Source of the DNA: a virus
DNA: 64,000 nucleotides
Virus record (IMG/VR): IMGVR_UViG_3300019487_000022
Coordinates: 25,241-89,240 of that record
Reading direction: 5' to 3' (one strand)
Positions 1 to 64,000 of this stretch are shown in pieces. How positions within the stretch are numbered: the first letter of the stretch is position 1; each line of letters opens with the position of its first letter. The notes under the pieces were generated by a model that made no database searches, was not told where the DNA came from, and saw nothing but the letters and a program-made list of their open reading frames with translations. The position numbers and the translations under genes were made by a program.

Positions 1-1980
1 GTTAGATGGTTGATTATCTAATCGTACAGAAACAGAATTACTATCTCCTTCTGCAACAGTTATTTGATTAGATGACAGAACTATATTTGGGGTTACAGGT
101 GGAGGATTTGTATCTACATTTGTAATCTCAATAAAATTAATTTTGTTATTACTTGATCCTGCACCATTACTTAGGGTTAATCGTCCATCATTTACAACAA
201 CATTAATTGTATTATCAAACCACCGTTGAGATGTTGTTGGAGTTCCACTAATGATAGATTGTCCTTCAGCATTTATTCTAAAAACGCTATCCGTATGATT
301 AGGATCTCCAGCAACCAATCTGACTGCATATGTTCCATTAGGAAGTTCTATCTCCCATTGTTTATTGCCGCCTTGCTGCATATGATTAAGAGTATCGAAT
401 CTCTGATCTACTGAATTAGCAGAATTGCGATCTCTAGTACTTCCTGTATTTACTTGATTCCATCCGTAATTGTAATCGCCTCTGTCTCCAAATACTAATC
501 CACTATCTACTAGATATCCAGTGGGAATTGGAGCATTTGAAGGTTGAAAGTTAATACGGATATATCCTTGTGGTGGAGGCGGGTTATTTGTATCATTATC
601 ATCTTCAGTCGCAGATAATGTTTGAGTTGTCAATCCAGAAGAAGCAAATGCAAATACCGCGTTGCCATCTATTGTATCTATATCTTCATTTGCGTTAATT
701 TGTACTGATTGTGCTTGATTCCAATTTTGCGTGGTAAAAGTTAGAGTTGAGAATTGAGAAATTAAATCGCTATCACCGTTTTGTCTGTTGATGTTAATGA
801 TTACGTTATTAGAGGGTTGCGTAGCCAAAGAAACGTTAACGGTACGATTACTTCCCTCTGGAATAACTAAGTTATTTGTTGAAAGTATAATGTTTTGTTG
901 TGGTGGATTGGGTATAGAACCACCACGAGGATTCTGACTTGTATCTATTTGTAAAGATAATCCGTTAGCAATTCTTTCCCACGGAATAAATTTAAAGTTT
1001 TGATTACCAGAATTAGAACCATCTTGAGTTACAAAAATCCCTTGGGAAAAACCATTGCCTAATCCTAAACTTAATACTTCAATACCATCCGAATCTGTAA
1101 CTGCATCAACTGTTCCTGATCCTATATCAAAGGTTCCTAAATAAGCACCTGTATTTCTATTATAAACAGTATATTCATCTGCTCCTTGACTGGAACAAAG
1201 CAAATATCCTGCTCCATTAGCCATTTCATAAACTGCTAATCCTTCAACGTCTGCTGTTAAATGTCCGCTTCCACCTGTCGTATCGATTGCTACACGAGAT
1301 GTTCCGGCATTTGGTTCAGCACTGTATCTCCAAATCCCTTCTTGTTCTTCTCCAACATATAAGAAACCCTTATCATCGTCTGCAACCATTGCTTCAGTTG
1401 TTGAACCTACATCGAAGGTACGAACTATCTTTCCATCAATCTTGCCTGCGCCATTATCAAAAAGTTCCCATTGTTCAATGTTTCCACCATCGCTTCTGGA
1501 ACTTAAAAAAGCATAAAATTTGCCGGAAGTTGGACTTTTGTAAAGAGCTACACCATAAACTCCACCATCTAACCCTGTAGATAATGTGCGAGCTGCAATA
1601 TTTTCTAATGCTCTTGTATTGGGATTGACTTTAAAAAGAGATAAACTACCGCCACTTACTCTTCTGCTGGCTGCTACTAAATCAATGGTTTCATTTCCTA
1701 ATTGAAATCCATAACGAACATCTATATTATTGGTAGCCCCATTAGCAAAATAGCTAAGTTGTTGACCTTGAAGATTATATACGGCAATACCGCCGCCAGA
1801 TGCTTTGTCTGTACCTATTACTGTACTTAACGATGGATTTGTAGGATGTACCCATATGGCTATATCGTCTGCAGAATCCCCGCTATGAGGTACGGGGGTT
1901 GTTTCGACACTAGCGGTAACTGTTGCAAATAATGTACGATTTTCAAGATGTTCTATGATGTGAGAATTATTCTGCGACAT
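1..1980 (-). CDS. Beta-propeller (3-)phytase with planctomycete-type leader, followed by Calx-beta-like and carbohydrate-binding-like domains; truncated at the window edge
   Basis: Missing from the ORF track because it runs off the edge. Manual translation from the ATG at 1980 (GGAG 8 nt upstream) gives MSQNNSHIIEHLENRTLFATVTASVETTPVPHSGDSADDIAIWVHPTNPSLSTVIGTDK...LTADVEGLAVY...SSQG...DGIE...QNFKFIPWE. I saw no in-frame stop in the stretches I translated (1-1260 and the first ~80 codons). Confidence 0.85.
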   Translation of the reverse strand, partial: MSQNNSHIIEHLENRTLFATVTASVETTPVPHSGDSADDIAIWVHPTNPSLSTVIGTDKASGGGIAVYNLQGQQLSYFANGATNNIDVRYGFQLGNETIDLVAASRRVSGGSLSLFKVNPNTRALENIAARTLSTGLDGGVYGVALYKSPTSGKFYAFLSSRSDGGNIEQWELFDNGAGKIDGKIVRTFDVGSTTEAMVADDDKGFLYVGEEQEGIWRYSAEPNAGTSRVAIDTTGGSGHLTADVEGLAVYEMANGAGYLLCSSQGADEYTVYNRNTGAYLGTFDIGSGTVDAVTDSDGIEVLSLGLGNGFSQGIFVTQDGSNSGNQNFKFIPWERIANGLSLQIDTSQNPRGGSIPNPPQQNIILSTNNLVIPEGSNRTVNVSLATQPSNNVIININRQNGDSDLISQFSTLTFTTQNWNQAQSVQINANEDIDTIDGNAVFAFASSGLTTQTLSATEDDNDTNNPPPPQGYIRINFQPSNAPIPTGYLVDSGLVFGDRGDYNYGWNQVNTGSTRDRNSANSVDQRFDTLNHMQQGGNKQWEIELPNGTYAVRLVAGDPNHTDSVFRINAEGQSIISGTPTTSQRWFDNTINVVVNDGRLTLSNGAGSSNNKINFIEITNVDTNPPPVTPNIVLSSNQITVAEGDSNSVSVRLDNQPSN

Positions 1981-2096
1981 AACATAATCTCCAAAAGAAA
2001 AGACTTCATTTGTGCATTTATAATAATCACAATAAAGTCTTATTTAATGATTTTCTTATTATTTATATTACTTATCTTTTCTATGTTACGGGAGAA

Positions 2097-3272
2097 TTAA
2101 ATCGCAATTCCATATTTAACACCAAGATATTTCTCAATTCTTTTTCTACGACTTGCATCTAAGTCATCACGAAATAAAAGAATAGCAGCAATATATCCGG
2201 TAAAATAACCGCCTCCATTATCTGTTCTTCTCCCTATTCTAAGATTTGTGGTACTAACGTTTATTGCGCCTGTACCTAATGCTGATTGTTGCAAAATACC
2301 GTTATAATAGAATTGCAAAGCAGAATCCGATGAACTGTATCTACCTGTCCATATTTGCCATTCGTTTGCTGTGATTATTCCTGTAGCAGAAGGGTGAACA
2401 AAACCACCAGATAAATTTGTTGGATTAGATGCACGTTGGTTGAAAATTTCTACTGAAAAAGAGTTTCCACCAGTTCCCCATTTGTGTAATAATACACTGT
2501 TTGCTATAGATACTGGCTTAACCACCAGAAAGGATACCAAAGATGTAGTAAAGTCTAATGATGATTTGTCTGTAATTTCTAGATAATCATTGCTACCATC
2601 AAAATATAAAGAATCCAAGCCGTTTAATGTCGTACCTCTTCTAAATGTCGGTCCAGAATTAGAAGTAGTCGAATTTCCATTTCCGCTTAAATCCGTCCAT
2701 ACGTTAATAGTTGAACCCTCTGCAGAAGTAATTGAATCAGATTCCAACCATAAAGATAATCCCTCAAAATCATTATCTTCAGTTATTGAAGCTGATATAA
2801 CCAAATACCAATTATTACCACTTCGTCGAATTATAAAAGGTTCGCCGCCAATATGAATTTCAGATTCTTCATCTATACTAGATAAATTTACTTGATGAAG
2901 TACTAAACAACTTCTTGAAACTGCTAGTGGAATGCCGGAAAAGATGGTTTCATCATCTATATTAAGCTCATCTGTACTTAACGAAACTGATAATACAGAT
3001 TTGTAACCTTGTTTTTTAATTGCTAATGGATTCCCATTTAGATAAACGGGTGCAACTGAGGCTTGAGTATTTTGATCTATTATTACTGCTAAAGAATATC
3101 TTCCATCTTGTTCTAAATATAACGTTAATGGTATTCCTGACACAAATATTTTTTCTGTTGTAGAAACAGAGTTGTTAGATAATATAGCACCAAGTATTAA
3201 ATCGTTGTTTGACGATAAATTAGCTGATAAGAATTTTGTTCCAAATAATATTTCCATATTAACTACTAACAC
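2097..3272 (-). CDS. LamG/concanavalin-A-like domain protein, possibly virion-associated
   Basis: C-terminal LSLWLESD...WTDLSGNGN...LYFDGSNDYL...FTGYIAAILLF...IEKYLGVKYGI is the LamG-like pattern. Confidence 0.65.
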   Translation of the reverse strand: MLVVNMEILFGTKFLSANLSSNNDLILGAILSNNSVSTTEKIFVSGIPLTLYLEQDGRYSLAVIIDQNTQASVAPVYLNGNPLAIKKQGYKSVLSVSLSTDELNIDDETIFSGIPLAVSRSCLVLHQVNLSSIDEESEIHIGGEPFIIRRSGNNWYLVISASITEDNDFEGLSLWLESDSITSAEGSTINVWTDLSGNGNSTTSNSGPTFRRGTTLNGLDSLYFDGSNDYLEITDKSSLDFTTSLVSFLVVKPVSIANSVLLHKWGTGGNSFSVEIFNQRASNPTNLSGGFVHPSATGIITANEWQIWTGRYSSSDSALQFYYNGILQQSALGTGAINVSTTNLRIGRRTDNGGGYFTGYIAAILLFRDDLDASRRKRIEKYLGVKYGIAI

Positions 3273-4362
3273 AGGAAAATGACAGAACCTCTACCATATC
3301 TTTATCGTCAACAGAAGGGGAACTAGGATGCATAATTTTAGTCAAACGAACAGCGTTTCTAATTTGTCTGCCATTAAGAGGCTGTTTAACTAAAATATCA
3401 TAACTTCCTGTGTAGTTAATACTAGCTTGTTTAAATAGATTTGCCCAAATCTTTTGTTTTGAATCATTATCCAACTTTGGATAATCTATTCTAATTGTTA
3501 CTCTTGATTTTAGAGCAAAATCTAATACATCAGGGATATTGGTTGTTAAAAACATTACCCCTCTATAATAATCCATCAATCGTAAAAAGACTCCAACAAT
3601 TGCTGAACGTTCTAAATCAGAATCTCTTGTTCTTAAGAAAATATCTACTTCGTCAAATAGTAACACAGCGTTCCATTTGGCTACTCTTGCAAATATAACC
3701 GATAAATTCTTTTCAACAATATCAACTTTAGTTCCTAATTCACTCATTTCCAAAACATATAAAGGACGGTTCGTGACTTCTGCATATACTTCGGCTGTTA
3801 ATGTTTTTCCTACCCCTGTATCGCCACATGCCAATATAACCAAGCCGCCATGTTTTCCCTTTATAATATCCCCCATTAATAATTCTGTTGGCGTATGAAA
3901 TATATTGGTAAGCATACCTGTTATTTTGGGAGGCAATACCAACCATTTCATCGCATCATTATCAAATTCGTAAGTTTGAATATCTCGAATATCAACATAA
4001 CAGTACTGTTTATGGTCAAGGCTAAAGATTCTAACAAATGGTAATTTTGTTTCTTGTTCACCTTTTGAACGAGAAGAATATGTTTGATTTTTGTCTAATT
4101 CTAGCGATGATTCAATTATAGCATTTCTTGCAAATGTCTTTGTTCCCAACGGGACATTATCAAAACCTACAAAATAATTGGAATATTTTCTAGGTTGTAA
4201 AACTGAGTTAGTTACTCTAACTAACTTACCTGATTCTTCCGCTGTTCTTTCTGCATTTAATAGTAATATATTATGTTCTGCAACAGGAATTTGCGCTTGA
4301 CGAATTCCAAATACTCCTAACAAGTCTCGTATCTTACGCGGTGTTTTTTTGTCCAACACCAT
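3259..4362 (-). CDS. AAA+ ATPase
   Basis: Walker A GDTGVGKT, Walker B LLFDEVD, sensor FLTTN and SRH-like ALKSRV. Confidence 0.9.
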   Translation of the reverse strand: MVLDKKTPRKIRDLLGVFGIRQAQIPVAEHNILLLNAERTAEESGKLVRVTNSVLQPRKYSNYFVGFDNVPLGTKTFARNAIIESSLELDKNQTYSSRSKGEQETKLPFVRIFSLDHKQYCYVDIRDIQTYEFDNDAMKWLVLPPKITGMLTNIFHTPTELLMGDIIKGKHGGLVILACGDTGVGKTLTAEVYAEVTNRPLYVLEMSELGTKVDIVEKNLSVIFARVAKWNAVLLFDEVDIFLRTRDSDLERSAIVGVFLRLMDYYRGVMFLTTNIPDVLDFALKSRVTIRIDYPKLDNDSKQKIWANLFKQASINYTGSYDILVKQPLNGRQIRNAVRLTKIMHPSSPSVDDKDMVEVLSFSCVSS

Positions 4363-4852
4363 CCCTGAACCAATTACGAGATATCATTGCGTACATATTC
4401 TCTGTAGTATCGCAAATACGAAGATTAATAGTTATTGTTAAAGTTTTATCTCGACCAGAAGTTGATAGACTAAAAGAAGAAAGATACCAACGGTCTTTAA
4501 GTTTTATTTCACAATTGTATTCTTTATCTAGTTTCATTAGTTCTGCTCCCATTTCGGAAGGCGAACTAACAAATGTATCAAATATTTCTGTAGGGTTAAT
4601 ATCTTTTAAGCTAACTCTTTCTTTAGTACGATAGAGTTGAAAAGAAATTTGTACCCTTTGATTTGGCGTGATTCTACCATCGTCTAGAATAGCTTTTAGT
4701 AAACCATGAGGAATATTTTTTATGTCGGTATTAATTCCATCGCAACTAGGATTTGCAGCAAATTGACTGCTTATCCATTGCTTTTCAATTTCATCTAATT
4801 TACCATCTGCAGCAATTTCTTGAAGAATGTGGGACGATAACTTTATTTTCAT
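4334..4852 (-). CDS. Hypothetical protein
   Basis: 172-aa ORF packed into the minus-strand operon; overlaps the AAA gene start. Confidence 0.55.
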   Translation of the reverse strand: MKIKLSSHILQEIAADGKLDEIEKQWISSQFAANPSCDGINTDIKNIPHGLLKAILDDGRITPNQRVQISFQLYRTKERVSLKDINPTEIFDTFVSSPSEMGAELMKLDKEYNCEIKLKDRWYLSSFSLSTSGRDKTLTITINLRICDTTENMYAMISRNWFRDGVGQKNTA

Positions 4853-4914
4853 GATTCCATGAATAAATGTCCGTCCTAAATATCTGGAGAGGCTCTTTCA
4901 GGTTGAATAAAATT

Positions 4915-5305
4915 TTATTCGCACAAATCATATTGATGTGAAAACAAGCCAATAGCATTTCGATGATGATCACAAGAATCCGCATATTTTTGAGTCTGAC
5001 GCTGAATCTGAAAATCTATTGGTAGGTTAGTAACACTAGATAAATAATGAGAAATAGAAATACAAATTATTTTCCATTGCGCATTTTCTCCAAAACTATC
5101 CGTTACTGGAAAAAAGCCTATCATATTCCTTATCTTCTAAAATAACGCGAATATCTACGTCTCGCCAATCTTGTTTGCGTAATACCGACCCAACAAGATA
5201 AACCCCACCGTGAGATCCAAAAGCTCGCCACAACGGTATACAAGCCACATCTAATTTGAAATAAGATGTAGTTGTTAAATAGTGAGCGTAGTGTTTTTTA
5301 GTCAT
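4915..5305 (-). pseudogene. Minimal nucleotidyltransferase (Pol-beta superfamily) split by a frameshift at 5110-5115
   Basis: N-half has YLVGSVLRKQDWRDVDIRVIL (GS...DxD). The C-half (WKIICISISHYL...LPIDFQIQRQ...RNAIGL) lies in the +1 frame after CTT TTT TCC. Confidence 0.6.
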
Positions 5306-5324
5306 TGGAGTTTTAAGATAATTA

Positions 5325-5618
5325 TTAAGGATGAGGAATATTAGCTTCTTTTCTATAAAGCTGACAACTTTCCCCACCTACCTCAAAATCCTTACAGACT
5401 GCAGGACGATGATCATAATGTTTACACTTTCCGGTAGATACATCAAGCCACATACATGGAATAGCATCATCTGAGTATCGCACAGAATTAACATAAAGAT
5501 CTATTTCTTGCTTAAATTCCGATGGTGGTTCATCTCCATCCATGTATGTAAAAGGAGGGACATTCATATGCATACAACACATACCACAATCATTGCAATT
5601 AACTATGGGTAAATGCAT
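5325..5618 (-). CDS. YkgJ-family CxxCxxCC cysteine-cluster (Fe-S/Zn) protein
   Basis: CNDCGMCC...CMWLD...CKHYDHRPAVCKDF. Confidence 0.8.
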   Translation of the reverse strand: MHLPIVNCNDCGMCCMHMNVPPFTYMDGDEPPSEFKQEIDLYVNSVRYSDDAIPCMWLDVSTGKCKHYDHRPAVCKDFEVGGESCQLYRKEANIPHP

Positions 5619-6028
5619 TTTATATTCCCATGTTTGTTGAAAATTTCTTGACCCATACTATAAGCTAATACGCATGTTCTTATTTTTCTTATCTCATCGT
5701 ATATTTCTTCATATGGTTTATTCTCGGCAATAGATAGATAAGTCGCTATTACGTGTGGGGATCTGCTTCTTCCTTGTTTGCAATGTACTAAAACAGTATG
5801 ACCTTGTGATATTAGATTTTGCAAATCCTTAACTATGTTAGCAGTTTTGATTATTGCATCATCTGCCTTATCTCGCATAGCAGACTTTACAGAAATAACT
5901 CCGCGATGATGTTCGGTAGCAAGTTCTTCTGCAACATTTAAAATTGCAGTAATTGGTGATTTTAATATGTAAATAAGACGGGCATCGTGTTTATCACCTA
6001 AATATAAGTTATGACGTATCTTGTCCAT
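5603..6028 (-). CDS. Dual-specificity protein phosphatase
   Basis: Catalytic loop VHCKQGRSRS (HCxxGxSRS); N-terminal LYLG motif. Confidence 0.85.
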   Translation of the reverse strand: MDKIRHNLYLGDKHDARLIYILKSPITAILNVAEELATEHHRGVISVKSAMRDKADDAIIKTANIVKDLQNLISQGHTVLVHCKQGRSRSPHVIATYLSIAENKPYEEIYDEIRKIRTCVLAYSMGQEIFNKHGNIKCIYP

Positions 6029-6104
6029 ACGTATACTTACAATTTATTGCTATTATACACCTTTATTTGATAAATAACTATATTGTATGATTGAATTTTA
6101 GATA

Positions 6105-7211
6105 TTATTTTTCCCTAAAAACTATCTTTGCAAATTTTTGTAATAGTGTTGGAGAACTATTTTCTCGCCTCATTCTATTTATAGTTGAGTTAGTTTTTTC
6201 TGTTTTTCTAATAATATCTTTTATTATTTCATTATCACTTATTTCATCTTTTTGACTTATATTTGCGTAATCATCTTTAAATGAACAAAAAGCATTAACT
6301 GCCCTGGATAACTTCAAATCATCTAAGCATAAATCATCACAAAGCATCATCTTTTTATAGCCAATATCATACAACCATGCTAATTCTGAAAAATCAACTG
6401 CATCAGGTACAGAACGACTAACACAGGATAAAAGAATTCTGGAACCAACAATTGCATTAGGATCAGCCTGAATAATAGTTTTCATGGCGTTAAGAATTTG
6501 ATGAGGTTTCGGAACTTCTACATACAAATCACCTCTAGCTGCCATTAAACATAAATTAGATTGACGTTTATAACCTTTTTTAACCCAATTTAATCCTTTA
6601 ATACTTTCAATTTTTGCCACGATTTCTGCGTCTTTTCCTACATATTCTCTTAACTCATCGATATCTCTTTGGCTTTCGACATAGGATAAAACATATTTAT
6701 TAAAGCCTGCTGCTTTTACTTTCTTGATTTTTTCAATTTCATAGTCTGGAAATGTCCCAAAAACTTTAAACGAATCGTCTCTTATACAAATAGATTCCCC
6801 AGTTTTTACATTAAATTTAGGAGCGCCTGGTGCAAAATGAAGAATTTGTTCTCCTGTTATTCCATCTTGAGTAATCTTATTCAAAACCGCATAATCTTCG
6901 CCAGCTTTAAAAAGAACCGTAGTTGGAGTTTTAACCTCAATCTTATGATTTAAGATTATACGTAAATGGTCTTCTTTTGGAATGACTTTACAGATTCTAA
7001 GTTGCCTTCCCTTGATATCATAATATAGAGGATTAGCAGTACCTTCGGATTGACGTAGCTTAACTTGTTCTAACTCTCCATCTAATTCTGATAAATCCAT
7101 CATTGCGCTATTGATTCTAATTCCAGCAATACGATCATCAAAGACAAACTTTTTAAAGTGAGGCATTGATGGAGAAAGCGTAACTAATAGATCTACAGAA
7201 TTAGTTTTCAT
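6105..7211 (-). CDS. Pyruvate-kinase-like barrel protein lacking the C-terminal regulatory domain
   Basis: RINSA, YDIKGRQLR, LSYVES, IVAKIES and LMAARGDLYVEV match PK A/B-domain motifs. Confidence 0.7.
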   Translation of the reverse strand: MKTNSVDLLVTLSPSMPHFKKFVFDDRIAGIRINSAMMDLSELDGELEQVKLRQSEGTANPLYYDIKGRQLRICKVIPKEDHLRIILNHKIEVKTPTTVLFKAGEDYAVLNKITQDGITGEQILHFAPGAPKFNVKTGESICIRDDSFKVFGTFPDYEIEKIKKVKAAGFNKYVLSYVESQRDIDELREYVGKDAEIVAKIESIKGLNWVKKGYKRQSNLCLMAARGDLYVEVPKPHQILNAMKTIIQADPNAIVGSRILLSCVSRSVPDAVDFSELAWLYDIGYKKMMLCDDLCLDDLKLSRAVNAFCSFKDDYANISQKDEISDNEIIKDIIRKTEKTNSTINRMRRENSSPTLLQKFAKIVFREK

Positions 7212-7226
7212 ATTCTTTGCCTTTAT

Positions 7227-8252
7227 TTAATCAAGCAAAGACTTGCTGCTTTTCGAGGCTGAATCCGCTGTTCTACGAGTAATAGAAGCGCCTTTGGGAC
7301 CAGGCAATTTCTTTTGAGTCTTTTTTGCATGGGGCAACCGCCCAGGTTCTCTGCCATGAATAGTTACGAGAGATTTCATAACCACTTCAATCTTCTTTTC
7401 ACCGTCCGCATCCTTTAGTTGTCTGTCTTTCAATTCGTCCTTAAATTCTTTGATTTTTCCGGTAGCTTTAGCAAAAATTCCGAAAATGACATCAACAACT
7501 CTACTTGCTTCCGGCAGTGGCGCAATATGATCTTTACCTAGTAATTCTTCCCATTGGGATTCAATTTTGATATCTGCATCGCTCATTCGGTTTCCAACAG
7601 CGCCATAAGGCTTTCTGATGATATAAACATCCCATTTCTTAGTTAATTCCTCCATGATATCTTTGAGAAACATGGAACTGGATGTTTTAACTTTACAGAA
7701 TTTTTCTGCATGGTCTGTGTACAGTTGTGGATGAATACCTTCATCGCCAATAAAGATTAGGATGGGACGGATAGCATTTGGAGTATCACAATTCCTAGAA
7801 TAGTAAATAGCGGCTAAATCATAACTTTCTTGACAAGAACCTCCACCCCCACCTTCAATAACTAACTTCTTCAATTTCTTTTCCAGCTCTTCGCCAGAAT
7901 CAAAATTCTGTACCTGCAAAGCATATTTATCACAGTAAGCATCACCTACAGCTGCAAATGAAATAGAATAATTATCTCCAAAATAAAACTTAGCTTCATG
8001 ATCAAGATATGGTAGTTTAGAGAAAATTGTAGCGGGCCATTCTCCCATTGAACCAGTTACATCACAAACGATAACAATAGGATTTTCACTGTCTGTACTG
8101 ACTCTATCTGGTACTAAATCAGTAACAGCGATGCCCTTTTTGACAGCATCATCATAACTTCTTCCTGCATGTATATCATAAGCAGCACGGGCTGATTTAA
8201 AAGTATCATGACTTGCCCAAGGCGCCGGTGTATAATCATTATCTTCTGGCAT
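7227..8252 (-). CDS. vWA-domain protein
   Basis: MIDAS-like CDVTGSMG, AVGDAY, GGGG..QESY and IFIGDE. Confidence 0.8.
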   Translation of the reverse strand: MPEDNDYTPAPWASHDTFKSARAAYDIHAGRSYDDAVKKGIAVTDLVPDRVSTDSENPIVIVCDVTGSMGEWPATIFSKLPYLDHEAKFYFGDNYSISFAAVGDAYCDKYALQVQNFDSGEELEKKLKKLVIEGGGGGSCQESYDLAAIYYSRNCDTPNAIRPILIFIGDEGIHPQLYTDHAEKFCKVKTSSSMFLKDIMEELTKKWDVYIIRKPYGAVGNRMSDADIKIESQWEELLGKDHIAPLPEASRVVDVIFGIFAKATGKIKEFKDELKDRQLKDADGEKKIEVVMKSLVTIHGREPGRLPHAKKTQKKLPGPKGASITRRTADSASKSSKSLLD

Positions 8253-8263
8253 TGATTATCTCC

Positions 8264-9241
8264 TTAGATTGGTAAAGGTTTCATTTTTGAAAATCTTCGC
8301 CCAAAAGATTTTTCTCTTACGTCACTTATAGATTGACATAAATCTTCTTTTTGCCAATTTGGGCGAGATAATACATTAAATTGAATCAAGTTTTTAATGA
8401 ATTTACAAATTTCGTCAGGAACAGATGGTGGAACCGCTTTTGAAGTCACGTCTCCACCTAAAGCGTAAATCATCGTCATTCCCAAACTAAAAAGGTCTGA
8501 CTCAGGAATTAATGGCATTCCTTTGGTTTGTTCTGGAGAAGCAAAATACGGCGTAAAACCCTTGTTTTTAGTAGTAGAATTTGGTTTAACTGCCGATAAG
8601 CCATAATCTACCAATACGACAGAATGGCGGTCTGGTTGCACAATGATATTTTGCGGTTTAACATCGCCGTGAACTACGCCATGTGTATGTAAATATCTGA
8701 GAGCATTTAAAACACGTTCTGTAATCCAACAAACATGTTCAGGTTCTAGTTTGCCATGTTTTTCTACTATTTGTCCTAATGTCGCGCCAGGAACATAACT
8801 CATTACAATTGCTAAACTATTATCATCTAATTTGATTATTTCTCTAATTGCCGGAATAGCCCAATGTCGCAAATCCCAGATAGCCTTAGCCTCTTCTTTC
8901 ATTATCTCTTCGTCTTGCAAACTAATTTGATTTGCATGCTTAATGCAAACATGTGTTCCTAATAATTCATGGCGGGCTTTATAAGTTGTTCCAAATCCCC
9001 CTTCTGCAATCGCGTCTTCTAGAATATAATTTCCAATTTTCTTTACTTTCTTAGGCGAATTTTCCTTATCATAAGCTGAGCGTTTATCTGTGTTTAAAAG
9101 TATTTCTTTTGCTTCATTTAAGTCTTGTAAAATTTTAGGGTTAGAAGCATGTTTAAGAGCTAAAGTTCTGTATGCCATATGAATGACTTCTTGACATGCT
9201 TTAGGATTTACCTCAAGGATGTTGTAATAATTCTTTCCCAT
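8264..9241 (-). CDS. J-domain (DnaJ-like) plus Hanks-type Ser/Thr protein kinase fusion
   Basis: N-terminal YYNILEV...AYRTLALKHAS...LNEAKEIL...RSAYD. Kinase motifs IAEGGFGTTY, VCIK, HGDVKPQN, DYG and ASPEQ. Confidence 0.88.
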   Translation of the reverse strand: MGKNYYNILEVNPKACQEVIHMAYRTLALKHASNPKILQDLNEAKEILLNTDKRSAYDKENSPKKVKKIGNYILEDAIAEGGFGTTYKARHELLGTHVCIKHANQISLQDEEIMKEEAKAIWDLRHWAIPAIREIIKLDDNSLAIVMSYVPGATLGQIVEKHGKLEPEHVCWITERVLNALRYLHTHGVVHGDVKPQNIIVQPDRHSVVLVDYGLSAVKPNSTTKNKGFTPYFASPEQTKGMPLIPESDLFSLGMTMIYALGGDVTSKAVPPSVPDEICKFIKNLIQFNVLSRPNWQKEDLCQSISDVREKSFGRRFSKMKPLPI

Positions 9242-9257
9242 TGTAAGGTGTTAGTAT

Positions 9258-10490
9258 CTAGGTTTTAGTTTCTGGAGAAAAGGTTTCTGGTATTCCAAAT
9301 ATCGTTTGATTTACCAGCCTTTTTGTTTTATTTTTAGATTTTGTTTCTTTAATAAATTTATTTAAGTTTGCGTCTTCATAATCCGCTGGTACTAAATAAC
9401 TAACGAGAGAAGGACGTGTAATTACCATACCGATTGTTTCAAAACAAACCAAACCTACTTTAAGATTTGGGATATTACGATCAGGATAAGTTTTTAAAGG
9501 CAAAGCAGTTTTAAAATTACCCAATTGCTTAGGGTCTCCGCTGAATAATATTCCGCCTGGATTCATATACCTTGAAACCAAAATATCTGCATCTTTGTAT
9601 TTTCCAAAACTATATTTAGGACCGACGCCTTTCATAAGATCTAAGTTATTTACTTTTGAAAAATCCCAGTCTTTCCCACGATATGTTCTCATTTCTGCGT
9701 AGTCTAATGTATGACATATCATGTATTTAACTTGGATCTGTTCGTTTACTGCATTATAAGATTTTGCAATTAAATTCTCAGTTATTCCGCCTGTGTATTC
9801 TATTATATTTTTTGAAATATAAGCAGAGGCTCGTAACATAAAGAAAAGATGAGAATTTTCACATTGTGCAATAGATTCGCAGGTTATTGCAGAAAGACGA
9901 CGAAAAACAGACGATCTATTATGTTCTAAGTCCGATATTTTCAAAGTGGGTCTTGCAGCAATTTGTACTGGTAATGGAAAAATTTCTTTTACATCTTTTA
10001 TAACGTGAGCTGAATCCCCTTCTAAAACCAATACCGGAGAATTAGTTACTATTGGAATAGCTGCAAAATTGTGTACCGTTTCTGTTTCATCTTCCTTTTT
10101 GTCTTCTTCTGAATTTAGAACTATCATAGGAAGTGATAAACTTCTAATTTTCTTATGGTATGATTCATTTATTTTATTTTGGATTGATGAAGGTTTTATA
10201 TCCAATAACTCTTTTATATCATCTATATTTAAATCTTTTAGTATATCTGAAAAGTTATTATGAAATCTTATTTCAGAGTGATTTATTTCGTTCGTATCAG
10301 AATCTGTGCTTTCTTTTGGTAAATTATTTTTAATATCATTTGCATAAATTTCGACACAACTGCGAATTAAATCTACATAAGATATATCCATATTTCTTTG
10401 AAATGATAACTTTCTTGCCTCTTGTTGTATTAAAGCAATTGTTTCTGGTAAAAACCTCATTGTTATAGGTTGCAACTCTGATTCATTCAT
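9258..10490 (-). CDS. Major-capsid-protein paralog with an N-terminal ribbon-helix-helix-like domain
   Basis: The C-terminal ~230 aa align by eye with the MCP at 27764-28648. The N-terminus ITMRFLPETIALIQQEARKLS...ISYVDLIRSCVE fits an RHH strand-helix-helix pattern. Confidence 0.7.
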   Translation of the reverse strand: MNESELQPITMRFLPETIALIQQEARKLSFQRNMDISYVDLIRSCVEIYANDIKNNLPKESTDSDTNEINHSEIRFHNNFSDILKDLNIDDIKELLDIKPSSIQNKINESYHKKIRSLSLPMIVLNSEEDKKEDETETVHNFAAIPIVTNSPVLVLEGDSAHVIKDVKEIFPLPVQIAARPTLKISDLEHNRSSVFRRLSAITCESIAQCENSHLFFMLRASAYISKNIIEYTGGITENLIAKSYNAVNEQIQVKYMICHTLDYAEMRTYRGKDWDFSKVNNLDLMKGVGPKYSFGKYKDADILVSRYMNPGGILFSGDPKQLGNFKTALPLKTYPDRNIPNLKVGLVCFETIGMVITRPSLVSYLVPADYEDANLNKFIKETKSKNKTKRLVNQTIFGIPETFSPETKT

Positions 10491-10500
10491 ATTCTTCTCC

Positions 10501-10523
10501 GATTACAAGATTACACGATTACA
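10501..10523 (-). promoter_or_regulatory. Three GATTACA direct repeats at 8-bp period, candidate operator
   Basis: GATTACA at 10501-07, 10509-15 and 10517-23, directly upstream of the GGAGAAG RBS of the RHH-MCP gene. Confidence 0.55.
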
Positions 10524-10583
10524 TTTTTATATCGTTATATTATTGACAATTAATTTAATATAGTGTAAATAACTTCTATTAAT

Positions 10584-10883
10584 ATGGTAGCGGTTTCATC
10601 TATATTCTATAAAGTATACTTAGATATTCCCTTATCTGAGGCTAGAAAATCTGCGCAATTGGCTTATATAGTAAATCCAGATTGCTTTGCTATTTATGTA
10701 ACTCGTTCAGGGCATGCTACTTGGAAAAGAAATAACGATTCTTATGGGATGGAAGGTGGTTGGATTTGGCCATTAAAAGCAAAAATAAACTTTTATAGCG
10801 GGTCTTTTGGTCATGTTACGGAGCGTCAAGCAGTTTTAAATGCTTTATCTAACTTCTTTTCTATTAACTTTCGGTCTGCTTAA
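10584..10883 (+). CDS. Hypothetical protein
   Basis: 99-aa ATG ORF divergent from RHH-MCP; TTGACA at 10543-48 upstream. Confidence 0.5.
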   Translation: MVAVSSIFYKVYLDIPLSEARKSAQLAYIVNPDCFAIYVTRSGHATWKRNNDSYGMEGGWIWPLKAKINFYSGSFGHVTERQAVLNALSNFFSINFRSA

Positions 10884-10887
10884 ACTA

Positions 10888-13248
10888 TTATTGTTTTGGA
10901 TGTTTAAGTATGTGTAGCTCATTTTTGGCGCGAGTATATGCAATATATTTTGCATTAGCCTCTTGTCCTAATTCTTCTTCAGATTTAGCTTTTGGATGAG
11001 GAAATAACTCATTATGTAATATAAACACTCTATTAAATTCTAATCCTTTTGAACGGTGAGCGCTTGTTAAAGTGATAAAAGATGCTGGATCCTTTTTCTT
11101 TAAAACACCAGCGCCTTCAACCGTGTCGATATTGATGCCAGCGAATCTTTGTTTTAAATAAGATATAAATGAATTAGTATCTCTAATAACAAAATTAAGT
11201 CTGCGGTCAATGAAATTTGTTCCTCTTAAATGCTCTACAATATGCGAAATGGATGCAGAAATGTCTTGCATTTCTTTTAATTCATCTGATTTGCTTAATT
11301 TACCAGCCCACTTCTGTTCCACATCAGTCATAAATCTATCAATTTCTCGCGTAAAACCAGATATCGGAATGTTCTTTGCAAACCTGCCTTTGCCTGTAAT
11401 CATTTCTACAAATCCAACTAACTCTTGAGAGAAATCACGACCTATAATCGCAAATTCCATATCATTTTTCATTAATTCTAATGCAGCATCAACAAGCGGT
11501 CTATTTGTTCTGGATATAAATGCTGTTTGGTCTTTTAATTTATTACCTTGTTTCCATTCGTTAAATAAATTACCCAAAGCTTCATCATACATTGTGCCAT
11601 TTGTTACCGAACCAGTATGCTTAGCACCAGCAACCAAGTTTTTAACATGGGTATTTTGATTTACAAAATCAATAATTGCCGTTCCACAACGATAATTAGC
11701 AGGTAATTCATGTAATTTACTAGCTTGAGCAGTCCCTTGAATAGTAGTTTGAATGTTATCAAATGCTTTGGCGTCTGCCCCTCTAAACATATAAATTGCT
11801 TGATTTGGATCACCTACTGCAACTACACGAGACTGAGCTTTCAATAAATTCTCTATCATCTTCATCTGGCATTTGTTGAAATCTTGGACTTCATCAGCTA
11901 ATACTACATCATATTTAGGCCAAATTAGATTAGGATTTAATGCAGTATACCATAATGTGTCATCCTGATCCCTAAAGCCCTGGAAATCTGGATTTATAGC
12001 GTTATTCGGCAAACAATAATGTAAAACATCTAATGTTTTATCAATTAGCCTGTTAGCCCAATTAACGTTGCTAGTATGACGTTCTGTAGATAAGTCTGTA
12101 TCAATTTGATATTGCTTTATAATACTTTCTATTAACGATGCAGCTTTGGCATCTTGAGGATCTATTGCATACGCCTTACTTAACGATGCTAATCTTTTAA
12201 TAGTTCTTTTTGCAGCAAAACGAACTTGACGTGGAAAAATATTATCTTCTTCCATAATTTCATCAAGAATGGCATTTATGCGTTCGCCCTTCTGGTTCCA
12301 AATATCTGTGGCAGGAGCCACGCTTTTTTGAGCATTTGTATTCAATAACTCACCGAGGAAAGAGTGACTAGTTTTGACTTCTACACCATTTGGAAAAGCA
12401 CCATCACCTGTTGAAGCTTCAACTTGATTCTTCTTATTAAAGACTAAGTATAACCATCTTGCACTAGGATCTTTAAATGATGCCAAGTGTCTTAATTGGG
12501 TTGTTTTCCCCGTACCAGCTAAAGCATTAATAACTATACTATCATTTGTTTGTAAAAATGTATTTTCAATCGCCTTATTATAAGGACTCATTCTGCTTTC
12601 TGGCATCCTGCCTGGAACAATATTTTCTTCTTCAACTTTTTGTTCTTCAATAATTCTCTGATCTTCAGGTTGTTCATTGTCAAAAAATGTAAATAAGGCA
12701 ACAGGATCTGTCCCTGTCAAAGGTTTACCTTGTGTATCTCGTATGGATTTAACTAAATTTTTAATGTTGCTTGCCGGGAATACACCTTCATTACCAGAAC
12801 GATCTAACCATATCCATTGATTACCATCTATTGATTTAGTTACGACTACAGGAGCATTGTCACTTATACGTTTTGACAATACCCATGTTGGAGCGCCTGG
12901 TTGGACATTCTTATTAAACCAATTTCCGCCTGTTTGTTGAGGAACAGCAGTAGGATTATTTACCGCTGGTGATGGTGAATTAATTGGTTGAGTTATTGGT
13001 TGCTGAGGGGTTTTGAATGGGATGCCAAATGATTGCAGAAGGCTTAAGGCAATAGGATTATTAGGTATTTGATCATATTGTGATTTCCAAATTCTATTTT
13101 TATCATCCCAACGGAAGCCAGCTTGAAACAGTTGTGACCTGGATTCATATGTACCATTTCCGAATAGTCCCAGATATTTTAGACCATCTGTATCCGTAAA
13201 AACTCTACTGTTTATGTTTGCAGCCATTATCTCTTTAAACCAGTTCAT
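10888..13248 (-). CDS. UvrD/Rep-like superfamily 1 helicase with N-terminal extension
   Basis: ALAGTGKTT, LVFNKK, LADEVQD, VGDPNQAIYMFRGAD, NYRC, SAHRSKGLEF and YIAYTRAK. Start moved to the ATG at 13248 (MNWFKE). Confidence 0.92.
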   Translation of the reverse strand: MNWFKEIMAANINSRVFTDTDGLKYLGLFGNGTYESRSQLFQAGFRWDDKNRIWKSQYDQIPNNPIALSLLQSFGIPFKTPQQPITQPINSPSPAVNNPTAVPQQTGGNWFNKNVQPGAPTWVLSKRISDNAPVVVTKSIDGNQWIWLDRSGNEGVFPASNIKNLVKSIRDTQGKPLTGTDPVALFTFFDNEQPEDQRIIEEQKVEEENIVPGRMPESRMSPYNKAIENTFLQTNDSIVINALAGTGKTTQLRHLASFKDPSARWLYLVFNKKNQVEASTGDGAFPNGVEVKTSHSFLGELLNTNAQKSVAPATDIWNQKGERINAILDEIMEEDNIFPRQVRFAAKRTIKRLASLSKAYAIDPQDAKAASLIESIIKQYQIDTDLSTERHTSNVNWANRLIDKTLDVLHYCLPNNAINPDFQGFRDQDDTLWYTALNPNLIWPKYDVVLADEVQDFNKCQMKMIENLLKAQSRVVAVGDPNQAIYMFRGADAKAFDNIQTTIQGTAQASKLHELPANYRCGTAIIDFVNQNTHVKNLVAGAKHTGSVTNGTMYDEALGNLFNEWKQGNKLKDQTAFISRTNRPLVDAALELMKNDMEFAIIGRDFSQELVGFVEMITGKGRFAKNIPISGFTREIDRFMTDVEQKWAGKLSKSDELKEMQDISASISHIVEHLRGTNFIDRRLNFVIRDTNSFISYLKQRFAGINIDTVEGAGVLKKKDPASFITLTSAHRSKGLEFNRVFILHNELFPHPKAKSEEELGQEANAKYIAYTRAKNELHILKHPKQ

Positions 13249-13324
13249 TACTGTATCCACTTTAATCAAAGTTAATACAGTTTAAATTCGTCTTTTTTAC
13301 TGGTTCCCCTTTGTTTTTAAAAAC

Positions 13325-13360
13325 AGAAGACCCCTGCCGACAATGGTTCAGGGGTCTTCT
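13325..13360 (-). terminator. Rho-independent terminator
   Basis: Perfect 12-bp stem AGAAGACCCCTG/CAGGGGTCTTCT followed by GTTTTT on the minus strand, just after the stop at 13392. Confidence 0.75.
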
Positions 13361-13391
13361 TCAGGGAAGGAGGCTCAGGAGATATATTTAA

Positions 13392-14162
13392 TTATTTGGA
13401 AGCCTCTAATTTTTCTTCTGGCAATAGGAATTGTTCTTCTTCCATTCCATACAGTCTAGTGATGGGTTTCCCTTCGATAAAGTTCATCAGTGCAGCCTGA
13501 GTTTTACGATATACTTCTGCTCTAAATGGGCCAGAATGGTTGTTATTTTTAAGCAAGAATTCTCGTAAAGTTATAGCTGCCTGATCTTTAGGAGATTCAA
13601 TCAATCCAGTATCCAAAACGGTAAGGAATTTGGATAAAATATCATGATCGACACTATACCATGCTCTTGCTAAAGCGGCAGAAACCGGAACGCGAGAAAC
13701 ATTCTTGCGTTTCAGCTTAGTAGTAACAAAATTAATTGCATCCTTGTGTCTTTCATAGAATGCGATTTGTTCTGCACGGGGCATATCCCGTTTCAAATCT
13801 TTATATTCTAAAATGTAGTTTGCGATACCCAATTGTGCGTAGCCAACATCCAAACCCATTAATTGTGCTACGTCTTTTGTATTGCGAGATGCGCCTTCAT
13901 CGATACGGGGCAACGAGCTTTTCTTCATCCCAAAGACAACAATGGCTTCAACTGAAATCTTTGCTTCAGAAACGGCTAAAAGACGATGTTGACCATCTGC
14001 CAATGTTCCGTCTTCGTAAAAGCCAATACCATTGTTGATAACTTCCCAATTACCTGAAATGATGTCTTTGATATACTTTGAGATTCTATCGGGGCGAATG
14101 TCTCTATTCAAAGTATTTCGCTGACAGATGATATCCCATGCCCAATCGGGCGTAATAGTCAT
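13392..14162 (-). CDS. ParB/Srx-like (DGQHR motif) protein
   Basis: NRDIR...YIKDIISGNW...IGFYEDGTLADGQHRLLAV. Confidence 0.75.
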   Translation of the reverse strand: MTITPDWAWDIICQRNTLNRDIRPDRISKYIKDIISGNWEVINNGIGFYEDGTLADGQHRLLAVSEAKISVEAIVVFGMKKSSLPRIDEGASRNTKDVAQLMGLDVGYAQLGIANYILEYKDLKRDMPRAEQIAFYERHKDAINFVTTKLKRKNVSRVPVSAALARAWYSVDHDILSKFLTVLDTGLIESPKDQAAITLREFLLKNNNHSGPFRAEVYRKTQAALMNFIEGKPITRLYGMEEEQFLLPEEKLEASK

Positions 14163-14462
14163 TTTGACAGGGTGAGGGAAATCTTAATTCGATTTGTCAA
14201 CCGTAATCCAATTGTTATCTTTGAAGATTACAACCGGATCTCGTACAGCTTGCGGAGCGTTGCTATGCTGAAGATGTTTATTATTGCGGAATTCTTCTGA
14301 GGCTTTCTCGATAGCCTTATGCAGCTCTCCGCTCTTCGTAAATCTCCATCGCCGACCCATAACAAGTCTCCTTTGTTGTCTTTTCTAGGATTATAAAATT
14401 TCTCACTGGAGAAACTTAAAATCCTTCTTCTACGTCTCTGATTTTGTCTAGCCCACATTTAT

Positions 14463-15014
14463 ATGTACCTGGAGAGGTCAATCTGTGCATCTCCAGCGGA
14501 ATATTTTAAAAATTTATTTGATTTCATGAAGACTTTAAATTCTTGGGAAGATTTACGTCAATACTTAAATGAAATTCACGAGAAAGAACCTGACAAATTA
14601 AAATTACCTGTTCAGGCTGGCAATCCTTCTCCAATGGAAGCAGAGCCTGTTGAAATGGAAGTAGGTGTTTGTATTGGCACATTTGATGAAATGGAGTTCT
14701 ACGCTGCGCGTTCTATCACTAATAATCAATTTAACCCAAATGAATTATGTATCCTACTAGATGGTAATCCATTTGGTAAAGATGGCGCAATCGCTTATCA
14801 GTTGGACCCTAACGATAAGAGCGAAGACAATTTTTTTGGCGAAAAAAATCCTATTTATTCTAAAACAATAGGAAAAACCCCTATTGAAACTCAATTAAAT
14901 CCCAAATTACAAATTATCAAAGACGAAATACGTGATAAAAAACGGGATAAATTTTTCGGTAAAGCATGTGAAATAGAAATAATAAAAAATAGAATTGATA
15001 ACTCTAAACTATAA
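14463..15014 (+). CDS. Hypothetical protein
   Basis: 183-aa ORF with protein-like composition; no motif recognised. Confidence 0.55.
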   Translation: MYLERSICASPAEYFKNLFDFMKTLNSWEDLRQYLNEIHEKEPDKLKLPVQAGNPSPMEAEPVEMEVGVCIGTFDEMEFYAARSITNNQFNPNELCILLDGNPFGKDGAIAYQLDPNDKSEDNFFGEKNPIYSKTIGKTPIETQLNPKLQIIKDEIRDKKRDKFFGKACEIEIIKNRIDNSKL

Positions 15015-15029
15015 TTAAGGTTAATATTT

Positions 15030-15425
15030 ATGAAATGGACACATCAAATTTACCAATCTGGAACACAAATTGTAATATCAGATAATCCTAATTTCCCGCA
15101 TTTTTATGTATATGGTCCAAAAGCAACTGGACCATATGATGAAGAGGGATGTTGCTTAACTAGCTTAAAGATAAGATATTCAATGTGTAAAGATATAGTA
15201 GAATATCTAAATGAAGGTAAAAAACCAGATTGGTTCAATAAAATGAACAGAGTGAGTGAAACAGTTTTAAGTGCAGACGATGGTTGTATGGTTTTTACAA
15301 CTGGTCCTTATTACGATGCTAATCCTCCACATTTAAAATGGGATTTAAAAGAGGATGAGGAAAGTAAAAACCGTAGAAAAGGATTAATAGATTTTCTTCA
15401 GGATCAAAATAAAACTATACAATAG
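15030..15425 (+). CDS. Hypothetical protein
   Basis: 131-aa ATG ORF with TAAGG upstream. Confidence 0.6.
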   Translation: MKWTHQIYQSGTQIVISDNPNFPHFYVYGPKATGPYDEEGCCLTSLKIRYSMCKDIVEYLNEGKKPDWFNKMNRVSETVLSADDGCMVFTTGPYYDANPPHLKWDLKEDEESKNRRKGLIDFLQDQNKTIQ

Positions 15426-15774
15426 CTATTACGCCGGTTTCTCTTCTAGATCTTCTTTTGTATATTACAAATTGCTTGATATCTTTACTAAATATCTTTT
15501 TTGCGTAACCATTCATGGTTTCTAAGTGAAAATCAATATTTTCTAAATTTGTGTGCATAAAAACACTTAAACTGTTATTATATTTGCAATATAGACTATT
15601 AACGGAATCGAAATTATATAGATAAAATCCTTCTCTGTTTTGATAAGATAATCTTATAAAATTGCTATTTAAAATCTTATTTATATTCTGTATCTTATGT
15701 TTTACAATTTTATCTACAGGTTGATTTTTTGGAACTTCCGGCAATTCAATATGTTTTATTAATTCTATTCTCAT
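15415..15774 (-). CDS. Hypothetical protein
   Basis: 119-aa ORF in a tightly packed minus-strand run. Confidence 0.5.
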   Translation of the reverse strand: MRIELIKHIELPEVPKNQPVDKIVKHKIQNINKILNSNFIRLSYQNREGFYLYNFDSVNSLYCKYNNSLSVFMHTNLENIDFHLETMNGYAKKIFSKDIKQFVIYKRRSRRETGVIAIV

Positions 15775-16120
15775 ATTTTATCTCAAAATTTTGATTATAA
15801 TTTAGTGATAAACACTGTTTAGTGATTGGATATCTATTAAAATTAATATCCCCATATCTAGTCATCATGCCTTCAACAACAATATTTTCTTCTGTATCTT
15901 TATCATTTTTTATCTGTATGACACAGTGAATTATTCCATTATCATTACACGTAACATCTATAGCATTTTTCCAATCCGCTAGACCACAACGAGCCTCAAT
16001 AATCTGATTGATTTTATTTCGAGTAATATAAACAATGATATCTTTATCTACATCATTTGATGGAGCAACATGAGTATAGGTATTCCTACCATCTTCAGAT
16101 TTTGTTTGTGTAATTTGCAT
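15746..16120 (-). CDS. Hypothetical protein
   Basis: 124-aa ORF with AGGA upstream. Confidence 0.55.
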   Translation of the reverse strand: MQITQTKSEDGRNTYTHVAPSNDVDKDIIVYITRNKINQIIEARCGLADWKNAIDVTCNDNGIIHCVIQIKNDKDTEENIVVEGMMTRYGDINFNRYPITKQCLSLNYNQNFEIKYENRINKTY

Positions 16121-16130
16121 AAAGTTCCTA

Positions 16131-16553
16131 TTAAGGTAAATACATTGGAAATACTTTTTGTCCAGATTTAATCTTATCCCGCAATTCTTTACATAGATGT
16201 TTATCTAAAATCTCATCTGGTTTATATGCTTTTATTTCAATACTTGATGGATGTACGTGAGGAAACTTTTTCCACTTATCTGCACATTTTTCAGCTTCCT
16301 CATATGTTTTAAATTCGGTATGAATTGAAAAAGGCGTACCAAATTTATTTTGTTGTTTTGCCATCAACTCGTCAAATACCCATTTATCTTCTTCTTGAGT
16401 TTCTCCCAGCTCGTACTTCCATCCTAGCCTATAATAGCCACTGACTTTATATATGTCTGGAAAAGATTCTGGTGAAGGTAAATTATCCCAATCTTCATTT
16501 GGATATCTTTCTTCTAAATCTTTTAAAAAGTCTTCGTCTGTCATATTCGCCAT
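16131..16553 (-). CDS. Hypothetical protein
   Basis: 140-aa ATG ORF. Confidence 0.6.
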   Translation of the reverse strand: MANMTDEDFLKDLEERYPNEDWDNLPSPESFPDIYKVSGYYRLGWKYELGETQEEDKWVFDELMAKQQNKFGTPFSIHTEFKTYEEAEKCADKWKKFPHVHPSSIEIKAYKPDEILDKHLCKELRDKIKSGQKVFPMYLP

Positions 16554-16569
16554 AATCTCAGTACCTTAA

Positions 16570-16887
16570 TTACAATCTTCCCTTATTTGCAAGGCTATCA
16601 AATGGTATTTGTACATACCATTTATCAGTTGCAAAAACATACACATTTATAAGTTGATACGCAACATTATTGCCATAAATACTACATAAACCATTTACTA
16701 TGGCTTGTCTGTCATTATGAGTCAGAGTCCATGTTTCTATGTTTAGCCCTTCAATCCTTTTCCAACCATAATCACGAAGTGCTACTTGTCTACTATCTGA
16801 TGAATTGTGAGGAAGGCAAAAATCCACTGCACCAGTATGACCACCGATACCTTCTGCTTTAATAGCATCCCCTGTTTTGTTATCCAA
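16570..16887 (-). CDS. Hypothetical protein, start uncertain
   Basis: 105-aa TTG-start ORF; an out-of-frame ATG (MYQGEFWI) lies just upstream. Confidence 0.4.
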   Translation of the reverse strand: MDNKTGDAIKAEGIGGHTGAVDFCLPHNSSDSRQVALRDYGWKRIEGLNIETWTLTHNDRQAIVNGLCSIYGNNVAYQLINVYVFATDKWYVQIPFDSLANKGRL

Positions 16888-16907
16888 AATTCGCCTTGAT
16901 ACATAAA

Positions 16908-17066
16908 TTTAATCGATGGGATTCGAACCTATAATTCCGGTGATTTAGCACCAGCGTGTTGCCAATTAATAATCGTTTACTTTCCGTCGTGATAATGATC
17001 ACTCTCACGATTTACTGATAAATGATTCCGCATAAGACAGTTTTGGCTGTCGCGCACTACGATTAA
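16908..17066 (-). tRNA. Degenerate tRNA-like gene with an 86-nt insertion in the D arm and a non-canonical anticodon loop
   Basis: Acceptor TTAATCG/CGATTAA; D arm GTG..T AATTGGCA ACAC; anticodon stem CTGGT/ACCGG with 8-nt loop GCTAAATC; T arm ATAGG TTCGAAT CCCAT; no encoded CCA. Confidence 0.55.
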
Positions 17067-17188
17067 ACCTTTCATTCACTAAATAAATCATCGTCTCCAG
17101 TAACGTACTGTACAACAAATATTGGTTTAAACTGGGCAGCAGGAGATAAAGCCTGTAATATTATAAGGTAAAATAAATCACAAATTAT

Positions 17189-17509
17189 ATGATTCAGATA
17201 CTTAATGGCATTGCGGAATTGCCACTTTATACTACAAATAAACAAATAATTGATGTTATAAAACATCGAGCATTCTTTCAAGCATACATGGTATGCCCAG
17301 GATGGAAAGAACGAATTGCAGTTTTTATTCTTGCAACAAAGATTCTTGGATACGCTGATGTAACAAAATATAGTAAACTTCCTGTTATTGTTTCTTTGTG
17401 TAAACTCTCTCCGGCAGAAAAAGAGAATGTTTCTAAATACTTTAATGACCGCAATATACCAATAACAGACATGGACTTTAGCGATTATGCTGAATCGGTG
17501 ATGTTCTAA
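17189..17509 (+). CDS. Hypothetical protein
   Basis: 106-aa ORF whose stop overlaps the next start (TAATG). Confidence 0.55.
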   Translation: MIQILNGIAELPLYTTNKQIIDVIKHRAFFQAYMVCPGWKERIAVFILATKILGYADVTKYSKLPVIVSLCKLSPAEKENVSKYFNDRNIPITDMDFSDYAESVMF

Positions 17510-17922
17510 TGAAAGTAAACCTTATAATTCTTCTGTGGGCGGCGGGATTATCACTACTAATAGTGGGTATAATATATCTTTTGACAAATTATTTTGCTCA
17601 ATCTAAAAATCGAAAAAAATACACAAAATACAAATCAATTATAAATCGCAAATTTGGCGAAATAAATACTCTAAAAGGGCTAAATGATCTTGAAAAAGAG
17701 CTTAGATTCTGGATACTCAGTGCTATGATGTCTAATCTCTACTTTAAACAGCATGAAGATTTAGATGATGTTGCTGCGGCTACCCACGAAATGTCTGATA
17801 TTATTCCTGCTTCAATGATATCTGAATACGCAAGAGAATTAGAGCTAACACAAGAACAAGTAAAAGAAAAATGGCAAGAAGTTGTTGATGAAGTTGAGTA
17901 TGAATTTAACAACCTTACTTAA
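17509..17922 (+). CDS. Membrane-anchored hypothetical protein
   Basis: N-terminal hydrophobic stretch LIILLWAAGLSLLIVGIIYLL. Confidence 0.6.
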   Translation: MKVNLIILLWAAGLSLLIVGIIYLLTNYFAQSKNRKKYTKYKSIINRKFGEINTLKGLNDLEKELRFWILSAMMSNLYFKQHEDLDDVAAATHEMSDIIPASMISEYARELELTQEQVKEKWQEVVDEVEYEFNNLT

Positions 17923-17935
17923 AGGAGAAAACATA

Positions 17936-18187
17936 ATGGAAATCAAGCGTTCTAAAGGTTTTGCCAATCTTCCGGTAGATGAGCATAGGCGTATTTGCGC
18001 TTTAGGAGGGAAAAGAGCGCATGAATTAGGCGTAGCTCACAAATTTACGACACAAGAAGCCGCAGATGCTGGACGTAAGGGCGGATTTAAAGTTTCTACT
18101 AATAAAGAACATATGAGACGAATCGGAGCTCTTGGCGGGAAAAAGAGTGCATTAAAACGTAGGACTGCGATTAAACTTCCTCAATAA
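17936..18187 (+). CDS. KGG-repeat general stress protein-like
   Basis: KGFANL...ALGGKRAH...AHKFTTQEAADAGRKGG...IGALGGKK; AAGGAG RBS before the ATG at 17936. Confidence 0.75.
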   Translation: MEIKRSKGFANLPVDEHRRICALGGKRAHELGVAHKFTTQEAADAGRKGGFKVSTNKEHMRRIGALGGKKSALKRRTAIKLPQ

Positions 18188-18198
18188 GGATATTTAAA

Positions 18199-18531
18199 AT
18201 GATAAGGATGGTTTCTTTACCTGAGATAGATATAGAGATACTTGTAAATCCTAATGGATCAATCAAATTGGACGAAAAAGGCAGGACTGTTTATGAAATA
18301 AAAGAACTGAATTTGAGATGGTTTAATCTTTATGCAGTTCAAACAGTTTATGCGCATTCAGAAACATCCTCAGATAAGCCTGTTTCTGTGGTAGTATTAA
18401 ACAATGGTAGTTTTCTAACAAGAGGCACACCTGAAGAAGTATCAAAAAATCTCAATAATATGTCTTTTATGATATATTCTGATGATTTGCCTATGATTCA
18501 ACCACCTGCTAAAATCATTGAGGCTCGTTAA
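18199..18531 (+). CDS. Hypothetical protein
   Basis: 110-aa ORF with TAAGGA upstream. Confidence 0.55.
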   Translation: MIRMVSLPEIDIEILVNPNGSIKLDEKGRTVYEIKELNLRWFNLYAVQTVYAHSETSSDKPVSVVVLNNGSFLTRGTPEEVSKNLNNMSFMIYSDDLPMIQPPAKIIEAR

Positions 18532-18833
18532 TGCTAAACAATAATATTGAGACTATTAAAAAGAAAAAGACTCTCATGAATGTTCTTCGCAGATGGGAAT
18601 GGTGGATGGATGAAGGACAACCACCTTATAGTTATAAATCTCCTTCTAATAACAAAGAACCACAATATAAATACGATCCATATCATGATGGATTGAATAA
18701 AACAAACGATACTTACGAATTCTCTATACAGGTTTACGACTCACCAGAGCAAGATATATGGTGGGAAGGTAAATTTAGGGTCATTAACAATGTAGACGTA
18801 GAAATCCTGGAAGAACACTATTCCAATAGATGA
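18531..18833 (+). CDS. Hypothetical protein
   Basis: 100-aa ORF coupled to the previous gene (TAATG). Confidence 0.55.
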   Translation: MLNNNIETIKKKKTLMNVLRRWEWWMDEGQPPYSYKSPSNNKEPQYKYDPYHDGLNKTNDTYEFSIQVYDSPEQDIWWEGKFRVINNVDVEILEEHYSNR

Positions 18834-18848
18834 AGGTTCTTTTAAATC

Positions 18849-27763: not shown

Positions 27764-28648
27764 TTAGCTTGCGCTAACTACTTCGATTTTCGACATACTA
27801 TAGTCATTGACAACTACAATACCGACTTCCTCATAGATTACCCAACCCAAACGTAATTTCTTAGGATCATCGCATGGGATAACGGTGATTTCCTGACGAA
27901 CAGGGAATGCACCGACGTTTTCAGCAGCAGCGAGAACAAGAACGGTGTTCTGTTCCATGCGGCTGGTTACGTGGATATCGGCAGTCCATAAGTGACCGAA
28001 CAACCCAGTTGTGATAACTTCGCGCTGAGAAGCTTCGTCATAGAAGGTCTTACCAAGTACGCGAATTGACGAGTACTGGAGAGCATTCATAACGATCTTA
28101 GCAGCTACTAAGTCGTGCTGTTCAATCAAGCGGAAAGCAGTGTTCAAAGAAGCAACGGAAAGAGTCCCGATGTTCTGAACAATTTGATCTCCACCTTCTT
28201 TGTTATCAGCAGCAGAAATCAAAGCAGCGAAGATATGTGTATCTTCCTCTTTTTGAATAGCTTCTTTAGCTTTTATCTGTGCGCGATCAACGATATAAAA
28301 GCGGTGAGCTTTAATTTCGGATAAGCGAACAGTTGGGTTTGCACCGATTTCAAATGTTGGAACGAGAATTTCTTCTGCTTCAATAATTTGATCAGGTACA
28401 CCACCACGGCGGCTGATAACAGTTGCCTTAGCTGCAACGTCACGTTCGTAACGAGCAGTAGCACCCTGTGGGAGTTCGTCAACCATCAAGAGCTTGCGAC
28501 CGACAGCTTGATACTCAAGAGATCGGCGAATAGGCTCTACCATTGCCTGAGCAAGAGCAGTACGACCTTCTGGAGTTTCCATAGCCTGAGCTATAATCCA
28601 TTTGCGCTGTTCTTGTGTTAAACCATTTTTTACCATTGCCATTGTCAT
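27764..28648 (-). CDS. Major capsid protein (HK97-like fold)
   Basis: 294 aa at the end of the head operon after the protease and decoration genes; strong TAAGGAG RBS with an upstream hairpin; terminal LGWVIYEEVGIVV typical of HK97-type MCPs. Confidence 0.85.
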   Translation of the reverse strand: MTMAMVKNGLTQEQRKWIIAQAMETPEGRTALAQAMVEPIRRSLEYQAVGRKLLMVDELPQGATARYERDVAAKATVISRRGGVPDQIIEAEEILVPTFEIGANPTVRLSEIKAHRFYIVDRAQIKAKEAIQKEEDTHIFAALISAADNKEGGDQIVQNIGTLSVASLNTAFRLIEQHDLVAAKIVMNALQYSSIRVLGKTFYDEASQREVITTGLFGHLWTADIHVTSRMEQNTVLVLAAAENVGAFPVRQEITVIPCDDPKKLRLGWVIYEEVGIVVVNDYSMSKIEVVSAS

Positions 28649-28731
28649 TTTCTCCTTAAGACTTCGCTAACGGCAAAGCCTTAAAATTGTTAATTTGTTA
28701 AAATTCTTGTTAATTAATCTAATAACTACGA

Positions 28732-29301
28732 TTAGACCTTGAGCAAGAACTGAATGTAAGTACCCCAAGACATATCGCCTTCAGGCGTATCTGTACCTGG
28801 AACACCGCTTCCGTATTCGCGAGGAGCTACGGTGCAAACACCGACTACCTGGCTGTTTGAGGAAGATACGTTTGTCAACTTACCGTTGGCAGATACGTAA
28901 AGTGCCTGACCTGGGACGTAAGTAATTGGAGAACCAAGATTTACTGTCTCAAAAATGTCAGTTTCATACTTACCGCCAGCATTGTAGACAGTAAGTTTAC
29001 CCGATGCTGCAGTCTCATCGTGGTTAGGATCGCTTACGCGAATAGAAGTATTGACCTTCTTACCACTTGAAGAGATTACAAGACCTTCTTGGGTGTGGGT
29101 GTTGTTTTCGTTGTCAGCAGTAGATTCAACAGTAGAATCGCCTGCAACACCGATAGCAAGTGTACCGCTTGCACCAGTAGCCTTAACAGCTTGTCCTGAG
29201 CTGTTAAGCATAACAAACATACCTTCAATGATGCTTGGGTTTGTGTGTGGAGATACCGGATACATATCAGGTACTACATGGTATTGTTCAATAAGAGCCA
29301 T
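28732..29301 (-). CDS. Head decoration/cement-like protein
   Basis: Gly/Thr-rich beta pattern (GMFVML...AIGVAGD...SGKLTVY...LYVSANGKLT) immediately upstream of the MCP. Confidence 0.7.
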   Translation of the reverse strand: MALIEQYHVVPDMYPVSPHTNPSIIEGMFVMLNSSGQAVKATGASGTLAIGVAGDSTVESTADNENNTHTQEGLVISSSGKKVNTSIRVSDPNHDETAASGKLTVYNAGGKYETDIFETVNLGSPITYVPGQALYVSANGKLTNVSSSNSQVVGVCTVAPREYGSGVPGTDTPEGDMSWGTYIQFLLKV

Positions 29302-29332
29302 TGTATTTTATTCCTTTTCTTTATCGCTTTTA

Positions 29333-32300
29333 TTAGATGCGATTAAAACTAGATAACAATCCAAAATCTTTGTTCTTAGCTGTTTCCTGGTTCATTTCGT
29401 CCATTTTAAACAAGCTTTGAATCTGATTTACTAACTGTTCATCAATGCTTGACTTCTTCATTGATGAAGCTTCGTTAATAATTAGGGGCTTTTGAAGTCC
29501 CTCTGACACCGAACGGAGTCCTTTGTTCTTCGAAACAACTTGAGCAAAAACTGCTTTTTCGTAGTCTCGAATTTGATCAGGCTGATATTGAGCAAGTTGC
29601 GAGATCTTGTTTTCGAGTTGTGTTTCCTCGATAACTCCCGCTTTGAGAAGTCTTGCCGCTACGCGGAATGCTTCCTTATTTCTTGCTGCCTTGGATTCCT
29701 CATTGCTTTTCGCAATGACAGTGCCTTTAATATCTGTTTGCTTTTCTGGGTTTAATTCAGCATCGCCTTCATGACCCATTAAAGCGCCGGATGTACCACC
29801 TTCTGGGACATCAGGATGATCTTTTGGTGACTTTGGTACGCTACCCAAAGTATCAGCTTCATGACCCATCATTGAGCCATTTCCAGTATCTTCTGTATTG
29901 TTTGGCTTTTTGGCAGAAAAAGGTTCTTCATGCCCTAAAGCTTTTCCATTGCTGTGTGGATTAAGATCTTCATCTTCGCTTACAGCCTTTGGAGCTTGCA
30001 ATTTAGTTGCAAGTCTTTCAAACAACGCATCTTCTCTATCTTTTGAATTTCCAACAGATCCTCTCATGGATCTGAGTTCAGTTTCAAGTTCAGCAGTAAT
30101 AATTTCCCCATCTTCAGATGCCTTTACTTCTGTTTGTCCAGCACCTGGGGAACCACCGCCAATTCCTACACCACCTGTAAATCTTACGTCTCCACCGCTA
30201 AGTCCAACTTCGCTTTCATGTCCCAAAGTTCCTTTATCTGATGGAATCTGTGGAAGATTTTCTTCCTTATTAATATTCTCATTCTCATGACCCATACGAG
30301 CGTCAGAGCGAGGAACAGAAGGAAGAGATGCATCAGGAATAGTTTCTGATTCATGTCCCATTTCTCCTACTGTCTTTCCATTTTGAGGATCTCCAGCGGA
30401 GAAAGGACCAATATCTTTAGAATCCTGTACTTTTTCTTGTTGAATTTCTTTTTCGCCAGCAACCTTAAGACCAAGCTTAGCTGCTAATGCGTTGTAATCC
30501 AAACCATTCATCTTTTCTACTCCACCAACTGAAGATCTCATATAAGAAGCTTCATTGATGCTGTATTCTCCGTTTGCTACTTTTTCGGCTTGTCCATTAG
30601 CCATTACAGGATTTCCTTCTTTGAAGTTATTTATTTCACCCGGACCTTGCTGGAATCCTTCTTGTTTTTTGTGATTTTGCACATTATTTTGTTGTGCGTT
30701 ACCATTTGAACAAGGTTTTGCTTCATTCATAGCTGCATTTGCACATGGTTTTGAAGTTTCAAGACCAAGTTCTGCAGGACCACCAACTTCTTGTACGAGA
30801 TCATTTTCGCTCAACATTCCAGCACCATCTGGTTGTGCAGTTTCAACGCCTGGAAGTGGGTTATTTGTATCTCCAGCATTTGCATCATCGGCTGGATTAG
30901 ATCCAAGTTGAGCATCCAATTTAGCGTCTAACTCTTTTGCAACTTCTAGTGGCAACTCAAGAGTTACAACTTGATTATCTTCTACAGAGTTTTCATCAAA
31001 AGGATTAAAATCATCATCTCTTGTTTCATCGATATCGGTTGGAGGACCATCATTGTTTCCACCGTTGTCATCTCCACCATTACCGTTGTCGCCTGGATTG
31101 TCATTTCCTAAATCATCAGCAAACATTTCTTCATCGCTTGCAAGTGATGTCTTCAAAGCAGAACAAGTAATTGCTGCTTGGCGAAGAGATAGATTATTCT
31201 TAACTAAATAAACTACGCAGTCTTCTGTCCCATCAACATCCGACCAGGTTTCAGCAACTTTAAGTGCAATATTGTCTGTATAAACTTGAGCTTTCTTGAG
31301 CGAGTTACAGACGCAATCATAAATTGGTTTGCCTTCGCAAGGTCCGCTGAGAGCGAGAGCATTCTTTCCATAGCGACGTGCTAATTTTTCGCGACAGCTT
31401 TCAATTGGGAATTTTTCGCCATAAGCAGAAGCATAAGTTTTCTTATAATCTGCTAAAACGCTTCCTTCTTTAACTGAAACGCTAGTTGATGCAAACTCTT
31501 TAATCTTTGCAAGAACCTTCGTCTTCTGACCTGGTGTCATGAGATCAAATTGATCTTCTGTAATACCAGCGTTTTTAAGAACTTTTATTAATTCATTTCT
31601 TGCTCTTCGGCATGATGGACAAACATTCTGATTAACAGGTGGAGTCCATGTCCAGCGAGCATAAGGAGTAATAGGAGCGTCTTTAGATGCACTCTTAGCA
31701 GCTCTGAATTCGACTTCATATGGACGACCTGTATCTAAACATACCCATTTATTGTCACCAAGGCTCATTGTATTGCGAGATCCAGTAATTGGACTTACGC
31801 TACCCAATTCAATCTTGGCTTCAGCAAGTTTAGTAAGAACACCCTTATCAAGACGCATTGTTGCGGCTACTGGAAGTTCAGGGGCTTGTCCAGTATCATC
31901 GGTTGGAAGTTCAAAACCTTCTCCACCGAATTCATCTTCAACTTGACCACCATCTTTTTCGCCGCCAAAAATACCTGGCTGTTCTGTAATAATATTATGA
32001 ATTTCAGTATAGAATTTTGTACCGCAATTATTACATTTGCTTTCTTTACCTACAGCATCAACATTAGCGCTACCGCAGCCTGGACATACCGCACCAGGTG
32101 GTTTTGCCTTCTTTTCACCCTCTTCTTCAGGTTGCTCAGAAGGATCTGTTCCATCCTGAGAGAAGGTTTCAACTGGCTGTTGTTCTTGTCCTGGTGGTTG
32201 TGGAACAGTAGCGCCAGCGCCTGGGGCTTGTGCAGCACCGCCTTGACCGCCCATTTCACCGCCAAGCATTTGAGCTTGTTTTTCAATTTCGTGACGTGCA

Positions 32301-35300
32301 GCAGCGCGTTTAGTTACATTTGTTGAAGCAGAAACCGGAGCATTAGCTGGTTGAGATGTAGCAGGTGCCTGAGCAGGACCGCCCATCATAGGCTTATCTT
32401 CTTCTACACTATTATCAGTAGAATTATCTGGTGATTCTGATACATCAGAAACCTCTAATGGATCACCACCGCATGTGTCAGTGCCACCGGGCCCATTAAG
32501 CGCACCGTCAATGTTTTCGATGTTTTCTCCAAGATCTCCATCTCCAACAAATTCAACATCAACGTCTGCTGCACCGCCATTCATTTTTGCAGCAACATCT
32601 TCTAAAGCGTCAATTAACATTCTTACAAGTCCAGCATCTTGTGCTACCTTGATGGATTTGATTTGAATATTTTCTGATTCTATCTTGGATGAAGCAAATT
32701 TTTTGCATGCCTTATTAAATGCTACCTTATCTTTTGGATCGGCACCAATTTCTGATACTGTGGCACGAATATCATATCCATCCATACCTTGGATAGCATC
32801 ATTAAGAGCAGCAAATTTATCAAATTCATCTTCAATTTTATCTACAGAAGCGAGTTTAGATGCAACTATCTTGTTAACTTTATCCATTGCTGGCTTCTGT
32901 TTCAATGAATAAAGCATTGTTTCAAATACATCTTCTGCCTTTGTTCCTGCAATAGCATTTTCTGCTACCGCAACAATTACTGCATCAAGAGTGCTTGTTT
33001 TGATTTCATTACCGGCAACTTTGTTAAAGTAATTTACGCTGTTCATTAAAGCCTTGCGCTCTTCATTTTTATGAGGCAAAGAGTTAAGAACAGTAATAAA
33101 TGCTACTTTATTTAATTCAGTCGGGTTATTTAAAACAGAAGATAATACTCTCTTGATATCTTCTGGGGTTTTCTTAAATGATGCAATAGCATCAGATATA
33201 GCATTGACTGCAATTTTGGTTAGTTGAGAAACATAAGATTTGGAAGCCCAACGTTTGATACCAGAGTCCTGGTTCTTTAACTGATCTTCAGTAATTGTTT
33301 CATATGTTCCAACAAAACGATGATCTTTCAAGAGTTTACGAAGTTGATCTTGAGTAATTGTTTCTGTCCAATCATCAGGAAGTTTAGCAGAAACCAAGTT
33401 GCTCATGTCAGTCCATTGTTTTTCAGTGATAACTTCTGGAGCATCGTTTGTACGAAGAATATAACCACTGGTAACTTTTGCCAACTGATCTTCAGTGATT
33501 GTTTCGTAGGTTCCAAGTCTCTTTTGTGGAGATTCAGAAGTTGTGTCATTGCTCTTATCATCTGATCTTCCAAGTTGTTCTTTGGATTCAGTTGTTTGCT
33601 CATAGGTTTCATTCCAACGAGGGTGAAGAGCAGGTGGATTTTTGGATAATTGTTTTTCTGTAATAACTTCCTGCTGGCTTGCATTGCCCTCTGTTTGAGC
33701 AGTTTTATTGGTTGGGGTAGACATTTTACTTTCTGACTCCTTAATATTTTGTAAATAATTTTCTAAATAATTCTCTGCAGCTTTGCGAATATCAGTTTCC
33801 GCTAGCTTAGCGATGTTATCTGGCAAATTAGCAGCAGTTTTGACTTCCAATATTGAACTACCTTTTGCCAATGCAAACATCTTGTTATTGCTACTTACTA
33901 GGACATGGTGAGAATTAACATCATCCTCATTTTCCCACACATTAACATTTTGAAAACTTACTATATTTGAATTAGTGTCGCTTTCAATTCTAAAATCATC
34001 GCTCACGTCGCTACTCCTAGTTAAGTTATCTATCTGTTCAATCAAGTTTTTAGCGATAATTAACCTCTTGATAAGATTATCTGCACTTTTTATAGATTCC
34101 TTCTTATTTTTACCTAAATCAGAAGACTGTTTCGGTAAAGTTATAGATCCTAAACCATCTGGTAATTCAGTTCTTGCTTCTTGTGAACTAGAAGCGTTAT
34201 TTTGTGGTGCTGGTTTTGGAGCAGGTGCTTTTGCTTGTTGTGATTGCTGCGGTTCTGCAGGTTGAACAGCACCAGTTCTGGCTAATTCTGCTTGAGGTGT
34301 AGATTGAAGTTGAGCGTAACCCATCTCATTTAATTCGTCATAAGTGTCTTGTAATTTTGACATTGCCTCAATAATTTGACCTATATATTCAGGATCTATA
34401 TGTTCTCTTTGTGATAACATACTTCTAGTAACATTCTCTAAACTCTTCATTGAGTCTTTGAGCATATCTAATTCTATTTGTCCTGCTATTTTTACTTCTT
34501 CAACGGATGCAGTTTTGATAGGCATAGATAGTTTTCCATCTGAAGCTGCCTTATCGAACATTCTTGGATTTTTTGCATGAATGAAACCAAGATCTGCAAT
34601 TTGTTTTTTAAGTTCTGCAATTTTCTTAGTAACTTCTGGGGCATGCAAAACACAAGTTACACCACATGAATGACATGCAGGATTAACAACAAATGAATTT
34701 TCAATAAACTTAAGATCGTAATTCCATTCAAAGACTTTTTCGCTATCAATTTCATGTTCCTTGGATGAACCCTTTTTGCATCCGCAAACTGGACAATCGC
34801 ATTCAGGCTTGCAATCGCTTTCGTGGAATTTACATGCGTATTTGCCGCTTTTTGTACGATTTTTAGATTCTTTAATGTGAGAACAGAATTCTTCTGCTGT
34901 GCTGGCTTTATTGTGACATATGGAACAGCAGGAATATCCTACTGCACAACCCATACTTGTCCCTGTTGCGTATCCCTCTTCAATACTTCTAGCTAATTTA
35001 GGATATGCAATTTTATCAACTCTAGCTATTAAATTGATACCTTTATCTTCCTTAGAGTACCAGGCATGTACGCATTCGCCTCTTGCATTTTCAATATCAT
35101 CATTCTTGTGATTAGTGAAGATAGGAACACCGATAAAGGTAGAAGCTGCCTTTGCTAATTCTTCTGGGGAAAAACAGTCAGCATTATCGTTTGGTTCATT
35201 TTCTTTTATAGCAAATATTTTTACAAAGAGATCATCGGGGTGTTTTTCAAGTTCTGCTGATAAAACTAATCCGCCTAAATCTTGATCATTTGATTTGCTG

Positions 35301-35416
35301 ATTGATGCTGTTTTTATTATTTTAGGTAGATTAAATATTTCCCAACCTTTAGGAGTATTTAATGGAACCATGCGTAATTTTACATTTTGTGATAAAGCGC
35401 TTTTAGTAAATGCCAT
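29333..35416 (-). CDS. Prohead maturation protease fused to a very long scaffold/core region (2027 aa)
   Basis: N-terminal FIGVPIFTNH...TGTSMGC gives the His/Ser pair of caudoviral prohead proteases. Cys-rich modules, low-complexity linkers and internal repeats follow. It sits between portal and MCP. Confidence 0.75.
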   Translation of the reverse strand: MAFTKSALSQNVKLRMVPLNTPKGWEIFNLPKIIKTASISKSNDQDLGGLVLSAELEKHPDDLFVKIFAIKENEPNDNADCFSPEELAKAASTFIGVPIFTNHKNDDIENARGECVHAWYSKEDKGINLIARVDKIAYPKLARSIEEGYATGTSMGCAVGYSCCSICHNKASTAEEFCSHIKESKNRTKSGKYACKFHESDCKPECDCPVCGCKKGSSKEHEIDSEKVFEWNYDLKFIENSFVVNPACHSCGVTCVLHAPEVTKKIAELKKQIADLGFIHAKNPRMFDKAASDGKLSMPIKTASVEEVKIAGQIELDMLKDSMKSLENVTRSMLSQREHIDPEYIGQIIEAMSKLQDTYDELNEMGYAQLQSTPQAELARTGAVQPAEPQQSQQAKAPAPKPAPQNNASSSQEARTELPDGLGSITLPKQSSDLGKNKKESIKSADNLIKRLIIAKNLIEQIDNLTRSSDVSDDFRIESDTNSNIVSFQNVNVWENEDDVNSHHVLVSSNNKMFALAKGSSILEVKTAANLPDNIAKLAETDIRKAAENYLENYLQNIKESESKMSTPTNKTAQTEGNASQQEVITEKQLSKNPPALHPRWNETYEQTTESKEQLGRSDDKSNDTTSESPQKRLGTYETITEDQLAKVTSGYILRTNDAPEVITEKQWTDMSNLVSAKLPDDWTETITQDQLRKLLKDHRFVGTYETITEDQLKNQDSGIKRWASKSYVSQLTKIAVNAISDAIASFKKTPEDIKRVLSSVLNNPTELNKVAFITVLNSLPHKNEERKALMNSVNYFNKVAGNEIKTSTLDAVIVAVAENAIAGTKAEDVFETMLYSLKQKPAMDKVNKIVASKLASVDKIEDEFDKFAALNDAIQGMDGYDIRATVSEIGADPKDKVAFNKACKKFASSKIESENIQIKSIKVAQDAGLVRMLIDALEDVAAKMNGGAADVDVEFVGDGDLGENIENIDGALNGPGGTDTCGGDPLEVSDVSESPDNSTDNSVEEDKPMMGGPAQAPATSQPANAPVSASTNVTKRAAARHEIEKQAQMLGGEMGGQGGAAQAPGAGATVPQPPGQEQQPVETFSQDGTDPSEQPEEEGEKKAKPPGAVCPGCGSANVDAVGKESKCNNCGTKFYTEIHNIITEQPGIFGGEKDGGQVEDEFGGEGFELPTDDTGQAPELPVAATMRLDKGVLTKLAEAKIELGSVSPITGSRNTMSLGDNKWVCLDTGRPYEVEFRAAKSASKDAPITPYARWTWTPPVNQNVCPSCRRARNELIKVLKNAGITEDQFDLMTPGQKTKVLAKIKEFASTSVSVKEGSVLADYKKTYASAYGEKFPIESCREKLARRYGKNALALSGPCEGKPIYDCVCNSLKKAQVYTDNIALKVAETWSDVDGTEDCVVYLVKNNLSLRQAAITCSALKTSLASDEEMFADDLGNDNPGDNGNGGDDNGGNNDGPPTDIDETRDDDFNPFDENSVEDNQVVTLELPLEVAKELDAKLDAQLGSNPADDANAGDTNNPLPGVETAQPDGAGMLSENDLVQEVGGPAELGLETSKPCANAAMNEAKPCSNGNAQQNNVQNHKKQEGFQQGPGEINNFKEGNPVMANGQAEKVANGEYSINEASYMRSSVGGVEKMNGLDYNALAAKLGLKVAGEKEIQQEKVQDSKDIGPFSAGDPQNGKTVGEMGHESETIPDASLPSVPRSDARMGHENENINKEENLPQIPSDKGTLGHESEVGLSGGDVRFTGGVGIGGGSPGAGQTEVKASEDGEIITAELETELRSMRGSVGNSKDREDALFERLATKLQAPKAVSEDEDLNPHSNGKALGHEEPFSAKKPNNTEDTGNGSMMGHEADTLGSVPKSPKDHPDVPEGGTSGALMGHEGDAELNPEKQTDIKGTVIAKSNEESKAARNKEAFRVAARLLKAGVIEETQLENKISQLAQYQPDQIRDYEKAVFAQVVSKNKGLRSVSEGLQKPLIINEASSMKKSSIDEQLVNQIQSLFKMDEMNQETAKNKDFGLLSSFNRI

Positions 35417-35483
35417 TTCTTATCTCTATAAATATGTTATATTCCATTACTTATACAATGCTTTACAGTAAAAATCCTTTATA

Positions 35484-35972
35484 TTATCCTTTGACGTGAC
35501 GTGGAATATTTTTATCAGTTAATACACTTTCTGGATAATTCGGAACACCTTGTGGAAAAGATATTCCCCATTTTTCTTGGGCGTGACTAAATGCAGCATG
35601 TGAATTAGAAAAATATTCTCCACTTGGAGAATAAACTAACTTATCAGGATCATCCGGCAATCTTTTAATTCCAGCAAAGAATCTTTTCTTTTGATCGGAT
35701 GTTATAGCAGGACCAACAACAACAAAGTAATCTCCATTTGTTGTATAATCATGACCTTCCCAACGCATATATGCTGCTGGTCCTATCATTTTATCAAAGC
35801 GACGTTTGAGCGAATCAGATTTTTCTCCATATTGCTCTTTCCAGTCTATGCCCCTGTCTTTAATACGTTTTCTTCCACCACTTTTTCCACCTGGACCACT
35901 ACCTGGTTTTGGACCTTTAGGAGGTTCTGGTGCTTTAGAGGATTGTGCTTGCTTTTGGTAATTAAATGCCAT
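35484..35972 (-). CDS. Head-module hypothetical protein
   Basis: 162 aa starting MAFNYQKQAQ. Confidence 0.65.
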   Translation of the reverse strand: MAFNYQKQAQSSKAPEPPKGPKPGSGPGGKSGGRKRIKDRGIDWKEQYGEKSDSLKRRFDKMIGPAAYMRWEGHDYTTNGDYFVVVGPAITSDQKKRFFAGIKRLPDDPDKLVYSPSGEYFSNSHAAFSHAQEKWGISFPQGVPNYPESVLTDKNIPRHVKG

Positions 35973-38241
35973 TAATATATCCTGCTTTAACGATGTATCC
36001 TATTTCATCACTTATATCTTCTATCTCTATTGCTATATCTCCTACTGCCGCTGTTTGTATTGTTTGTTTAATAGAAGCAAATTTAATCATACCACCACTT
36101 TGTTGAGCTGCTTTTTTTAAATCTTTTGCAGCTTCAGCAATTTGTTTTATAATTACATCTCTAACTACTGGTAAATGCTCTTTAATAGCTGTTTCGCTAA
36201 ACCTGAGTATTCGCCAACCTACATTGGATAACTTTTGATCTCTTTCCTGATCTCTCGCTTTTAATTCTGGACGCTCATGAAATATCTTTCCATCTGCCTC
36301 TATTCCAATTCCTAATTCAGGTAAAGCAAAATCAAGTAAGAAAGGTTGTTTTTGTCCAGGCAAAGAAACAGTATATTGACCATAAATTCTATATGGTAAA
36401 TTAAGATTTTTTAATTCGCTATATATACTAGCTTCTAATGAAGTTAATTTAAGAGGCTTCATTGGCACAGGTTCTGGCTCTTCTTTTTTGCCGCCTTTAC
36501 CTCTCTTCATTATTTTTGGAGGTGCTGAAGCTTGCGCTCCGCCTGGAGGACCGCCCATAGGCATCATACCTGGAGGCATTGGTGGAGCTCCGCCCGGAGG
36601 AGCGCCTGGTGGTGCGCCCGGTGGAGCTGCACCATCTGGACTACCCATTGGACCGCCGGGAGGTGCCCCGCCCCCGCCCATTGGTGGTGGACCACCCATT
36701 GGACCGCCTGGTCCACCTTGTTGACCACCCATAATTAATCCTGCAGCATTAGCGATCAATTCTTCTTGGCGGCGTTTTTCTATTTCTGCATCGTATTCGT
36801 ATCCTAATTCTGATACGATTGTTTGCATTGCTATACCGCCTTTATCATATACAGCAAGCATGCTTTGAATCTTATTAGAATTATCACGAAGATTCATGTC
36901 ATTCCATTTAATCTTCGGATATACATAAAATTTTCTATTGTACTTTTCTGATTTTTCGTTGTCTATAAATCCTTGCATTTCTGCTATAGGCAAAAATACA
37001 TGTCTTTCCACCCAATTTTTTAATTTTGTACGCCATTGTTCTAAACGACGTATCATAATTTCAATACCAACTTGAGCTGAATTGTATCCAGCCATTTCTC
37101 CATTAAGAATAGCTTGATTTAACATCAAACCATCTAATATTTCTTTACCTATCAATTCCATTTCTGTATTGAGCTGTACAATTTTACCATTTGCACCATA
37201 CCATTCATATTTAAAAGCATGGTGAGTAACAATAGTTAAATTAGGATCGTTTGCTACTTGTCCAATTAAATTCACAACATCTTGAATATCATCTTCTACT
37301 GCAGGACGATCTTTATCTCCTATCATAATAACCCTGATTGGTAAGATCATTCTTTCAGCCACGATCCAATTCGCCGTCATTATTTTTGTTTTATAGCTTA
37401 AAATCGTAAACAATCTACGCAACATAGATGTACCATAAGTAGCATACCCAGATGCATTATGTTTTATATGACTTATAGATCTACTTGAAAGAGGTATTGG
37501 ATGACCGGCTTCAACTAATTCTACTAACCAATCTGGTAAAGATTCATAAATTTGTTTAGGTTGTTTGCGCTGAATAACGAGCTTTAATTCTTCATCAGGA
37601 AGTAACGCAATTACTTTTTCTTTTGAAAGCACATTGTCTTGCACTTCGATGTAATCAGGATTCATTACTCTGATAGATTCAATTATTCCACCAGGATGAT
37701 TACATTGCTCTCCTGTATCGGGATCAATTTGTGATCCATTGCATTGAGGACAAGTAATTTCGGCAAATGGAAAAACATCACCCAGCAAAAAATAATCATG
37801 ACTGATATAACTAAACCATTCATTTAGTTCTAAGTCTTCTACTATTTGCTCATAATATTCAAGTATCTTTGCGTTCGGGCATTCGAGTTTAAAACCATTC
37901 ATAGGGAAGTTAGTGTAAAATTCAACACCAGCTGCTACTTTAGGTTCATTTTCATAAAAGAATCTTGCCCATTGATAAACTTCTCTTCTTTTAGATGCTA
38001 CTTGCCAGTTTTGTGGAGTATGTAATGGAGAAAAGAACATCGGCTGTGTAAATAATACACGAGCATCGTTTCCTAGAAATTGAGAGTTTTTAGTAATAGG
38101 AACTTGGGAAAGCCCACTTTTCGTGAAACGAGGTTTATTTTTTCCCCCAGAAGTAGGAGCGGAAAGTGATCCTATAGATGCAACTCGTTTCTGTAATTGT
38201 TGCTCCCGCCTATTCGGAATTTTTAACTGCATTATTGCCAT
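35962..38241 (-). CDS. Portal protein with a Pro/Gly/Met-rich linker and C-terminal DUF559 (Vsr-like) nuclease domain
   Basis: Portal-like body (WARFFYENEP, YGTSMLRRLF, ERMILPIRVIMIG) in the expected position. C-terminus LDFALPELGIGIEADGKIFH...RDQKL...GWRILRFSE matches DUF559. Confidence 0.75.
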   Translation of the reverse strand: MAIMQLKIPNRREQQLQKRVASIGSLSAPTSGGKNKPRFTKSGLSQVPITKNSQFLGNDARVLFTQPMFFSPLHTPQNWQVASKRREVYQWARFFYENEPKVAAGVEFYTNFPMNGFKLECPNAKILEYYEQIVEDLELNEWFSYISHDYFLLGDVFPFAEITCPQCNGSQIDPDTGEQCNHPGGIIESIRVMNPDYIEVQDNVLSKEKVIALLPDEELKLVIQRKQPKQIYESLPDWLVELVEAGHPIPLSSRSISHIKHNASGYATYGTSMLRRLFTILSYKTKIMTANWIVAERMILPIRVIMIGDKDRPAVEDDIQDVVNLIGQVANDPNLTIVTHHAFKYEWYGANGKIVQLNTEMELIGKEILDGLMLNQAILNGEMAGYNSAQVGIEIMIRRLEQWRTKLKNWVERHVFLPIAEMQGFIDNEKSEKYNRKFYVYPKIKWNDMNLRDNSNKIQSMLAVYDKGGIAMQTIVSELGYEYDAEIEKRRQEELIANAAGLIMGGQQGGPGGPMGGPPPMGGGGAPPGGPMGSPDGAAPPGAPPGAPPGGAPPMPPGMMPMGGPPGGAQASAPPKIMKRGKGGKKEEPEPVPMKPLKLTSLEASIYSELKNLNLPYRIYGQYTVSLPGQKQPFLLDFALPELGIGIEADGKIFHERPELKARDQERDQKLSNVGWRILRFSETAIKEHLPVVRDVIIKQIAEAAKDLKKAAQQSGGMIKFASIKQTIQTAAVGDIAIEIEDISDEIGYIVKAGYINGI

Positions 38242-38248
38242 TTATACA

Positions 38249-38809
38249 TTATCCATCTATTGCCAAATCTGTACATGATTTTGTTATTTCATCGACTTTT
38301 TTTCTATATAAACTATTTGCATCATTAGGATCTACTAACTGCTTAAATTCCTTTCCTGTTAATGTATCAGTTGTGGTTGGAAAATTCTGAGATTTAGGAA
38401 AATGTCTTTTACGTATTTTCTTTTTCTCTAATAAACCTATATCCATGTTTTCTAAACTAGCTACAGTAAATCTTCCTGTCTTAGAATCAAAATAGGTATT
38501 AGACAACAAGACATTCTTTGTCGGATCTATTTCTTTTGGTTTAGATGGATCAGGCTGTCTGAGTTGGAGTTGTCCTGTTTCAGATAAATTAGAATTTAAA
38601 GGAAATCCACAATTGTGGCAAGATGTTTCCTGAGCATTAACCCTGCTATTACACTTTGGGCATACATGCTTAGTATCTAATGGTTTTTGTGGTTTTTCTC
38701 CAAATGGAGCGAGAGGCTTTAAACCGCCATTTTCAGGTGGGCGACCTTCATTAAGCCAAGCAGTTTTTAACGCTTGAAAGGTTCTACCTTGAGACGCTGT
38801 TTTTTTTTT
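38249..38809 (-). CDS. Zn-ribbon C-terminal extension of the 38767-40299 protein, reached by a -1 shift at an A10 run
   Basis: Open frame of 186 codons bounded upstream by TAA at 38813-15, with no ATG/GTG/TTG for ~100 codons; reads KKKTASQG...CPKC...CHNC. Confidence 0.65.
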   Translation of the reverse strand, partial: KKKTASQGRTFQALKTAWLNEGRPPENGGLKPLAPFGEKPQKPLDTKHVCPKCNSRVNAQETSCHNCGFPLNSNLSETGQLQLRQPDPSKPKEIDPTKNVLLSNTYFDSKTGRFTVASLENMDIGLLEKKKIRKRHFPKSQNFPTTTDTLTGKEFKQLVDPNDANSLYRKKVDEITKSCTDLAIDG

Positions 38810-40299
38810 ACGTTACTTTGGGCAGCTTTATTGGTTAACCGATAAGTTAACAATGCAGCATTAAACGCAGCGCCAATCTGAGGATTAACGCCAACTAACT
38901 GAGTCCAATCAAAGTTGTTCGGATTTTGTTTCCATTCTTCAAAAAGAGCTTTGCCAAAATCTTTTGGACTCATGTTATCAAGTGCTGCTTGTGGAGCAGC
39001 CATTTCATCTAAATCTGCGTTAATATCTTGTTCGATATCTGCAGGGATAGGTGGTTCCATTGTAGGATTACCAAGAGCCTGTTTTGTTATTTTTTTTGCA
39101 GAAGCTTCTTTCCAATTAAAAGGAGCGCTTGTATCATTAAACACTCTACCAACATTCCCATCATTCTTATGACGCATTGCTTGTAAACGAGCTTCTGTGC
39201 TTCCGTATTCTGGAAGGTATGGGCGACGGCGTTCACCTGGTAAAAGTTGATAATTGTTTGTTACTGGAATATTCTTATCAACTTCAAATCTTTTCTGGAT
39301 ATATCCGCCAATCCATTCGCCTGTTTCTGAATCACGATAAGGACGGCTGTATTTGTCCATGATATTACCACGCCATACAGCTTCCCAATCAACTCCCCAA
39401 TAACCATCTATATCTTGTCCAAAACCTTTATTTCTTTCTAAAATGTGCCAGTCAGAAACAGGTTGACCTCTCATAAAAGGATCAGGACGTGTTTGAGCTG
39501 GACCCCACATTATTATATTTTCTGATGCTTTATGTTGAGCATATTTTTTGAAGTTAAAAGCCTTCTCCGATGCTCTTTTTTCATTTGCAGCCTTTTCAGC
39601 AGCTTCTTTAATAGCAAGAGTTACTTCTTTTAGGTAATCAGCGAGATTTGCTTTTGTATAAGGAGCCTGCAAGGTCATTCCTTCTGCAGGATTAGACGTA
39701 TCAGTTTGTTGGTTTTTCATATTATTTGGTAAATTCTGATAAATCATTTCAGCTAAATTTAGTTTTACTTCTTCATTTTGTTCAGTAAAGAATCTATCTA
39801 ATGCATCTTGTGCTGTATTACTGCCTGATATAGCTTGGATTAGTTCAGGGTTAAATTGCTGTGCAGTTTCTAAACTTCCATATGAAGATAATTCATCTTT
39901 TAAATCTTCATGACTGTTAAATTGGTTATTATTTGGTTGATTTGTATTGTTAATATAATTTTGTTCTGCAGCTGTTCCTGTTGGATTTGCTTCAGCTCCA
40001 AATGGGTCGGTAGGAGAAGCGGGCGCAAAGTTATTTTGTTGCGAATATCTCATGAAATTAAATGCTTGACTATTACTCACTACGCCTTTTTCCAAATTGT
40101 TTAAGTTTTCCACTGTGTTTTTCATGTCGTTTTTCCATTCAACCGCTGGATCATTTGGTGTTTCTGCAATAGCTGATTGCATTTCTGCTTTTTCTATTGC
40201 TGTTTGCATCGCATTAAGATCAGTTTGCGGTATCCCCTGCCTTAATTCCTCTGGCAACATTAAAAAACGCGCACGAATTTCATCTGGTCGCATGAACAT
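38767..40299 (-). CDS. Head-module protein (putative internal head protein)
   Basis: 510 aa with FNFMRYSQ, FNFKKYAQ and FNWKEAS motifs; ends VKKKQ...* across the A10 run. Confidence 0.7.
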   Translation of the reverse strand: MFMRPDEIRARFLMLPEELRQGIPQTDLNAMQTAIEKAEMQSAIAETPNDPAVEWKNDMKNTVENLNNLEKGVVSNSQAFNFMRYSQQNNFAPASPTDPFGAEANPTGTAAEQNYINNTNQPNNNQFNSHEDLKDELSSYGSLETAQQFNPELIQAISGSNTAQDALDRFFTEQNEEVKLNLAEMIYQNLPNNMKNQQTDTSNPAEGMTLQAPYTKANLADYLKEVTLAIKEAAEKAANEKRASEKAFNFKKYAQHKASENIIMWGPAQTRPDPFMRGQPVSDWHILERNKGFGQDIDGYWGVDWEAVWRGNIMDKYSRPYRDSETGEWIGGYIQKRFEVDKNIPVTNNYQLLPGERRRPYLPEYGSTEARLQAMRHKNDGNVGRVFNDTSAPFNWKEASAKKITKQALGNPTMEPPIPADIEQDINADLDEMAAPQAALDNMSPKDFGKALFEEWKQNPNNFDWTQLVGVNPQIGAAFNAALLTYRLTNKAAQSNVKKKQRLKVEPFKR

Positions 40300-41130
40300 T
40301 TACTTTTTTGCCTTATTTGTGCTGTTGATCCAGTTATCTAACATATTATCAACAATACTACTTGAATTTACGCTTTTATAAGATGAAATATATTTATCTT
40401 TTTGACTCTCTTCTCTTTCCTTTTGTTTGTTGTTTCTCGCACGTTCTCCATCAGACATGGATGCTAATCGTGGAAAATCTCCTTCATTAGAAAATTGGTC
40501 AAATATGCTCATACTATTGCGGTTATTAGAGAATCTAGCTGTATCTTCATGAACAACTTGATCGTCATTAGAAGATATAAAAGAAGTTTTTCTTGTATCT
40601 ACAGAATCCATTTCTTTCATTCTTTCTTCATATTCTTGATCTTTTGCAGCTTTCTTTTGAGCAGCAATAGTTTCTCTTTCTTCACGTATACGGGTTCGTG
40701 AATCTTTTTGAGCTAAAACTTCTTCGATACGATCAGCATTAAAAATAGATGGACTAGATTCTCCTTTTACATATTTATTTGGATTAACATTTTCTCCATC
40801 CATCATATGCATAGAAGAAACAGAGCCTAATCTTTGAGATCTATTTTCAGGGTCGAAATTGTTATTAAGTTTATTTGTCTGATTGTCTACAATTTCATCT
40901 TGCGTATTTTTAGGAGCAGGCTTTTGAACTGTATTGCCGTCTAAAAATGGTATGGAATCTAGGAGACTTTGAGAATATACGTTTTTAGAACTTCTCTGTG
41001 AAACACGCAAGTTTTGCTGTTCTTTAGGAGCGTTATATTTATCATGAGTTGCTTGAGCTTCTTTTTCGACTTTTTCCCAATCAATATTTAAGAAGTTCAA
41101 TTGATCTTCTTTACGAGTTTTTTGTACCAT
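40300..41130 (-). CDS. Hypothetical head-module protein
   Basis: 276-aa charged ORF in the operon. Confidence 0.65.
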   Translation of the reverse strand: MVQKTRKEDQLNFLNIDWEKVEKEAQATHDKYNAPKEQQNLRVSQRSSKNVYSQSLLDSIPFLDGNTVQKPAPKNTQDEIVDNQTNKLNNNFDPENRSQRLGSVSSMHMMDGENVNPNKYVKGESSPSIFNADRIEEVLAQKDSRTRIREERETIAAQKKAAKDQEYEERMKEMDSVDTRKTSFISSNDDQVVHEDTARFSNNRNSMSIFDQFSNEGDFPRLASMSDGERARNNKQKEREESQKDKYISSYKSVNSSSIVDNMLDNWINSTNKAKK

Positions 41131-41830
41131 TTTTGCTCCCGAATACCAATTGCATTAAATTATATTGTTTTTCTTGACTTTCTTTAATTAATTCCGTAAT
41201 GGTCTTAGCATTCTTCATATTAGGTTTACCTTTACCGCCGCCAGCAGGCTTACCATATACTTTGTCAAGAATATCACCTGGACCCGCATCCTCCATCGAC
41301 TGTTGAGCAGCAGCATCTGAACTAATGAAATTCAAAGTTAATTGTTCATTAGCTCTTTTATAATCTTGGAAAGATAAGGCATGCTTTTGTTCAACTATTT
41401 GAACTAATTCCTTGAGTTTTTCCCTTGGAATTTGTGTGTTTTTACCATAAACTTCGTCTGGTAATACCAGAGTAACCTGTGTCCCGCTATTAGCAGAACC
41501 AGTCTCTGAAACAAATTTTGATCTAAATTCTTGTAAACGACGTGGTGGATAACCTAAACCAACAAGAAATTCGAATACAGTATGACGGATATCTCCTTCA
41601 TTTGTATTTTGTTGAACAGGTGGCTGTTCTTCATTGTTTTGTTGTTCTTCTAACTGATCAACTTGATTCTCTAATTGATCTATATTAGGTTGCTCATTGC
41701 CTGGATCCTCAGCTGAAGGCACTTGTTCTGGATCAATACCTGTAGTGTCCAACTCACCTGCCATTTCAGATGTGGGACTTGGCATTGTTTGAGCAACCAT
41801 TAATCGTCGTTTACCGCTTGGTACTAACAT
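41111..41830 (-). CDS. Hypothetical head-module protein
   Basis: 239 aa, starts MLVPSGKRRLMVAQ. Confidence 0.65.
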   Translation of the reverse strand: MLVPSGKRRLMVAQTMPSPTSEMAGELDTTGIDPEQVPSAEDPGNEQPNIDQLENQVDQLEEQQNNEEQPPVQQNTNEGDIRHTVFEFLVGLGYPPRRLQEFRSKFVSETGSANSGTQVTLVLPDEVYGKNTQIPREKLKELVQIVEQKHALSFQDYKRANEQLTLNFISSDAAAQQSMEDAGPGDILDKVYGKPAGGGKGKPNMKNAKTITELIKESQEKQYNLMQLVFGSKNGTKNS

Positions 41831-41916
41831 AAATTCCTTTGCTTTTCTTTATTGTTGTAACACGTCTGTTATGAATAACAAATGTGTATAAAAATTAAAG
41901 CTGCGGTAATTAACAA

Positions 41917-42672
41917 TTATTTGTCGCCAAGCATCTTAGCAACATATTCTGCTGGGTACATACTGCCCCAGTATTTTTTCAACCAAGCTTTAGACTTATT
42001 GTCAAGGTTAGCTAAACGAATAAACTTGTTAGAAGAAGCTTTCTTATCAGCCTTTTCTTCTGTTTCTTCCTTCTTACCAAAAGGAGGAGCTTTCTTATCG
42101 CCAAAATTGTCAATTCCAGCTGCTTCCTTGGTTTCTTCAGTCTTGACCTCTTCCTTCTTGCAACGTCCACATCCCTTAGCAGCTTCTTTAACTTCACCAG
42201 CAGCGTCAGCTTTCTTTTGATCGCCATCACCGCTACGATGCTTACCTGCATCTGGATCGTTAGTTAATTTTGGAAAATCTGCTTTAGCTTGCCCGCTGTC
42301 TTTTGCAGGACCATTATTCTCGTTGTCTTTATCTTGACAACCAGAAGCTTCAACAGTCTTTGCTGGCTCGCTGGATGCTGAAGTTGCACTGTCTGAACCC
42401 TTAGCGTCTGTCTTGCCCTTTACCTTCGGTGTGGATTCACCTTCTTGATGAAGAGGCTCAACATCTAGTTGACCAGATGATTCAGCTTCATCTTTTTCAT
42501 TTGCAGTTTTAACTGCAGGTGCTACTGGGGCTTGAACAGAAGCAACCTTGCTCATACCTTGCTTTGGCTGTACTTCTTGAAGCTTTTTATTAATGAAATC
42601 CTGGAAAGACACAGCTTTACCAGTATTGATTTGAGTCATAAATTCCATATTGCTATATTCTCCTAAATACAA
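41917..42672 (-). CDS. Low-complexity head-module protein
   Basis: Lys/Ala/Glu-rich with several K-x-A-S/N motifs; AGGAG RBS. Confidence 0.65.
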   Translation of the reverse strand: MYLGEYSNMEFMTQINTGKAVSFQDFINKKLQEVQPKQGMSKVASVQAPVAPAVKTANEKDEAESSGQLDVEPLHQEGESTPKVKGKTDAKGSDSATSASSEPAKTVEASGCQDKDNENNGPAKDSGQAKADFPKLTNDPDAGKHRSGDGDQKKADAAGEVKEAAKGCGRCKKEEVKTEETKEAAGIDNFGDKKAPPFGKKEETEEKADKKASSNKFIRLANLDNKSKAWLKKYWGSMYPAEYVAKMLGDK

Positions 42673-42708
42673 AAATGGTATTCCGTTTTAATTCTTTATA
42701 AAAAAGTG

Positions 42709-45063
42709 TTAAAAACCCTTCTTTATTTTACGAATGAGTTTGTTTATATCTTTATTTGTTATCGCTACTTTGCGTAAATCATCTTCACTTGAAGCAGCTA
42801 CTGCCGCCGGAGCAGTAGGAGCTTTAGGTGCGAAATGCTGCAACATTTGTTTTATGCTACCTTTAACAGCCTTATGGTAATCACCATGAGTTGGTCTACT
42901 GATCCATTGTTTAACTGCTTCAATAGATTCAGGATTTGGAGTTTTTCCGTTACTTACGTCGCTAAGAAAAGATGTAATTCCCTGTTCTAAGCCGCCTGTT
43001 ATGCTTTTTACAAGAGCTGGATTCATTTGAAATGCAGGAAGCCATTTTTTTGCATCTTCAAGTAACTTAGGAGAAACTTGTTTAGTTACGTTTTCTATTT
43101 CAGGACCAGTAACCGGATTTGATGGGGCTTCAGGTGCTACTGTTGGTGACGGTTTTGCTTCTGTTGGAGCTGTAACACCCTGTTGTTTTTTCTTTGCTAA
43201 TTCTTTTAAAGTATTTTTAGAATTAGCAATGAACTCCTGTTGAGTTTTTGGAGCTGATGGTTGAGCAATCATTGGTGGAGGTACAGCTTCTACCACAGGT
43301 TCAGTTACTGTCGAAGGAGGATTTACTTTTTCTGGTGCTGCTGTTGAAGCAGGGGAAATAGTGGATGTCGGTGGAGCTTGTAATTTTGGTTTTACAGGAG
43401 TCTCTTTTTTAACTGGAATCTCTTGTGTAGGCTCAATTTTTTTATTTACTGGAGGTTCCACTGCTTTTACTGTTGGATCGCTCGTATTTAATGGGGCTAT
43501 ATCGTACAGATCCTTATTAGCAGGTGGAGTGGTTTTATTATTTTGAACTATGGGTTCAGGCGCAGCAATATCATAAGGATCTTTTTTAGATGGAACTTTT
43601 GCAACAGGAGGATTAGCCGAAGGCGTTGTTTGTGAAGGAACCACATCATAAGGTTGAGCCTTGCCTGCATTTGCTGCTGGATTTACTTGTAATGAGGCAA
43701 CAAAAGTAACTCCAAATTGCTTTAAATTATTTTTAGCTTGAGATGAATTTGTATTATAAAGCTTTAATAACCATTCCCCAACTTCTTGAGCATTCAAGGC
43801 TTGGGCGAATAATTTTCTGTGCCAAGATGAAAATGCTGCAGTACTAAGAGCATTAACTGTAAATGGTGCATTTTGAGCTTTTAAGAATGCATTTACTGCA
43901 GTCAAGTTTGCAGGTTGTTTTAAGAAATCACTTATTCTTTGAGTAAATGATTTTGTTGTATCGTTAGATACGGGCGAAGTATTTTGAGCAACTGGAGCAG
44001 GTTGCGGAGATGCTGCAGGAGATGCTTGTTGTATTTGCGGATTAACAACGTTTTGTCTTGTTTCCTGTGTAGGCGCAAGATTGTTAGTTTGCCCTGCAGC
44101 ATTAGCTATAACATTTGCCAAATTATCAAGTTGTTTACGTCTAGATTGCATATCTTGCAAAGGAGTATTTGCAAAGTTATTAAATGCAACCATGATTTGT
44201 TGATAGATTTGACCAGCGCTTGGGCTATTCCTGGACATTTGCCCTAAAACGTTCAATTCAGCAGAAATATTTTGTTGCAATTGAGCCATTTGCTGATTGA
44301 TCTGTTGTTGTTGGTTTAAAGGCAACTGGGACATATCGTTAGGAAAACGAGTTCTCAAATTTTGCACTGCTAACAACGCTCTTTGTAAGCGTTGTTTCAT
44401 CATTTCATTATTCGCATTACCTGTCCATGAGTTAAACTGTTCTTTTCCCCATTGAAGCCAATTTTTCGGGTTCCAAAGGTTAGCATTAAACTGTGAGATC
44501 TTTAATAATTCATTAGCTAGATCTGCTGTCTGAAGAGCTAAATCTTTTTTATTGTTATTATGTAACGTCTCAGCTAATTTTGCCATCTTCTGAGATGCTG
44601 TAATAACATCTTCAGTAAGATTTGCCTTTATTTCATCTATGCTTTCAAATACGGCAACAGGCAAAGATGTTCCCAATGATACTTTTTTCTGTATCATTCC
44701 ATTAAAAATATTATCCTCTTTGGTCCAGACATGTTTGTTATTTGCTGTTTTGACAAAACTTACAGCCTGGTCTGCATATTTATCCCAATCACTCTCATCT
44801 TTTCCAAAAGATGCTAAATATTCTTTGTGACACTCGAACCAGATTTCTTGAGCCGATTTATTTGTTGCTGTTCTTTTTTGGCGGTAACAGTTACTCCAGC
44901 ATCGCTGATTGCGAATTGCATATCCTGTAGAACCTACATATTGTGCTTGAACAATACGAATTGTTTGTTTATTTACATCATCAACTATATCTGCTGCTTT
45001 AAATAGTTTAGCTGCATCAAGATTATTAGCTAAAGAAGTAAGTTTTTTGTTAATATCAATCAT
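42709..45063 (-). CDS. Large Gln/Pro-rich putative internal head protein
   Basis: 784 aa with long Q- and P-rich tracts and K/R-x-A motifs. Confidence 0.65.
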   Translation of the reverse strand: MIDINKKLTSLANNLDAAKLFKAADIVDDVNKQTIRIVQAQYVGSTGYAIRNQRCWSNCYRQKRTATNKSAQEIWFECHKEYLASFGKDESDWDKYADQAVSFVKTANNKHVWTKEDNIFNGMIQKKVSLGTSLPVAVFESIDEIKANLTEDVITASQKMAKLAETLHNNNKKDLALQTADLANELLKISQFNANLWNPKNWLQWGKEQFNSWTGNANNEMMKQRLQRALLAVQNLRTRFPNDMSQLPLNQQQQINQQMAQLQQNISAELNVLGQMSRNSPSAGQIYQQIMVAFNNFANTPLQDMQSRRKQLDNLANVIANAAGQTNNLAPTQETRQNVVNPQIQQASPAASPQPAPVAQNTSPVSNDTTKSFTQRISDFLKQPANLTAVNAFLKAQNAPFTVNALSTAAFSSWHRKLFAQALNAQEVGEWLLKLYNTNSSQAKNNLKQFGVTFVASLQVNPAANAGKAQPYDVVPSQTTPSANPPVAKVPSKKDPYDIAAPEPIVQNNKTTPPANKDLYDIAPLNTSDPTVKAVEPPVNKKIEPTQEIPVKKETPVKPKLQAPPTSTISPASTAAPEKVNPPSTVTEPVVEAVPPPMIAQPSAPKTQQEFIANSKNTLKELAKKKQQGVTAPTEAKPSPTVAPEAPSNPVTGPEIENVTKQVSPKLLEDAKKWLPAFQMNPALVKSITGGLEQGITSFLSDVSNGKTPNPESIEAVKQWISRPTHGDYHKAVKGSIKQMLQHFAPKAPTAPAAVAASSEDDLRKVAITNKDINKLIRKIKKGF

Positions 45064-45126
45064 GCTCTTAACCTTAAATTACGATATTATATTCGTTTAA
45101 ACTACGAAAAACTTTATCAGAAACCT

Positions 45127-46044
45127 TTAAGTCTTTACTGTAAATTTGGGTGTAAATTCTCTTCCTACAAAGGAATTGAACAATATATTGTCTATTATGA
45201 AAGCTCTAATATCCCCAACTGTTTCATCAAAAGTTACAACTATAGTATTTCCAGTACTTGCTGCATTGAATGTGCCGTGAGGTTCCACCTCTCTCTTTAT
45301 GTCTCTTCCTCCCTTGGTTTTATACCAAATTTCAACCACTTCATGTTCCTGTTCAGCCCATTGCATAGCTTCATGAGGGGATGAGAAATTAGGATATTCT
45401 TTTTCTGGAACTTCAAATTCTGTAGGTTCTTCTAATTCTGGGCTTTCTTGTGTAATTTCAGGCTCTGCTTCTGGTTGCTGCATTTCATCAGGTATTTGTT
45501 CATTATCTGTATCATCATAAGAATCTTCTAATATACCAGCTAAGTTAGAGACATCTATAGTGGGTAAGTTTGTTGTGTTTTGCTTATTATTCTGTGTTTG
45601 TACTGGAATAGCTGAAGGGGTTTGTAGGAATTGAGGTTGTACATCCTGCATTATTTGAGCTATTTTAATATGATACATTTCTGAATCTTTTATAAAATTA
45701 ATTAGAGCTCCGTCTGCTTCTTGTTTTACCAATTCAATTTTATCACCAACATTAATATTGTTTTTATCAAAAAAACCCATATTTGCTTCAATGGCGATAG
45801 AACAAGATGTAGAACTTGCTACCGTAATATCTGACATTGGTTTAATATGTGATATCTGGGTTATGGAGTTATTGTCATCTATAAAAGCTATATCTAAAGG
45901 AATAAAGGTATTAACACCCCAGAATCGGAGTTTTTGGGGTTTATCAAAAACAAAAAGCATACCCTCATCATCAGGCATGTCTTTTCTAAACATTAAACCT
46001 TGAGCTTTTTTATATGGTGTATCAGCTATTTCTACAAAAAGCAT
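45127..46044 (-). CDS. DUF192-family domain fused to a C-terminal WYL-like domain
   Basis: VEIADTP...QGLMFR...GMLFVF...FWGVNTFIPLDIAFI (DUF192). VEIWYKTKGG...REVEPH...IRAFIIDNI (WYL-like). Confidence 0.7.
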   Translation of the reverse strand: MLFVEIADTPYKKAQGLMFRKDMPDDEGMLFVFDKPQKLRFWGVNTFIPLDIAFIDDNNSITQISHIKPMSDITVASSTSCSIAIEANMGFFDKNNINVGDKIELVKQEADGALINFIKDSEMYHIKIAQIMQDVQPQFLQTPSAIPVQTQNNKQNTTNLPTIDVSNLAGILEDSYDDTDNEQIPDEMQQPEAEPEITQESPELEEPTEFEVPEKEYPNFSSPHEAMQWAEQEHEVVEIWYKTKGGRDIKREVEPHGTFNAASTGNTIVVTFDETVGDIRAFIIDNILFNSFVGREFTPKFTVKT

Positions 46045-46048
46045 AATA

Positions 46049-46450
46049 TTATATGATAGAATACCTAAACTTATTCCTTTCCAGATCTTCTATGAATTCA
46101 TCTAATTCAATATCTGGAACTTCAAAAATCATATATTGGTTTTTCTGTTCTACAATTATTTCAGAATTGGAATCATTATAGTATGTAAAATTACGAAACC
46201 AATTATGCAATTTCTTTACGTCCTTTTCATTTATTTTGACTTCAGAGCTCGCAGTAATAATTTCTTTAGGGAGTAAGCGATAACCTGGAATAGGCAAAGA
46301 AGGATCGTATGTATAAGCCATTTTTATTTCTGTTCCAACAGCTTTGTACATTTTCTTATGTACTGCATCATACCAATATAGTGTTCTATTTTTTTGAAAG
46401 CTATTTTCAGATTTGTTTGGCAGTTCAACTTTTATTATCGGCATCTTCAA
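46049..46450 (-). CDS. Hypothetical protein
   Basis: 133-aa operon member. Confidence 0.6.
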   Translation of the reverse strand: MKMPIIKVELPNKSENSFQKNRTLYWYDAVHKKMYKAVGTEIKMAYTYDPSLPIPGYRLLPKEIITASSEVKINEKDVKKLHNWFRNFTYYNDSNSEIIVEQKNQYMIFEVPDIELDEFIEDLERNKFRYSII

Positions 46451-46892
46451 ATCTCTTCCACCAATTATCAGAAGCAGTTTTAGTCAAGTTATGACCTCGT
46501 AATGTTGAAGCTTTCTTTGTGTTAGACAAAGCCTCTGAATAACCTATAAGTTTATCGTCTTTTTTATCAAATATTGAAGAATCATCTCCCAAAACCATGA
46601 CCCGTATAACTTTAGCACCTTTATCTGTTATCTCTATATTATCACCGTTCGTTTTTATAAGTCCTGAATCGCTCATGGATTCTACTTGGGATGCAGAAAC
46701 GGTATATGGTCTTTGGTAAACACGATCACTTATTTTATTTTTCTCATCTTTCCAAATAGCAAATAGATTTTTTGCAGCAACTGGATCTATTGCATTTTCT
46801 TCTTTTGATTTGATTTGAACTTGTAATCCTGGCATTATCTGAATTAAATAATCAAATAACGTTGGAGAGAATTGAGATTTTTTCTGTAACAT
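46425..46892 (-). CDS. Hypothetical protein (winged-helix-like end)
   Basis: 155 aa; SGLIKTNGDNIEITDKG resembles a wHTH wing. Confidence 0.55.
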   Translation of the reverse strand: MLQKKSQFSPTLFDYLIQIMPGLQVQIKSKEENAIDPVAAKNLFAIWKDEKNKISDRVYQRPYTVSASQVESMSDSGLIKTNGDNIEITDKGAKVIRVMVLGDDSSIFDKKDDKLIGYSEALSNTKKASTLRGHNLTKTASDNWWKRFEDADNKS

Positions 46893-46940
46893 AATATATA
46901 ATATATTCTTACAATATTTGCTTTTAACCTTTATAAGTCT

Positions 46941-47717
46941 TTAATTCCAGAACAACACAGACCTACCTGGATATGGACTATCATTTTCTCTATTATACCA
47001 ACTGAACGGTTCGTTTCTTATCTCTCTCCAATAATGACCTTCTCCAACACGTCCATCATTATTGTAGTTTTCTAATCCCTTTCTATATCTTCTTTGCTTA
47101 CGAATATCGCTGTCACGTTGTCGAAAATCATTTTCATCTTCCCACCAAGACCAAACTCTTTCTTCCATTGGCAAATCCAAATTAGCCCAAGGACCACTTA
47201 TGCCTTCTGCAGTTTTGTAATTATTAACGTGATTTTTTCCTTTTGCTGTAAATTTTAATAGAGATCTTATATATAGTAATCTTTGAACTACACGTTGAAC
47301 CCAATCAATAGATATTTTAGTATCAATAATCTCATTCATTTGAGAAGGCATGAATTCTGTAATATCTTTTTCTAAAGAAGCTTGTAAAACTTTTTTATAT
47401 CTAGTTATCTCCTGATCTTCAAAACAATCTAAGAGTTTTGCAAGTTCTTTTAGACTAAATATAAACAATTTTGTTATTTTAGCATCTGGTGATGATGCTA
47501 TTGGTTCTGGTCTCAATAATGTTTTGATAACATCAGTCCACAGATTATGTAAAAGATGACTATTCTCTTTGATAAAAGCCTCAATATGAGTAATCGCTTC
47601 AAGAATAGGTTTAGTTACTTTTTGTTCTTGTAAAGAGAATTCTACGTGTCCATTATTGACTAACTTAAAGCCAAAATGTAACAATTCTTTTTGAATTATA
47701 GTCCAGTTATCACTCAT
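46941..47717 (-). CDS. Hypothetical protein
   Basis: 258-aa ORF overlapping the next gene (ATGA). Confidence 0.65.
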   Translation of the reverse strand: MSDNWTIIQKELLHFGFKLVNNGHVEFSLQEQKVTKPILEAITHIEAFIKENSHLLHNLWTDVIKTLLRPEPIASSPDAKITKLFIFSLKELAKLLDCFEDQEITRYKKVLQASLEKDITEFMPSQMNEIIDTKISIDWVQRVVQRLLYIRSLLKFTAKGKNHVNNYKTAEGISGPWANLDLPMEERVWSWWEDENDFRQRDSDIRKQRRYRKGLENYNNDGRVGEGHYWREIRNEPFSWYNRENDSPYPGRSVLFWN

Positions 47718-48271
47718 TTATTTCTTTCCACGGCGACAGTTATATGAAACTCATGCCCTTTGAGCTTCTTAGATAAGCCGTACTTCTCTCTTATTTCTTC
47801 TAATTCAGGTGATTCTACTTCTACAAACCATACACGTTTTATACCTTTCCAAGATTCAGGGTCTACAGAATAGAATTTTCCTAATTTAAAATGTACCTCT
47901 GTTCCACTATCTTGAAAAGGTTTTTCTTTGGTTAATTCTTTTGCGTTAATTACAGAAATATGAGCGCCAACATTGTTATAATCATCTTCAAGATAAGGCG
48001 GTTTTTCCTTTGTTTCTGAGTCTATTAACGAAAACAGACCATGAATGACATCGTTTGAAATATCAACATAAACGAAGCCATCGTAGGTCTGTTTTACTGT
48101 ACCTATCAAAGGTACTTGTAATTTTCTTGCAATTTTAATAAATCCGCTTTTGGTATTAGCAGATAAATTACTTACATATTCTTTTGGAAATATTTCTTTC
48201 CAATATTTCTTAAAATTCTTTTTGTTCTTTTTGAGTTTATCTTTATATTTTTCAGTTTTAATAATTTTCAT
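47714..48271 (-). CDS. 2H phosphoesterase superfamily protein
   Basis: Two HxS/T motifs, GAHISVI and EFHITVA, about 73 aa apart. Confidence 0.75.
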   Translation of the reverse strand: MKIIKTEKYKDKLKKNKKNFKKYWKEIFPKEYVSNLSANTKSGFIKIARKLQVPLIGTVKQTYDGFVYVDISNDVIHGLFSLIDSETKEKPPYLEDDYNNVGAHISVINAKELTKEKPFQDSGTEVHFKLGKFYSVDPESWKGIKRVWFVEVESPELEEIREKYGLSKKLKGHEFHITVAVERNK

Positions 48272-49368
48272 TACTCTATCTCTGCGTTATGCGCTGCTAT
48301 AGTGCGACTAACGCGAGAAGACTGTTTACCATTCTTTTTGGATGCTGAAGCACCAGTTATTGATGCTAAGTCACTTAAATCCACATCCTTCATTGACATC
48401 ACATCTAATGAACTAATAGTAGTGTTTTTGCGTTTACGTCCAACAGGCTTCACCGCTTTAGCTTTATTAACTTTAGACTTCTTATTTTCTTTTCTTACTA
48501 CTAGTTCAGCTTCCTCTACCCCTTTGTCTGTGAAATCCAATTCCCCTGACATTACACCATCATTATTTAAAGTTCTTTTTGGTCTTGTATTAACAACCTT
48601 AGCAACTCGATTTGTTGACTCTTCTTTATTTAGCAATGATTTAGAGTAAGGATCCCATGCTTGCATTTTATTCTTTTTATCTCTTCTTTGATCTATATCA
48701 ATATCATCTAAATCGATTCCTTCATCATCATCCGTGTCTTGATCTAATTCTTCATTATCGATAGATACTGTCAACTCTTCATTCTCAGAATTTTCTGTCT
48801 CTTCAGATTCATCTTCGTCAGTTAAATCGATTTTTGTCAGTTTTTTGGCTATCTCTTGTGCGCTTTTTCTTTTTGAAGGTTTGATATTGTCTAAATCAAT
48901 AATAGGATCTGCTTGTTTCTTTTTTACAATTTGAGATTTTTTACTTGTGCCTAATTTGATTTTCTTTTTTAAAGTTCCTGCGGATTTTGTTTCCGTAGTA
49001 TCATCTGAATCATCTTTTTGTGGATCTTTTACTAATAAAATACCTTGTATGATTGCACTACGAACGTTATTTGATTGCAGTTCTATCCTAGAAACATAAG
49101 TTGATTCATTCTTTAATAAACTTATATTATCTAAACCAATAGGTTTTCCTGATACATTTGTAATTTTTATGTTTTTTGCGTTAGGAGAATCTTGGTGACC
49201 TTGTGCATCTAATACAACAATTAAACCTTTTCTTAAACACGCTTGAATGTCACCATTGTAAAATGCTTCATCTGAAATGGAAAGTTTTGCTCCAGCTTTT
49301 ACCGCATATCCTATTGTTGGTATTACAATCTCTTTCTTCTTTACTGCGTCCGTAACTTGAATTATCAT
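48271..49368 (-). CDS. Hypothetical protein with acidic and basic low-complexity tracts
   Basis: 365-aa operon member. Confidence 0.6.
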   Translation of the reverse strand: MIIQVTDAVKKKEIVIPTIGYAVKAGAKLSISDEAFYNGDIQACLRKGLIVVLDAQGHQDSPNAKNIKITNVSGKPIGLDNISLLKNESTYVSRIELQSNNVRSAIIQGILLVKDPQKDDSDDTTETKSAGTLKKKIKLGTSKKSQIVKKKQADPIIDLDNIKPSKRKSAQEIAKKLTKIDLTDEDESEETENSENEELTVSIDNEELDQDTDDDEGIDLDDIDIDQRRDKKNKMQAWDPYSKSLLNKEESTNRVAKVVNTRPKRTLNNDGVMSGELDFTDKGVEEAELVVRKENKKSKVNKAKAVKPVGRKRKNTTISSLDVMSMKDVDLSDLASITGASASKKNGKQSSRVSRTIAAHNAEIE

Positions 49369-49385
49369 CTAAACTCCTTCGTGCG

Positions 49386-49979
49386 TTATATCCCTTGGAT
49401 TTTTTGTACTGTTTTTCCAAAGATACTATCGTCCAAACGCACGCGCAAACTTTGGTCTGTTCGTTTCTTTTTGAGTTTAGAATCCAAAGAACCAGTTTCC
49501 TTACCTGACATGTCTCTGTTTAATTCCTGTGCAGCACTTAATGGGTCTTGCGGGTCCGCAAACCAACCTTGCATTGGTGTGCCTTCTGTTGAAGGATGAT
49601 CTAAATTAGTGTCTTCCGATGGTAAATCGTTTTTATATTGCTCGTCATAATCATTTTCGTGTTCTGAAAAATCTCTAGGGGATAAAGAACCACGAAAACG
49701 TGTACCAAAACCGCCACTCTGACTTTCATCAGCTGGCGCAGTTAATTTATAGCCTTGACCATCATTAGGACGTACTGCTTTTTGTTTTTGTCTGATATAA
49801 GGATCTGGCCTATCTAAATCCCATGCTGTAGGAGTACCAGTTCTGGTGGATACTTTAAAAACATGGTGACGACAAGTGCAACAACCTTTTATAGCTAATG
49901 CGTAATCAGATTGGCACCCGCATTTTGTGCAAGTGAAGATAGCGGATTTTTCAAATTTACTAAAATTGAATGAATCCAT
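49386..49979 (-). CDS. Zn-ribbon hypothetical protein
   Basis: CTKC...CCTC; starts MDSFNFSKFEKSA. Confidence 0.6.
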   Translation of the reverse strand: MDSFNFSKFEKSAIFTCTKCGCQSDYALAIKGCCTCRHHVFKVSTRTGTPTAWDLDRPDPYIRQKQKAVRPNDGQGYKLTAPADESQSGGFGTRFRGSLSPRDFSEHENDYDEQYKNDLPSEDTNLDHPSTEGTPMQGWFADPQDPLSAAQELNRDMSGKETGSLDSKLKKKRTDQSLRVRLDDSIFGKTVQKIQGI

Positions 49980-49986
49980 GTTTGCA

Positions 49987-51063
49987 TTAGAACTCTACAT
50001 CTTGATCGTCTACACCTAAGTCAATAGGATTTTCGTATCCTTCATTTGGATCTAGAGAATTTTGTGTTTCCAAATCAGGAACATAATCAAACCCATCTAA
50101 ACTAGGATCTCTTTCCGCAAAAGTGTGAGCATCTTGTTCATTTGGGAAAGTTGCAACAAATTGACTTTGTGTTTCGCCAGGTTCTATTTTAAATAAATTA
50201 AAACCTTGTTCATTAGGAACTATAGAATATTTTCCTGGGGAAACATCAAAATCATCGGGATTTGCCATACCATCCTCTAATTGACCACCTTCATTCATAT
50301 AATCATTAACTTCATTAGCATTAAAATCTGCCAAGTCATCCATGCCGCTTCCGTCACCGGGCCAACCAGTTTCGGCAAAATCATCATCCCATTGTGCAGA
50401 CTTTATCCAACCTTCAGCTGCTGCTATTAATCGAGCTTTACCACTATTAATATCATTAACTTGTTGTTCTTCTTTTGCAGTTAATTTTCTATTTTCAAGA
50501 GACGCTTTAGCAAAAATCTGGAACATCATGGAATCTGCTTTTTTCAATGACGTAAGCATTAAATCATCAAATTTGTCTGTGGAACTGGCAATATCTTTAG
50601 TTAGACCATCAAAACGGTCTGGATGATTTGGTAATTGACTCTTTTGAGTGTTTGCTGGAATATATGTCATTTCTCCTATCATCTGAGAACCAACATATTT
50701 ATCCCAAAATTCTGTGTCCCTGTCTTTTGTTCTTGCTGCAACAAAAGCTTTGGTCTTTTCCTTATCGTAAGACTCACTTAACAAAGCCATAGGGGTGATG
50801 CTCTTATTTGATAAATTTTCATTTCTCTTATCATTATATAACTTAGGATTATCCATTTGCTTTTCAGTTGTTGCCGATTGTGAACCTGAACGAGCTTTAG
50901 ATAATCTCTCATTAAAAGGTACGGACGCATCTTCTTCTTTATGGGAATTCGCAGCAAGCTGACGCTCTGTGTAACCTTCAAACGGTTCTTTTTGATTGAA
51001 ATCTTCTCTATGCTCAGAAAGCTGCTTTGAATATGGTAGTGTTGGATCAGACTTTTTAGCCAT
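49987..51063 (-). CDS. Hypothetical head-module protein
   Basis: 358 aa with TAAGGA RBS; IKSAQ motif precedes an acidic tail. Confidence 0.65.
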   Translation of the reverse strand: MAKKSDPTLPYSKQLSEHREDFNQKEPFEGYTERQLAANSHKEEDASVPFNERLSKARSGSQSATTEKQMDNPKLYNDKRNENLSNKSITPMALLSESYDKEKTKAFVAARTKDRDTEFWDKYVGSQMIGEMTYIPANTQKSQLPNHPDRFDGLTKDIASSTDKFDDLMLTSLKKADSMMFQIFAKASLENRKLTAKEEQQVNDINSGKARLIAAAEGWIKSAQWDDDFAETGWPGDGSGMDDLADFNANEVNDYMNEGGQLEDGMANPDDFDVSPGKYSIVPNEQGFNLFKIEPGETQSQFVATFPNEQDAHTFAERDPSLDGFDYVPDLETQNSLDPNEGYENPIDLGVDDQDVEF

Positions 51064-51116
51064 TATGTTTCCTTAATAATATATTTATCCTAAACTATTG
51101 ACAATTTCTTAAATTA

Positions 51117-53093
51117 TTACAACCTTCCTTGTCTGGTTCCTCCATATTTCAGACTTTGTAACTTCGCTAATTGCTGTCTGTTATAAGGTTGTCCACTTGC
51201 AGAACGATACGGAGTTTGACCAGAACCAGGCAATAAATGCAAAACAGTAGATTTGCTCTTTGGTAATCTTGTTATATTTGCATCTATTGCCAAATAACAT
51301 GCCCCCGCTAATGCATCTACTATATCATCTGTTTTACAACCATCTCCGTCTTTTCGAGCGTAAACTTTAAACCCTTGTCCGTCATATTTACGTTGTAAAT
51401 TTAGCATCTCTAATCTCAATAGATCATGTAGAGGAATTTTTATTTTTCCGCTTTTAATAAGTTCTTCTAATTCTCCATAAATATCCATTTTATATCGTCT
51501 TAAATATTTTCTATGTTCAGCGGGGAGTCCTGCTTTTCGAAGTTTTTGTATACTAGCTACGCTATTCCATGAGTCATAAGCTATAAGCCCTAAATGAAAA
51601 TATTTCTTTAAATTACATACATATTCGTCTACTTCGGAAACCTGAATAGTTTTCTCGTGTGTAGGACTCCAATATGCTATGTGATCTACTATTATAACAA
51701 AATCTGCTTTTTGAGTTTTAGGGTCTATGAAAACTTCTTTGTGAACAACTACCAAAGCATAATTGTGAGAATTTGTGGCAGGGTCCAATTGAGCAAAATG
51801 CACTCTTCCCGGTAATCCTATACTCTTATTTTTAAGATTATTTTTAAAGCAAGCGTTCACCTGTTCTTCCAAAAACATGCTTTCGCCAGCCATGCCACTA
51901 AATTCTGCGCCGAATTCACACATAAATTCAGTGGCACTCATTTTTCTAAATTCTCTTCTTAATGCATCTTGTTTTTGACGTGGATTAACATGCCATGTCG
52001 GTAAACGACATCCAAGGGTTCTGTTGTCGTCCCAATGGTTTTTCCAAAGATCCCAAAGTTTCCCCTCTTTACCTCTTGGAGAAGATATTGATATTACTTT
52101 ACCATCGTATACATAATTTAATTTTTGCTCGCCAGTTTCTGGGTCAATTACTGGTTTACCCTTTTCATCAAAAACCAATTCTTCATGAACATAGCTTGCT
52201 GTTGCAGGTTGTAATAAAGAATATATTTTATCACCAGAACCAGCACCCATAGTTCCGACTTTATAAGATGCCACTTCGTCTAGAATTAAAACAATACAAG
52301 ATTTACCAACTAGTGTATCGGGATTCGAGTGACCTACTTCGATTTTGATACTTCCCATATCTGCTGGTTGACCACGAGCTACCAACTCTTTATTATTTTC
52401 TATATCTTTTTTAGTAAGCAGATAAATACAATCGGATTGAATACCGCCTGGTAATATCTTGTCTTCAAAATATTTACTAAAACGCAATTTTTCTCTAATT
52501 TCCGAGAATGCGATACCAGCTTGTGGATTGGATGCGGCTATAGTTAAGATAGTTATATCAGCACCTGGAGCTAATCCATAATAAGCATATGGATCACCGC
52601 CGGGTATCTCTAACAGTTTCATTGCTTCATAAAGTGCAATTAAAGAAACGAGATAATCTTTTCCTGATCGTCTTCCCCAAACTAAAATTAAATCTCTAAA
52701 TAAATCCCCGCTTTTATATTTACCAAGTACATCACCATATTCGCAATTGTCTTCTTTCGTTTCTCTGTATAAACCTAATTTTTTGCATATTTCTATTTCT
52801 TCATCTGTTAATGTTAAATGTTCGTTTCCTCTTGAGCCTCTATAAAATGCTTTAAGAATAAGTTTTTGCACTGGAAAAGGTGGAAAGCCTCTGCTTTGAC
52901 CATGTTTTTTATTTTTATTACCCAGTCCTAAATATTGATCGTCTTCTATAAATGTTATTATGTCTGGAATATTTGATATTTCGGCAGTGGGTGTTTTTCC
53001 CACCAAATCAACCTGCATCTTGTCTATATATTCTTCAAATGATGAAAGTGGATTTTTATTAGCGGTTTTTTTATCAGTTTTAGCTTTTGCCAT
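51117..53093 (-). CDS. terL: Terminase large subunit
   Basis: Walker A LVWGRRSGKD, Walker B LILDEVA, coupling ISSPRG; RNase H-like nuclease LDPA...DDIVDALAG. Confidence 0.92.
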   Translation of the reverse strand: MAKAKTDKKTANKNPLSSFEEYIDKMQVDLVGKTPTAEISNIPDIITFIEDDQYLGLGNKNKKHGQSRGFPPFPVQKLILKAFYRGSRGNEHLTLTDEEIEICKKLGLYRETKEDNCEYGDVLGKYKSGDLFRDLILVWGRRSGKDYLVSLIALYEAMKLLEIPGGDPYAYYGLAPGADITILTIAASNPQAGIAFSEIREKLRFSKYFEDKILPGGIQSDCIYLLTKKDIENNKELVARGQPADMGSIKIEVGHSNPDTLVGKSCIVLILDEVASYKVGTMGAGSGDKIYSLLQPATASYVHEELVFDEKGKPVIDPETGEQKLNYVYDGKVISISSPRGKEGKLWDLWKNHWDDNRTLGCRLPTWHVNPRQKQDALRREFRKMSATEFMCEFGAEFSGMAGESMFLEEQVNACFKNNLKNKSIGLPGRVHFAQLDPATNSHNYALVVVHKEVFIDPKTQKADFVIIVDHIAYWSPTHEKTIQVSEVDEYVCNLKKYFHLGLIAYDSWNSVASIQKLRKAGLPAEHRKYLRRYKMDIYGELEELIKSGKIKIPLHDLLRLEMLNLQRKYDGQGFKVYARKDGDGCKTDDIVDALAGACYLAIDANITRLPKSKSTVLHLLPGSGQTPYRSASGQPYNRQQLAKLQSLKYGGTRQGRL

Positions 53094-53102
53094 ACGTATT
53101 TA

Positions 53103-53480
53103 TTAATCCTCTACGTTATCTACAGAAATCGGATAACCACAAGCTTCTGATAGTGCAGCAAAATCTTCTGAAACACGAATATTTGAAGCCTCTAAAAAAG
53201 TATCTACTGTTCCGTAACGATGCTCAATATGCTTCTGTAGATTTTGAACCATTTTGGACATTTGTTCATTTATCAGCACATGATCTTGCACTATTACTTG
53301 ATAAGTGTCTTCTATTACACCCATCAGAAGAATCTTGGCAGAATCTGAATCGGAGAGATTATTTGTATCAAGATGAATTATCATTTCTTGAATAGAATTT
53401 AGTATATTTCTTCCCTGGGATTGAGCATTACCCAGATTGTTAGAAATGAATTTGTAATCGTTTGAACTTATCATGTACAA
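53103..53480 (-). CDS. Hypothetical protein
   Basis: 125-aa ORF directly upstream of terL. Confidence 0.6.
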   Translation of the reverse strand: MYMISSNDYKFISNNLGNAQSQGRNILNSIQEMIIHLDTNNLSDSDSAKILLMGVIEDTYQVIVQDHVLINEQMSKMVQNLQKHIEHRYGTVDTFLEASNIRVSEDFAALSEACGYPISVDNVED

Positions 53481-55258
53481 ATTATGTCGGATGATTCTCT
53501 AAAATCATATATCGTGTTTTGATCTCTTTGCCTGATTCTAAAATAGTATATATCAGATCGTTGTAAATATTCTGATGATTTCGCTATGTATTTTATTCTT
53601 CTTCCAACAAAATTAGATCCAATTCCTTGAATGTCAAAAGGAACAAAATTATCTTTTTCTTTCTCATACATCCAATTAGAGATGTCTTCTATACTTTTCT
53701 TTTCTAATATGATATTGGAAAAATTCTCTGTATCAGCGATGTACAATTCAAAATGATAAAAAGCAAAATCTGTTGATTCATCTTTTAAAATAAATTCAAA
53801 TTCCCAATACCCTTCGGGCAATAAGTTAGCTTCGATTAGTTTATTATCATCTCTTTGAGCATCAAAAACTAGCTCGCTCATTTTTATTTCATTAGCTAAT
53901 AAATATTGCGATACTGATTGATTAACTTGAGTCGGATTATTAGATATTCTCTCTTCTATATGATTTAATAAAGTATTAACTACGTCATCAAACTGCCCTT
54001 GTCTTCGGCTATCATCATTATGATCTACTATATTTTGTGATAATCTTAATAAATCTACTTCTTCTGAAACATCTGTACTTAAAACTACTTTGTCTCTTAC
54101 CTCTTCTAACAAATCTGTCTTGCGTAAAGAATAAGCCATAGCCTTAGATACATCTACAAACATTTTTCTCCAACTCTCTTCTTCAGTTAAAATATCTTCT
54201 TCTTCAATTTGTAACTCTGCAGGAAAAGAAACTTTCATTAACGGATCACCAATAAGTGTTAAAGTCCAATTCCAATAGGGTAAAGAAAAAGTATATGCTT
54301 CGCCTAAAGTTCCTCCCCTTAAAAGAGTTGTAAAGAAAGGAGATGGTTGTAATAAACCATCGTACCCTGGTGAAGACATAGAACCTGCAGTCGCTGCGTA
54401 ACCATTACGAATATATAATCCACACCATCGTCTATCACTTACTGAACGCAATGTGTAAGCACCATCATTATCTCCGTTATAAGCAAAAAATCTAAAAGCA
54501 TTTGTTGGTTTAAAAAATGATGATGAACCCCGATCTGTAAACCAAGACCAAATAAATGAATCTTCTTTGACAGAAGGGATAATCGTATCAATATAAGGAT
54601 CTAAAAATGTTGTAGACCATGTATTTAAATTAAGAAGAGGGAGTATCTTAGATTGAAATTCTAATAAGAAATTTTGGTATTCTAATGATCCCCTGCCTTG
54701 CCTGTCTGAATAAGCATCTAAATAAAAAGTCCCATTAACAAACAATTGCTTCTTTATAGTATCTGATAAATTGACTAAATTTAACCCATTATCTAAATTT
54801 ATTCCATCTATTCGTGAAACTATAAGAGCAGATACCTTATCATCTTCGTCGAATAACTTGAAATCTTTACGATCAAATAACTTATTTCTCGTTTTCTTAT
54901 CAAAATTATGATGTATTCTAGCTATTCTTGATGTTGAAGATATGATATTATCTTCGTGAATAAATCCTGCAGGTATATTAAACCCAAGAACCACACACCA
55001 TACAGAAAGACCGTAATTCTCTAAGTCTATAATAGCATTGAGGATAGGATTTAGTACTTGGGTATTGAATGCATCTTCATCAGATAATATCTCTGTGGAG
55101 CTACATGAAATGGGTATTTTTTGCCCTGTAGGGACATTAACAGAAACATTTGTGGAATCATCAAGATCATGAAGGGCTACGTAAGCATCAGCAATAGCTT
55201 CGCTTGCATTATCTCCAGACCTATAAACTATTATTGTGTTTGCAGGGGAAACTGACAT
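53471..55258 (-). CDS. TIGR03790-family-like protein
   Basis: NTIIVY...ASEAIADAY, VSRIDG, AATAGSMSSP, TLGEAY and IGDPL follow the family pattern as I recall it. Confidence 0.65.
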   Translation of the reverse strand: MSVSPANTIIVYRSGDNASEAIADAYVALHDLDDSTNVSVNVPTGQKIPISCSSTEILSDEDAFNTQVLNPILNAIIDLENYGLSVWCVVLGFNIPAGFIHEDNIISSTSRIARIHHNFDKKTRNKLFDRKDFKLFDEDDKVSALIVSRIDGINLDNGLNLVNLSDTIKKQLFVNGTFYLDAYSDRQGRGSLEYQNFLLEFQSKILPLLNLNTWSTTFLDPYIDTIIPSVKEDSFIWSWFTDRGSSSFFKPTNAFRFFAYNGDNDGAYTLRSVSDRRWCGLYIRNGYAATAGSMSSPGYDGLLQPSPFFTTLLRGGTLGEAYTFSLPYWNWTLTLIGDPLMKVSFPAELQIEEEDILTEEESWRKMFVDVSKAMAYSLRKTDLLEEVRDKVVLSTDVSEEVDLLRLSQNIVDHNDDSRRQGQFDDVVNTLLNHIEERISNNPTQVNQSVSQYLLANEIKMSELVFDAQRDDNKLIEANLLPEGYWEFEFILKDESTDFAFYHFELYIADTENFSNIILEKKSIEDISNWMYEKEKDNFVPFDIQGIGSNFVGRRIKYIAKSSEYLQRSDIYYFRIRQRDQNTIYDFRESSDIICT

Positions 55259-55310
55259 AACTTATTAGCAATCGTAATATTACACATAGTACGATTACTA
55301 ATAAGTTATG
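55256..55310 (-). promoter_or_regulatory. 21-bp mRNA stem that includes the start codon of the TIGR03790-like gene
   Basis: Arms 55256-76 and 55290-310 are complementary at 20/21 positions; the exception is a U.G pair on the minus strand. Confidence 0.65.
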
Positions 55311-55319
55311 CTATTCCCT

Positions 55320-55820
55320 TTACTTTCCAGTAGATCCAAACCCGCCTGTTGCTCTTTCCGTTGAACTTAGTTCAGCAACTTCTTCAATATAAGGAGTGAT
55401 TGTTTTTCTTATAACAAGTTGCGCTATCTTATCACCTTGTTTATAAAAAATAGAATAAGGGTTATTAATAGTTACGAGTTCTGTGCTTTTTCCTGTGTCG
55501 ATTTTATATGAACGTGGAATATATTTAAATCGGACTAACAATTCTCCACGATATCCATTATCAACTAATCCAATACTATTAGCCAGTATTAAGTCCGTTT
55601 TTGTAATACTGCTACGTGGGAATATTTCACTGTGATATCCTGGAGGTAATTCTATTGCCAGTCCAGTTTTATATTCAATGTAGGTTCTTTCATAATTCCA
55701 AGTACCATTGTCAATTGCTATTAAATCTAATCCGGCATCACCTGAATGAGCTTGTGATGGAATAATAGCTTGTGGAGTTAATTTTTGTATTTTTAGCGTT
55801 AATGGTTGATCGTTTTGCAT
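55320..55820 (-). CDS. dut: dUTPase (trimeric)
   Basis: GDAGLDL, RSS, NSIGLVDNGYRGE, GDKIAQL and ERATGGFGSTG. Confidence 0.95.
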   Translation of the reverse strand: MQNDQPLTLKIQKLTPQAIIPSQAHSGDAGLDLIAIDNGTWNYERTYIEYKTGLAIELPPGYHSEIFPRSSITKTDLILANSIGLVDNGYRGELLVRFKYIPRSYKIDTGKSTELVTINNPYSIFYKQGDKIAQLVIRKTITPYIEEVAELSSTERATGGFGSTGK

Positions 55821-55867
55821 AGTGGTAATAAAAGGTATTTTAATTAATCCTTATAAAGAAATATGTT

Positions 55868-56104
55868 ATGAATTGGTTTAAACGTAATATAAAATCTCAA
55901 ATATTTGAAAATCCAATTTATCTCAGTGAGCTTGAAAAAGAATACAACGAGACAAAAGGTATTTATTCACGTTTATCCAGACAATATAAATATACTAAAG
56001 ATTCTTCACTTTTCTACTATCTCAATGATTTAAAACGCAAATTAAATCAATTGCAATTAAGTTTAACCATGCTTAATAAACCAACAGAAAAACAATTAGA
56101 TTAA
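55868..56104 (+). CDS. Small hypothetical protein (MNWFKR.. leader)
   Basis: 78-aa ATG ORF with the recurrent N-terminal motif. Confidence 0.55.
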   Translation: MNWFKRNIKSQIFENPIYLSELEKEYNETKGIYSRLSRQYKYTKDSSLFYYLNDLKRKLNQLQLSLTMLNKPTEKQLD

Positions 56105-58797
56105 GAGCATTTCGTCCATTGACAAATAGAGCATTTTACGCATCCTTCTTGTCTTACTAAATTTCCACCACATTCAGCACAAGATTCTCCAGCTACTTTA
56201 GATCCGTCTGGAATATACTTCTTTAATGCTCTGCTCATTGCCTTAGCAAAGCCTTGCATATCACCACGTACTTTTTCAAGTTGGTGAGTTACAAAATTTA
56301 TATCTGTCCCATGACGCAGCGCAGTGGATGCTAATCGGGTAACAGCTTCTTCTTCGTCTGAGATATATTCTGCGATGTTTTTTACTTCACTGCCATCATC
56401 TAATTTAGCTAAATAATGACCACGAGATTGTTTTGTAATTTCACCTGTTTTTACTCCACGCTCTATAAATCCATTTGCTCCAGCAAAAACCTCATAAGGT
56501 TCCCCTTTGTATTTGCCTACCATTACGAAATAATCTGTTCCTTTAACCTTTATATGATGGACATCACAAGGTAAACTTGATGGACGACGTACAGGTTGAG
56601 TTTTTGCTATAACATCTTTCTTTTCTTGTTCACGTACTAACACTCCAGACCTGCAACCGTCTCTGTAAACAGTGATACCTTTACATCCTGCTTTCCAAGC
56701 AGTTTCATAAATTTCTTTAACTTTCTCAACTGTAACGTCATTTGGAAGATTTACAGTGCTGGAAATAGAATGGTCCACATGTTTTTGGGCTGCTGCCTGT
56801 AAACGAACACGCAATGTCCAGTCAAGATCGTTAGCACAATTTTCAAACCAAGGAGATTTTTTATAATCTGTTTCTCCTGTAACTTGCATCCAATCTTTTA
56901 ATGCACTACATCTAACTTCAAAGTGCATCCAATGATCTCCATTACCATCAACGGAATCAGACCTGAAATTCTGATCTCCTGGGTTGCCTTTCTTCTTTCG
57001 TGTATATGGCGTAATGTCAAACTCTGGTTCTATACCGGAAGAAGTGCCATAAAACGAGAGTAATTTAGCTAAATTGGACATTGTACCAACAGGAGCAGTA
57101 GTTAATAATGCTATATTTCTGCGACCATATTTCTTCATTTCAGACCAAAGTTCATGTCCGTTAATAATCGTTATTGTTTGTCCCTTTTCATCTTCTAAAG
57201 AAGTATGTTTACCATATACATCATTGAGTACCAAGGCTTCATTTTTAATACGTAATAAATATGGGTTATCTTTTTCCAATTCATGATCCCATACTGGGAA
57301 AGCACCTAATTCTTTTGCCATATCAATAGAAGATTGATAACAAGCGAATTTAAGGGTTTGATAAATTCTGTCAGTCATGTTTATACCATCTTTTGTTCCA
57401 TAACCGACATTGCATGCTGCGATAGTATCTCCCAGGGCTGTTATTCCTGTACCTGTTCTTCTCCCGCTGCGACAAGCTTCAAGAACATTATTCCAAAGAT
57501 TCAATTCTCGGAATTTAACATCATCTGGTTCAGGATCTGATTTTACTTTTTGAATAATTTTGAGAATACATTCTTCTTCAAGATCAACCAAATCATCCAT
57601 TAAACGTTGAGCGATTTGGGCTGTCTCATAAAATTCTTTATAATCAAAATAAGCATCTTTTGTGTAGGGATTTTTAACAAAGCCGAATAGATTTAAAACG
57701 AGCAACCTACACGAGTCATAAGCGCTGAGAGGAATTTCTCCGCAAGGATTAGTTGATAAGGTTTGGAAGCCAAAATCTTTGTAGCAATCAGCTACGGATT
57801 CTTTAATAATATTATCCCAAAATAGTACGCCAGGTTCTGCGGTTTGCCATGCACTATAAATAATCTTATCCCACACTTTGCGAGCGTCTACCATTTTACT
57901 AATAGATGGTGGGGAATTTGGATTCTTTTCTATTGGCCAACGTTGTTCATATTTTTCTCCTGTAACAACAGCATTTAAAAACTCATCTGTTAAACGAAGA
58001 GATATATTTGCACCTGTAACTTTTGTTCTATCATATTTAACAGTTGCAAAATCTGGTTTCTTGGGATTATAATTAACAGAAGAAATGTCAAAATTTCCAA
58101 TATCTTTGTCTCTAATTTGAGTTACAAATACTTCACCGTCAGTTTCAGGATCCCATAAAATAACAGATTCTGGATGATGAATAGATTGAGTCATCATTTC
58201 AGCACCACGGCGTCCATTTTGTCCAACTTCACGAATAGAATTAGAATAACGTGACATAAAAGGAATAGTGCCTGTAGATGTACGGGCAGCATTTCTAGTG
58301 GGTGCGTTGGCAGGGCGTAAGTTAGCAATATCTGTACCTACCCCTCCACGACGTTTGCTTATTTGAACCAGCTCTTCATCGGTTTTACAAATACCAGCAT
58401 AACTATCCAACGGGGAAGGCAATACAAAGCAATTACTTAAACTAACTACTTGGTAAGGATTTCCAATGCCGCTCATAGGAGAGCCTTGTGGGATAATTTT
58501 ACTAAAATGATCTAAATATGAAAAGATTTGCTTTGCTGTAAGCGGCTTTTTAAATTTCTTCGCTTCAATTCTTGCGAATTCATTTGCAATACGCCAGTGG
58601 CTGTCTTCTGGAGTCTTCTCTACAATTTCATCCTTTTCATTTCTTAAAGCATATTTATCTAAAAATATGCGAGCAGCCATTTCATTATCATTAAAATATT
58701 TAATGGATGCTTCTAAGGCTTCGTTATAGGTGTAAGTTGTTTTTTCGTTTTTTTTATTATCTTTAGATATGTTCTTATCATTACCATCAACTGTCAT
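56101..58797 (-). CDS. nrdJ: Class II (B12-dependent) ribonucleotide reductase
   Basis: SLSNCFV, TNPCGEIPL, SCRLL, RRTGTGITALGD, TTAPVGT, SISSTVN and KGITVYRDG; C-terminal Zn ribbon; no small subunit adjacent. Confidence 0.9.
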   Translation of the reverse strand: MTVDGNDKNISKDNKKNEKTTYTYNEALEASIKYFNDNEMAARIFLDKYALRNEKDEIVEKTPEDSHWRIANEFARIEAKKFKKPLTAKQIFSYLDHFSKIIPQGSPMSGIGNPYQVVSLSNCFVLPSPLDSYAGICKTDEELVQISKRRGGVGTDIANLRPANAPTRNAARTSTGTIPFMSRYSNSIREVGQNGRRGAEMMTQSIHHPESVILWDPETDGEVFVTQIRDKDIGNFDISSVNYNPKKPDFATVKYDRTKVTGANISLRLTDEFLNAVVTGEKYEQRWPIEKNPNSPPSISKMVDARKVWDKIIYSAWQTAEPGVLFWDNIIKESVADCYKDFGFQTLSTNPCGEIPLSAYDSCRLLVLNLFGFVKNPYTKDAYFDYKEFYETAQIAQRLMDDLVDLEEECILKIIQKVKSDPEPDDVKFRELNLWNNVLEACRSGRRTGTGITALGDTIAACNVGYGTKDGINMTDRIYQTLKFACYQSSIDMAKELGAFPVWDHELEKDNPYLLRIKNEALVLNDVYGKHTSLEDEKGQTITIINGHELWSEMKKYGRRNIALLTTAPVGTMSNLAKLLSFYGTSSGIEPEFDITPYTRKKKGNPGDQNFRSDSVDGNGDHWMHFEVRCSALKDWMQVTGETDYKKSPWFENCANDLDWTLRVRLQAAAQKHVDHSISSTVNLPNDVTVEKVKEIYETAWKAGCKGITVYRDGCRSGVLVREQEKKDVIAKTQPVRRPSSLPCDVHHIKVKGTDYFVMVGKYKGEPYEVFAGANGFIERGVKTGEITKQSRGHYLAKLDDGSEVKNIAEYISDEEEAVTRLASTALRHGTDINFVTHQLEKVRGDMQGFAKAMSRALKKYIPDGSKVAGESCAECGGNLVRQEGCVKCSICQWTKCS

Positions 58798-58992
58798 TTT
58801 TTCTCCGCTATCTTATCTCTAATTTACAAAGTATATCCATCATGTTTGGCAAAGTTCTCTTTTCCTTTCCTTCTAATGAGTGAGGAATTTTTTTGCCAAT
58901 TGCTGCAAGTCTGCTTTCGTATGATAGTTGCAGCAAAAAATATATCGAGAAAATTTATGATATGAATTTTAACTTCACAATTCAATATGAAG

Positions 58993-59685
58993 TTATTCAG
59001 TTTCTACATGCAGGCGGGCTAAGAAACTATCTCGATTATGAGGGCGATCAAAAGGAATTTCTTTTACCACATCATTCAAATCACGGCGTTCTTCAAAAAC
59101 ATTGTTATTTGAGCAATTAATTATTTTTCTACCACTTGGGCATTTTTTCATCCATGTTAAACCTTTTTTACAATTAACCAATGTATGAGGCTTATGAGAG
59201 GGGTTTTTACCATAAAAATTAGTTTTACCATTATAATAACAACAATCCATACCTAATAGTATAATAGGATTACATCCTAATATATAGGCAAGTTGAAATG
59301 CTACCGGACCTGTCGCTCCCCTGCCAAATAATATAGATGGAGTTTCTGGTAACTCAAAATTACCAGTTGTTAATTTAAAATGATAAAATCTACCTTTTGG
59401 ATCTGAAATATCTCTACAAAATTTAACTGCTTTTAGTCTAGATATTTCTGTACGATGATTCCACCATAACTCGGAATCTTGCCACATTAATATTGTGGGA
59501 TCAATCTTTAGAAATGCTCTATTAATGCCTATTGTAAAATGATTTTTTAGACAACTTAAATCTAGGTTATCTAAAGAAGGTCCATTACCAATAAGAAACG
59601 CTGGCACCCCTGTTAAACAGTTGTGCCAGCGTTTGATATCACCACGTTGTCCTACTTTATAACTCCGAATCCTTTTTCTGATCAT
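58993..59685 (-). CDS. MptE/DUF115 (MAF_flag10)-like protein
   Basis: AFLIGNGPSL...TIGINR...AFQLAYILGCNPIILLGMD. Confidence 0.7.
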   Translation of the reverse strand: MIRKRIRSYKVGQRGDIKRWHNCLTGVPAFLIGNGPSLDNLDLSCLKNHFTIGINRAFLKIDPTILMWQDSELWWNHRTEISRLKAVKFCRDISDPKGRFYHFKLTTGNFELPETPSILFGRGATGPVAFQLAYILGCNPIILLGMDCCYYNGKTNFYGKNPSHKPHTLVNCKKGLTWMKKCPSGRKIINCSNNNVFEERRDLNDVVKEIPFDRPHNRDSFLARLHVETE

Positions 59686-59745
59686 ACATATGTTCTCATT
59701 GTACTTGGGTATTCAGAATTCTTAATTCTAAAATCCCAAATAGTA

Positions 59746-60363
59746 TTATACTTCAAACTTATGCATATCAGCATTAAAAGTTTTCTGGATGTCAGTTAAG
59801 TATGGCAACCAATCAGAACAAATTGCTTCTCCGCTGTATAAAACAGAATACAATGGAGACCACTTTGGTTCTCTTGGCGTTAAAAGCAAGCGTAAGCCAG
59901 CTTCTTCAGGGGTTTTATCCCCCTTGCGTTTGTTAATATTTGGACAACAAGTAACTAAGTTATCCCAACTATCTTTTCCACCTCTTGATGTTGGAATAAC
60001 GTGATCTTTAGTTGCCTCAGACAACGAAAGCATACGTCCCGTATATTGGCATCGCTTTCCATCTCTCAACCAGATATTTTTCATATTCTGTTTGACAGAA
60101 TATGCTGGAATCTTGTTGTAATTAGATAAGACTGCCATTGTTGGAACGCGAACTTTCAAATGCTTTGTTGCAATACAAGGCATATTCTCATAAACTGGTA
60201 GTTCTAACCAACCTTCCCAATCATATAAGATAGATGTTTCGGCATCTAAAATAGAGCATAAGCCTTTAGAAAGCGCAGTTAAAGTCTTGCGTACATTGCT
60301 GACGCGAATTGGACGCCAAGACTTGTTTAAAACTAAAACTGAGTTAGATAAAGCACTTTTCAT
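59746..60363 (-). CDS. HNH endonuclease (McrA-like)
   Basis: RDGKRCQYTG...TKDHVIP.SRGG..SWDNLVTCC..INKRKG. Confidence 0.88.
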   Translation of the reverse strand: MKSALSNSVLVLNKSWRPIRVSNVRKTLTALSKGLCSILDAETSILYDWEGWLELPVYENMPCIATKHLKVRVPTMAVLSNYNKIPAYSVKQNMKNIWLRDGKRCQYTGRMLSLSEATKDHVIPTSRGGKDSWDNLVTCCPNINKRKGDKTPEEAGLRLLLTPREPKWSPLYSVLYSGEAICSDWLPYLTDIQKTFNADMHKFEV

Positions 60364-60405
60364 ATCATCCCTTACTCTGAAGAATTGTCTCTTTAATTCT
60401 GAACT

Positions 60406-60597
60406 TTAAGTTCTGAAAATTAGATCTTCAGGTTCTAATTCAATTGCCATTACTTTAGCAATTTTTATTGTTTTTACCATTCTAGCCGCAGAAAGTTTAT
60501 TAGATGGTTTGTATGCATCTAATAATAGCTTTGCGCGTTCTAAACATGGTGTTTGATAATACCTCACCTTTAACAAAGACAATGGTTGATATTTCAT
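60406..60597 (-). CDS. Small hypothetical protein
   Basis: 63-aa ORF packed between the macrodomain and HNH genes. Confidence 0.45.
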   Translation of the reverse strand: MKYQPLSLLKVRYYQTPCLERAKLLLDAYKPSNKLSAARMVKTIKIAKVMAIELEPEDLIFRT

Positions 60598-60600
60598 AAA

Positions 60601-61113
60601 TCATTTGTTTAAAAATTTATTTACTTCATTTATGAAACTTTTATTTTTATCTACTATCTTTATTGTGAATTTATCCGAATAGTTAAATCCTATTTGTACC
60701 ATTAATGATGCTACTATGCTTCTATCCACGTTGCCAACTCCGGTTCCTAATCCTGTTATAGCCACATTTTTTAATCCATCTTTGGCAACTGCATCAAAAA
60801 CTTTGTACAATACTTTATTTACTGTATGTATATCGCTTTCACCTCGTGGTAATTCTGTTGTAATTGCATGATATACCCATTTTACACCACGTCTAGCCAA
60901 TTTATATGGTCTAGTTTTAAAGCAATCACCTGCCTTAAATGGTGTTTTTTGTTGGTCCACTACTTCTATTGCTTCATATTCTATATCGTCCCCAGCTACT
61001 TTTTTCACTTCTGCTGCAGCACCGTAAATCATTAAGCCAGAACCATTTGCTGGTATAATGATACCCTCAGTTAAGGGGCGTACAATAGTTCTAACTTCAG
61101 CCAACAAAGCCAT
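60601..61113 (-). CDS. Macrodomain (ADP-ribose binding/processing) protein
   Basis: IIIPANGSGLMIYGAA...VYHAIT...VAITGLGTGVG. Confidence 0.8.
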   Translation of the reverse strand: MALLAEVRTIVRPLTEGIIIPANGSGLMIYGAAAEVKKVAGDDIEYEAIEVVDQQKTPFKAGDCFKTRPYKLARRGVKWVYHAITTELPRGESDIHTVNKVLYKVFDAVAKDGLKNVAITGLGTGVGNVDRSIVASLMVQIGFNYSDKFTIKIVDKNKSFINEVNKFLNK

Positions 61114-61170
61114 ATATTTTCTATTGTTGCGGATAGTAATGTATATAAGTGATTCTCTGGAGAAGACTGG

Positions 61171-62016
61171 TTATATCTCAAATACATCGATATAATCAGA
61201 TAATTCCGCTTCAAAGTTCTTAGGATGTTTTTTTATTTCTCGTTTTATTTTCTTCCTAATTTTTTTATATTTTTGACTTACTCGGGATTCGGATAATCCT
61301 ATTTTATCAGCTATTTTATCCATTGTTAAATGTTTATAATAATAAAAATAAACTATCTTTTTCTCTTCATCATCCAAGTTACCCTTACAGCATAATTTCA
61401 TGAAGAAGTCTTTTTGTTTTATATTTCTATCTACTTCTTCTGAATCATGGTCTATTAAATTATCATTCAAATCCCAGGCATGCATATCTCCGTCTTCATC
61501 ATGAGAAGATTCGATACTTTCATAGTTGCTGACAATATATTTTCTGTTATTACGATGAAACTCAATTTCATCCATTCCTATCATATTAACAAAATCCGCA
61601 TCCGAAATGCGATGCCCAACTTCGTTTTGGACTAAATTTTTTCTTTCTTGAAATTCATCAGAAGCTAATCTTATGCTGCGTGGAATATTATCTAATCTTC
61701 TAATCCCATCAATCATAGATCCTCTTATTCTTCTGTTTGCATACTGTTCAAATGGTACTCCTTTTTCCATATCATAGTTTTCAATCGCATCATATAAACC
61801 ATCTAATCCTAGAGATGCTAATTCATCTGCTTGCATTTTCCAGTTTAAACATTCTGCAACTTTTACAGCGATTTTTTGAACAAATGGGAAATAATATTCA
61901 ATGAGAATATTTTTAACATCTGTTTTTTTGTGAGTAATAAATTTTTTCCAAATTATTTGTAACTCTTCTTTAGACAACTTGTTTTGATTTATCATACTAT
62001 ATTCACCACTAATCAT
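61171..62016 (-). CDS. FliA/WhiG (sigma28)-like RNA polymerase sigma factor
   Basis: Region 2: ELASLGLDGLYDAIENYD..KGVPFEQYA..RIRGSMID. Region 4: LTMDKIADKIGLSESRVSQ. Confidence 0.88.
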   Translation of the reverse strand: MISGEYSMINQNKLSKEELQIIWKKFITHKKTDVKNILIEYYFPFVQKIAVKVAECLNWKMQADELASLGLDGLYDAIENYDMEKGVPFEQYANRRIRGSMIDGIRRLDNIPRSIRLASDEFQERKNLVQNEVGHRISDADFVNMIGMDEIEFHRNNRKYIVSNYESIESSHDEDGDMHAWDLNDNLIDHDSEEVDRNIKQKDFFMKLCCKGNLDDEEKKIVYFYYYKHLTMDKIADKIGLSESRVSQKYKKIRKKIKREIKKHPKNFEAELSDYIDVFEI

Positions 62017-62143
62017 ATTAGCACATTAAAGCGCTATAAAATCCACATTCCAAGTATATTTTAAGAAAAAAATTGACGACCAGTCTATCTCCAGACAGTA
62101 CTAAACTTTAGATACTATCTTAAACAGAAAGGTATTAATTATT

Positions 62144-63349
62144 ATGTCTTTAAGATATAAACCCATTATCAATTCTATATTGGATACCGACCTTTATAAG
62201 TTGACAATGGGTATGGCTGTGGGTAAGGAATATCCTCGTGAGATTGTTAATTATCATTTTATCAATCGTGGCAAAACCGTATTTCCTGAAGGCTTTGGTT
62301 CCGAACTGATTAATCAAATTCAACATATGGCATCGCTTAGTCTTACAGACAGCGAAGCTTCTTTTCTTACCGAAAAATGCGGAAGTTTCCTTGATCCTTA
62401 TTATATTAAAACGTTAAAAGGGTTTCGTTTTGATCCTTCTCAAGTTGATGTTATTCAAAAAGATGGAGATCTTCGTATCGAAATAATCGGTCCCTGGATT
62501 GAAACAATTTATTGGGAAGTGCCTCTTATGGCGCTTATTAGTGAATTGTATTTTTTGATGGAACGCTACCTTATCAGAACAGAAAATAAGATTGCAACAG
62601 ACAGGATAGAAATTCTTGATAGGATAGTTAATAAAGGTAAAAAGCTGTCTAATGCGGGCGCTAAATTCGCCGATTTCGGTACAAGAAGGAGACATTCATA
62701 TAATACGCATGATATAGTAGTTTCTGGTTTATGCCAAAAATACTCTGGCAATTCATGCACAGGAACGTCAAACGTACACTTTGCACAAAAATACAACACG
62801 ACCCCTATCGGTACTCAGGCTCATGAATGGTTCATGTACCATGCAGCTAAATATGGCTATCGCATGGCGAATCAAATGGCTCTTGGAAGGTGGGTTGATG
62901 TATTTGGTGGTCAATTGGGTATTGCATTAACAGATACTTTTACTACCAAAGATTTTTTTCATCATTTTGATCTATTATATGCACAACAGTTTAAGGGAGT
63001 AAGGCAGGATTCGGGGGATCCGTTAGTATTTATGGAGAAAATGATCGCTCACTATAATTCACTGGGAATTGACCCATCAACAAAGACCATTGTGTTTAGT
63101 GATTCTTTGAATGTGGAAAAATGTTTAAATATTCTTGAGAAAGCTAATAATCGTATTATGGTTAGTTTTGGAATTGGAACTAATTTTACTAATGATGTAG
63201 GTTATAAACCCCTGAATATGGTTATTAAATTAATGAATGTTAAATTTCAAAATCGTTGGATTCCTACTGTTAAATTCTCGGATGATGAAGGTAAAGTGCT
63301 TGGACCTGAAACTGAAATAGCATATGCTAAGTATGCATTAGGATTATAA
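62144..63349 (+). CDS. pncB: Nicotinate phosphoribosyltransferase
   Basis: LDTDLYKLTM, DFGTRRR, GTSNV, GTQAHEW, ALTDT, GVRQDSGDP, VFSDSL and FGIGT. Confidence 0.93.
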   Translation: MSLRYKPIINSILDTDLYKLTMGMAVGKEYPREIVNYHFINRGKTVFPEGFGSELINQIQHMASLSLTDSEASFLTEKCGSFLDPYYIKTLKGFRFDPSQVDVIQKDGDLRIEIIGPWIETIYWEVPLMALISELYFLMERYLIRTENKIATDRIEILDRIVNKGKKLSNAGAKFADFGTRRRHSYNTHDIVVSGLCQKYSGNSCTGTSNVHFAQKYNTTPIGTQAHEWFMYHAAKYGYRMANQMALGRWVDVFGGQLGIALTDTFTTKDFFHHFDLLYAQQFKGVRQDSGDPLVFMEKMIAHYNSLGIDPSTKTIVFSDSLNVEKCLNILEKANNRIMVSFGIGTNFTNDVGYKPLNMVIKLMNVKFQNRWIPTVKFSDDEGKVLGPETEIAYAKYALGL

Positions 63350-63351
63350 AA

Positions 63352-63744
63352 ATGAAAGAACCAAAGTTAGTTATTGTTATGAGATCTGACCTTAATATGA
63401 GCAAAGGAAAAATTGCTGCTCAAGCTGGTCATGCGGCGGTAGCTTTTCTTTTAGCTAAAGTTGCAAATAAGAAAAACTTAGAATATACTACAGTTTCTTT
63501 TAAAGAAGTAGAACAAAAATGGATGCAAGGTATTCAAAAGAAAGTATGTTTAGATGTTTCTTCAGAACAAGAACTATTATCTATATATGAGCATGCAAAA
63601 ACAGGAGGATTAGAAGCCCATTTAATTACTGATTTAGGATTGACCGAATTCAATAGTGTAGCAACAATGACTTGCGTAGGTATAGGTCCAGACACTGAAG
63701 AAAAAATCAATCTCGTTACAGGAAGCCTCAAACTCTTTAAATAA
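63352..63744 (+). CDS. pth2: Peptidyl-tRNA hydrolase, Pth2 type
   Basis: KLVIVMRSDLNMSKGKIAAQAGHA...QKKVCL...ITDLGLTEF...TCVGIGP. Confidence 0.9.
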   Translation: MKEPKLVIVMRSDLNMSKGKIAAQAGHAAVAFLLAKVANKKNLEYTTVSFKEVEQKWMQGIQKKVCLDVSSEQELLSIYEHAKTGGLEAHLITDLGLTEFNSVATMTCVGIGPDTEEKINLVTGSLKLFK

Positions 63745-63751
63745 AGAGAAA

Positions 63752-64000
63752 ATGGATATGATTATTGCACTTGGACAAATTGAAGTGGAATGCGGAAAGC
63801 CTCAAGATAATGTCGGGAGAATGCTCCGCATGATTTCTTCATCTGCTGAGAAAAAAGCTCAACTTATTTGTTTTCCTGAGATGTGTGTTGGAGGCTACCT
63901 ACTAGGAGATTTATATCTTGATGATGATTATTGTTTAGATTTAATGTCTTATAATGCTGAGATTGCAGATGCGGCACAGAAATATAATATTGCTGTAGCA
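63752..64000 (+). CDS. nadE: Nitrilase-domain N-terminus, probably glutamine-dependent NAD+ synthetase; truncated at the window edge
   Basis: Manual translation MDMIIALGQIEVECGKPQDN...LICFPEMCVGGYLLGDL; adjacent to pncB. Confidence 0.7.
   Translation, partial: MDMIIALGQIEVECGKPQDNVGRMLRMISSSAEKKAQLICFPEMCVGGYLLGDLYLDDDYCLDLMSYNAEIADAAQKYNIAVA

Follow-up and report, generated by a model that had tools for sequence, protein, structure and literature searches.

A major capsid protein paralogue fused to a predicted ribbon-helix-helix domain and preceded by operator-like tandem boxes in uncultivated phages

The stretch of phage DNA analysed here, a window of 64,000 nucleotides, encodes a protein (P0001) that joins a ribbon-helix-helix (RHH)-like N-terminus to a disordered linker, a complete HK97 domain and a basic tail, an architecture supported by structure prediction, family alignment and homology to the major capsid protein (MCP). 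Three short tandem boxes precede its gene, and similar boxes recur in front of distant homologues. The reading that we prefer, although it falls slightly short of being probable, is that P0001 represents an accessory, self-regulated DNA-binding protein, composed of an MCP duplicate and an RHH domain, which takes part in a switch coupled to head assembly. The features that bear on this reading are collected in Table 1.

Table 1. Features of the fusion gene, its upstream region and related genes in the window
Feature	Coordinates	Strand	Evidence
RHH-HK97 fusion gene P0001, 410 aa	9258..10490	-	ORF listing and sequence
RHH domain, aa 1-55	10326..10490	-	AF2, family Pfam matches, predicted homodimer
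Acidic linker, variable length, aa 56-118	10137..10325	-	AF2 pLDDT, alignment
HK97-fold capsid domain, aa ~119-370, MCP paralogue	9381..10136	-	BLASTP, PHROG, Foldseek
Lys-rich C-terminal tail, aa 371-410	9261..9380	-	pLDDT 33-35, low model confidence
Three tandem TGTAATC boxes, putative operator	10501..10523	-	sequence, family k-mer enrichment
Shine-Dalgarno GGAG, directly beside last box	10497..10500	-	sequence
Candidate -10 TATAAA, 2 nt upstream of first box, weak, no good -35	10526..10531	-	sequence
Downstream genes: J-domain Ser/Thr kinase, vWA-like, PK-barrel-like, dual-specificity phosphatase, CxxCxxCC, AAA+	3259..9241	-	
True major capsid protein, 294 aa, parent family of the paralogue	27764..28648	-	PHROG 2522, E 2e-64

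The N-terminus of P0001 fits the RHH fold that the initial annotation had suspected, and several lines converge on this assignment: a strand-helix-helix model, CopG_antitoxin and RHH_1 matches in the family, stand-alone homologues and a predicted ribbon dimer. In the AF2 model, which was built with the family alignment (a single-sequence AF2 run gave a pLDDT of 32), an extended segment at residues 7-13 is followed by helices 15-31 and 38-55, with pLDDT values of 75-86. The ribbon, at approximately residues 7-13 (PITMRF), places T10 and R12 in DNA-facing positions of the model. Ribbon residues S/T10 and R12 are almost invariant across the family, in parallel with the invariant GTAAT core of the boxes, and the N-terminal domain as a whole is conserved, with 48-53% mean column identity. 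Sequence profiles give fainter signals. P0001 itself has no Pfam match: nothing useful came from scanning it in full or in the segments 1-70, 1-150 and 140-410, nor from scanning the MCP. Among 23 family N-termini, CopG_antitoxin was matched in 11 (best 7e-4) and RHH_1 in 7 (best 1e-4), all of these matches being sub-threshold, with none shown above the curated cut-off. When the N-terminal profile was compared with the PDB, CopG was the best named match, a weak one (E 0.44), and structure rows of the ESM Atlas for this region belonged to RHH_4, RHH_1 and HicB/Arc clusters (TM 0.55-0.67). Moreover, RHH homologues of approximately 55-60 aa exist as stand-alone proteins.

Prediction also supports dimerisation of this domain. 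The modelled N-terminal homodimer scored 0.61 against 0.02 for the best of three controls, and the score mark used for homodimers is one reached by 20 of 30 solved homodimers and by 1 of 23 solved single chains. The partner chain has a pLDDT of 83, the runs agree by at least 96%, and the contacts (10:10, 12:8 and 9:11) describe an intertwined, antiparallel two-stranded ribbon. This pass may stem from likeness to RHH dimers that have already been solved.

The upstream region contains the candidate binding sites. The gene starts with an ATG located 6 nt past a GGAGAAG ribosome-binding site, and the three repeats reported earlier as GATTACA at an 8-bp spacing, just upstream of the gene, are found at 10501-10507, 10509-10515 and 10517-10523. 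The period is exactly 8 bp, the plus strand reads GATTACA, and the array ends 1 nt before GGAG. The TGTAATC array is found nowhere else in the 123.8-kb record from which the window is taken, and further box clusters in that record that could be targets are limited to two weak pairs. TRF reports 27 repeats for the window, all with low scores. The 71-bp repeats at 25940-26742 contain a triple of the GTAAT core in each unit and were considered as a possible centromere- or pac-like array, and this candidate was rejected; the region is the CRISPR array (a 36-nt repeat plus spacers) of a Cas3-Cas12 locus. The 36-nt repeat holds three GTAAT/ATTAC cores with G rather than C after the core and is copied approximately 11 times, so these boxes are taken as a coincidence and not as a second binding array.

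Comparison across the family strengthens the case for the boxes. Within 70 nt of the starts of 10 family genes, on the upstream side, the most strongly enriched 6-mer is GATTAC/GTAATC, with 13 occurrences against 0.42 expected; without the window locus there are still 10 against 0.29 expected (P 8e-13), distributed over six of nine loci. In three loci fetched after the motif had been defined, the 5-mer was found 10 times against 0.88 expected (P 4e-8). In 143 kb of sequence from family loci, the exact array GTAAT-N3-GTAAT-N3-GTAAT has only four occurrences, each time in an independent locus and 29-42 nt upstream of a family ATG, and therefore the array in the window is more than chance. The three-box arrays with 8-bp period are those of the window, L003 (in opposite orientation), L102 and L103, while box orientations are mixed in L083, L097 and L099. 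Overall, 11 of 13 loci carry boxes in the corresponding position; none is present in L087, and two loci contain a single box. The homologues behind the conserved boxes share just 23-53% protein identity, and the maintenance of boxes in front of such divergent genes is the signature expected of an autoregulatory operator. Part of the enrichment comes from four homologous loci in which a box overlaps or abuts GGAG, and this fused arrangement could be a conserved translation-initiation context. A reading of the repeats at the RNA level was discarded: the 5'UTR folds no better than its shuffles (z -0.47), and the flips of box orientation between loci argue for recognition of double-stranded DNA, not RNA. 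The same boxes were not found upstream of the stand-alone RHH relatives L088-L096, which consequently give no extra support.

The promoter type of the fusion genes differs from that of MCP genes. TATAAT (usually TGTATAAT) is present within 70 nt upstream in 8 of 13 family loci versus none of 12 MCP genes, which suggests that the fusion gene is probably expressed from a sigma-70-type promoter. A consensus promoter scan of the window listed no site at 10526..10531. In the window phage, only 16 nt separate the fusion gene from the start of the kinase gene, with no terminator-like site between them, and the genes from the kinase to the AAA+ protein are probably co-transcribed with it in this phage only. 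An all-against-all BLAST of neighbouring genes from 10 loci revealed no conserved neighbour; each phage has its own set of genes downstream, so that a regulated output, if there is one, is not shared across the family. The fusion genes are solitary in variable regions, near glycosyltransferase, PARP, TnpB-like and kinase/vWA genes. In L101, the fusion gene is located 2.5 kb downstream of the MCP gene, in the same orientation, and a third MCP-like gene comes after it; PHROG scans of the genes downstream of the homologues found a further MCP-like gene in this locus only.

The relationship of the C-terminal part to capsid proteins is well founded. The MCP of the window phage is 74% identical to P0006, a typical MCP of this phage group. 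BLASTP aligned residues 147-357 of P0001 with residues 71-279 of the phage's own MCP (20% identity, E 2e-11), so that both peptide alignments on which the initial annotation had based the paralogy proved real. P0001 also matches PHROG 2522 (E 4.4e-13) and, by phmmer, P0006 (E 1e-15). The HK97-like fold attributed to the C-terminus was borne out as well: Foldseek retrieved 322 PDB matches at E <= 0.001, with SaPI1, HK97 and encapsulin capsids on top (E 1e-9, probability 1.0), the best BFVD match was gp27 of phage G (E 2e-17, probability 1.0), and ESM Atlas structure rows for the capsid domain gave TM values of 0.64-0.80. The domain is complete in P0001, including N-arm-like helices at 89-124 in the AF2 model. 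Residues 60-81 of the preceding linker have a pLDDT below 50, indicating disorder, and neither the length nor the sequence of the linker is conserved in the family alignment. Basic C-terminal tails also close several homologues. Most fusions share with MCPs the motifs of the predicted E-loop region (RRGAVPDQI..EGE and PTFEIA.NP), and this retention is compatible with surviving capsomer contacts. In P0001, most of this shared E-loop-region motif is gone; as the most divergent member, on the longest branch and with 23-25% identity to the others, the window copy may no longer contact MCP.

The search for the fusion in other phages was productive. An exhaustive HMMER search found approximately 20 full-length homologues, all from contigs of uncultivated phages, which align with P0001 from residue 1 to about 360 and whose ORF is intact in approximately 20 lineages. 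A word-indexed homologue search with P0001 alone or with the family profile returned only P0001 itself, a search of 185,579 species genomes with an N-terminal motif found nothing, and literature searches found no published description of an RHH-capsid fusion or of such MCP paralogues. The fusions group as a single clade (SH-aLRT 95) within the radiation of the MCPs, which shows a single origin of the fusion, when an MCP duplicate became joined behind an RHH domain. Terminal branches of the fusions measure 0.5-3.5 versus 0.02-0.25 for MCPs, which are 72-98% identical within the phage group. Among 78 related capsid loci of IMG/VR, one narrow N-terminal pattern detected the fusion in two, on contigs that hold the same sequence, and by this same narrow pattern most related phages lack it, including contigs of 460-550 kb. 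The paralogue is thus an accessory, fast-evolving gene. An evolutionary rate approximately ten times that of MCPs argues against a stoichiometric shell role, and the combination of accessory status, fast evolution and a probable sigma-70-type promoter argues against an ordinary structural role. Location in the head module and presence in every phage of the group do not describe the fusion gene; as previously proposed, the paralogue in the window is remote from the head genes, 17 kb from the MCP gene and amid accessory genes.

The closest parallels for the DNA-binding half are MetJ and omega, RHH repressors that bind cooperatively to tandem boxes of 7-8 bp. Like P0001, MetJ and omega (pSM19035) have a small N-terminal RHH with S/T and R on the ribbon. 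The family boxes resemble metboxes in being short, non-palindromic and arranged head to tail at an 8-bp period, they resemble omega heptads in that their orientation, direct or inverted, varies from promoter to promoter, and they overlap promoter and 5'UTR as operators of this type do. At least two adjacent boxes of 7-8 bp, with a fixed period, variable orientation and promoter overlap, are accordingly what the family loci contain. Unlike these repressors, P0001 would recognise a TGTAATC box, its RHH is tethered to a capsid-fold domain of approximately 290 aa, it comes without a co-repressor or partition partner, and its RHH Pfam similarity is sub-threshold, with the binding predicted here.

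The capsid half can be compared with two kinds of structural proteins. P0001 shares the HK97 fold and sequence homology with phage G-like MCPs (PHROG 2522; gp27 of Bacillus phage G), but it differs from them in the added RHH and linker, in its roughly ten times faster evolution, in being accessory rather than universal, and in its promoter type and its location outside the head module in the window phage. The vertex protein gp24 of T4, a paralogue of gp23, is likewise an HK97-fold MCP duplicate within the same phage. However, gp24 is encoded by a late structural gene beside gp23, heads do not form normally without it, and it lacks a DNA-binding domain, whereas the fusion family is patchy, predicted to be self-regulated, mostly remote from the MCP gene and equipped with a sigma-70-like promoter. 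Paralogy to the MCP is therefore common to both, while the fusion is not a conserved late structural gene of the gp24 type.

In the mechanism that we prefer, RHH dimers would bind the three TGTAATC boxes, which follow the -10 region at 8-bp spacing and precede the ribosome-binding site, and the bound dimers would repress the promoter of the fusion gene itself. Judging from the sequence, such binding and repression by the RHH at the boxes are very likely. Repression would probably extend to the kinase, vWA, phosphatase and AAA+ genes in the window phage, and control of this downstream operon by the fusion protein is moderately likely. The HK97-fold half no longer evolves like a shell builder; in this reading it would still make capsomer-type contacts. 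Accumulation of MCP and head assembly would then draw the repressor off the operator, creating an assembly-coupled switch. Titration by MCP or procapsids is a more speculative step, which we regard as rather doubtful. Both PutA and the P22 scaffolding protein are self-repressing when free and are withdrawn on recruitment to the membrane or the procapsid, respectively. PutA, like P0001, has an N-terminal RHH, and neither it nor the P22 scaffold shows homology to P0001 beyond the RHH fold; by analogy, P0001 could hypothetically be sequestered by procapsids in the way these proteins are sequestered.

The fast evolution and patchy distribution of the family are no less expected of a conflict gene than of a regulator. 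The protein might be an autoregulated conflict effector, an MCP mimic serving as a decoy for capsid sensors or as a poison of the heads of competing phages, in which the RHH would merely keep the dose in check, as the N-terminal domain of AcrIIA1 and Aca proteins do; this explanation appears unlikely to us. AcrIIA1 uses its N-terminal DNA-binding domain to repress the strong promoter from which it is itself expressed, and AcrIIA1/Aca operons, like P0001, are accessory phage genes in which a DNA-binding N-terminus is fused or linked to a faster-evolving effector. The resemblance is one of architecture and evolutionary pattern only, since AcrIIA1 has a helix-turn-helix and an effector domain that is not capsid-like. 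The long branches next to a better conserved DNA-binding domain agree with such a role, as do the solitary position in variable regions and the gene's own sigma-70-type promoter, unlike that of MCP genes, which suggests early expression. Strongly conserved MCPs would also be a good target for host sensors, and most members keep the motifs shared with MCPs. On the other hand, a poison subunit should hurt the phage's own near-identical MCP too, and few MCP-like surface motifs survive in the window copy.

Two further explanations are both improbable, and to a similar degree. According to one of them, P0001 would be a minor head protein that co-assembles with MCP, its N-terminus directed inward so that the RHH grips the packaged genome, either at GTAAT boxes or non-specifically, with autoregulation setting a low copy number. 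The N-arms and delta domains of HK97 point into the head, and the complete HK97 domain with N-arm-like helices, the basic C-terminal tails and the position of the L101 gene close to the MCP gene on the same strand would suit this arrangement. Nevertheless, the gene is absent from most related phages, including the contigs of 460-550 kb, as judged by the narrow search pattern, it evolves far faster than the lattice into which it would have to fit, and its promoter type is unlike that of MCP genes. Three GTAAT/ATTAC cores also lie, by coincidence, in the CRISPR repeat of this phage, but these boxes are one repeated sequence with G instead of C after the core, and the only 6-mer box array in the 123.8-kb record is located at the gene's own promoter.

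The other of these explanations treats P0001 as a plain transcription factor with no remaining link to head assembly or conflict, in which the capsid fold is an oligomerisation scaffold forming capsomer-like rings that present several RHH dimers. RHH proteins such as MetJ and omega often need higher-order cooperativity on tandem boxes, and the long flexible linker and the three or more boxes per promoter are in line with this idea. It leaves unexplained, however, why most members retain MCP-specific motifs and why a large, fast-evolving domain should be kept for oligomerisation, and the record offers no additional target box clusters save the two weak pairs. Finally, it is scarcely credible that P0001 is an MCP duplicate in decay, extended by chance at its N-terminus and preceded by slippage repeats that have no function: the window copy is very divergent, and slippage can make short tandem repeats such as the low-scoring ones listed by TRF, but an ORF intact in so many lineages, a conserved N-terminal domain and boxes at the same place in most loci contradict it.

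HK97-fold proteins are known as builders of shells, forming the capsids of phages and herpesviruses as well as encapsulins. An MCP duplicate turned into a sequence-specific DNA-binding switch, acting either as an assembly checkpoint or as a self-repressed MCP mimic directed against immunity or competing phages, is a tentative and distinctly doubtful proposition. If true, this would be the first case of an HK97-fold protein that is dedicated to regulation or conflict and has a defined operator, and it would mean that the HK97 fold has been put to use in gene regulation or in conflict, be it between phage and host or between phages. As a checkpoint, the protein would sense how much free capsid protein or how many procapsids are present and would release the operator as heads assemble; should the capsid domain still bind MCP, this would constitute a simple natural sensor of capsid assembly. 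The system is compact, consisting of a protein part of approximately 55 aa and a DNA site of 24 bp. In the window phage, P0001 may be the master switch of an unusual operon of kinase, vWA, phosphatase and AAA+ genes.

The target gene encodes an N-terminal ribbon-helix-helix (RHH) domain followed by a linker and an HK97-fold capsid domain, alongside a separate gene for the major capsid protein (MCP). The latter matches PHROG 2522 'major head protein' (E 2e-64) and is 74% identical to the typical MCP of a widespread large-phage group. Residues 147-357 of the target align with MCP residues 71-279 at 20% identity (E 2e-11), and the target itself matches PHROG 2522 (E 4.4e-13); a Pfam scan of the target gave no match. 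The alignments and the HK97-type Foldseek matches bear out the capsid-fold paralogue of the MCP proposed in the initial annotation, and the three repeats with an 8-bp period that it placed upstream are exact boxes. No second such cluster was found elsewhere in the 123.8-kb virus record holding the window; the record is rated 26% complete and thus derives from a very large phage.

Location of features in the window and in related loci (L-numbers)
Feature	Location	Strand	Remarks
RHH-capsid fusion ORF	9258..10490	minus	410 aa; GGAGAAG precedes
Three exact TGTAATC boxes, 8-bp period	10501-10523		upstream of target ORF
14-bp direct repeat	9246-9273		two copies, 85% match; spans target stop codon and kinase start region
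99-aa ORF	10584-10883	plus	no family match; divergent from target
UvrD-like helicase gene	10888-13269		follows 99-aa ORF
819-aa helicase-like protein	20027-22486		near CRISPR array
1137-aa protein, TnpB/RuvC-like match	22477-25890		adjoins CRISPR array
CRISPR array	25940-26742		~11 units of 71 bp: 36-nt repeat, variable spacer
MCP	27764..28648	minus	
2027-aa protein	29333-35416		N-terminus matches prohead protease families
Portal protein	35962-38241		additional C-terminal HNH-endonuclease-like region
Stand-alone RHH homologue (example)	L088:1000-1161		
Third MCP-derived gene	L101:4231-5040		269 aa, no RHH; phmmer E 5e-11 against an MCP
Two CRISPR-like arrays	L018:12127-12358, L018:14981-15280		65-66-bp period; repeat with CCCC...GGGG hairpin
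MCP genes in two pieces, ~0.4-1.3 kb apart	L015, L016, L035, L062, L070, L080, L081, L082		~6700-9700 each

A word-indexed homologue search with the target returned only the target itself, while about 20 proteins of 350-410 aa, aligning from residue 1 to ~360 (alignment A1), emerged when 1.84 billion representatives were searched exhaustively with HMMER. All have an N-terminal domain of ~55 aa that is well conserved (mean column identity 48-53%), then a linker that varies in length and a capsid-like body. The motifs RRGAVPDQI..EGE and PTFEIA.NP, also the most conserved in true MCPs, are kept in most fusions, suggesting from sequence that capsomer-type contacts survive. In one member, residues 115-361 align with residues 37-282 of an MCP (32% identity, E 6e-31), so that the fusion holds almost the whole MCP. 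Stand-alone proteins of 55-67 aa, the usual size of RHH repressors, are homologous to the N-terminal domain (P0020, L088-L096); those of 55-60 aa (L088-L096) lie in AT-rich metagenomic contigs, and GTAATC boxes are absent upstream of the L088-L096 genes. Every family member comes from a metagenomic, phage-like contig, and none turned up in 185,579 species genomes scanned for the N-terminal motif. In G001, a complete phage of 138 kb, a fusion and a normal MCP lie ~67 kb apart.

The AF2 model of the target, built with A1, reached pLDDT 71 and pTM 0.67. In its capsid body, the long spine helix spans 193-225 and the P and A regions are rich in beta structure, and Foldseek against the PDB retrieved the HK97, SaPI1, T5 and encapsulin shells (E ~1e-9, probability 1.0); the best BFVD match was phage G gp27 (2e-17), and ESM Atlas structure rows agree with an HK97-type capsid fold. 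The linker is disordered at 60-81, with helices at 89-124. The N-terminal domain consists of an extended segment (7-13) and helices 15-31 and 38-55. Among 23 family members, 11 gave sub-threshold Pfam matches to CopG_antitoxin and 7 to RHH_1 (best E 1e-4); the best named PDB match of the family profile was CopG (E 0.44), covering the strand and first helix, and Atlas look-alikes of residues 1-58 fall in RHH_1, RHH_4, RHH_6, MetJ and HicB/Arc clusters. A joint prediction of two copies of this domain scored 0.61 (best of 3 controls, 0.02), with a partner pLDDT of 83 and runs agreeing at 96% or more. Of 30 proteins solved as homodimers, 20 attain this mark, as does 1 of 23 solved as single chains; since many RHH dimers have been solved, the result indicates likeness rather than proof and supports, without showing, a homodimer. 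Predicted contacts 10:10, 12:8 and 9:11 form an antiparallel ribbon, with helix B packing on helix B. P8, S/T10 and R12 are predicted to alternate on this ribbon, facing DNA, and the latter two are nearly invariant across the family. The RHH-like N-terminus and HK97-like C-terminus previously proposed are both upheld.

Upstream regions were collected from homologues with protein identity of only 23-53%, and k-mers were counted without bias in the 70 nt preceding ten family genes, window included. ATTAC/GTAAT occurred 20 times against 2.2 expected, GATTAC/GTAATC 13 times against 0.42 (P 1e-15) and GATTACA/TGTAATC 8 times against 0.2, taking the first ranks, above the -10 element GTATAAT and the ribosome site GGAGAT. 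Without the window, 10 six-mer boxes remained against 0.29 expected, in 6 of 9 loci (P 8e-13). Three loci from the most divergent subfamily, fetched later as a prospective test, have 10 five-mer boxes where 0.88 would be expected in their 219 nt (P 4e-8). The exact array GTAAT-N3-GTAAT-N3-GTAAT occurs 4 times in 143 kb, each 29-42 nt upstream of a family ATG (window, L102, L103 and, in opposite orientation, L003). Further loci carry two or three boxes, variously oriented and with spacings including 16, 17 and 24 bp, which adjoin or overlap the -10 element and GGAG; one locus has no box, two have one, and in four loci one box stems from a shared GGAGATTAC context. Taken as sequence, the boxes are a conserved operator-like feature of family genes. 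Flipping box orientation between loci, a non-significant RNA fold and the joint invariance of box core and ribbon residues all point to the boxes being recognised as duplex DNA, by the RHH that is conserved alongside them.

Each of the window's CRISPR repeats has three GTAAT/ATTAC cores, among them the palindrome GTAATGCATTAC; this 5-mer is identical to that of the RHH boxes, probably by coincidence. The L018 arrays lie 4-7 kb downstream of the MCP in a complete 138-kb phage also carrying an RHH-capsid fusion.

No conserved neighbour gene was found across the compared loci, and the fusion gene is often alone or convergent with its neighbours. The L101 copy is found 2.5 kb downstream of the MCP, with a third MCP-like gene directly after it, placing three capsid-family genes within 5 kb. 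Of 13 fusion loci, 8 have TATAAT, mostly as TGTATAAT, in the 70 nt upstream, compared with 0 of 12 MCP genes (P 0.002), which suggests transcription of the fusions by host sigma-70 in a temporal class unlike head genes. In the window, the target opens a tight same-strand run encoding a J-domain Ser/Thr kinase, vWA-like, PK-barrel-like, dual-specificity phosphatase, CxxCxxCC and AAA+ proteins. The kinase gene begins 16 nt after the target and no terminator was found between them, so the boxes probably also gate this kinase-to-AAA+ operon, in this phage only. If the divergent 99-aa ORF is real, it would share a 93-bp control region with the fusion gene.

A maximum-likelihood tree built from the capsid columns in common, with phage G gp27 as root, groups all fusions in a single clade (SH-aLRT 95) within the MCPs. 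Terminal branches measure 0.5-3.5 substitutions per site for fusions against 0.02-0.25 for MCPs, the longest being the window protein (3.52); long-branch effects are possible, and a single origin is independently supported by the shared RHH. The group's MCPs are unusually conserved (72-98% mutual identity; L007-L079, contigs of 4-548 kb, many metagenome samples), and some of their genes are split, suggesting introns, inteins or homing-endonuclease insertions. Two of 78 related IMG/VR capsid loci, on contigs of the same sequence, carry the fusion, a lower bound given the single narrow N-terminal pattern; with that pattern it was not found in the 460-550 kb contigs. The fusion is an accessory gene. 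In the window copy, the most diverged member, much of the shared E-loop-region motif is gone, and its capsid domain may thus not function as those of its relatives do.

The best-supported step is a putative autorepression of the fusion gene: RHH dimers would sit on the three adjoining boxes, which span the transcription start and the 5'UTR as far as the ribosome site. The proposed arrangement resembles that established for MetJ, on metboxes of 8 bp, and for omega, whose 7-bp heptads form direct or inverted arrays. We tentatively prefer a switch in which accumulating MCP or procapsids would withdraw the repressor, following the logic of PutA and P22 scaffold autoregulation, while regarding it as rather less than an even prospect. 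Nearly as likely is an autoregulated conflict effector, which would mimic the MCP as a decoy or a poison and follow a logic resembling that of AcrIIA1/Aca. Less likely are a DNA anchor inside the head and a capsid domain serving as mere oligomerisation scaffold. The capsid domain's faster evolution, its patchy occurrence and the kind of promoter speak against its being a stoichiometric component of shell or vertex, and conservation across the family excludes a dead MCP duplicate.

A literature search found no description of a fusion between RHH and HK97 domains or of a capsid paralogue that regulates itself. RHH autorepressors and MCP paralogues are known kinds of component; what is new is their combination in one protein, together with its conserved operator and the way it has evolved.

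What the first reader, a model, noticed from the sequence alone, without database searches (positions are those of the whole stretch)
38249..40299. Probable programmed -1 frameshift or slippage at an A10 run adds a Zn-ribbon tail to a head protein
Seen (minus strand): ...AAC GTA AAA AAA AAA CAG...TAA ends the 510-aa ORF. The -1 frame opens right after a TAA, reads KKKTASQG...CPKC...CHNC... for 186 codons, and has no start codon for ~100 codons. It starts with the same K-T-A-S motif seen across the module. A small AAGGT/ACCTT stem lies 9 nt downstream. Inference: two products (510 aa and ~680 aa) at a set ratio, in the head rather than the tail module.
Basis: partly seen in the sequence, partly recalled or inferred. 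Interest (0 to 1): 0.62.

Follow-up and report, generated by a model that had tools for sequence, protein, structure and literature searches.

The report
Conserved poly-A slip site before portal
A run of ten A's near the end of the gene just before the portal gene of a large uncultured cave phage is a slip site kept in dozens of distant relatives. It should let one gene make a short protein and a rarer long one with a zinc-ribbon tail: a known trick, in a gene family nobody has described.

Summary
On the minus strand a 510-aa ORF (38767-40299) passes an A10 run (38800-38809). The -1 frame opens just before the run and codes 186 residues without a start codon for about 100 codons. It holds a CxxC...CxxC zinc ribbon and ends ...SCTDLAIDG.

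This is not an assembly error. All 58 related viral contigs keep the gene directly upstream of the portal. In 50 the tail lies in the -1 frame behind an A9-A11 run, in 7 it is fused but still carries the run, and in none is it in the +1 frame. Runs are never shorter than 9. Both non-tail frames stop within 6 codons. No RNA structure or SD-like motif is conserved. Fused forms are scattered tips on the tree.

Best reading: a programmed slip makes two products, most likely by RNA polymerase stuttering (+1 A), possibly with a -1 ribosomal slip. No RNA or protein data were available, so the product ratio and the protein's function remain unknown.

The mechanism is a known kind (Thermus dnaX, Shigella mxiE) in an undescribed phage head-module family. 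The scan noted the same site on other DNA (e1-5829826, e1-5632288).

The parts
38767..40299 (-). Zero-frame ORF of 510 aa, the short product. It has a helical N-terminal part, a strongly conserved core (about residues 266-400), a roughly 100-aa extension, then KKK at the slip site.
   Evidence: There are 302 database relatives. 105 of the best 120 end with KKK plus 0-12 residues.
38800..38809 (-). A10 run: the slip site (GTA AAA AAA AAA C in the zero frame).
   Evidence: Runs of A9-A11 sit at the same junction in 57 of 58 related loci. It is the only A/T run of 9 or more in the held contig.
38249..38812 (-). The -1 frame extension: 186 codons plus stop, reached only by a frame change. It is disordered at its start and holds a zinc ribbon, a beta hairpin and two helices.
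   Evidence: It aligns end to end with the C-terminal parts of the fused homologues (P0004, E 2e-43).
38767..38799 (-). Dual-coding overlap. The zero frame reads QRLKVEPFKR*, the short form's own C-terminus. The -1 frame reads TASQGRTFQAL.
   Evidence: The ending (V/I)EP(I/F)(R/K)R* is shared by the window's nearest relatives (P0002, P0003, P0005, P0013, P0014, P0022, L003).
38609..38662 (-). Zinc ribbon CPKC-x10-CHNC of the tail.
   Evidence: The four Cys are invariant or at least 90% conserved in 48 tails. pLDDT is above 90. Pfam DZR_2/DZR/Zn_Ribbon_1 match below the curated cut-off.
38252..38278 (-). Conserved C-terminal motif SCTDLAIDG at the end of a helix.
   Evidence: Nearly all tails and all fused forms end ...DL(A/E)IDG or a close variant.
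35962..38241 (-). Portal gene immediately downstream (context). It has a C-terminal DUF559-like domain.
   Evidence: A portal lies downstream on the same strand in 58 of 58 related loci.

Best explanation
The A10 run is a programmed recoding site that makes two proteins from one gene.

Standard decoding gives the 510-aa short form, which ends 12 codons after the run. A minority of messages or ribosomes change to the -1 frame inside the run. That gives a 683-aa long form, ...SNVKKK-TASQG..., carrying a zinc ribbon and a C-terminal DLAIDG helix.

The most likely route is RNA polymerase stuttering on the T10 template, which adds one untemplated A. Any mRNA with another run length ends at once in a nearby stop and still yields a short form. 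A -1 ribosomal slip on A_AAA_AAA would give the same protein and may contribute.

Shown here: the anatomy, its deep conservation, and purifying selection on the tail frame. Inferred: that slippage happens, at which level, and in what ratio.

The function is inferred from position only. This is a head-assembly or head-internal protein whose gene is locked to the portal gene, with the long form as a low-copy variant.

The confidence given is for 'conserved programmed recoding that yields two products'. Within that, I put the polymerase route at about 0.55 and the ribosomal route at about 0.3.
For: 1. Frame arrangement. Of 58 related viral loci, 50 have the tail in the -1 frame behind an A9-A11 run, 7 are fused but keep A10 or A11, one (L054) lacks the run, and none has the tail in the +1 frame.

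2. Independence. The loci share only about 70% nucleotide identity, so the run is kept against heavy divergence. Same-phage contigs from different samples (98.9-100% identical) keep the same run length.

3. Database-wide pattern. 105 of the 120 best homologues end KKK plus 0-12 aa, and 13 of the remaining 15 end in a ...(A/C)(I/Y)D(G/N) tail motif, mostly ...DLAIDG. A tail-profile search of 1.84 billion proteins gave about 65 short tail fragments against about 13 fused forms.

4. The tail frame is under selection. It has 4 invariant or near-invariant Cys and a conserved C-terminal motif at about 25-30% identity.

5. No independent start. 13 of 40 loci have no ATG/GTG/TTG between the run and the first CxxC, and where starts exist they are not conserved in position.

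6. The slip window is tight. The overlap is often only 13 nt (TAAAAAAAAAAGTTAG). Both non-tail frames stop within 6 codons in 48 of 53 rows, against 20% in the background.

7. Tree. The fused state needs at least 6 changes for 7 tips, and four of them (L001, L007, L016, L032) pair directly with a -1 locus or the window.

8. For the transcriptional route. Runs are 9, 10 or 11 and never 7-8. The phase of the run varies between 0 and 2. No conserved downstream or upstream structure was found (mean z -0.38 and -0.28). SD-like motifs are not enriched (6 of 48 against 6.0 expected). There is no Rfam match. Nine A/T is the length at which slippage becomes selectable in many bacteria, and Thermus dnaX uses A9 with nearby stops in both other frames (PMC1088944; PMC5009743).
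Against: There is no RNA or protein evidence. No RNA run holds this DNA, and contigs cannot show minor run lengths.

Every run of 9 or more A's also contains a valid A_AAA_AAA or A_AAA_AAG heptamer, so sequence alone cannot separate the polymerase route from the ribosomal one.

A10 runs also mutate easily in replication. L001 (fused) and P0011 (shifted) are 99.7% identical up to KKK and differ as a single A would predict. Some of the signal could therefore be DNA-level polymorphism.

The host and its RNA polymerase are unknown. The function of both products is unknown: there is no Pfam, PHROG, PDB or fold match.
Confidence: 0.85

Rival explanations
1. Same two products, but made mainly by -1 ribosomal frameshifting, or ribosome sliding on the lysine A-tract, on a uniform A10 mRNA.
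For: A_AAA_AAA is in phase in the window. Some relatives have the classic A_AAA_AAG heptamer in phase, for example L008 and L050. A-rich heptamers are proven shift sites in bacteria (PMC4066793).
Against: Seven A's would be enough for this route, yet no relative has fewer than nine. No conserved stem-loop, pseudoknot or SD-like stimulator was found. The heptamer type and phase are not conserved. Only the homopolymer length is.
Confidence: 0.3
2. DNA-level phase variation. Replication slippage switches the phage population between A(n), short form only, and A(n+1), fused long form. The two products would then come from different genomes.
For: The fused state appears at least 6 times as single tips. 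L007 (A11, fused) and its sister L011 (A10, shifted) differ by one A at the run. L001 (fused) and P0011 (shifted) are 99.7% identical.
Against: Same-phage contigs from different samples keep the same run length. The -1 state dominates 50 to 7. No locus sits in the +1 frame, although free drift of the run length would produce that. Fused forms never found a clade. These tips could also be assembly errors.
Confidence: 0.1
3. The tail is a separate downstream gene started at an internal or non-canonical start codon, with no recoding.
For: Gene callers list many 90-250 aa tail ORFs. Some loci have an ATG before the zinc ribbon. L054 has no run and has a TTG at tail codon 3.
Against: The window has no ATG/GTG/TTG for about 100 codons, which is past the zinc ribbon. 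13 of 40 loci have none before the first Cys. Start positions are not conserved. Conserved residues begin right at the run. Seven natural fusions join the parts exactly at KKK.
Confidence: 0.03
4. Assembly or sequencing error (the true run is A11), or a dead gene broken by a one-base loss.
For: Homopolymers are error-prone. Depth here is only about 10. A minority of relatives are in frame.
Against: A second assembly of the run agrees with A10. The same break in the same direction recurs in 50 independent loci and in 105 of 120 database proteins. The tail frame is under purifying selection. The short form has its own conserved C-terminus.
Confidence: 0.03

Closest known systems
Thermus thermophilus dnaX (tau/gamma), transcriptional slippage on an A9 run (PMC1088944; PMC5009743)
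   Same: A homopolymer of 9 or more A's inside a coding sequence. Stop codons lie close behind it in the non-productive frames. Two products share the N-terminal part. No RNA structure is needed.
   Different: In Thermus the templated frame gives the long product and slippage gives the short one. Here, and in 50 of 58 relatives, it is the reverse; only the 7 fused relatives look like Thermus. The gene is a phage head-module gene of unknown function, and nothing has been tested.
Shigella flexneri mxiE and spa13 (transcriptional slippage fuses two overlapping ORFs; PMC1088944, PMC5009743)
   Same: One extra untemplated base in a homopolymer joins an upstream ORF to a downstream ORF that has no start of its own, giving a minority long product.
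   Different: Those are regulators or parts of a bacterial secretion system in one genus. This is a phage structural-module gene conserved across very divergent phages.
Tail assembly chaperone G/GT -1 frameshift of lambda-like phages (Xu et al. 2004, as cited in PMC10885494 and PMC5009743)
   Same: A recoding site conserved across many dsDNA phages in a morphogenesis gene. It adds a C-terminal extension to a fraction of the product.
   Different: That site lies between the tail tube and tape-measure genes and uses heptamers such as G_GGA_AAG with ribosomal slippage. This site lies between the terminase and the portal, is a homopolymer of 9 or more A's, and belongs to an unrelated protein family.
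Head-gene frameshifts: Lactobacillus phage A2 major head protein (PMC355979, cited in PMC10885494); T7 gene 10A/10B (my own knowledge)
   Same: A -1 shift near the end of a head gene gives a second, longer virion protein.
   Different: Those are the major capsid proteins themselves. Here the capsid protein is a separate gene (27764-28648).
Retroviral Gag-Pol (analogy only)
   Same: A frame change near the end of an abundant assembly protein makes a rare fusion that could be carried into the particle and then cut free. Candidate K-x-A-(S/Q) cut motifs flank the slip site.
   Different: There is no homology. Cleavage, packaging and the ratio are all untested.

Membership tests
Transcriptional slippage site (dnaX-Thermus / mxiE / IS type) | Homopolymeric A or T run of about 9 or more in the coding strand | tested here: met
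   A10 in the window. Runs of 9 to 11 in 57 of 58 relatives, never fewer.
Transcriptional slippage site (dnaX-Thermus / mxiE / IS type) | Stops close behind the run in the frames that do not give the extended product | tested here: met
   Both non-tail frames stop within 6 codons in 48 of 53 rows, against 20% in the background. The window itself is looser, at 10 and 5 codons.
Transcriptional slippage site (dnaX-Thermus / mxiE / IS type) | mRNA population with mixed run lengths while the DNA is uniform | not testable with these tools
   No RNA run holds the stretch. The single DNA run is kept only as contigs.
Programmed -1 ribosomal frameshift | X_XXY_YYZ heptamer in the zero-frame phase | tested here: met
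   GT[A AAA AAA] AAA in the window. Every relative's run contains an in-phase A_AAA_AAA or A_AAA_AAG.
Programmed -1 ribosomal frameshift | Conserved stimulator: a downstream stem-loop or pseudoknot, or an upstream SD-like site | tested here: not met
   Downstream 50 nt gives mean z -0.38 and upstream 30 nt gives -0.28, with some loci not folding at all. SD-like 4-mers occur in 6 of 48 against 6.0 expected. No Rfam match. A stimulator is not obligatory for every site.
Programmed recoding in general | Trans-frame protein product detected | not testable with these tools
   No proteomic data are available. The product is inferred from purifying selection on the tail frame and from natural fusions.
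Phage tail assembly chaperone G/GT | Located between the major tail gene and the tape-measure gene, with homology to gpG/gpT | tested here: not met
   The gene lies between the terminase (51117-53093) and the portal (35962-38241). No Pfam or PHROG match.
Zinc ribbon (Pfam DZR / Zn_Ribbon_1) | Two CxxC knuckles about 10-20 residues apart and a profile match | tested here: inconclusive
   CPKC-x10-CHNC with conserved Cys and a confident beta-knuckle model. The Pfam scores of 18-20 bits are below the cut-offs of 25-27.

The most novel reading that the evidence does not exclude
The slip site may set the dose of a cargo protein in a Gag-Pol-like way. The abundant short protein is built into the prohead next to the portal. 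The rare long form carries the zinc-ribbon module in with it. The prohead protease, whose domain sits on the 2027-aa protein two genes downstream, then cuts at K-x-A-(S/Q) sites on both sides of the slip site (...KEA|S-SKKK-...KxA|Q...). That would free a roughly 180-aa zinc-ribbon protein inside the capsid at a fixed low copy number, possibly for DNA binding or ejection with the genome.
Probability: 0.25. Interest if true: 0.75.

Novelty: new member of a known kind. Interest (0 to 1): 0.55.

Why it matters
If real, this is a second widely conserved recoding site in tailed-phage morphogenesis genes, besides the tail-chaperone frameshift. It sits in the head module of a large and ecologically widespread group of uncultured phages, found in marine, freshwater and cave samples on contigs up to hundreds of kb.

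It has a practical consequence. Annotation pipelines currently split this gene into a 'hypothetical protein' and a truncated zinc-ribbon ORF, or flag it as a pseudogene.

Because the run length and not a heptamer or structure is conserved, the family is a natural test bed for programmed polymerase slippage in phage late genes. It also points to an unknown low-copy zinc-ribbon component linked to the portal.

Tried and rejected
IMG/VR loci were used instead.
- No RNA holder is listed for this stretch. Only Logan contigs of one DNA run could be laid, and these cannot show minor run lengths.
- Function. Pfam and PHROGs give nothing for the 510-aa protein. A PDB profile search gave nothing. The AlphaFold model (pLDDT 72, pTM 0.30) has no Foldseek match in PDB or BFVD. 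The ESM Atlas gave nothing usable.
- blastn and tblastn against 50,697 GenBank phage records found no match, so no cultured relative was found.
SD-like stimulators are not enriched. There is no Rfam family.
- An alternative genetic code was not needed, because all neighbouring genes read cleanly in table 11.
- Literature searches found no report of this site or family.

Full report
**Observation.** On the minus strand the ORF 38767-40299 codes 510 aa and ends ...AAQSNVKKKQRLKVEPFKR*. The run is exactly ten A's (window 38800-38809), read GTA AAA AAA AAA CAG in the zero frame. The -1 frame reads TAA CGT AAA AAA AAA ACA and stays open for 186 codons to the stop at 38249-38251. It codes KKKTASQG..., a CPKC-x10-CHNC zinc ribbon, and the ending ...SCTDLAIDG. 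Its first ATG/GTG/TTG is a TTG about 100 codons in, beyond the zinc ribbon.

The next gene downstream is the portal (35962-38241, phrog_16240, E 2e-41). The terminase large subunit lies upstream at 51117-53093, and the major head protein downstream at 27764-28648. The gene therefore sits in the head module. A Logan assembly of the only public run that holds this DNA (cave metagenome, probably the source) also reads A10 with no indel. In the 123.8-kb contig held for this genome it is the only A/T run of 9 or more.

**One gene, two frames.** The 510-aa protein belongs to a large family with no name: 302 hits, and no Pfam, PHROG or PDB match. The family has a strongly conserved core, about residues 266-400 of the window protein. 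The window's -1 frame product aligns end to end with the C-terminal 160-200 residues of homologues that are single ORFs, such as P0004 (E 2e-43), P0027, P0016, P0021, P0024 and P0075. The join falls exactly on a conserved KKK. The two frames are therefore parts of one gene.

The wider picture shows the opposite. 105 of the 120 best homologues end with KKK plus 0-12 residues. 13 of the other 15 end in a ...(A/C)(I/Y)D(G/N) tail motif, mostly ...DLAIDG.

**Conservation of the frame change.** A scan of IMG/VR with the core alignment gave 58 loci. I built a profile of the tail and searched all forward frames.

- In 50 loci the tail is in the -1 frame relative to the core, behind an A9-A11 run.
- In 7 loci it is fused.
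- One divergent locus (L054) has the -1 arrangement without a run.
- In no locus is the tail in the +1 frame.

In rows with an HMM-detected tail, run lengths in -1 loci are A9 in 9, A10 in 34 (including the window) and A11 in 3. The five loci added by hand are all A10. Fused loci carry A10 in 5 and A11 in 2. No run is shorter than 9.

The typical junction is TAAAAAAAAAAGTTAG. A stop in the tail frame comes immediately before the run, and the zero-frame stop follows one codon after it, which leaves a 13-nt window. The loci share only about 70% nucleotide identity, so they are separate phages. Four sets of near-identical contigs from different samples keep the same run length. All 58 loci have the portal gene downstream on the same strand.

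**The tail is a real coding frame reached only by recoding.** Across 48 tails at about 25-30% identity, the four zinc-ribbon Cys are invariant or at least 90% conserved, and the C-terminal S-C-x-D-L-A-I-D-G motif is kept. In 13 of 40 loci there is no ATG, GTG or TTG between the run and the first Cys. Where starts occur, they are not conserved in position.

A search of 1.84 billion representatives with the tail profile gave, among single-stretch hits, about 65 short ORFs of 90-250 aa, which are gene-caller fragments. It gave about 13 fused proteins. That is the same 5:1 bias.

The short form also appears to be under selection. In the window's subfamily the zero frame continues for 10-14 codons to a shared ending, (V/I)EP(I/F)(R/K)R*. 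The 33-nt overlap 38767-38799 therefore codes in two frames.

**Fused forms are sporadic.** On a tree of the cores, the 7 fused loci need at least 6 independent changes. Four of them (L032, L016, L007, L001) pair directly with a -1 locus or the window: L032/L040, L016/L019, L007/L011, L001/window (this is the quick tree, because the careful search did not finish). L007 (A11) and L011 (A10) differ by one A at the run.

L001 (fused, A10) and the database protein P0011 are 732/734 identical up to KKK. P0011 then ends ALTR*, which is exactly what L001 would read with one A fewer. Fused states are therefore short-lived variants or assembly slips on a background in which the -1 arrangement is maintained. 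Even in the fused loci, both other frames stop within 0-5 codons of the run.

**Mechanism.** Both non-tail frames stop within 6 codons in 48 of 53 rows, against 20% for random positions in the same genes. This is the layout described for Thermus dnaX, where RNA polymerase slippage on A9 gives a mixed mRNA population and all off-frame messages end at once (PMC1088944; PMC5009743). Nine A/T is also the length at which selection against slippage becomes visible in many bacterial genomes (PMC1088944).

The relatives never go below nine A's, although seven would be enough for a ribosomal slip. The phase of the run varies between 0 and 2. No conserved structure lies downstream or upstream: mean z is -0.38 and -0.28, and the window's AAGGT/ACCTT stem has z -0.9. 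SD-like motifs are not enriched, and nothing matches Rfam.

I therefore favour addition of one untemplated A by RNA polymerase, as in Shigella mxiE. A -1 ribosomal slip on A_AAA_AAA is a real alternative or co-contributor, and both give the same 683-aa protein. No RNA or protein data were available, so this step is inference.

**Function.** Function is unknown. The AlphaFold model of the short form (pLDDT 72, pTM 0.30) is mostly helical, with only moderate confidence in the conserved core. It has no fold match. The tail model shows a disordered start, a confident zinc ribbon, a beta hairpin and a C-terminal helix that bears DLAIDG.

K-x-A-(Q/S) motifs are about tenfold enriched in the family: 422 observed against 40.5 +/- 6.3 in shuffles, though the sequences are homologous and so not independent. 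They bracket the slip site (...PFNWKEAS-SKKK-...LKEAQL...). If that is right, the long form would be a polyprotein, and the slip site would set the dose of a released zinc-ribbon protein. I rate this at about 25%.

**Comparison and novelty.** The kind of mechanism is well known: dnaX in Thermus, mxiE and spa13 in Shigella, IS elements, and in phages the G/GT tail-chaperone shift and the head-protein shifts of phage A2 and T7. The gene family, its position before the portal and its breadth are not described in the papers I could search. No cultured phage in GenBank has a detectable homologue. The scan has flagged the same site on other genomes, and two follow-ups reached the same reading. I file it as a new member of a known kind.

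Noticed in passing
window 35962-38241 (-): The portal protein carries a Pro/Gly/Met-rich linker of about 75 aa and then a C-terminal DUF559 / MTES_1575 (Vsr-like endonuclease) domain at residues 634-701. This is unusual for a portal.
   Followed up: partly
L001, L003-L009, L011-L015, L025, L029, L039, L045, L049, L056 and others: In about 20 related loci the best portal match starts only at portal residue 90-110, and 1.4-2.7 kb after the tail's stop. That suggests 1.1-2 kb of extra DNA, perhaps an intein, an intron or an inserted gene, in or before the portal's N-terminal part.
   Followed up: no
window 29333-35972 and 38767-51063 (-), head-module ORFs: An F-N-(L/F/W/Y)-x-K-x-A-(Q/S)-like motif recurs in several proteins: 162-aa protein residue 3, 2027-aa protein residue 28, 510-aa protein residues 80 and 248, 197-aa protein residue 4. 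It also sits at three conserved places in the family consensus. It may be a protease cut site or a capsid-targeting signal.
   Followed up: partly
window 29333-35416 (-): A 2027-aa protein whose N-terminal 60-260 residues match a head maturation protease (phrog_18299, phrog_2774). The rest is unassigned.
   Followed up: no
L054:3902-5064: This is the one relative without an A-run. The core and tail frames overlap by 10 nt (TGAGGCGCGTTGA), with a TTG at tail codon 3, so this lineage may have turned the tail into a separately started gene.
   Followed up: no
L031:4633-5376 and L033:4504-5256: These tails carry an extra conserved segment of about 100 aa (...FFEGDEVELL...GTIRRFEG...) between the slip site and the zinc ribbon.
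   Followed up: no
L015, L017, L021, L053 tail frames; L005:4723; L043:2791; L055:672: In the 489 kb of loci, which are oriented with this gene on the + strand, A runs of 9 or more outside the junction all lie on the + strand (17, against one T run). Some are in frame inside the tail or in neighbouring genes. Further slip-prone sites are possible.
   Followed up: partly
window 45127-46044 (-): A 305-aa protein with DUF192 (E 1e-29) and a weak WYL domain match, inside the block between the terminase and the portal.
   Followed up: no
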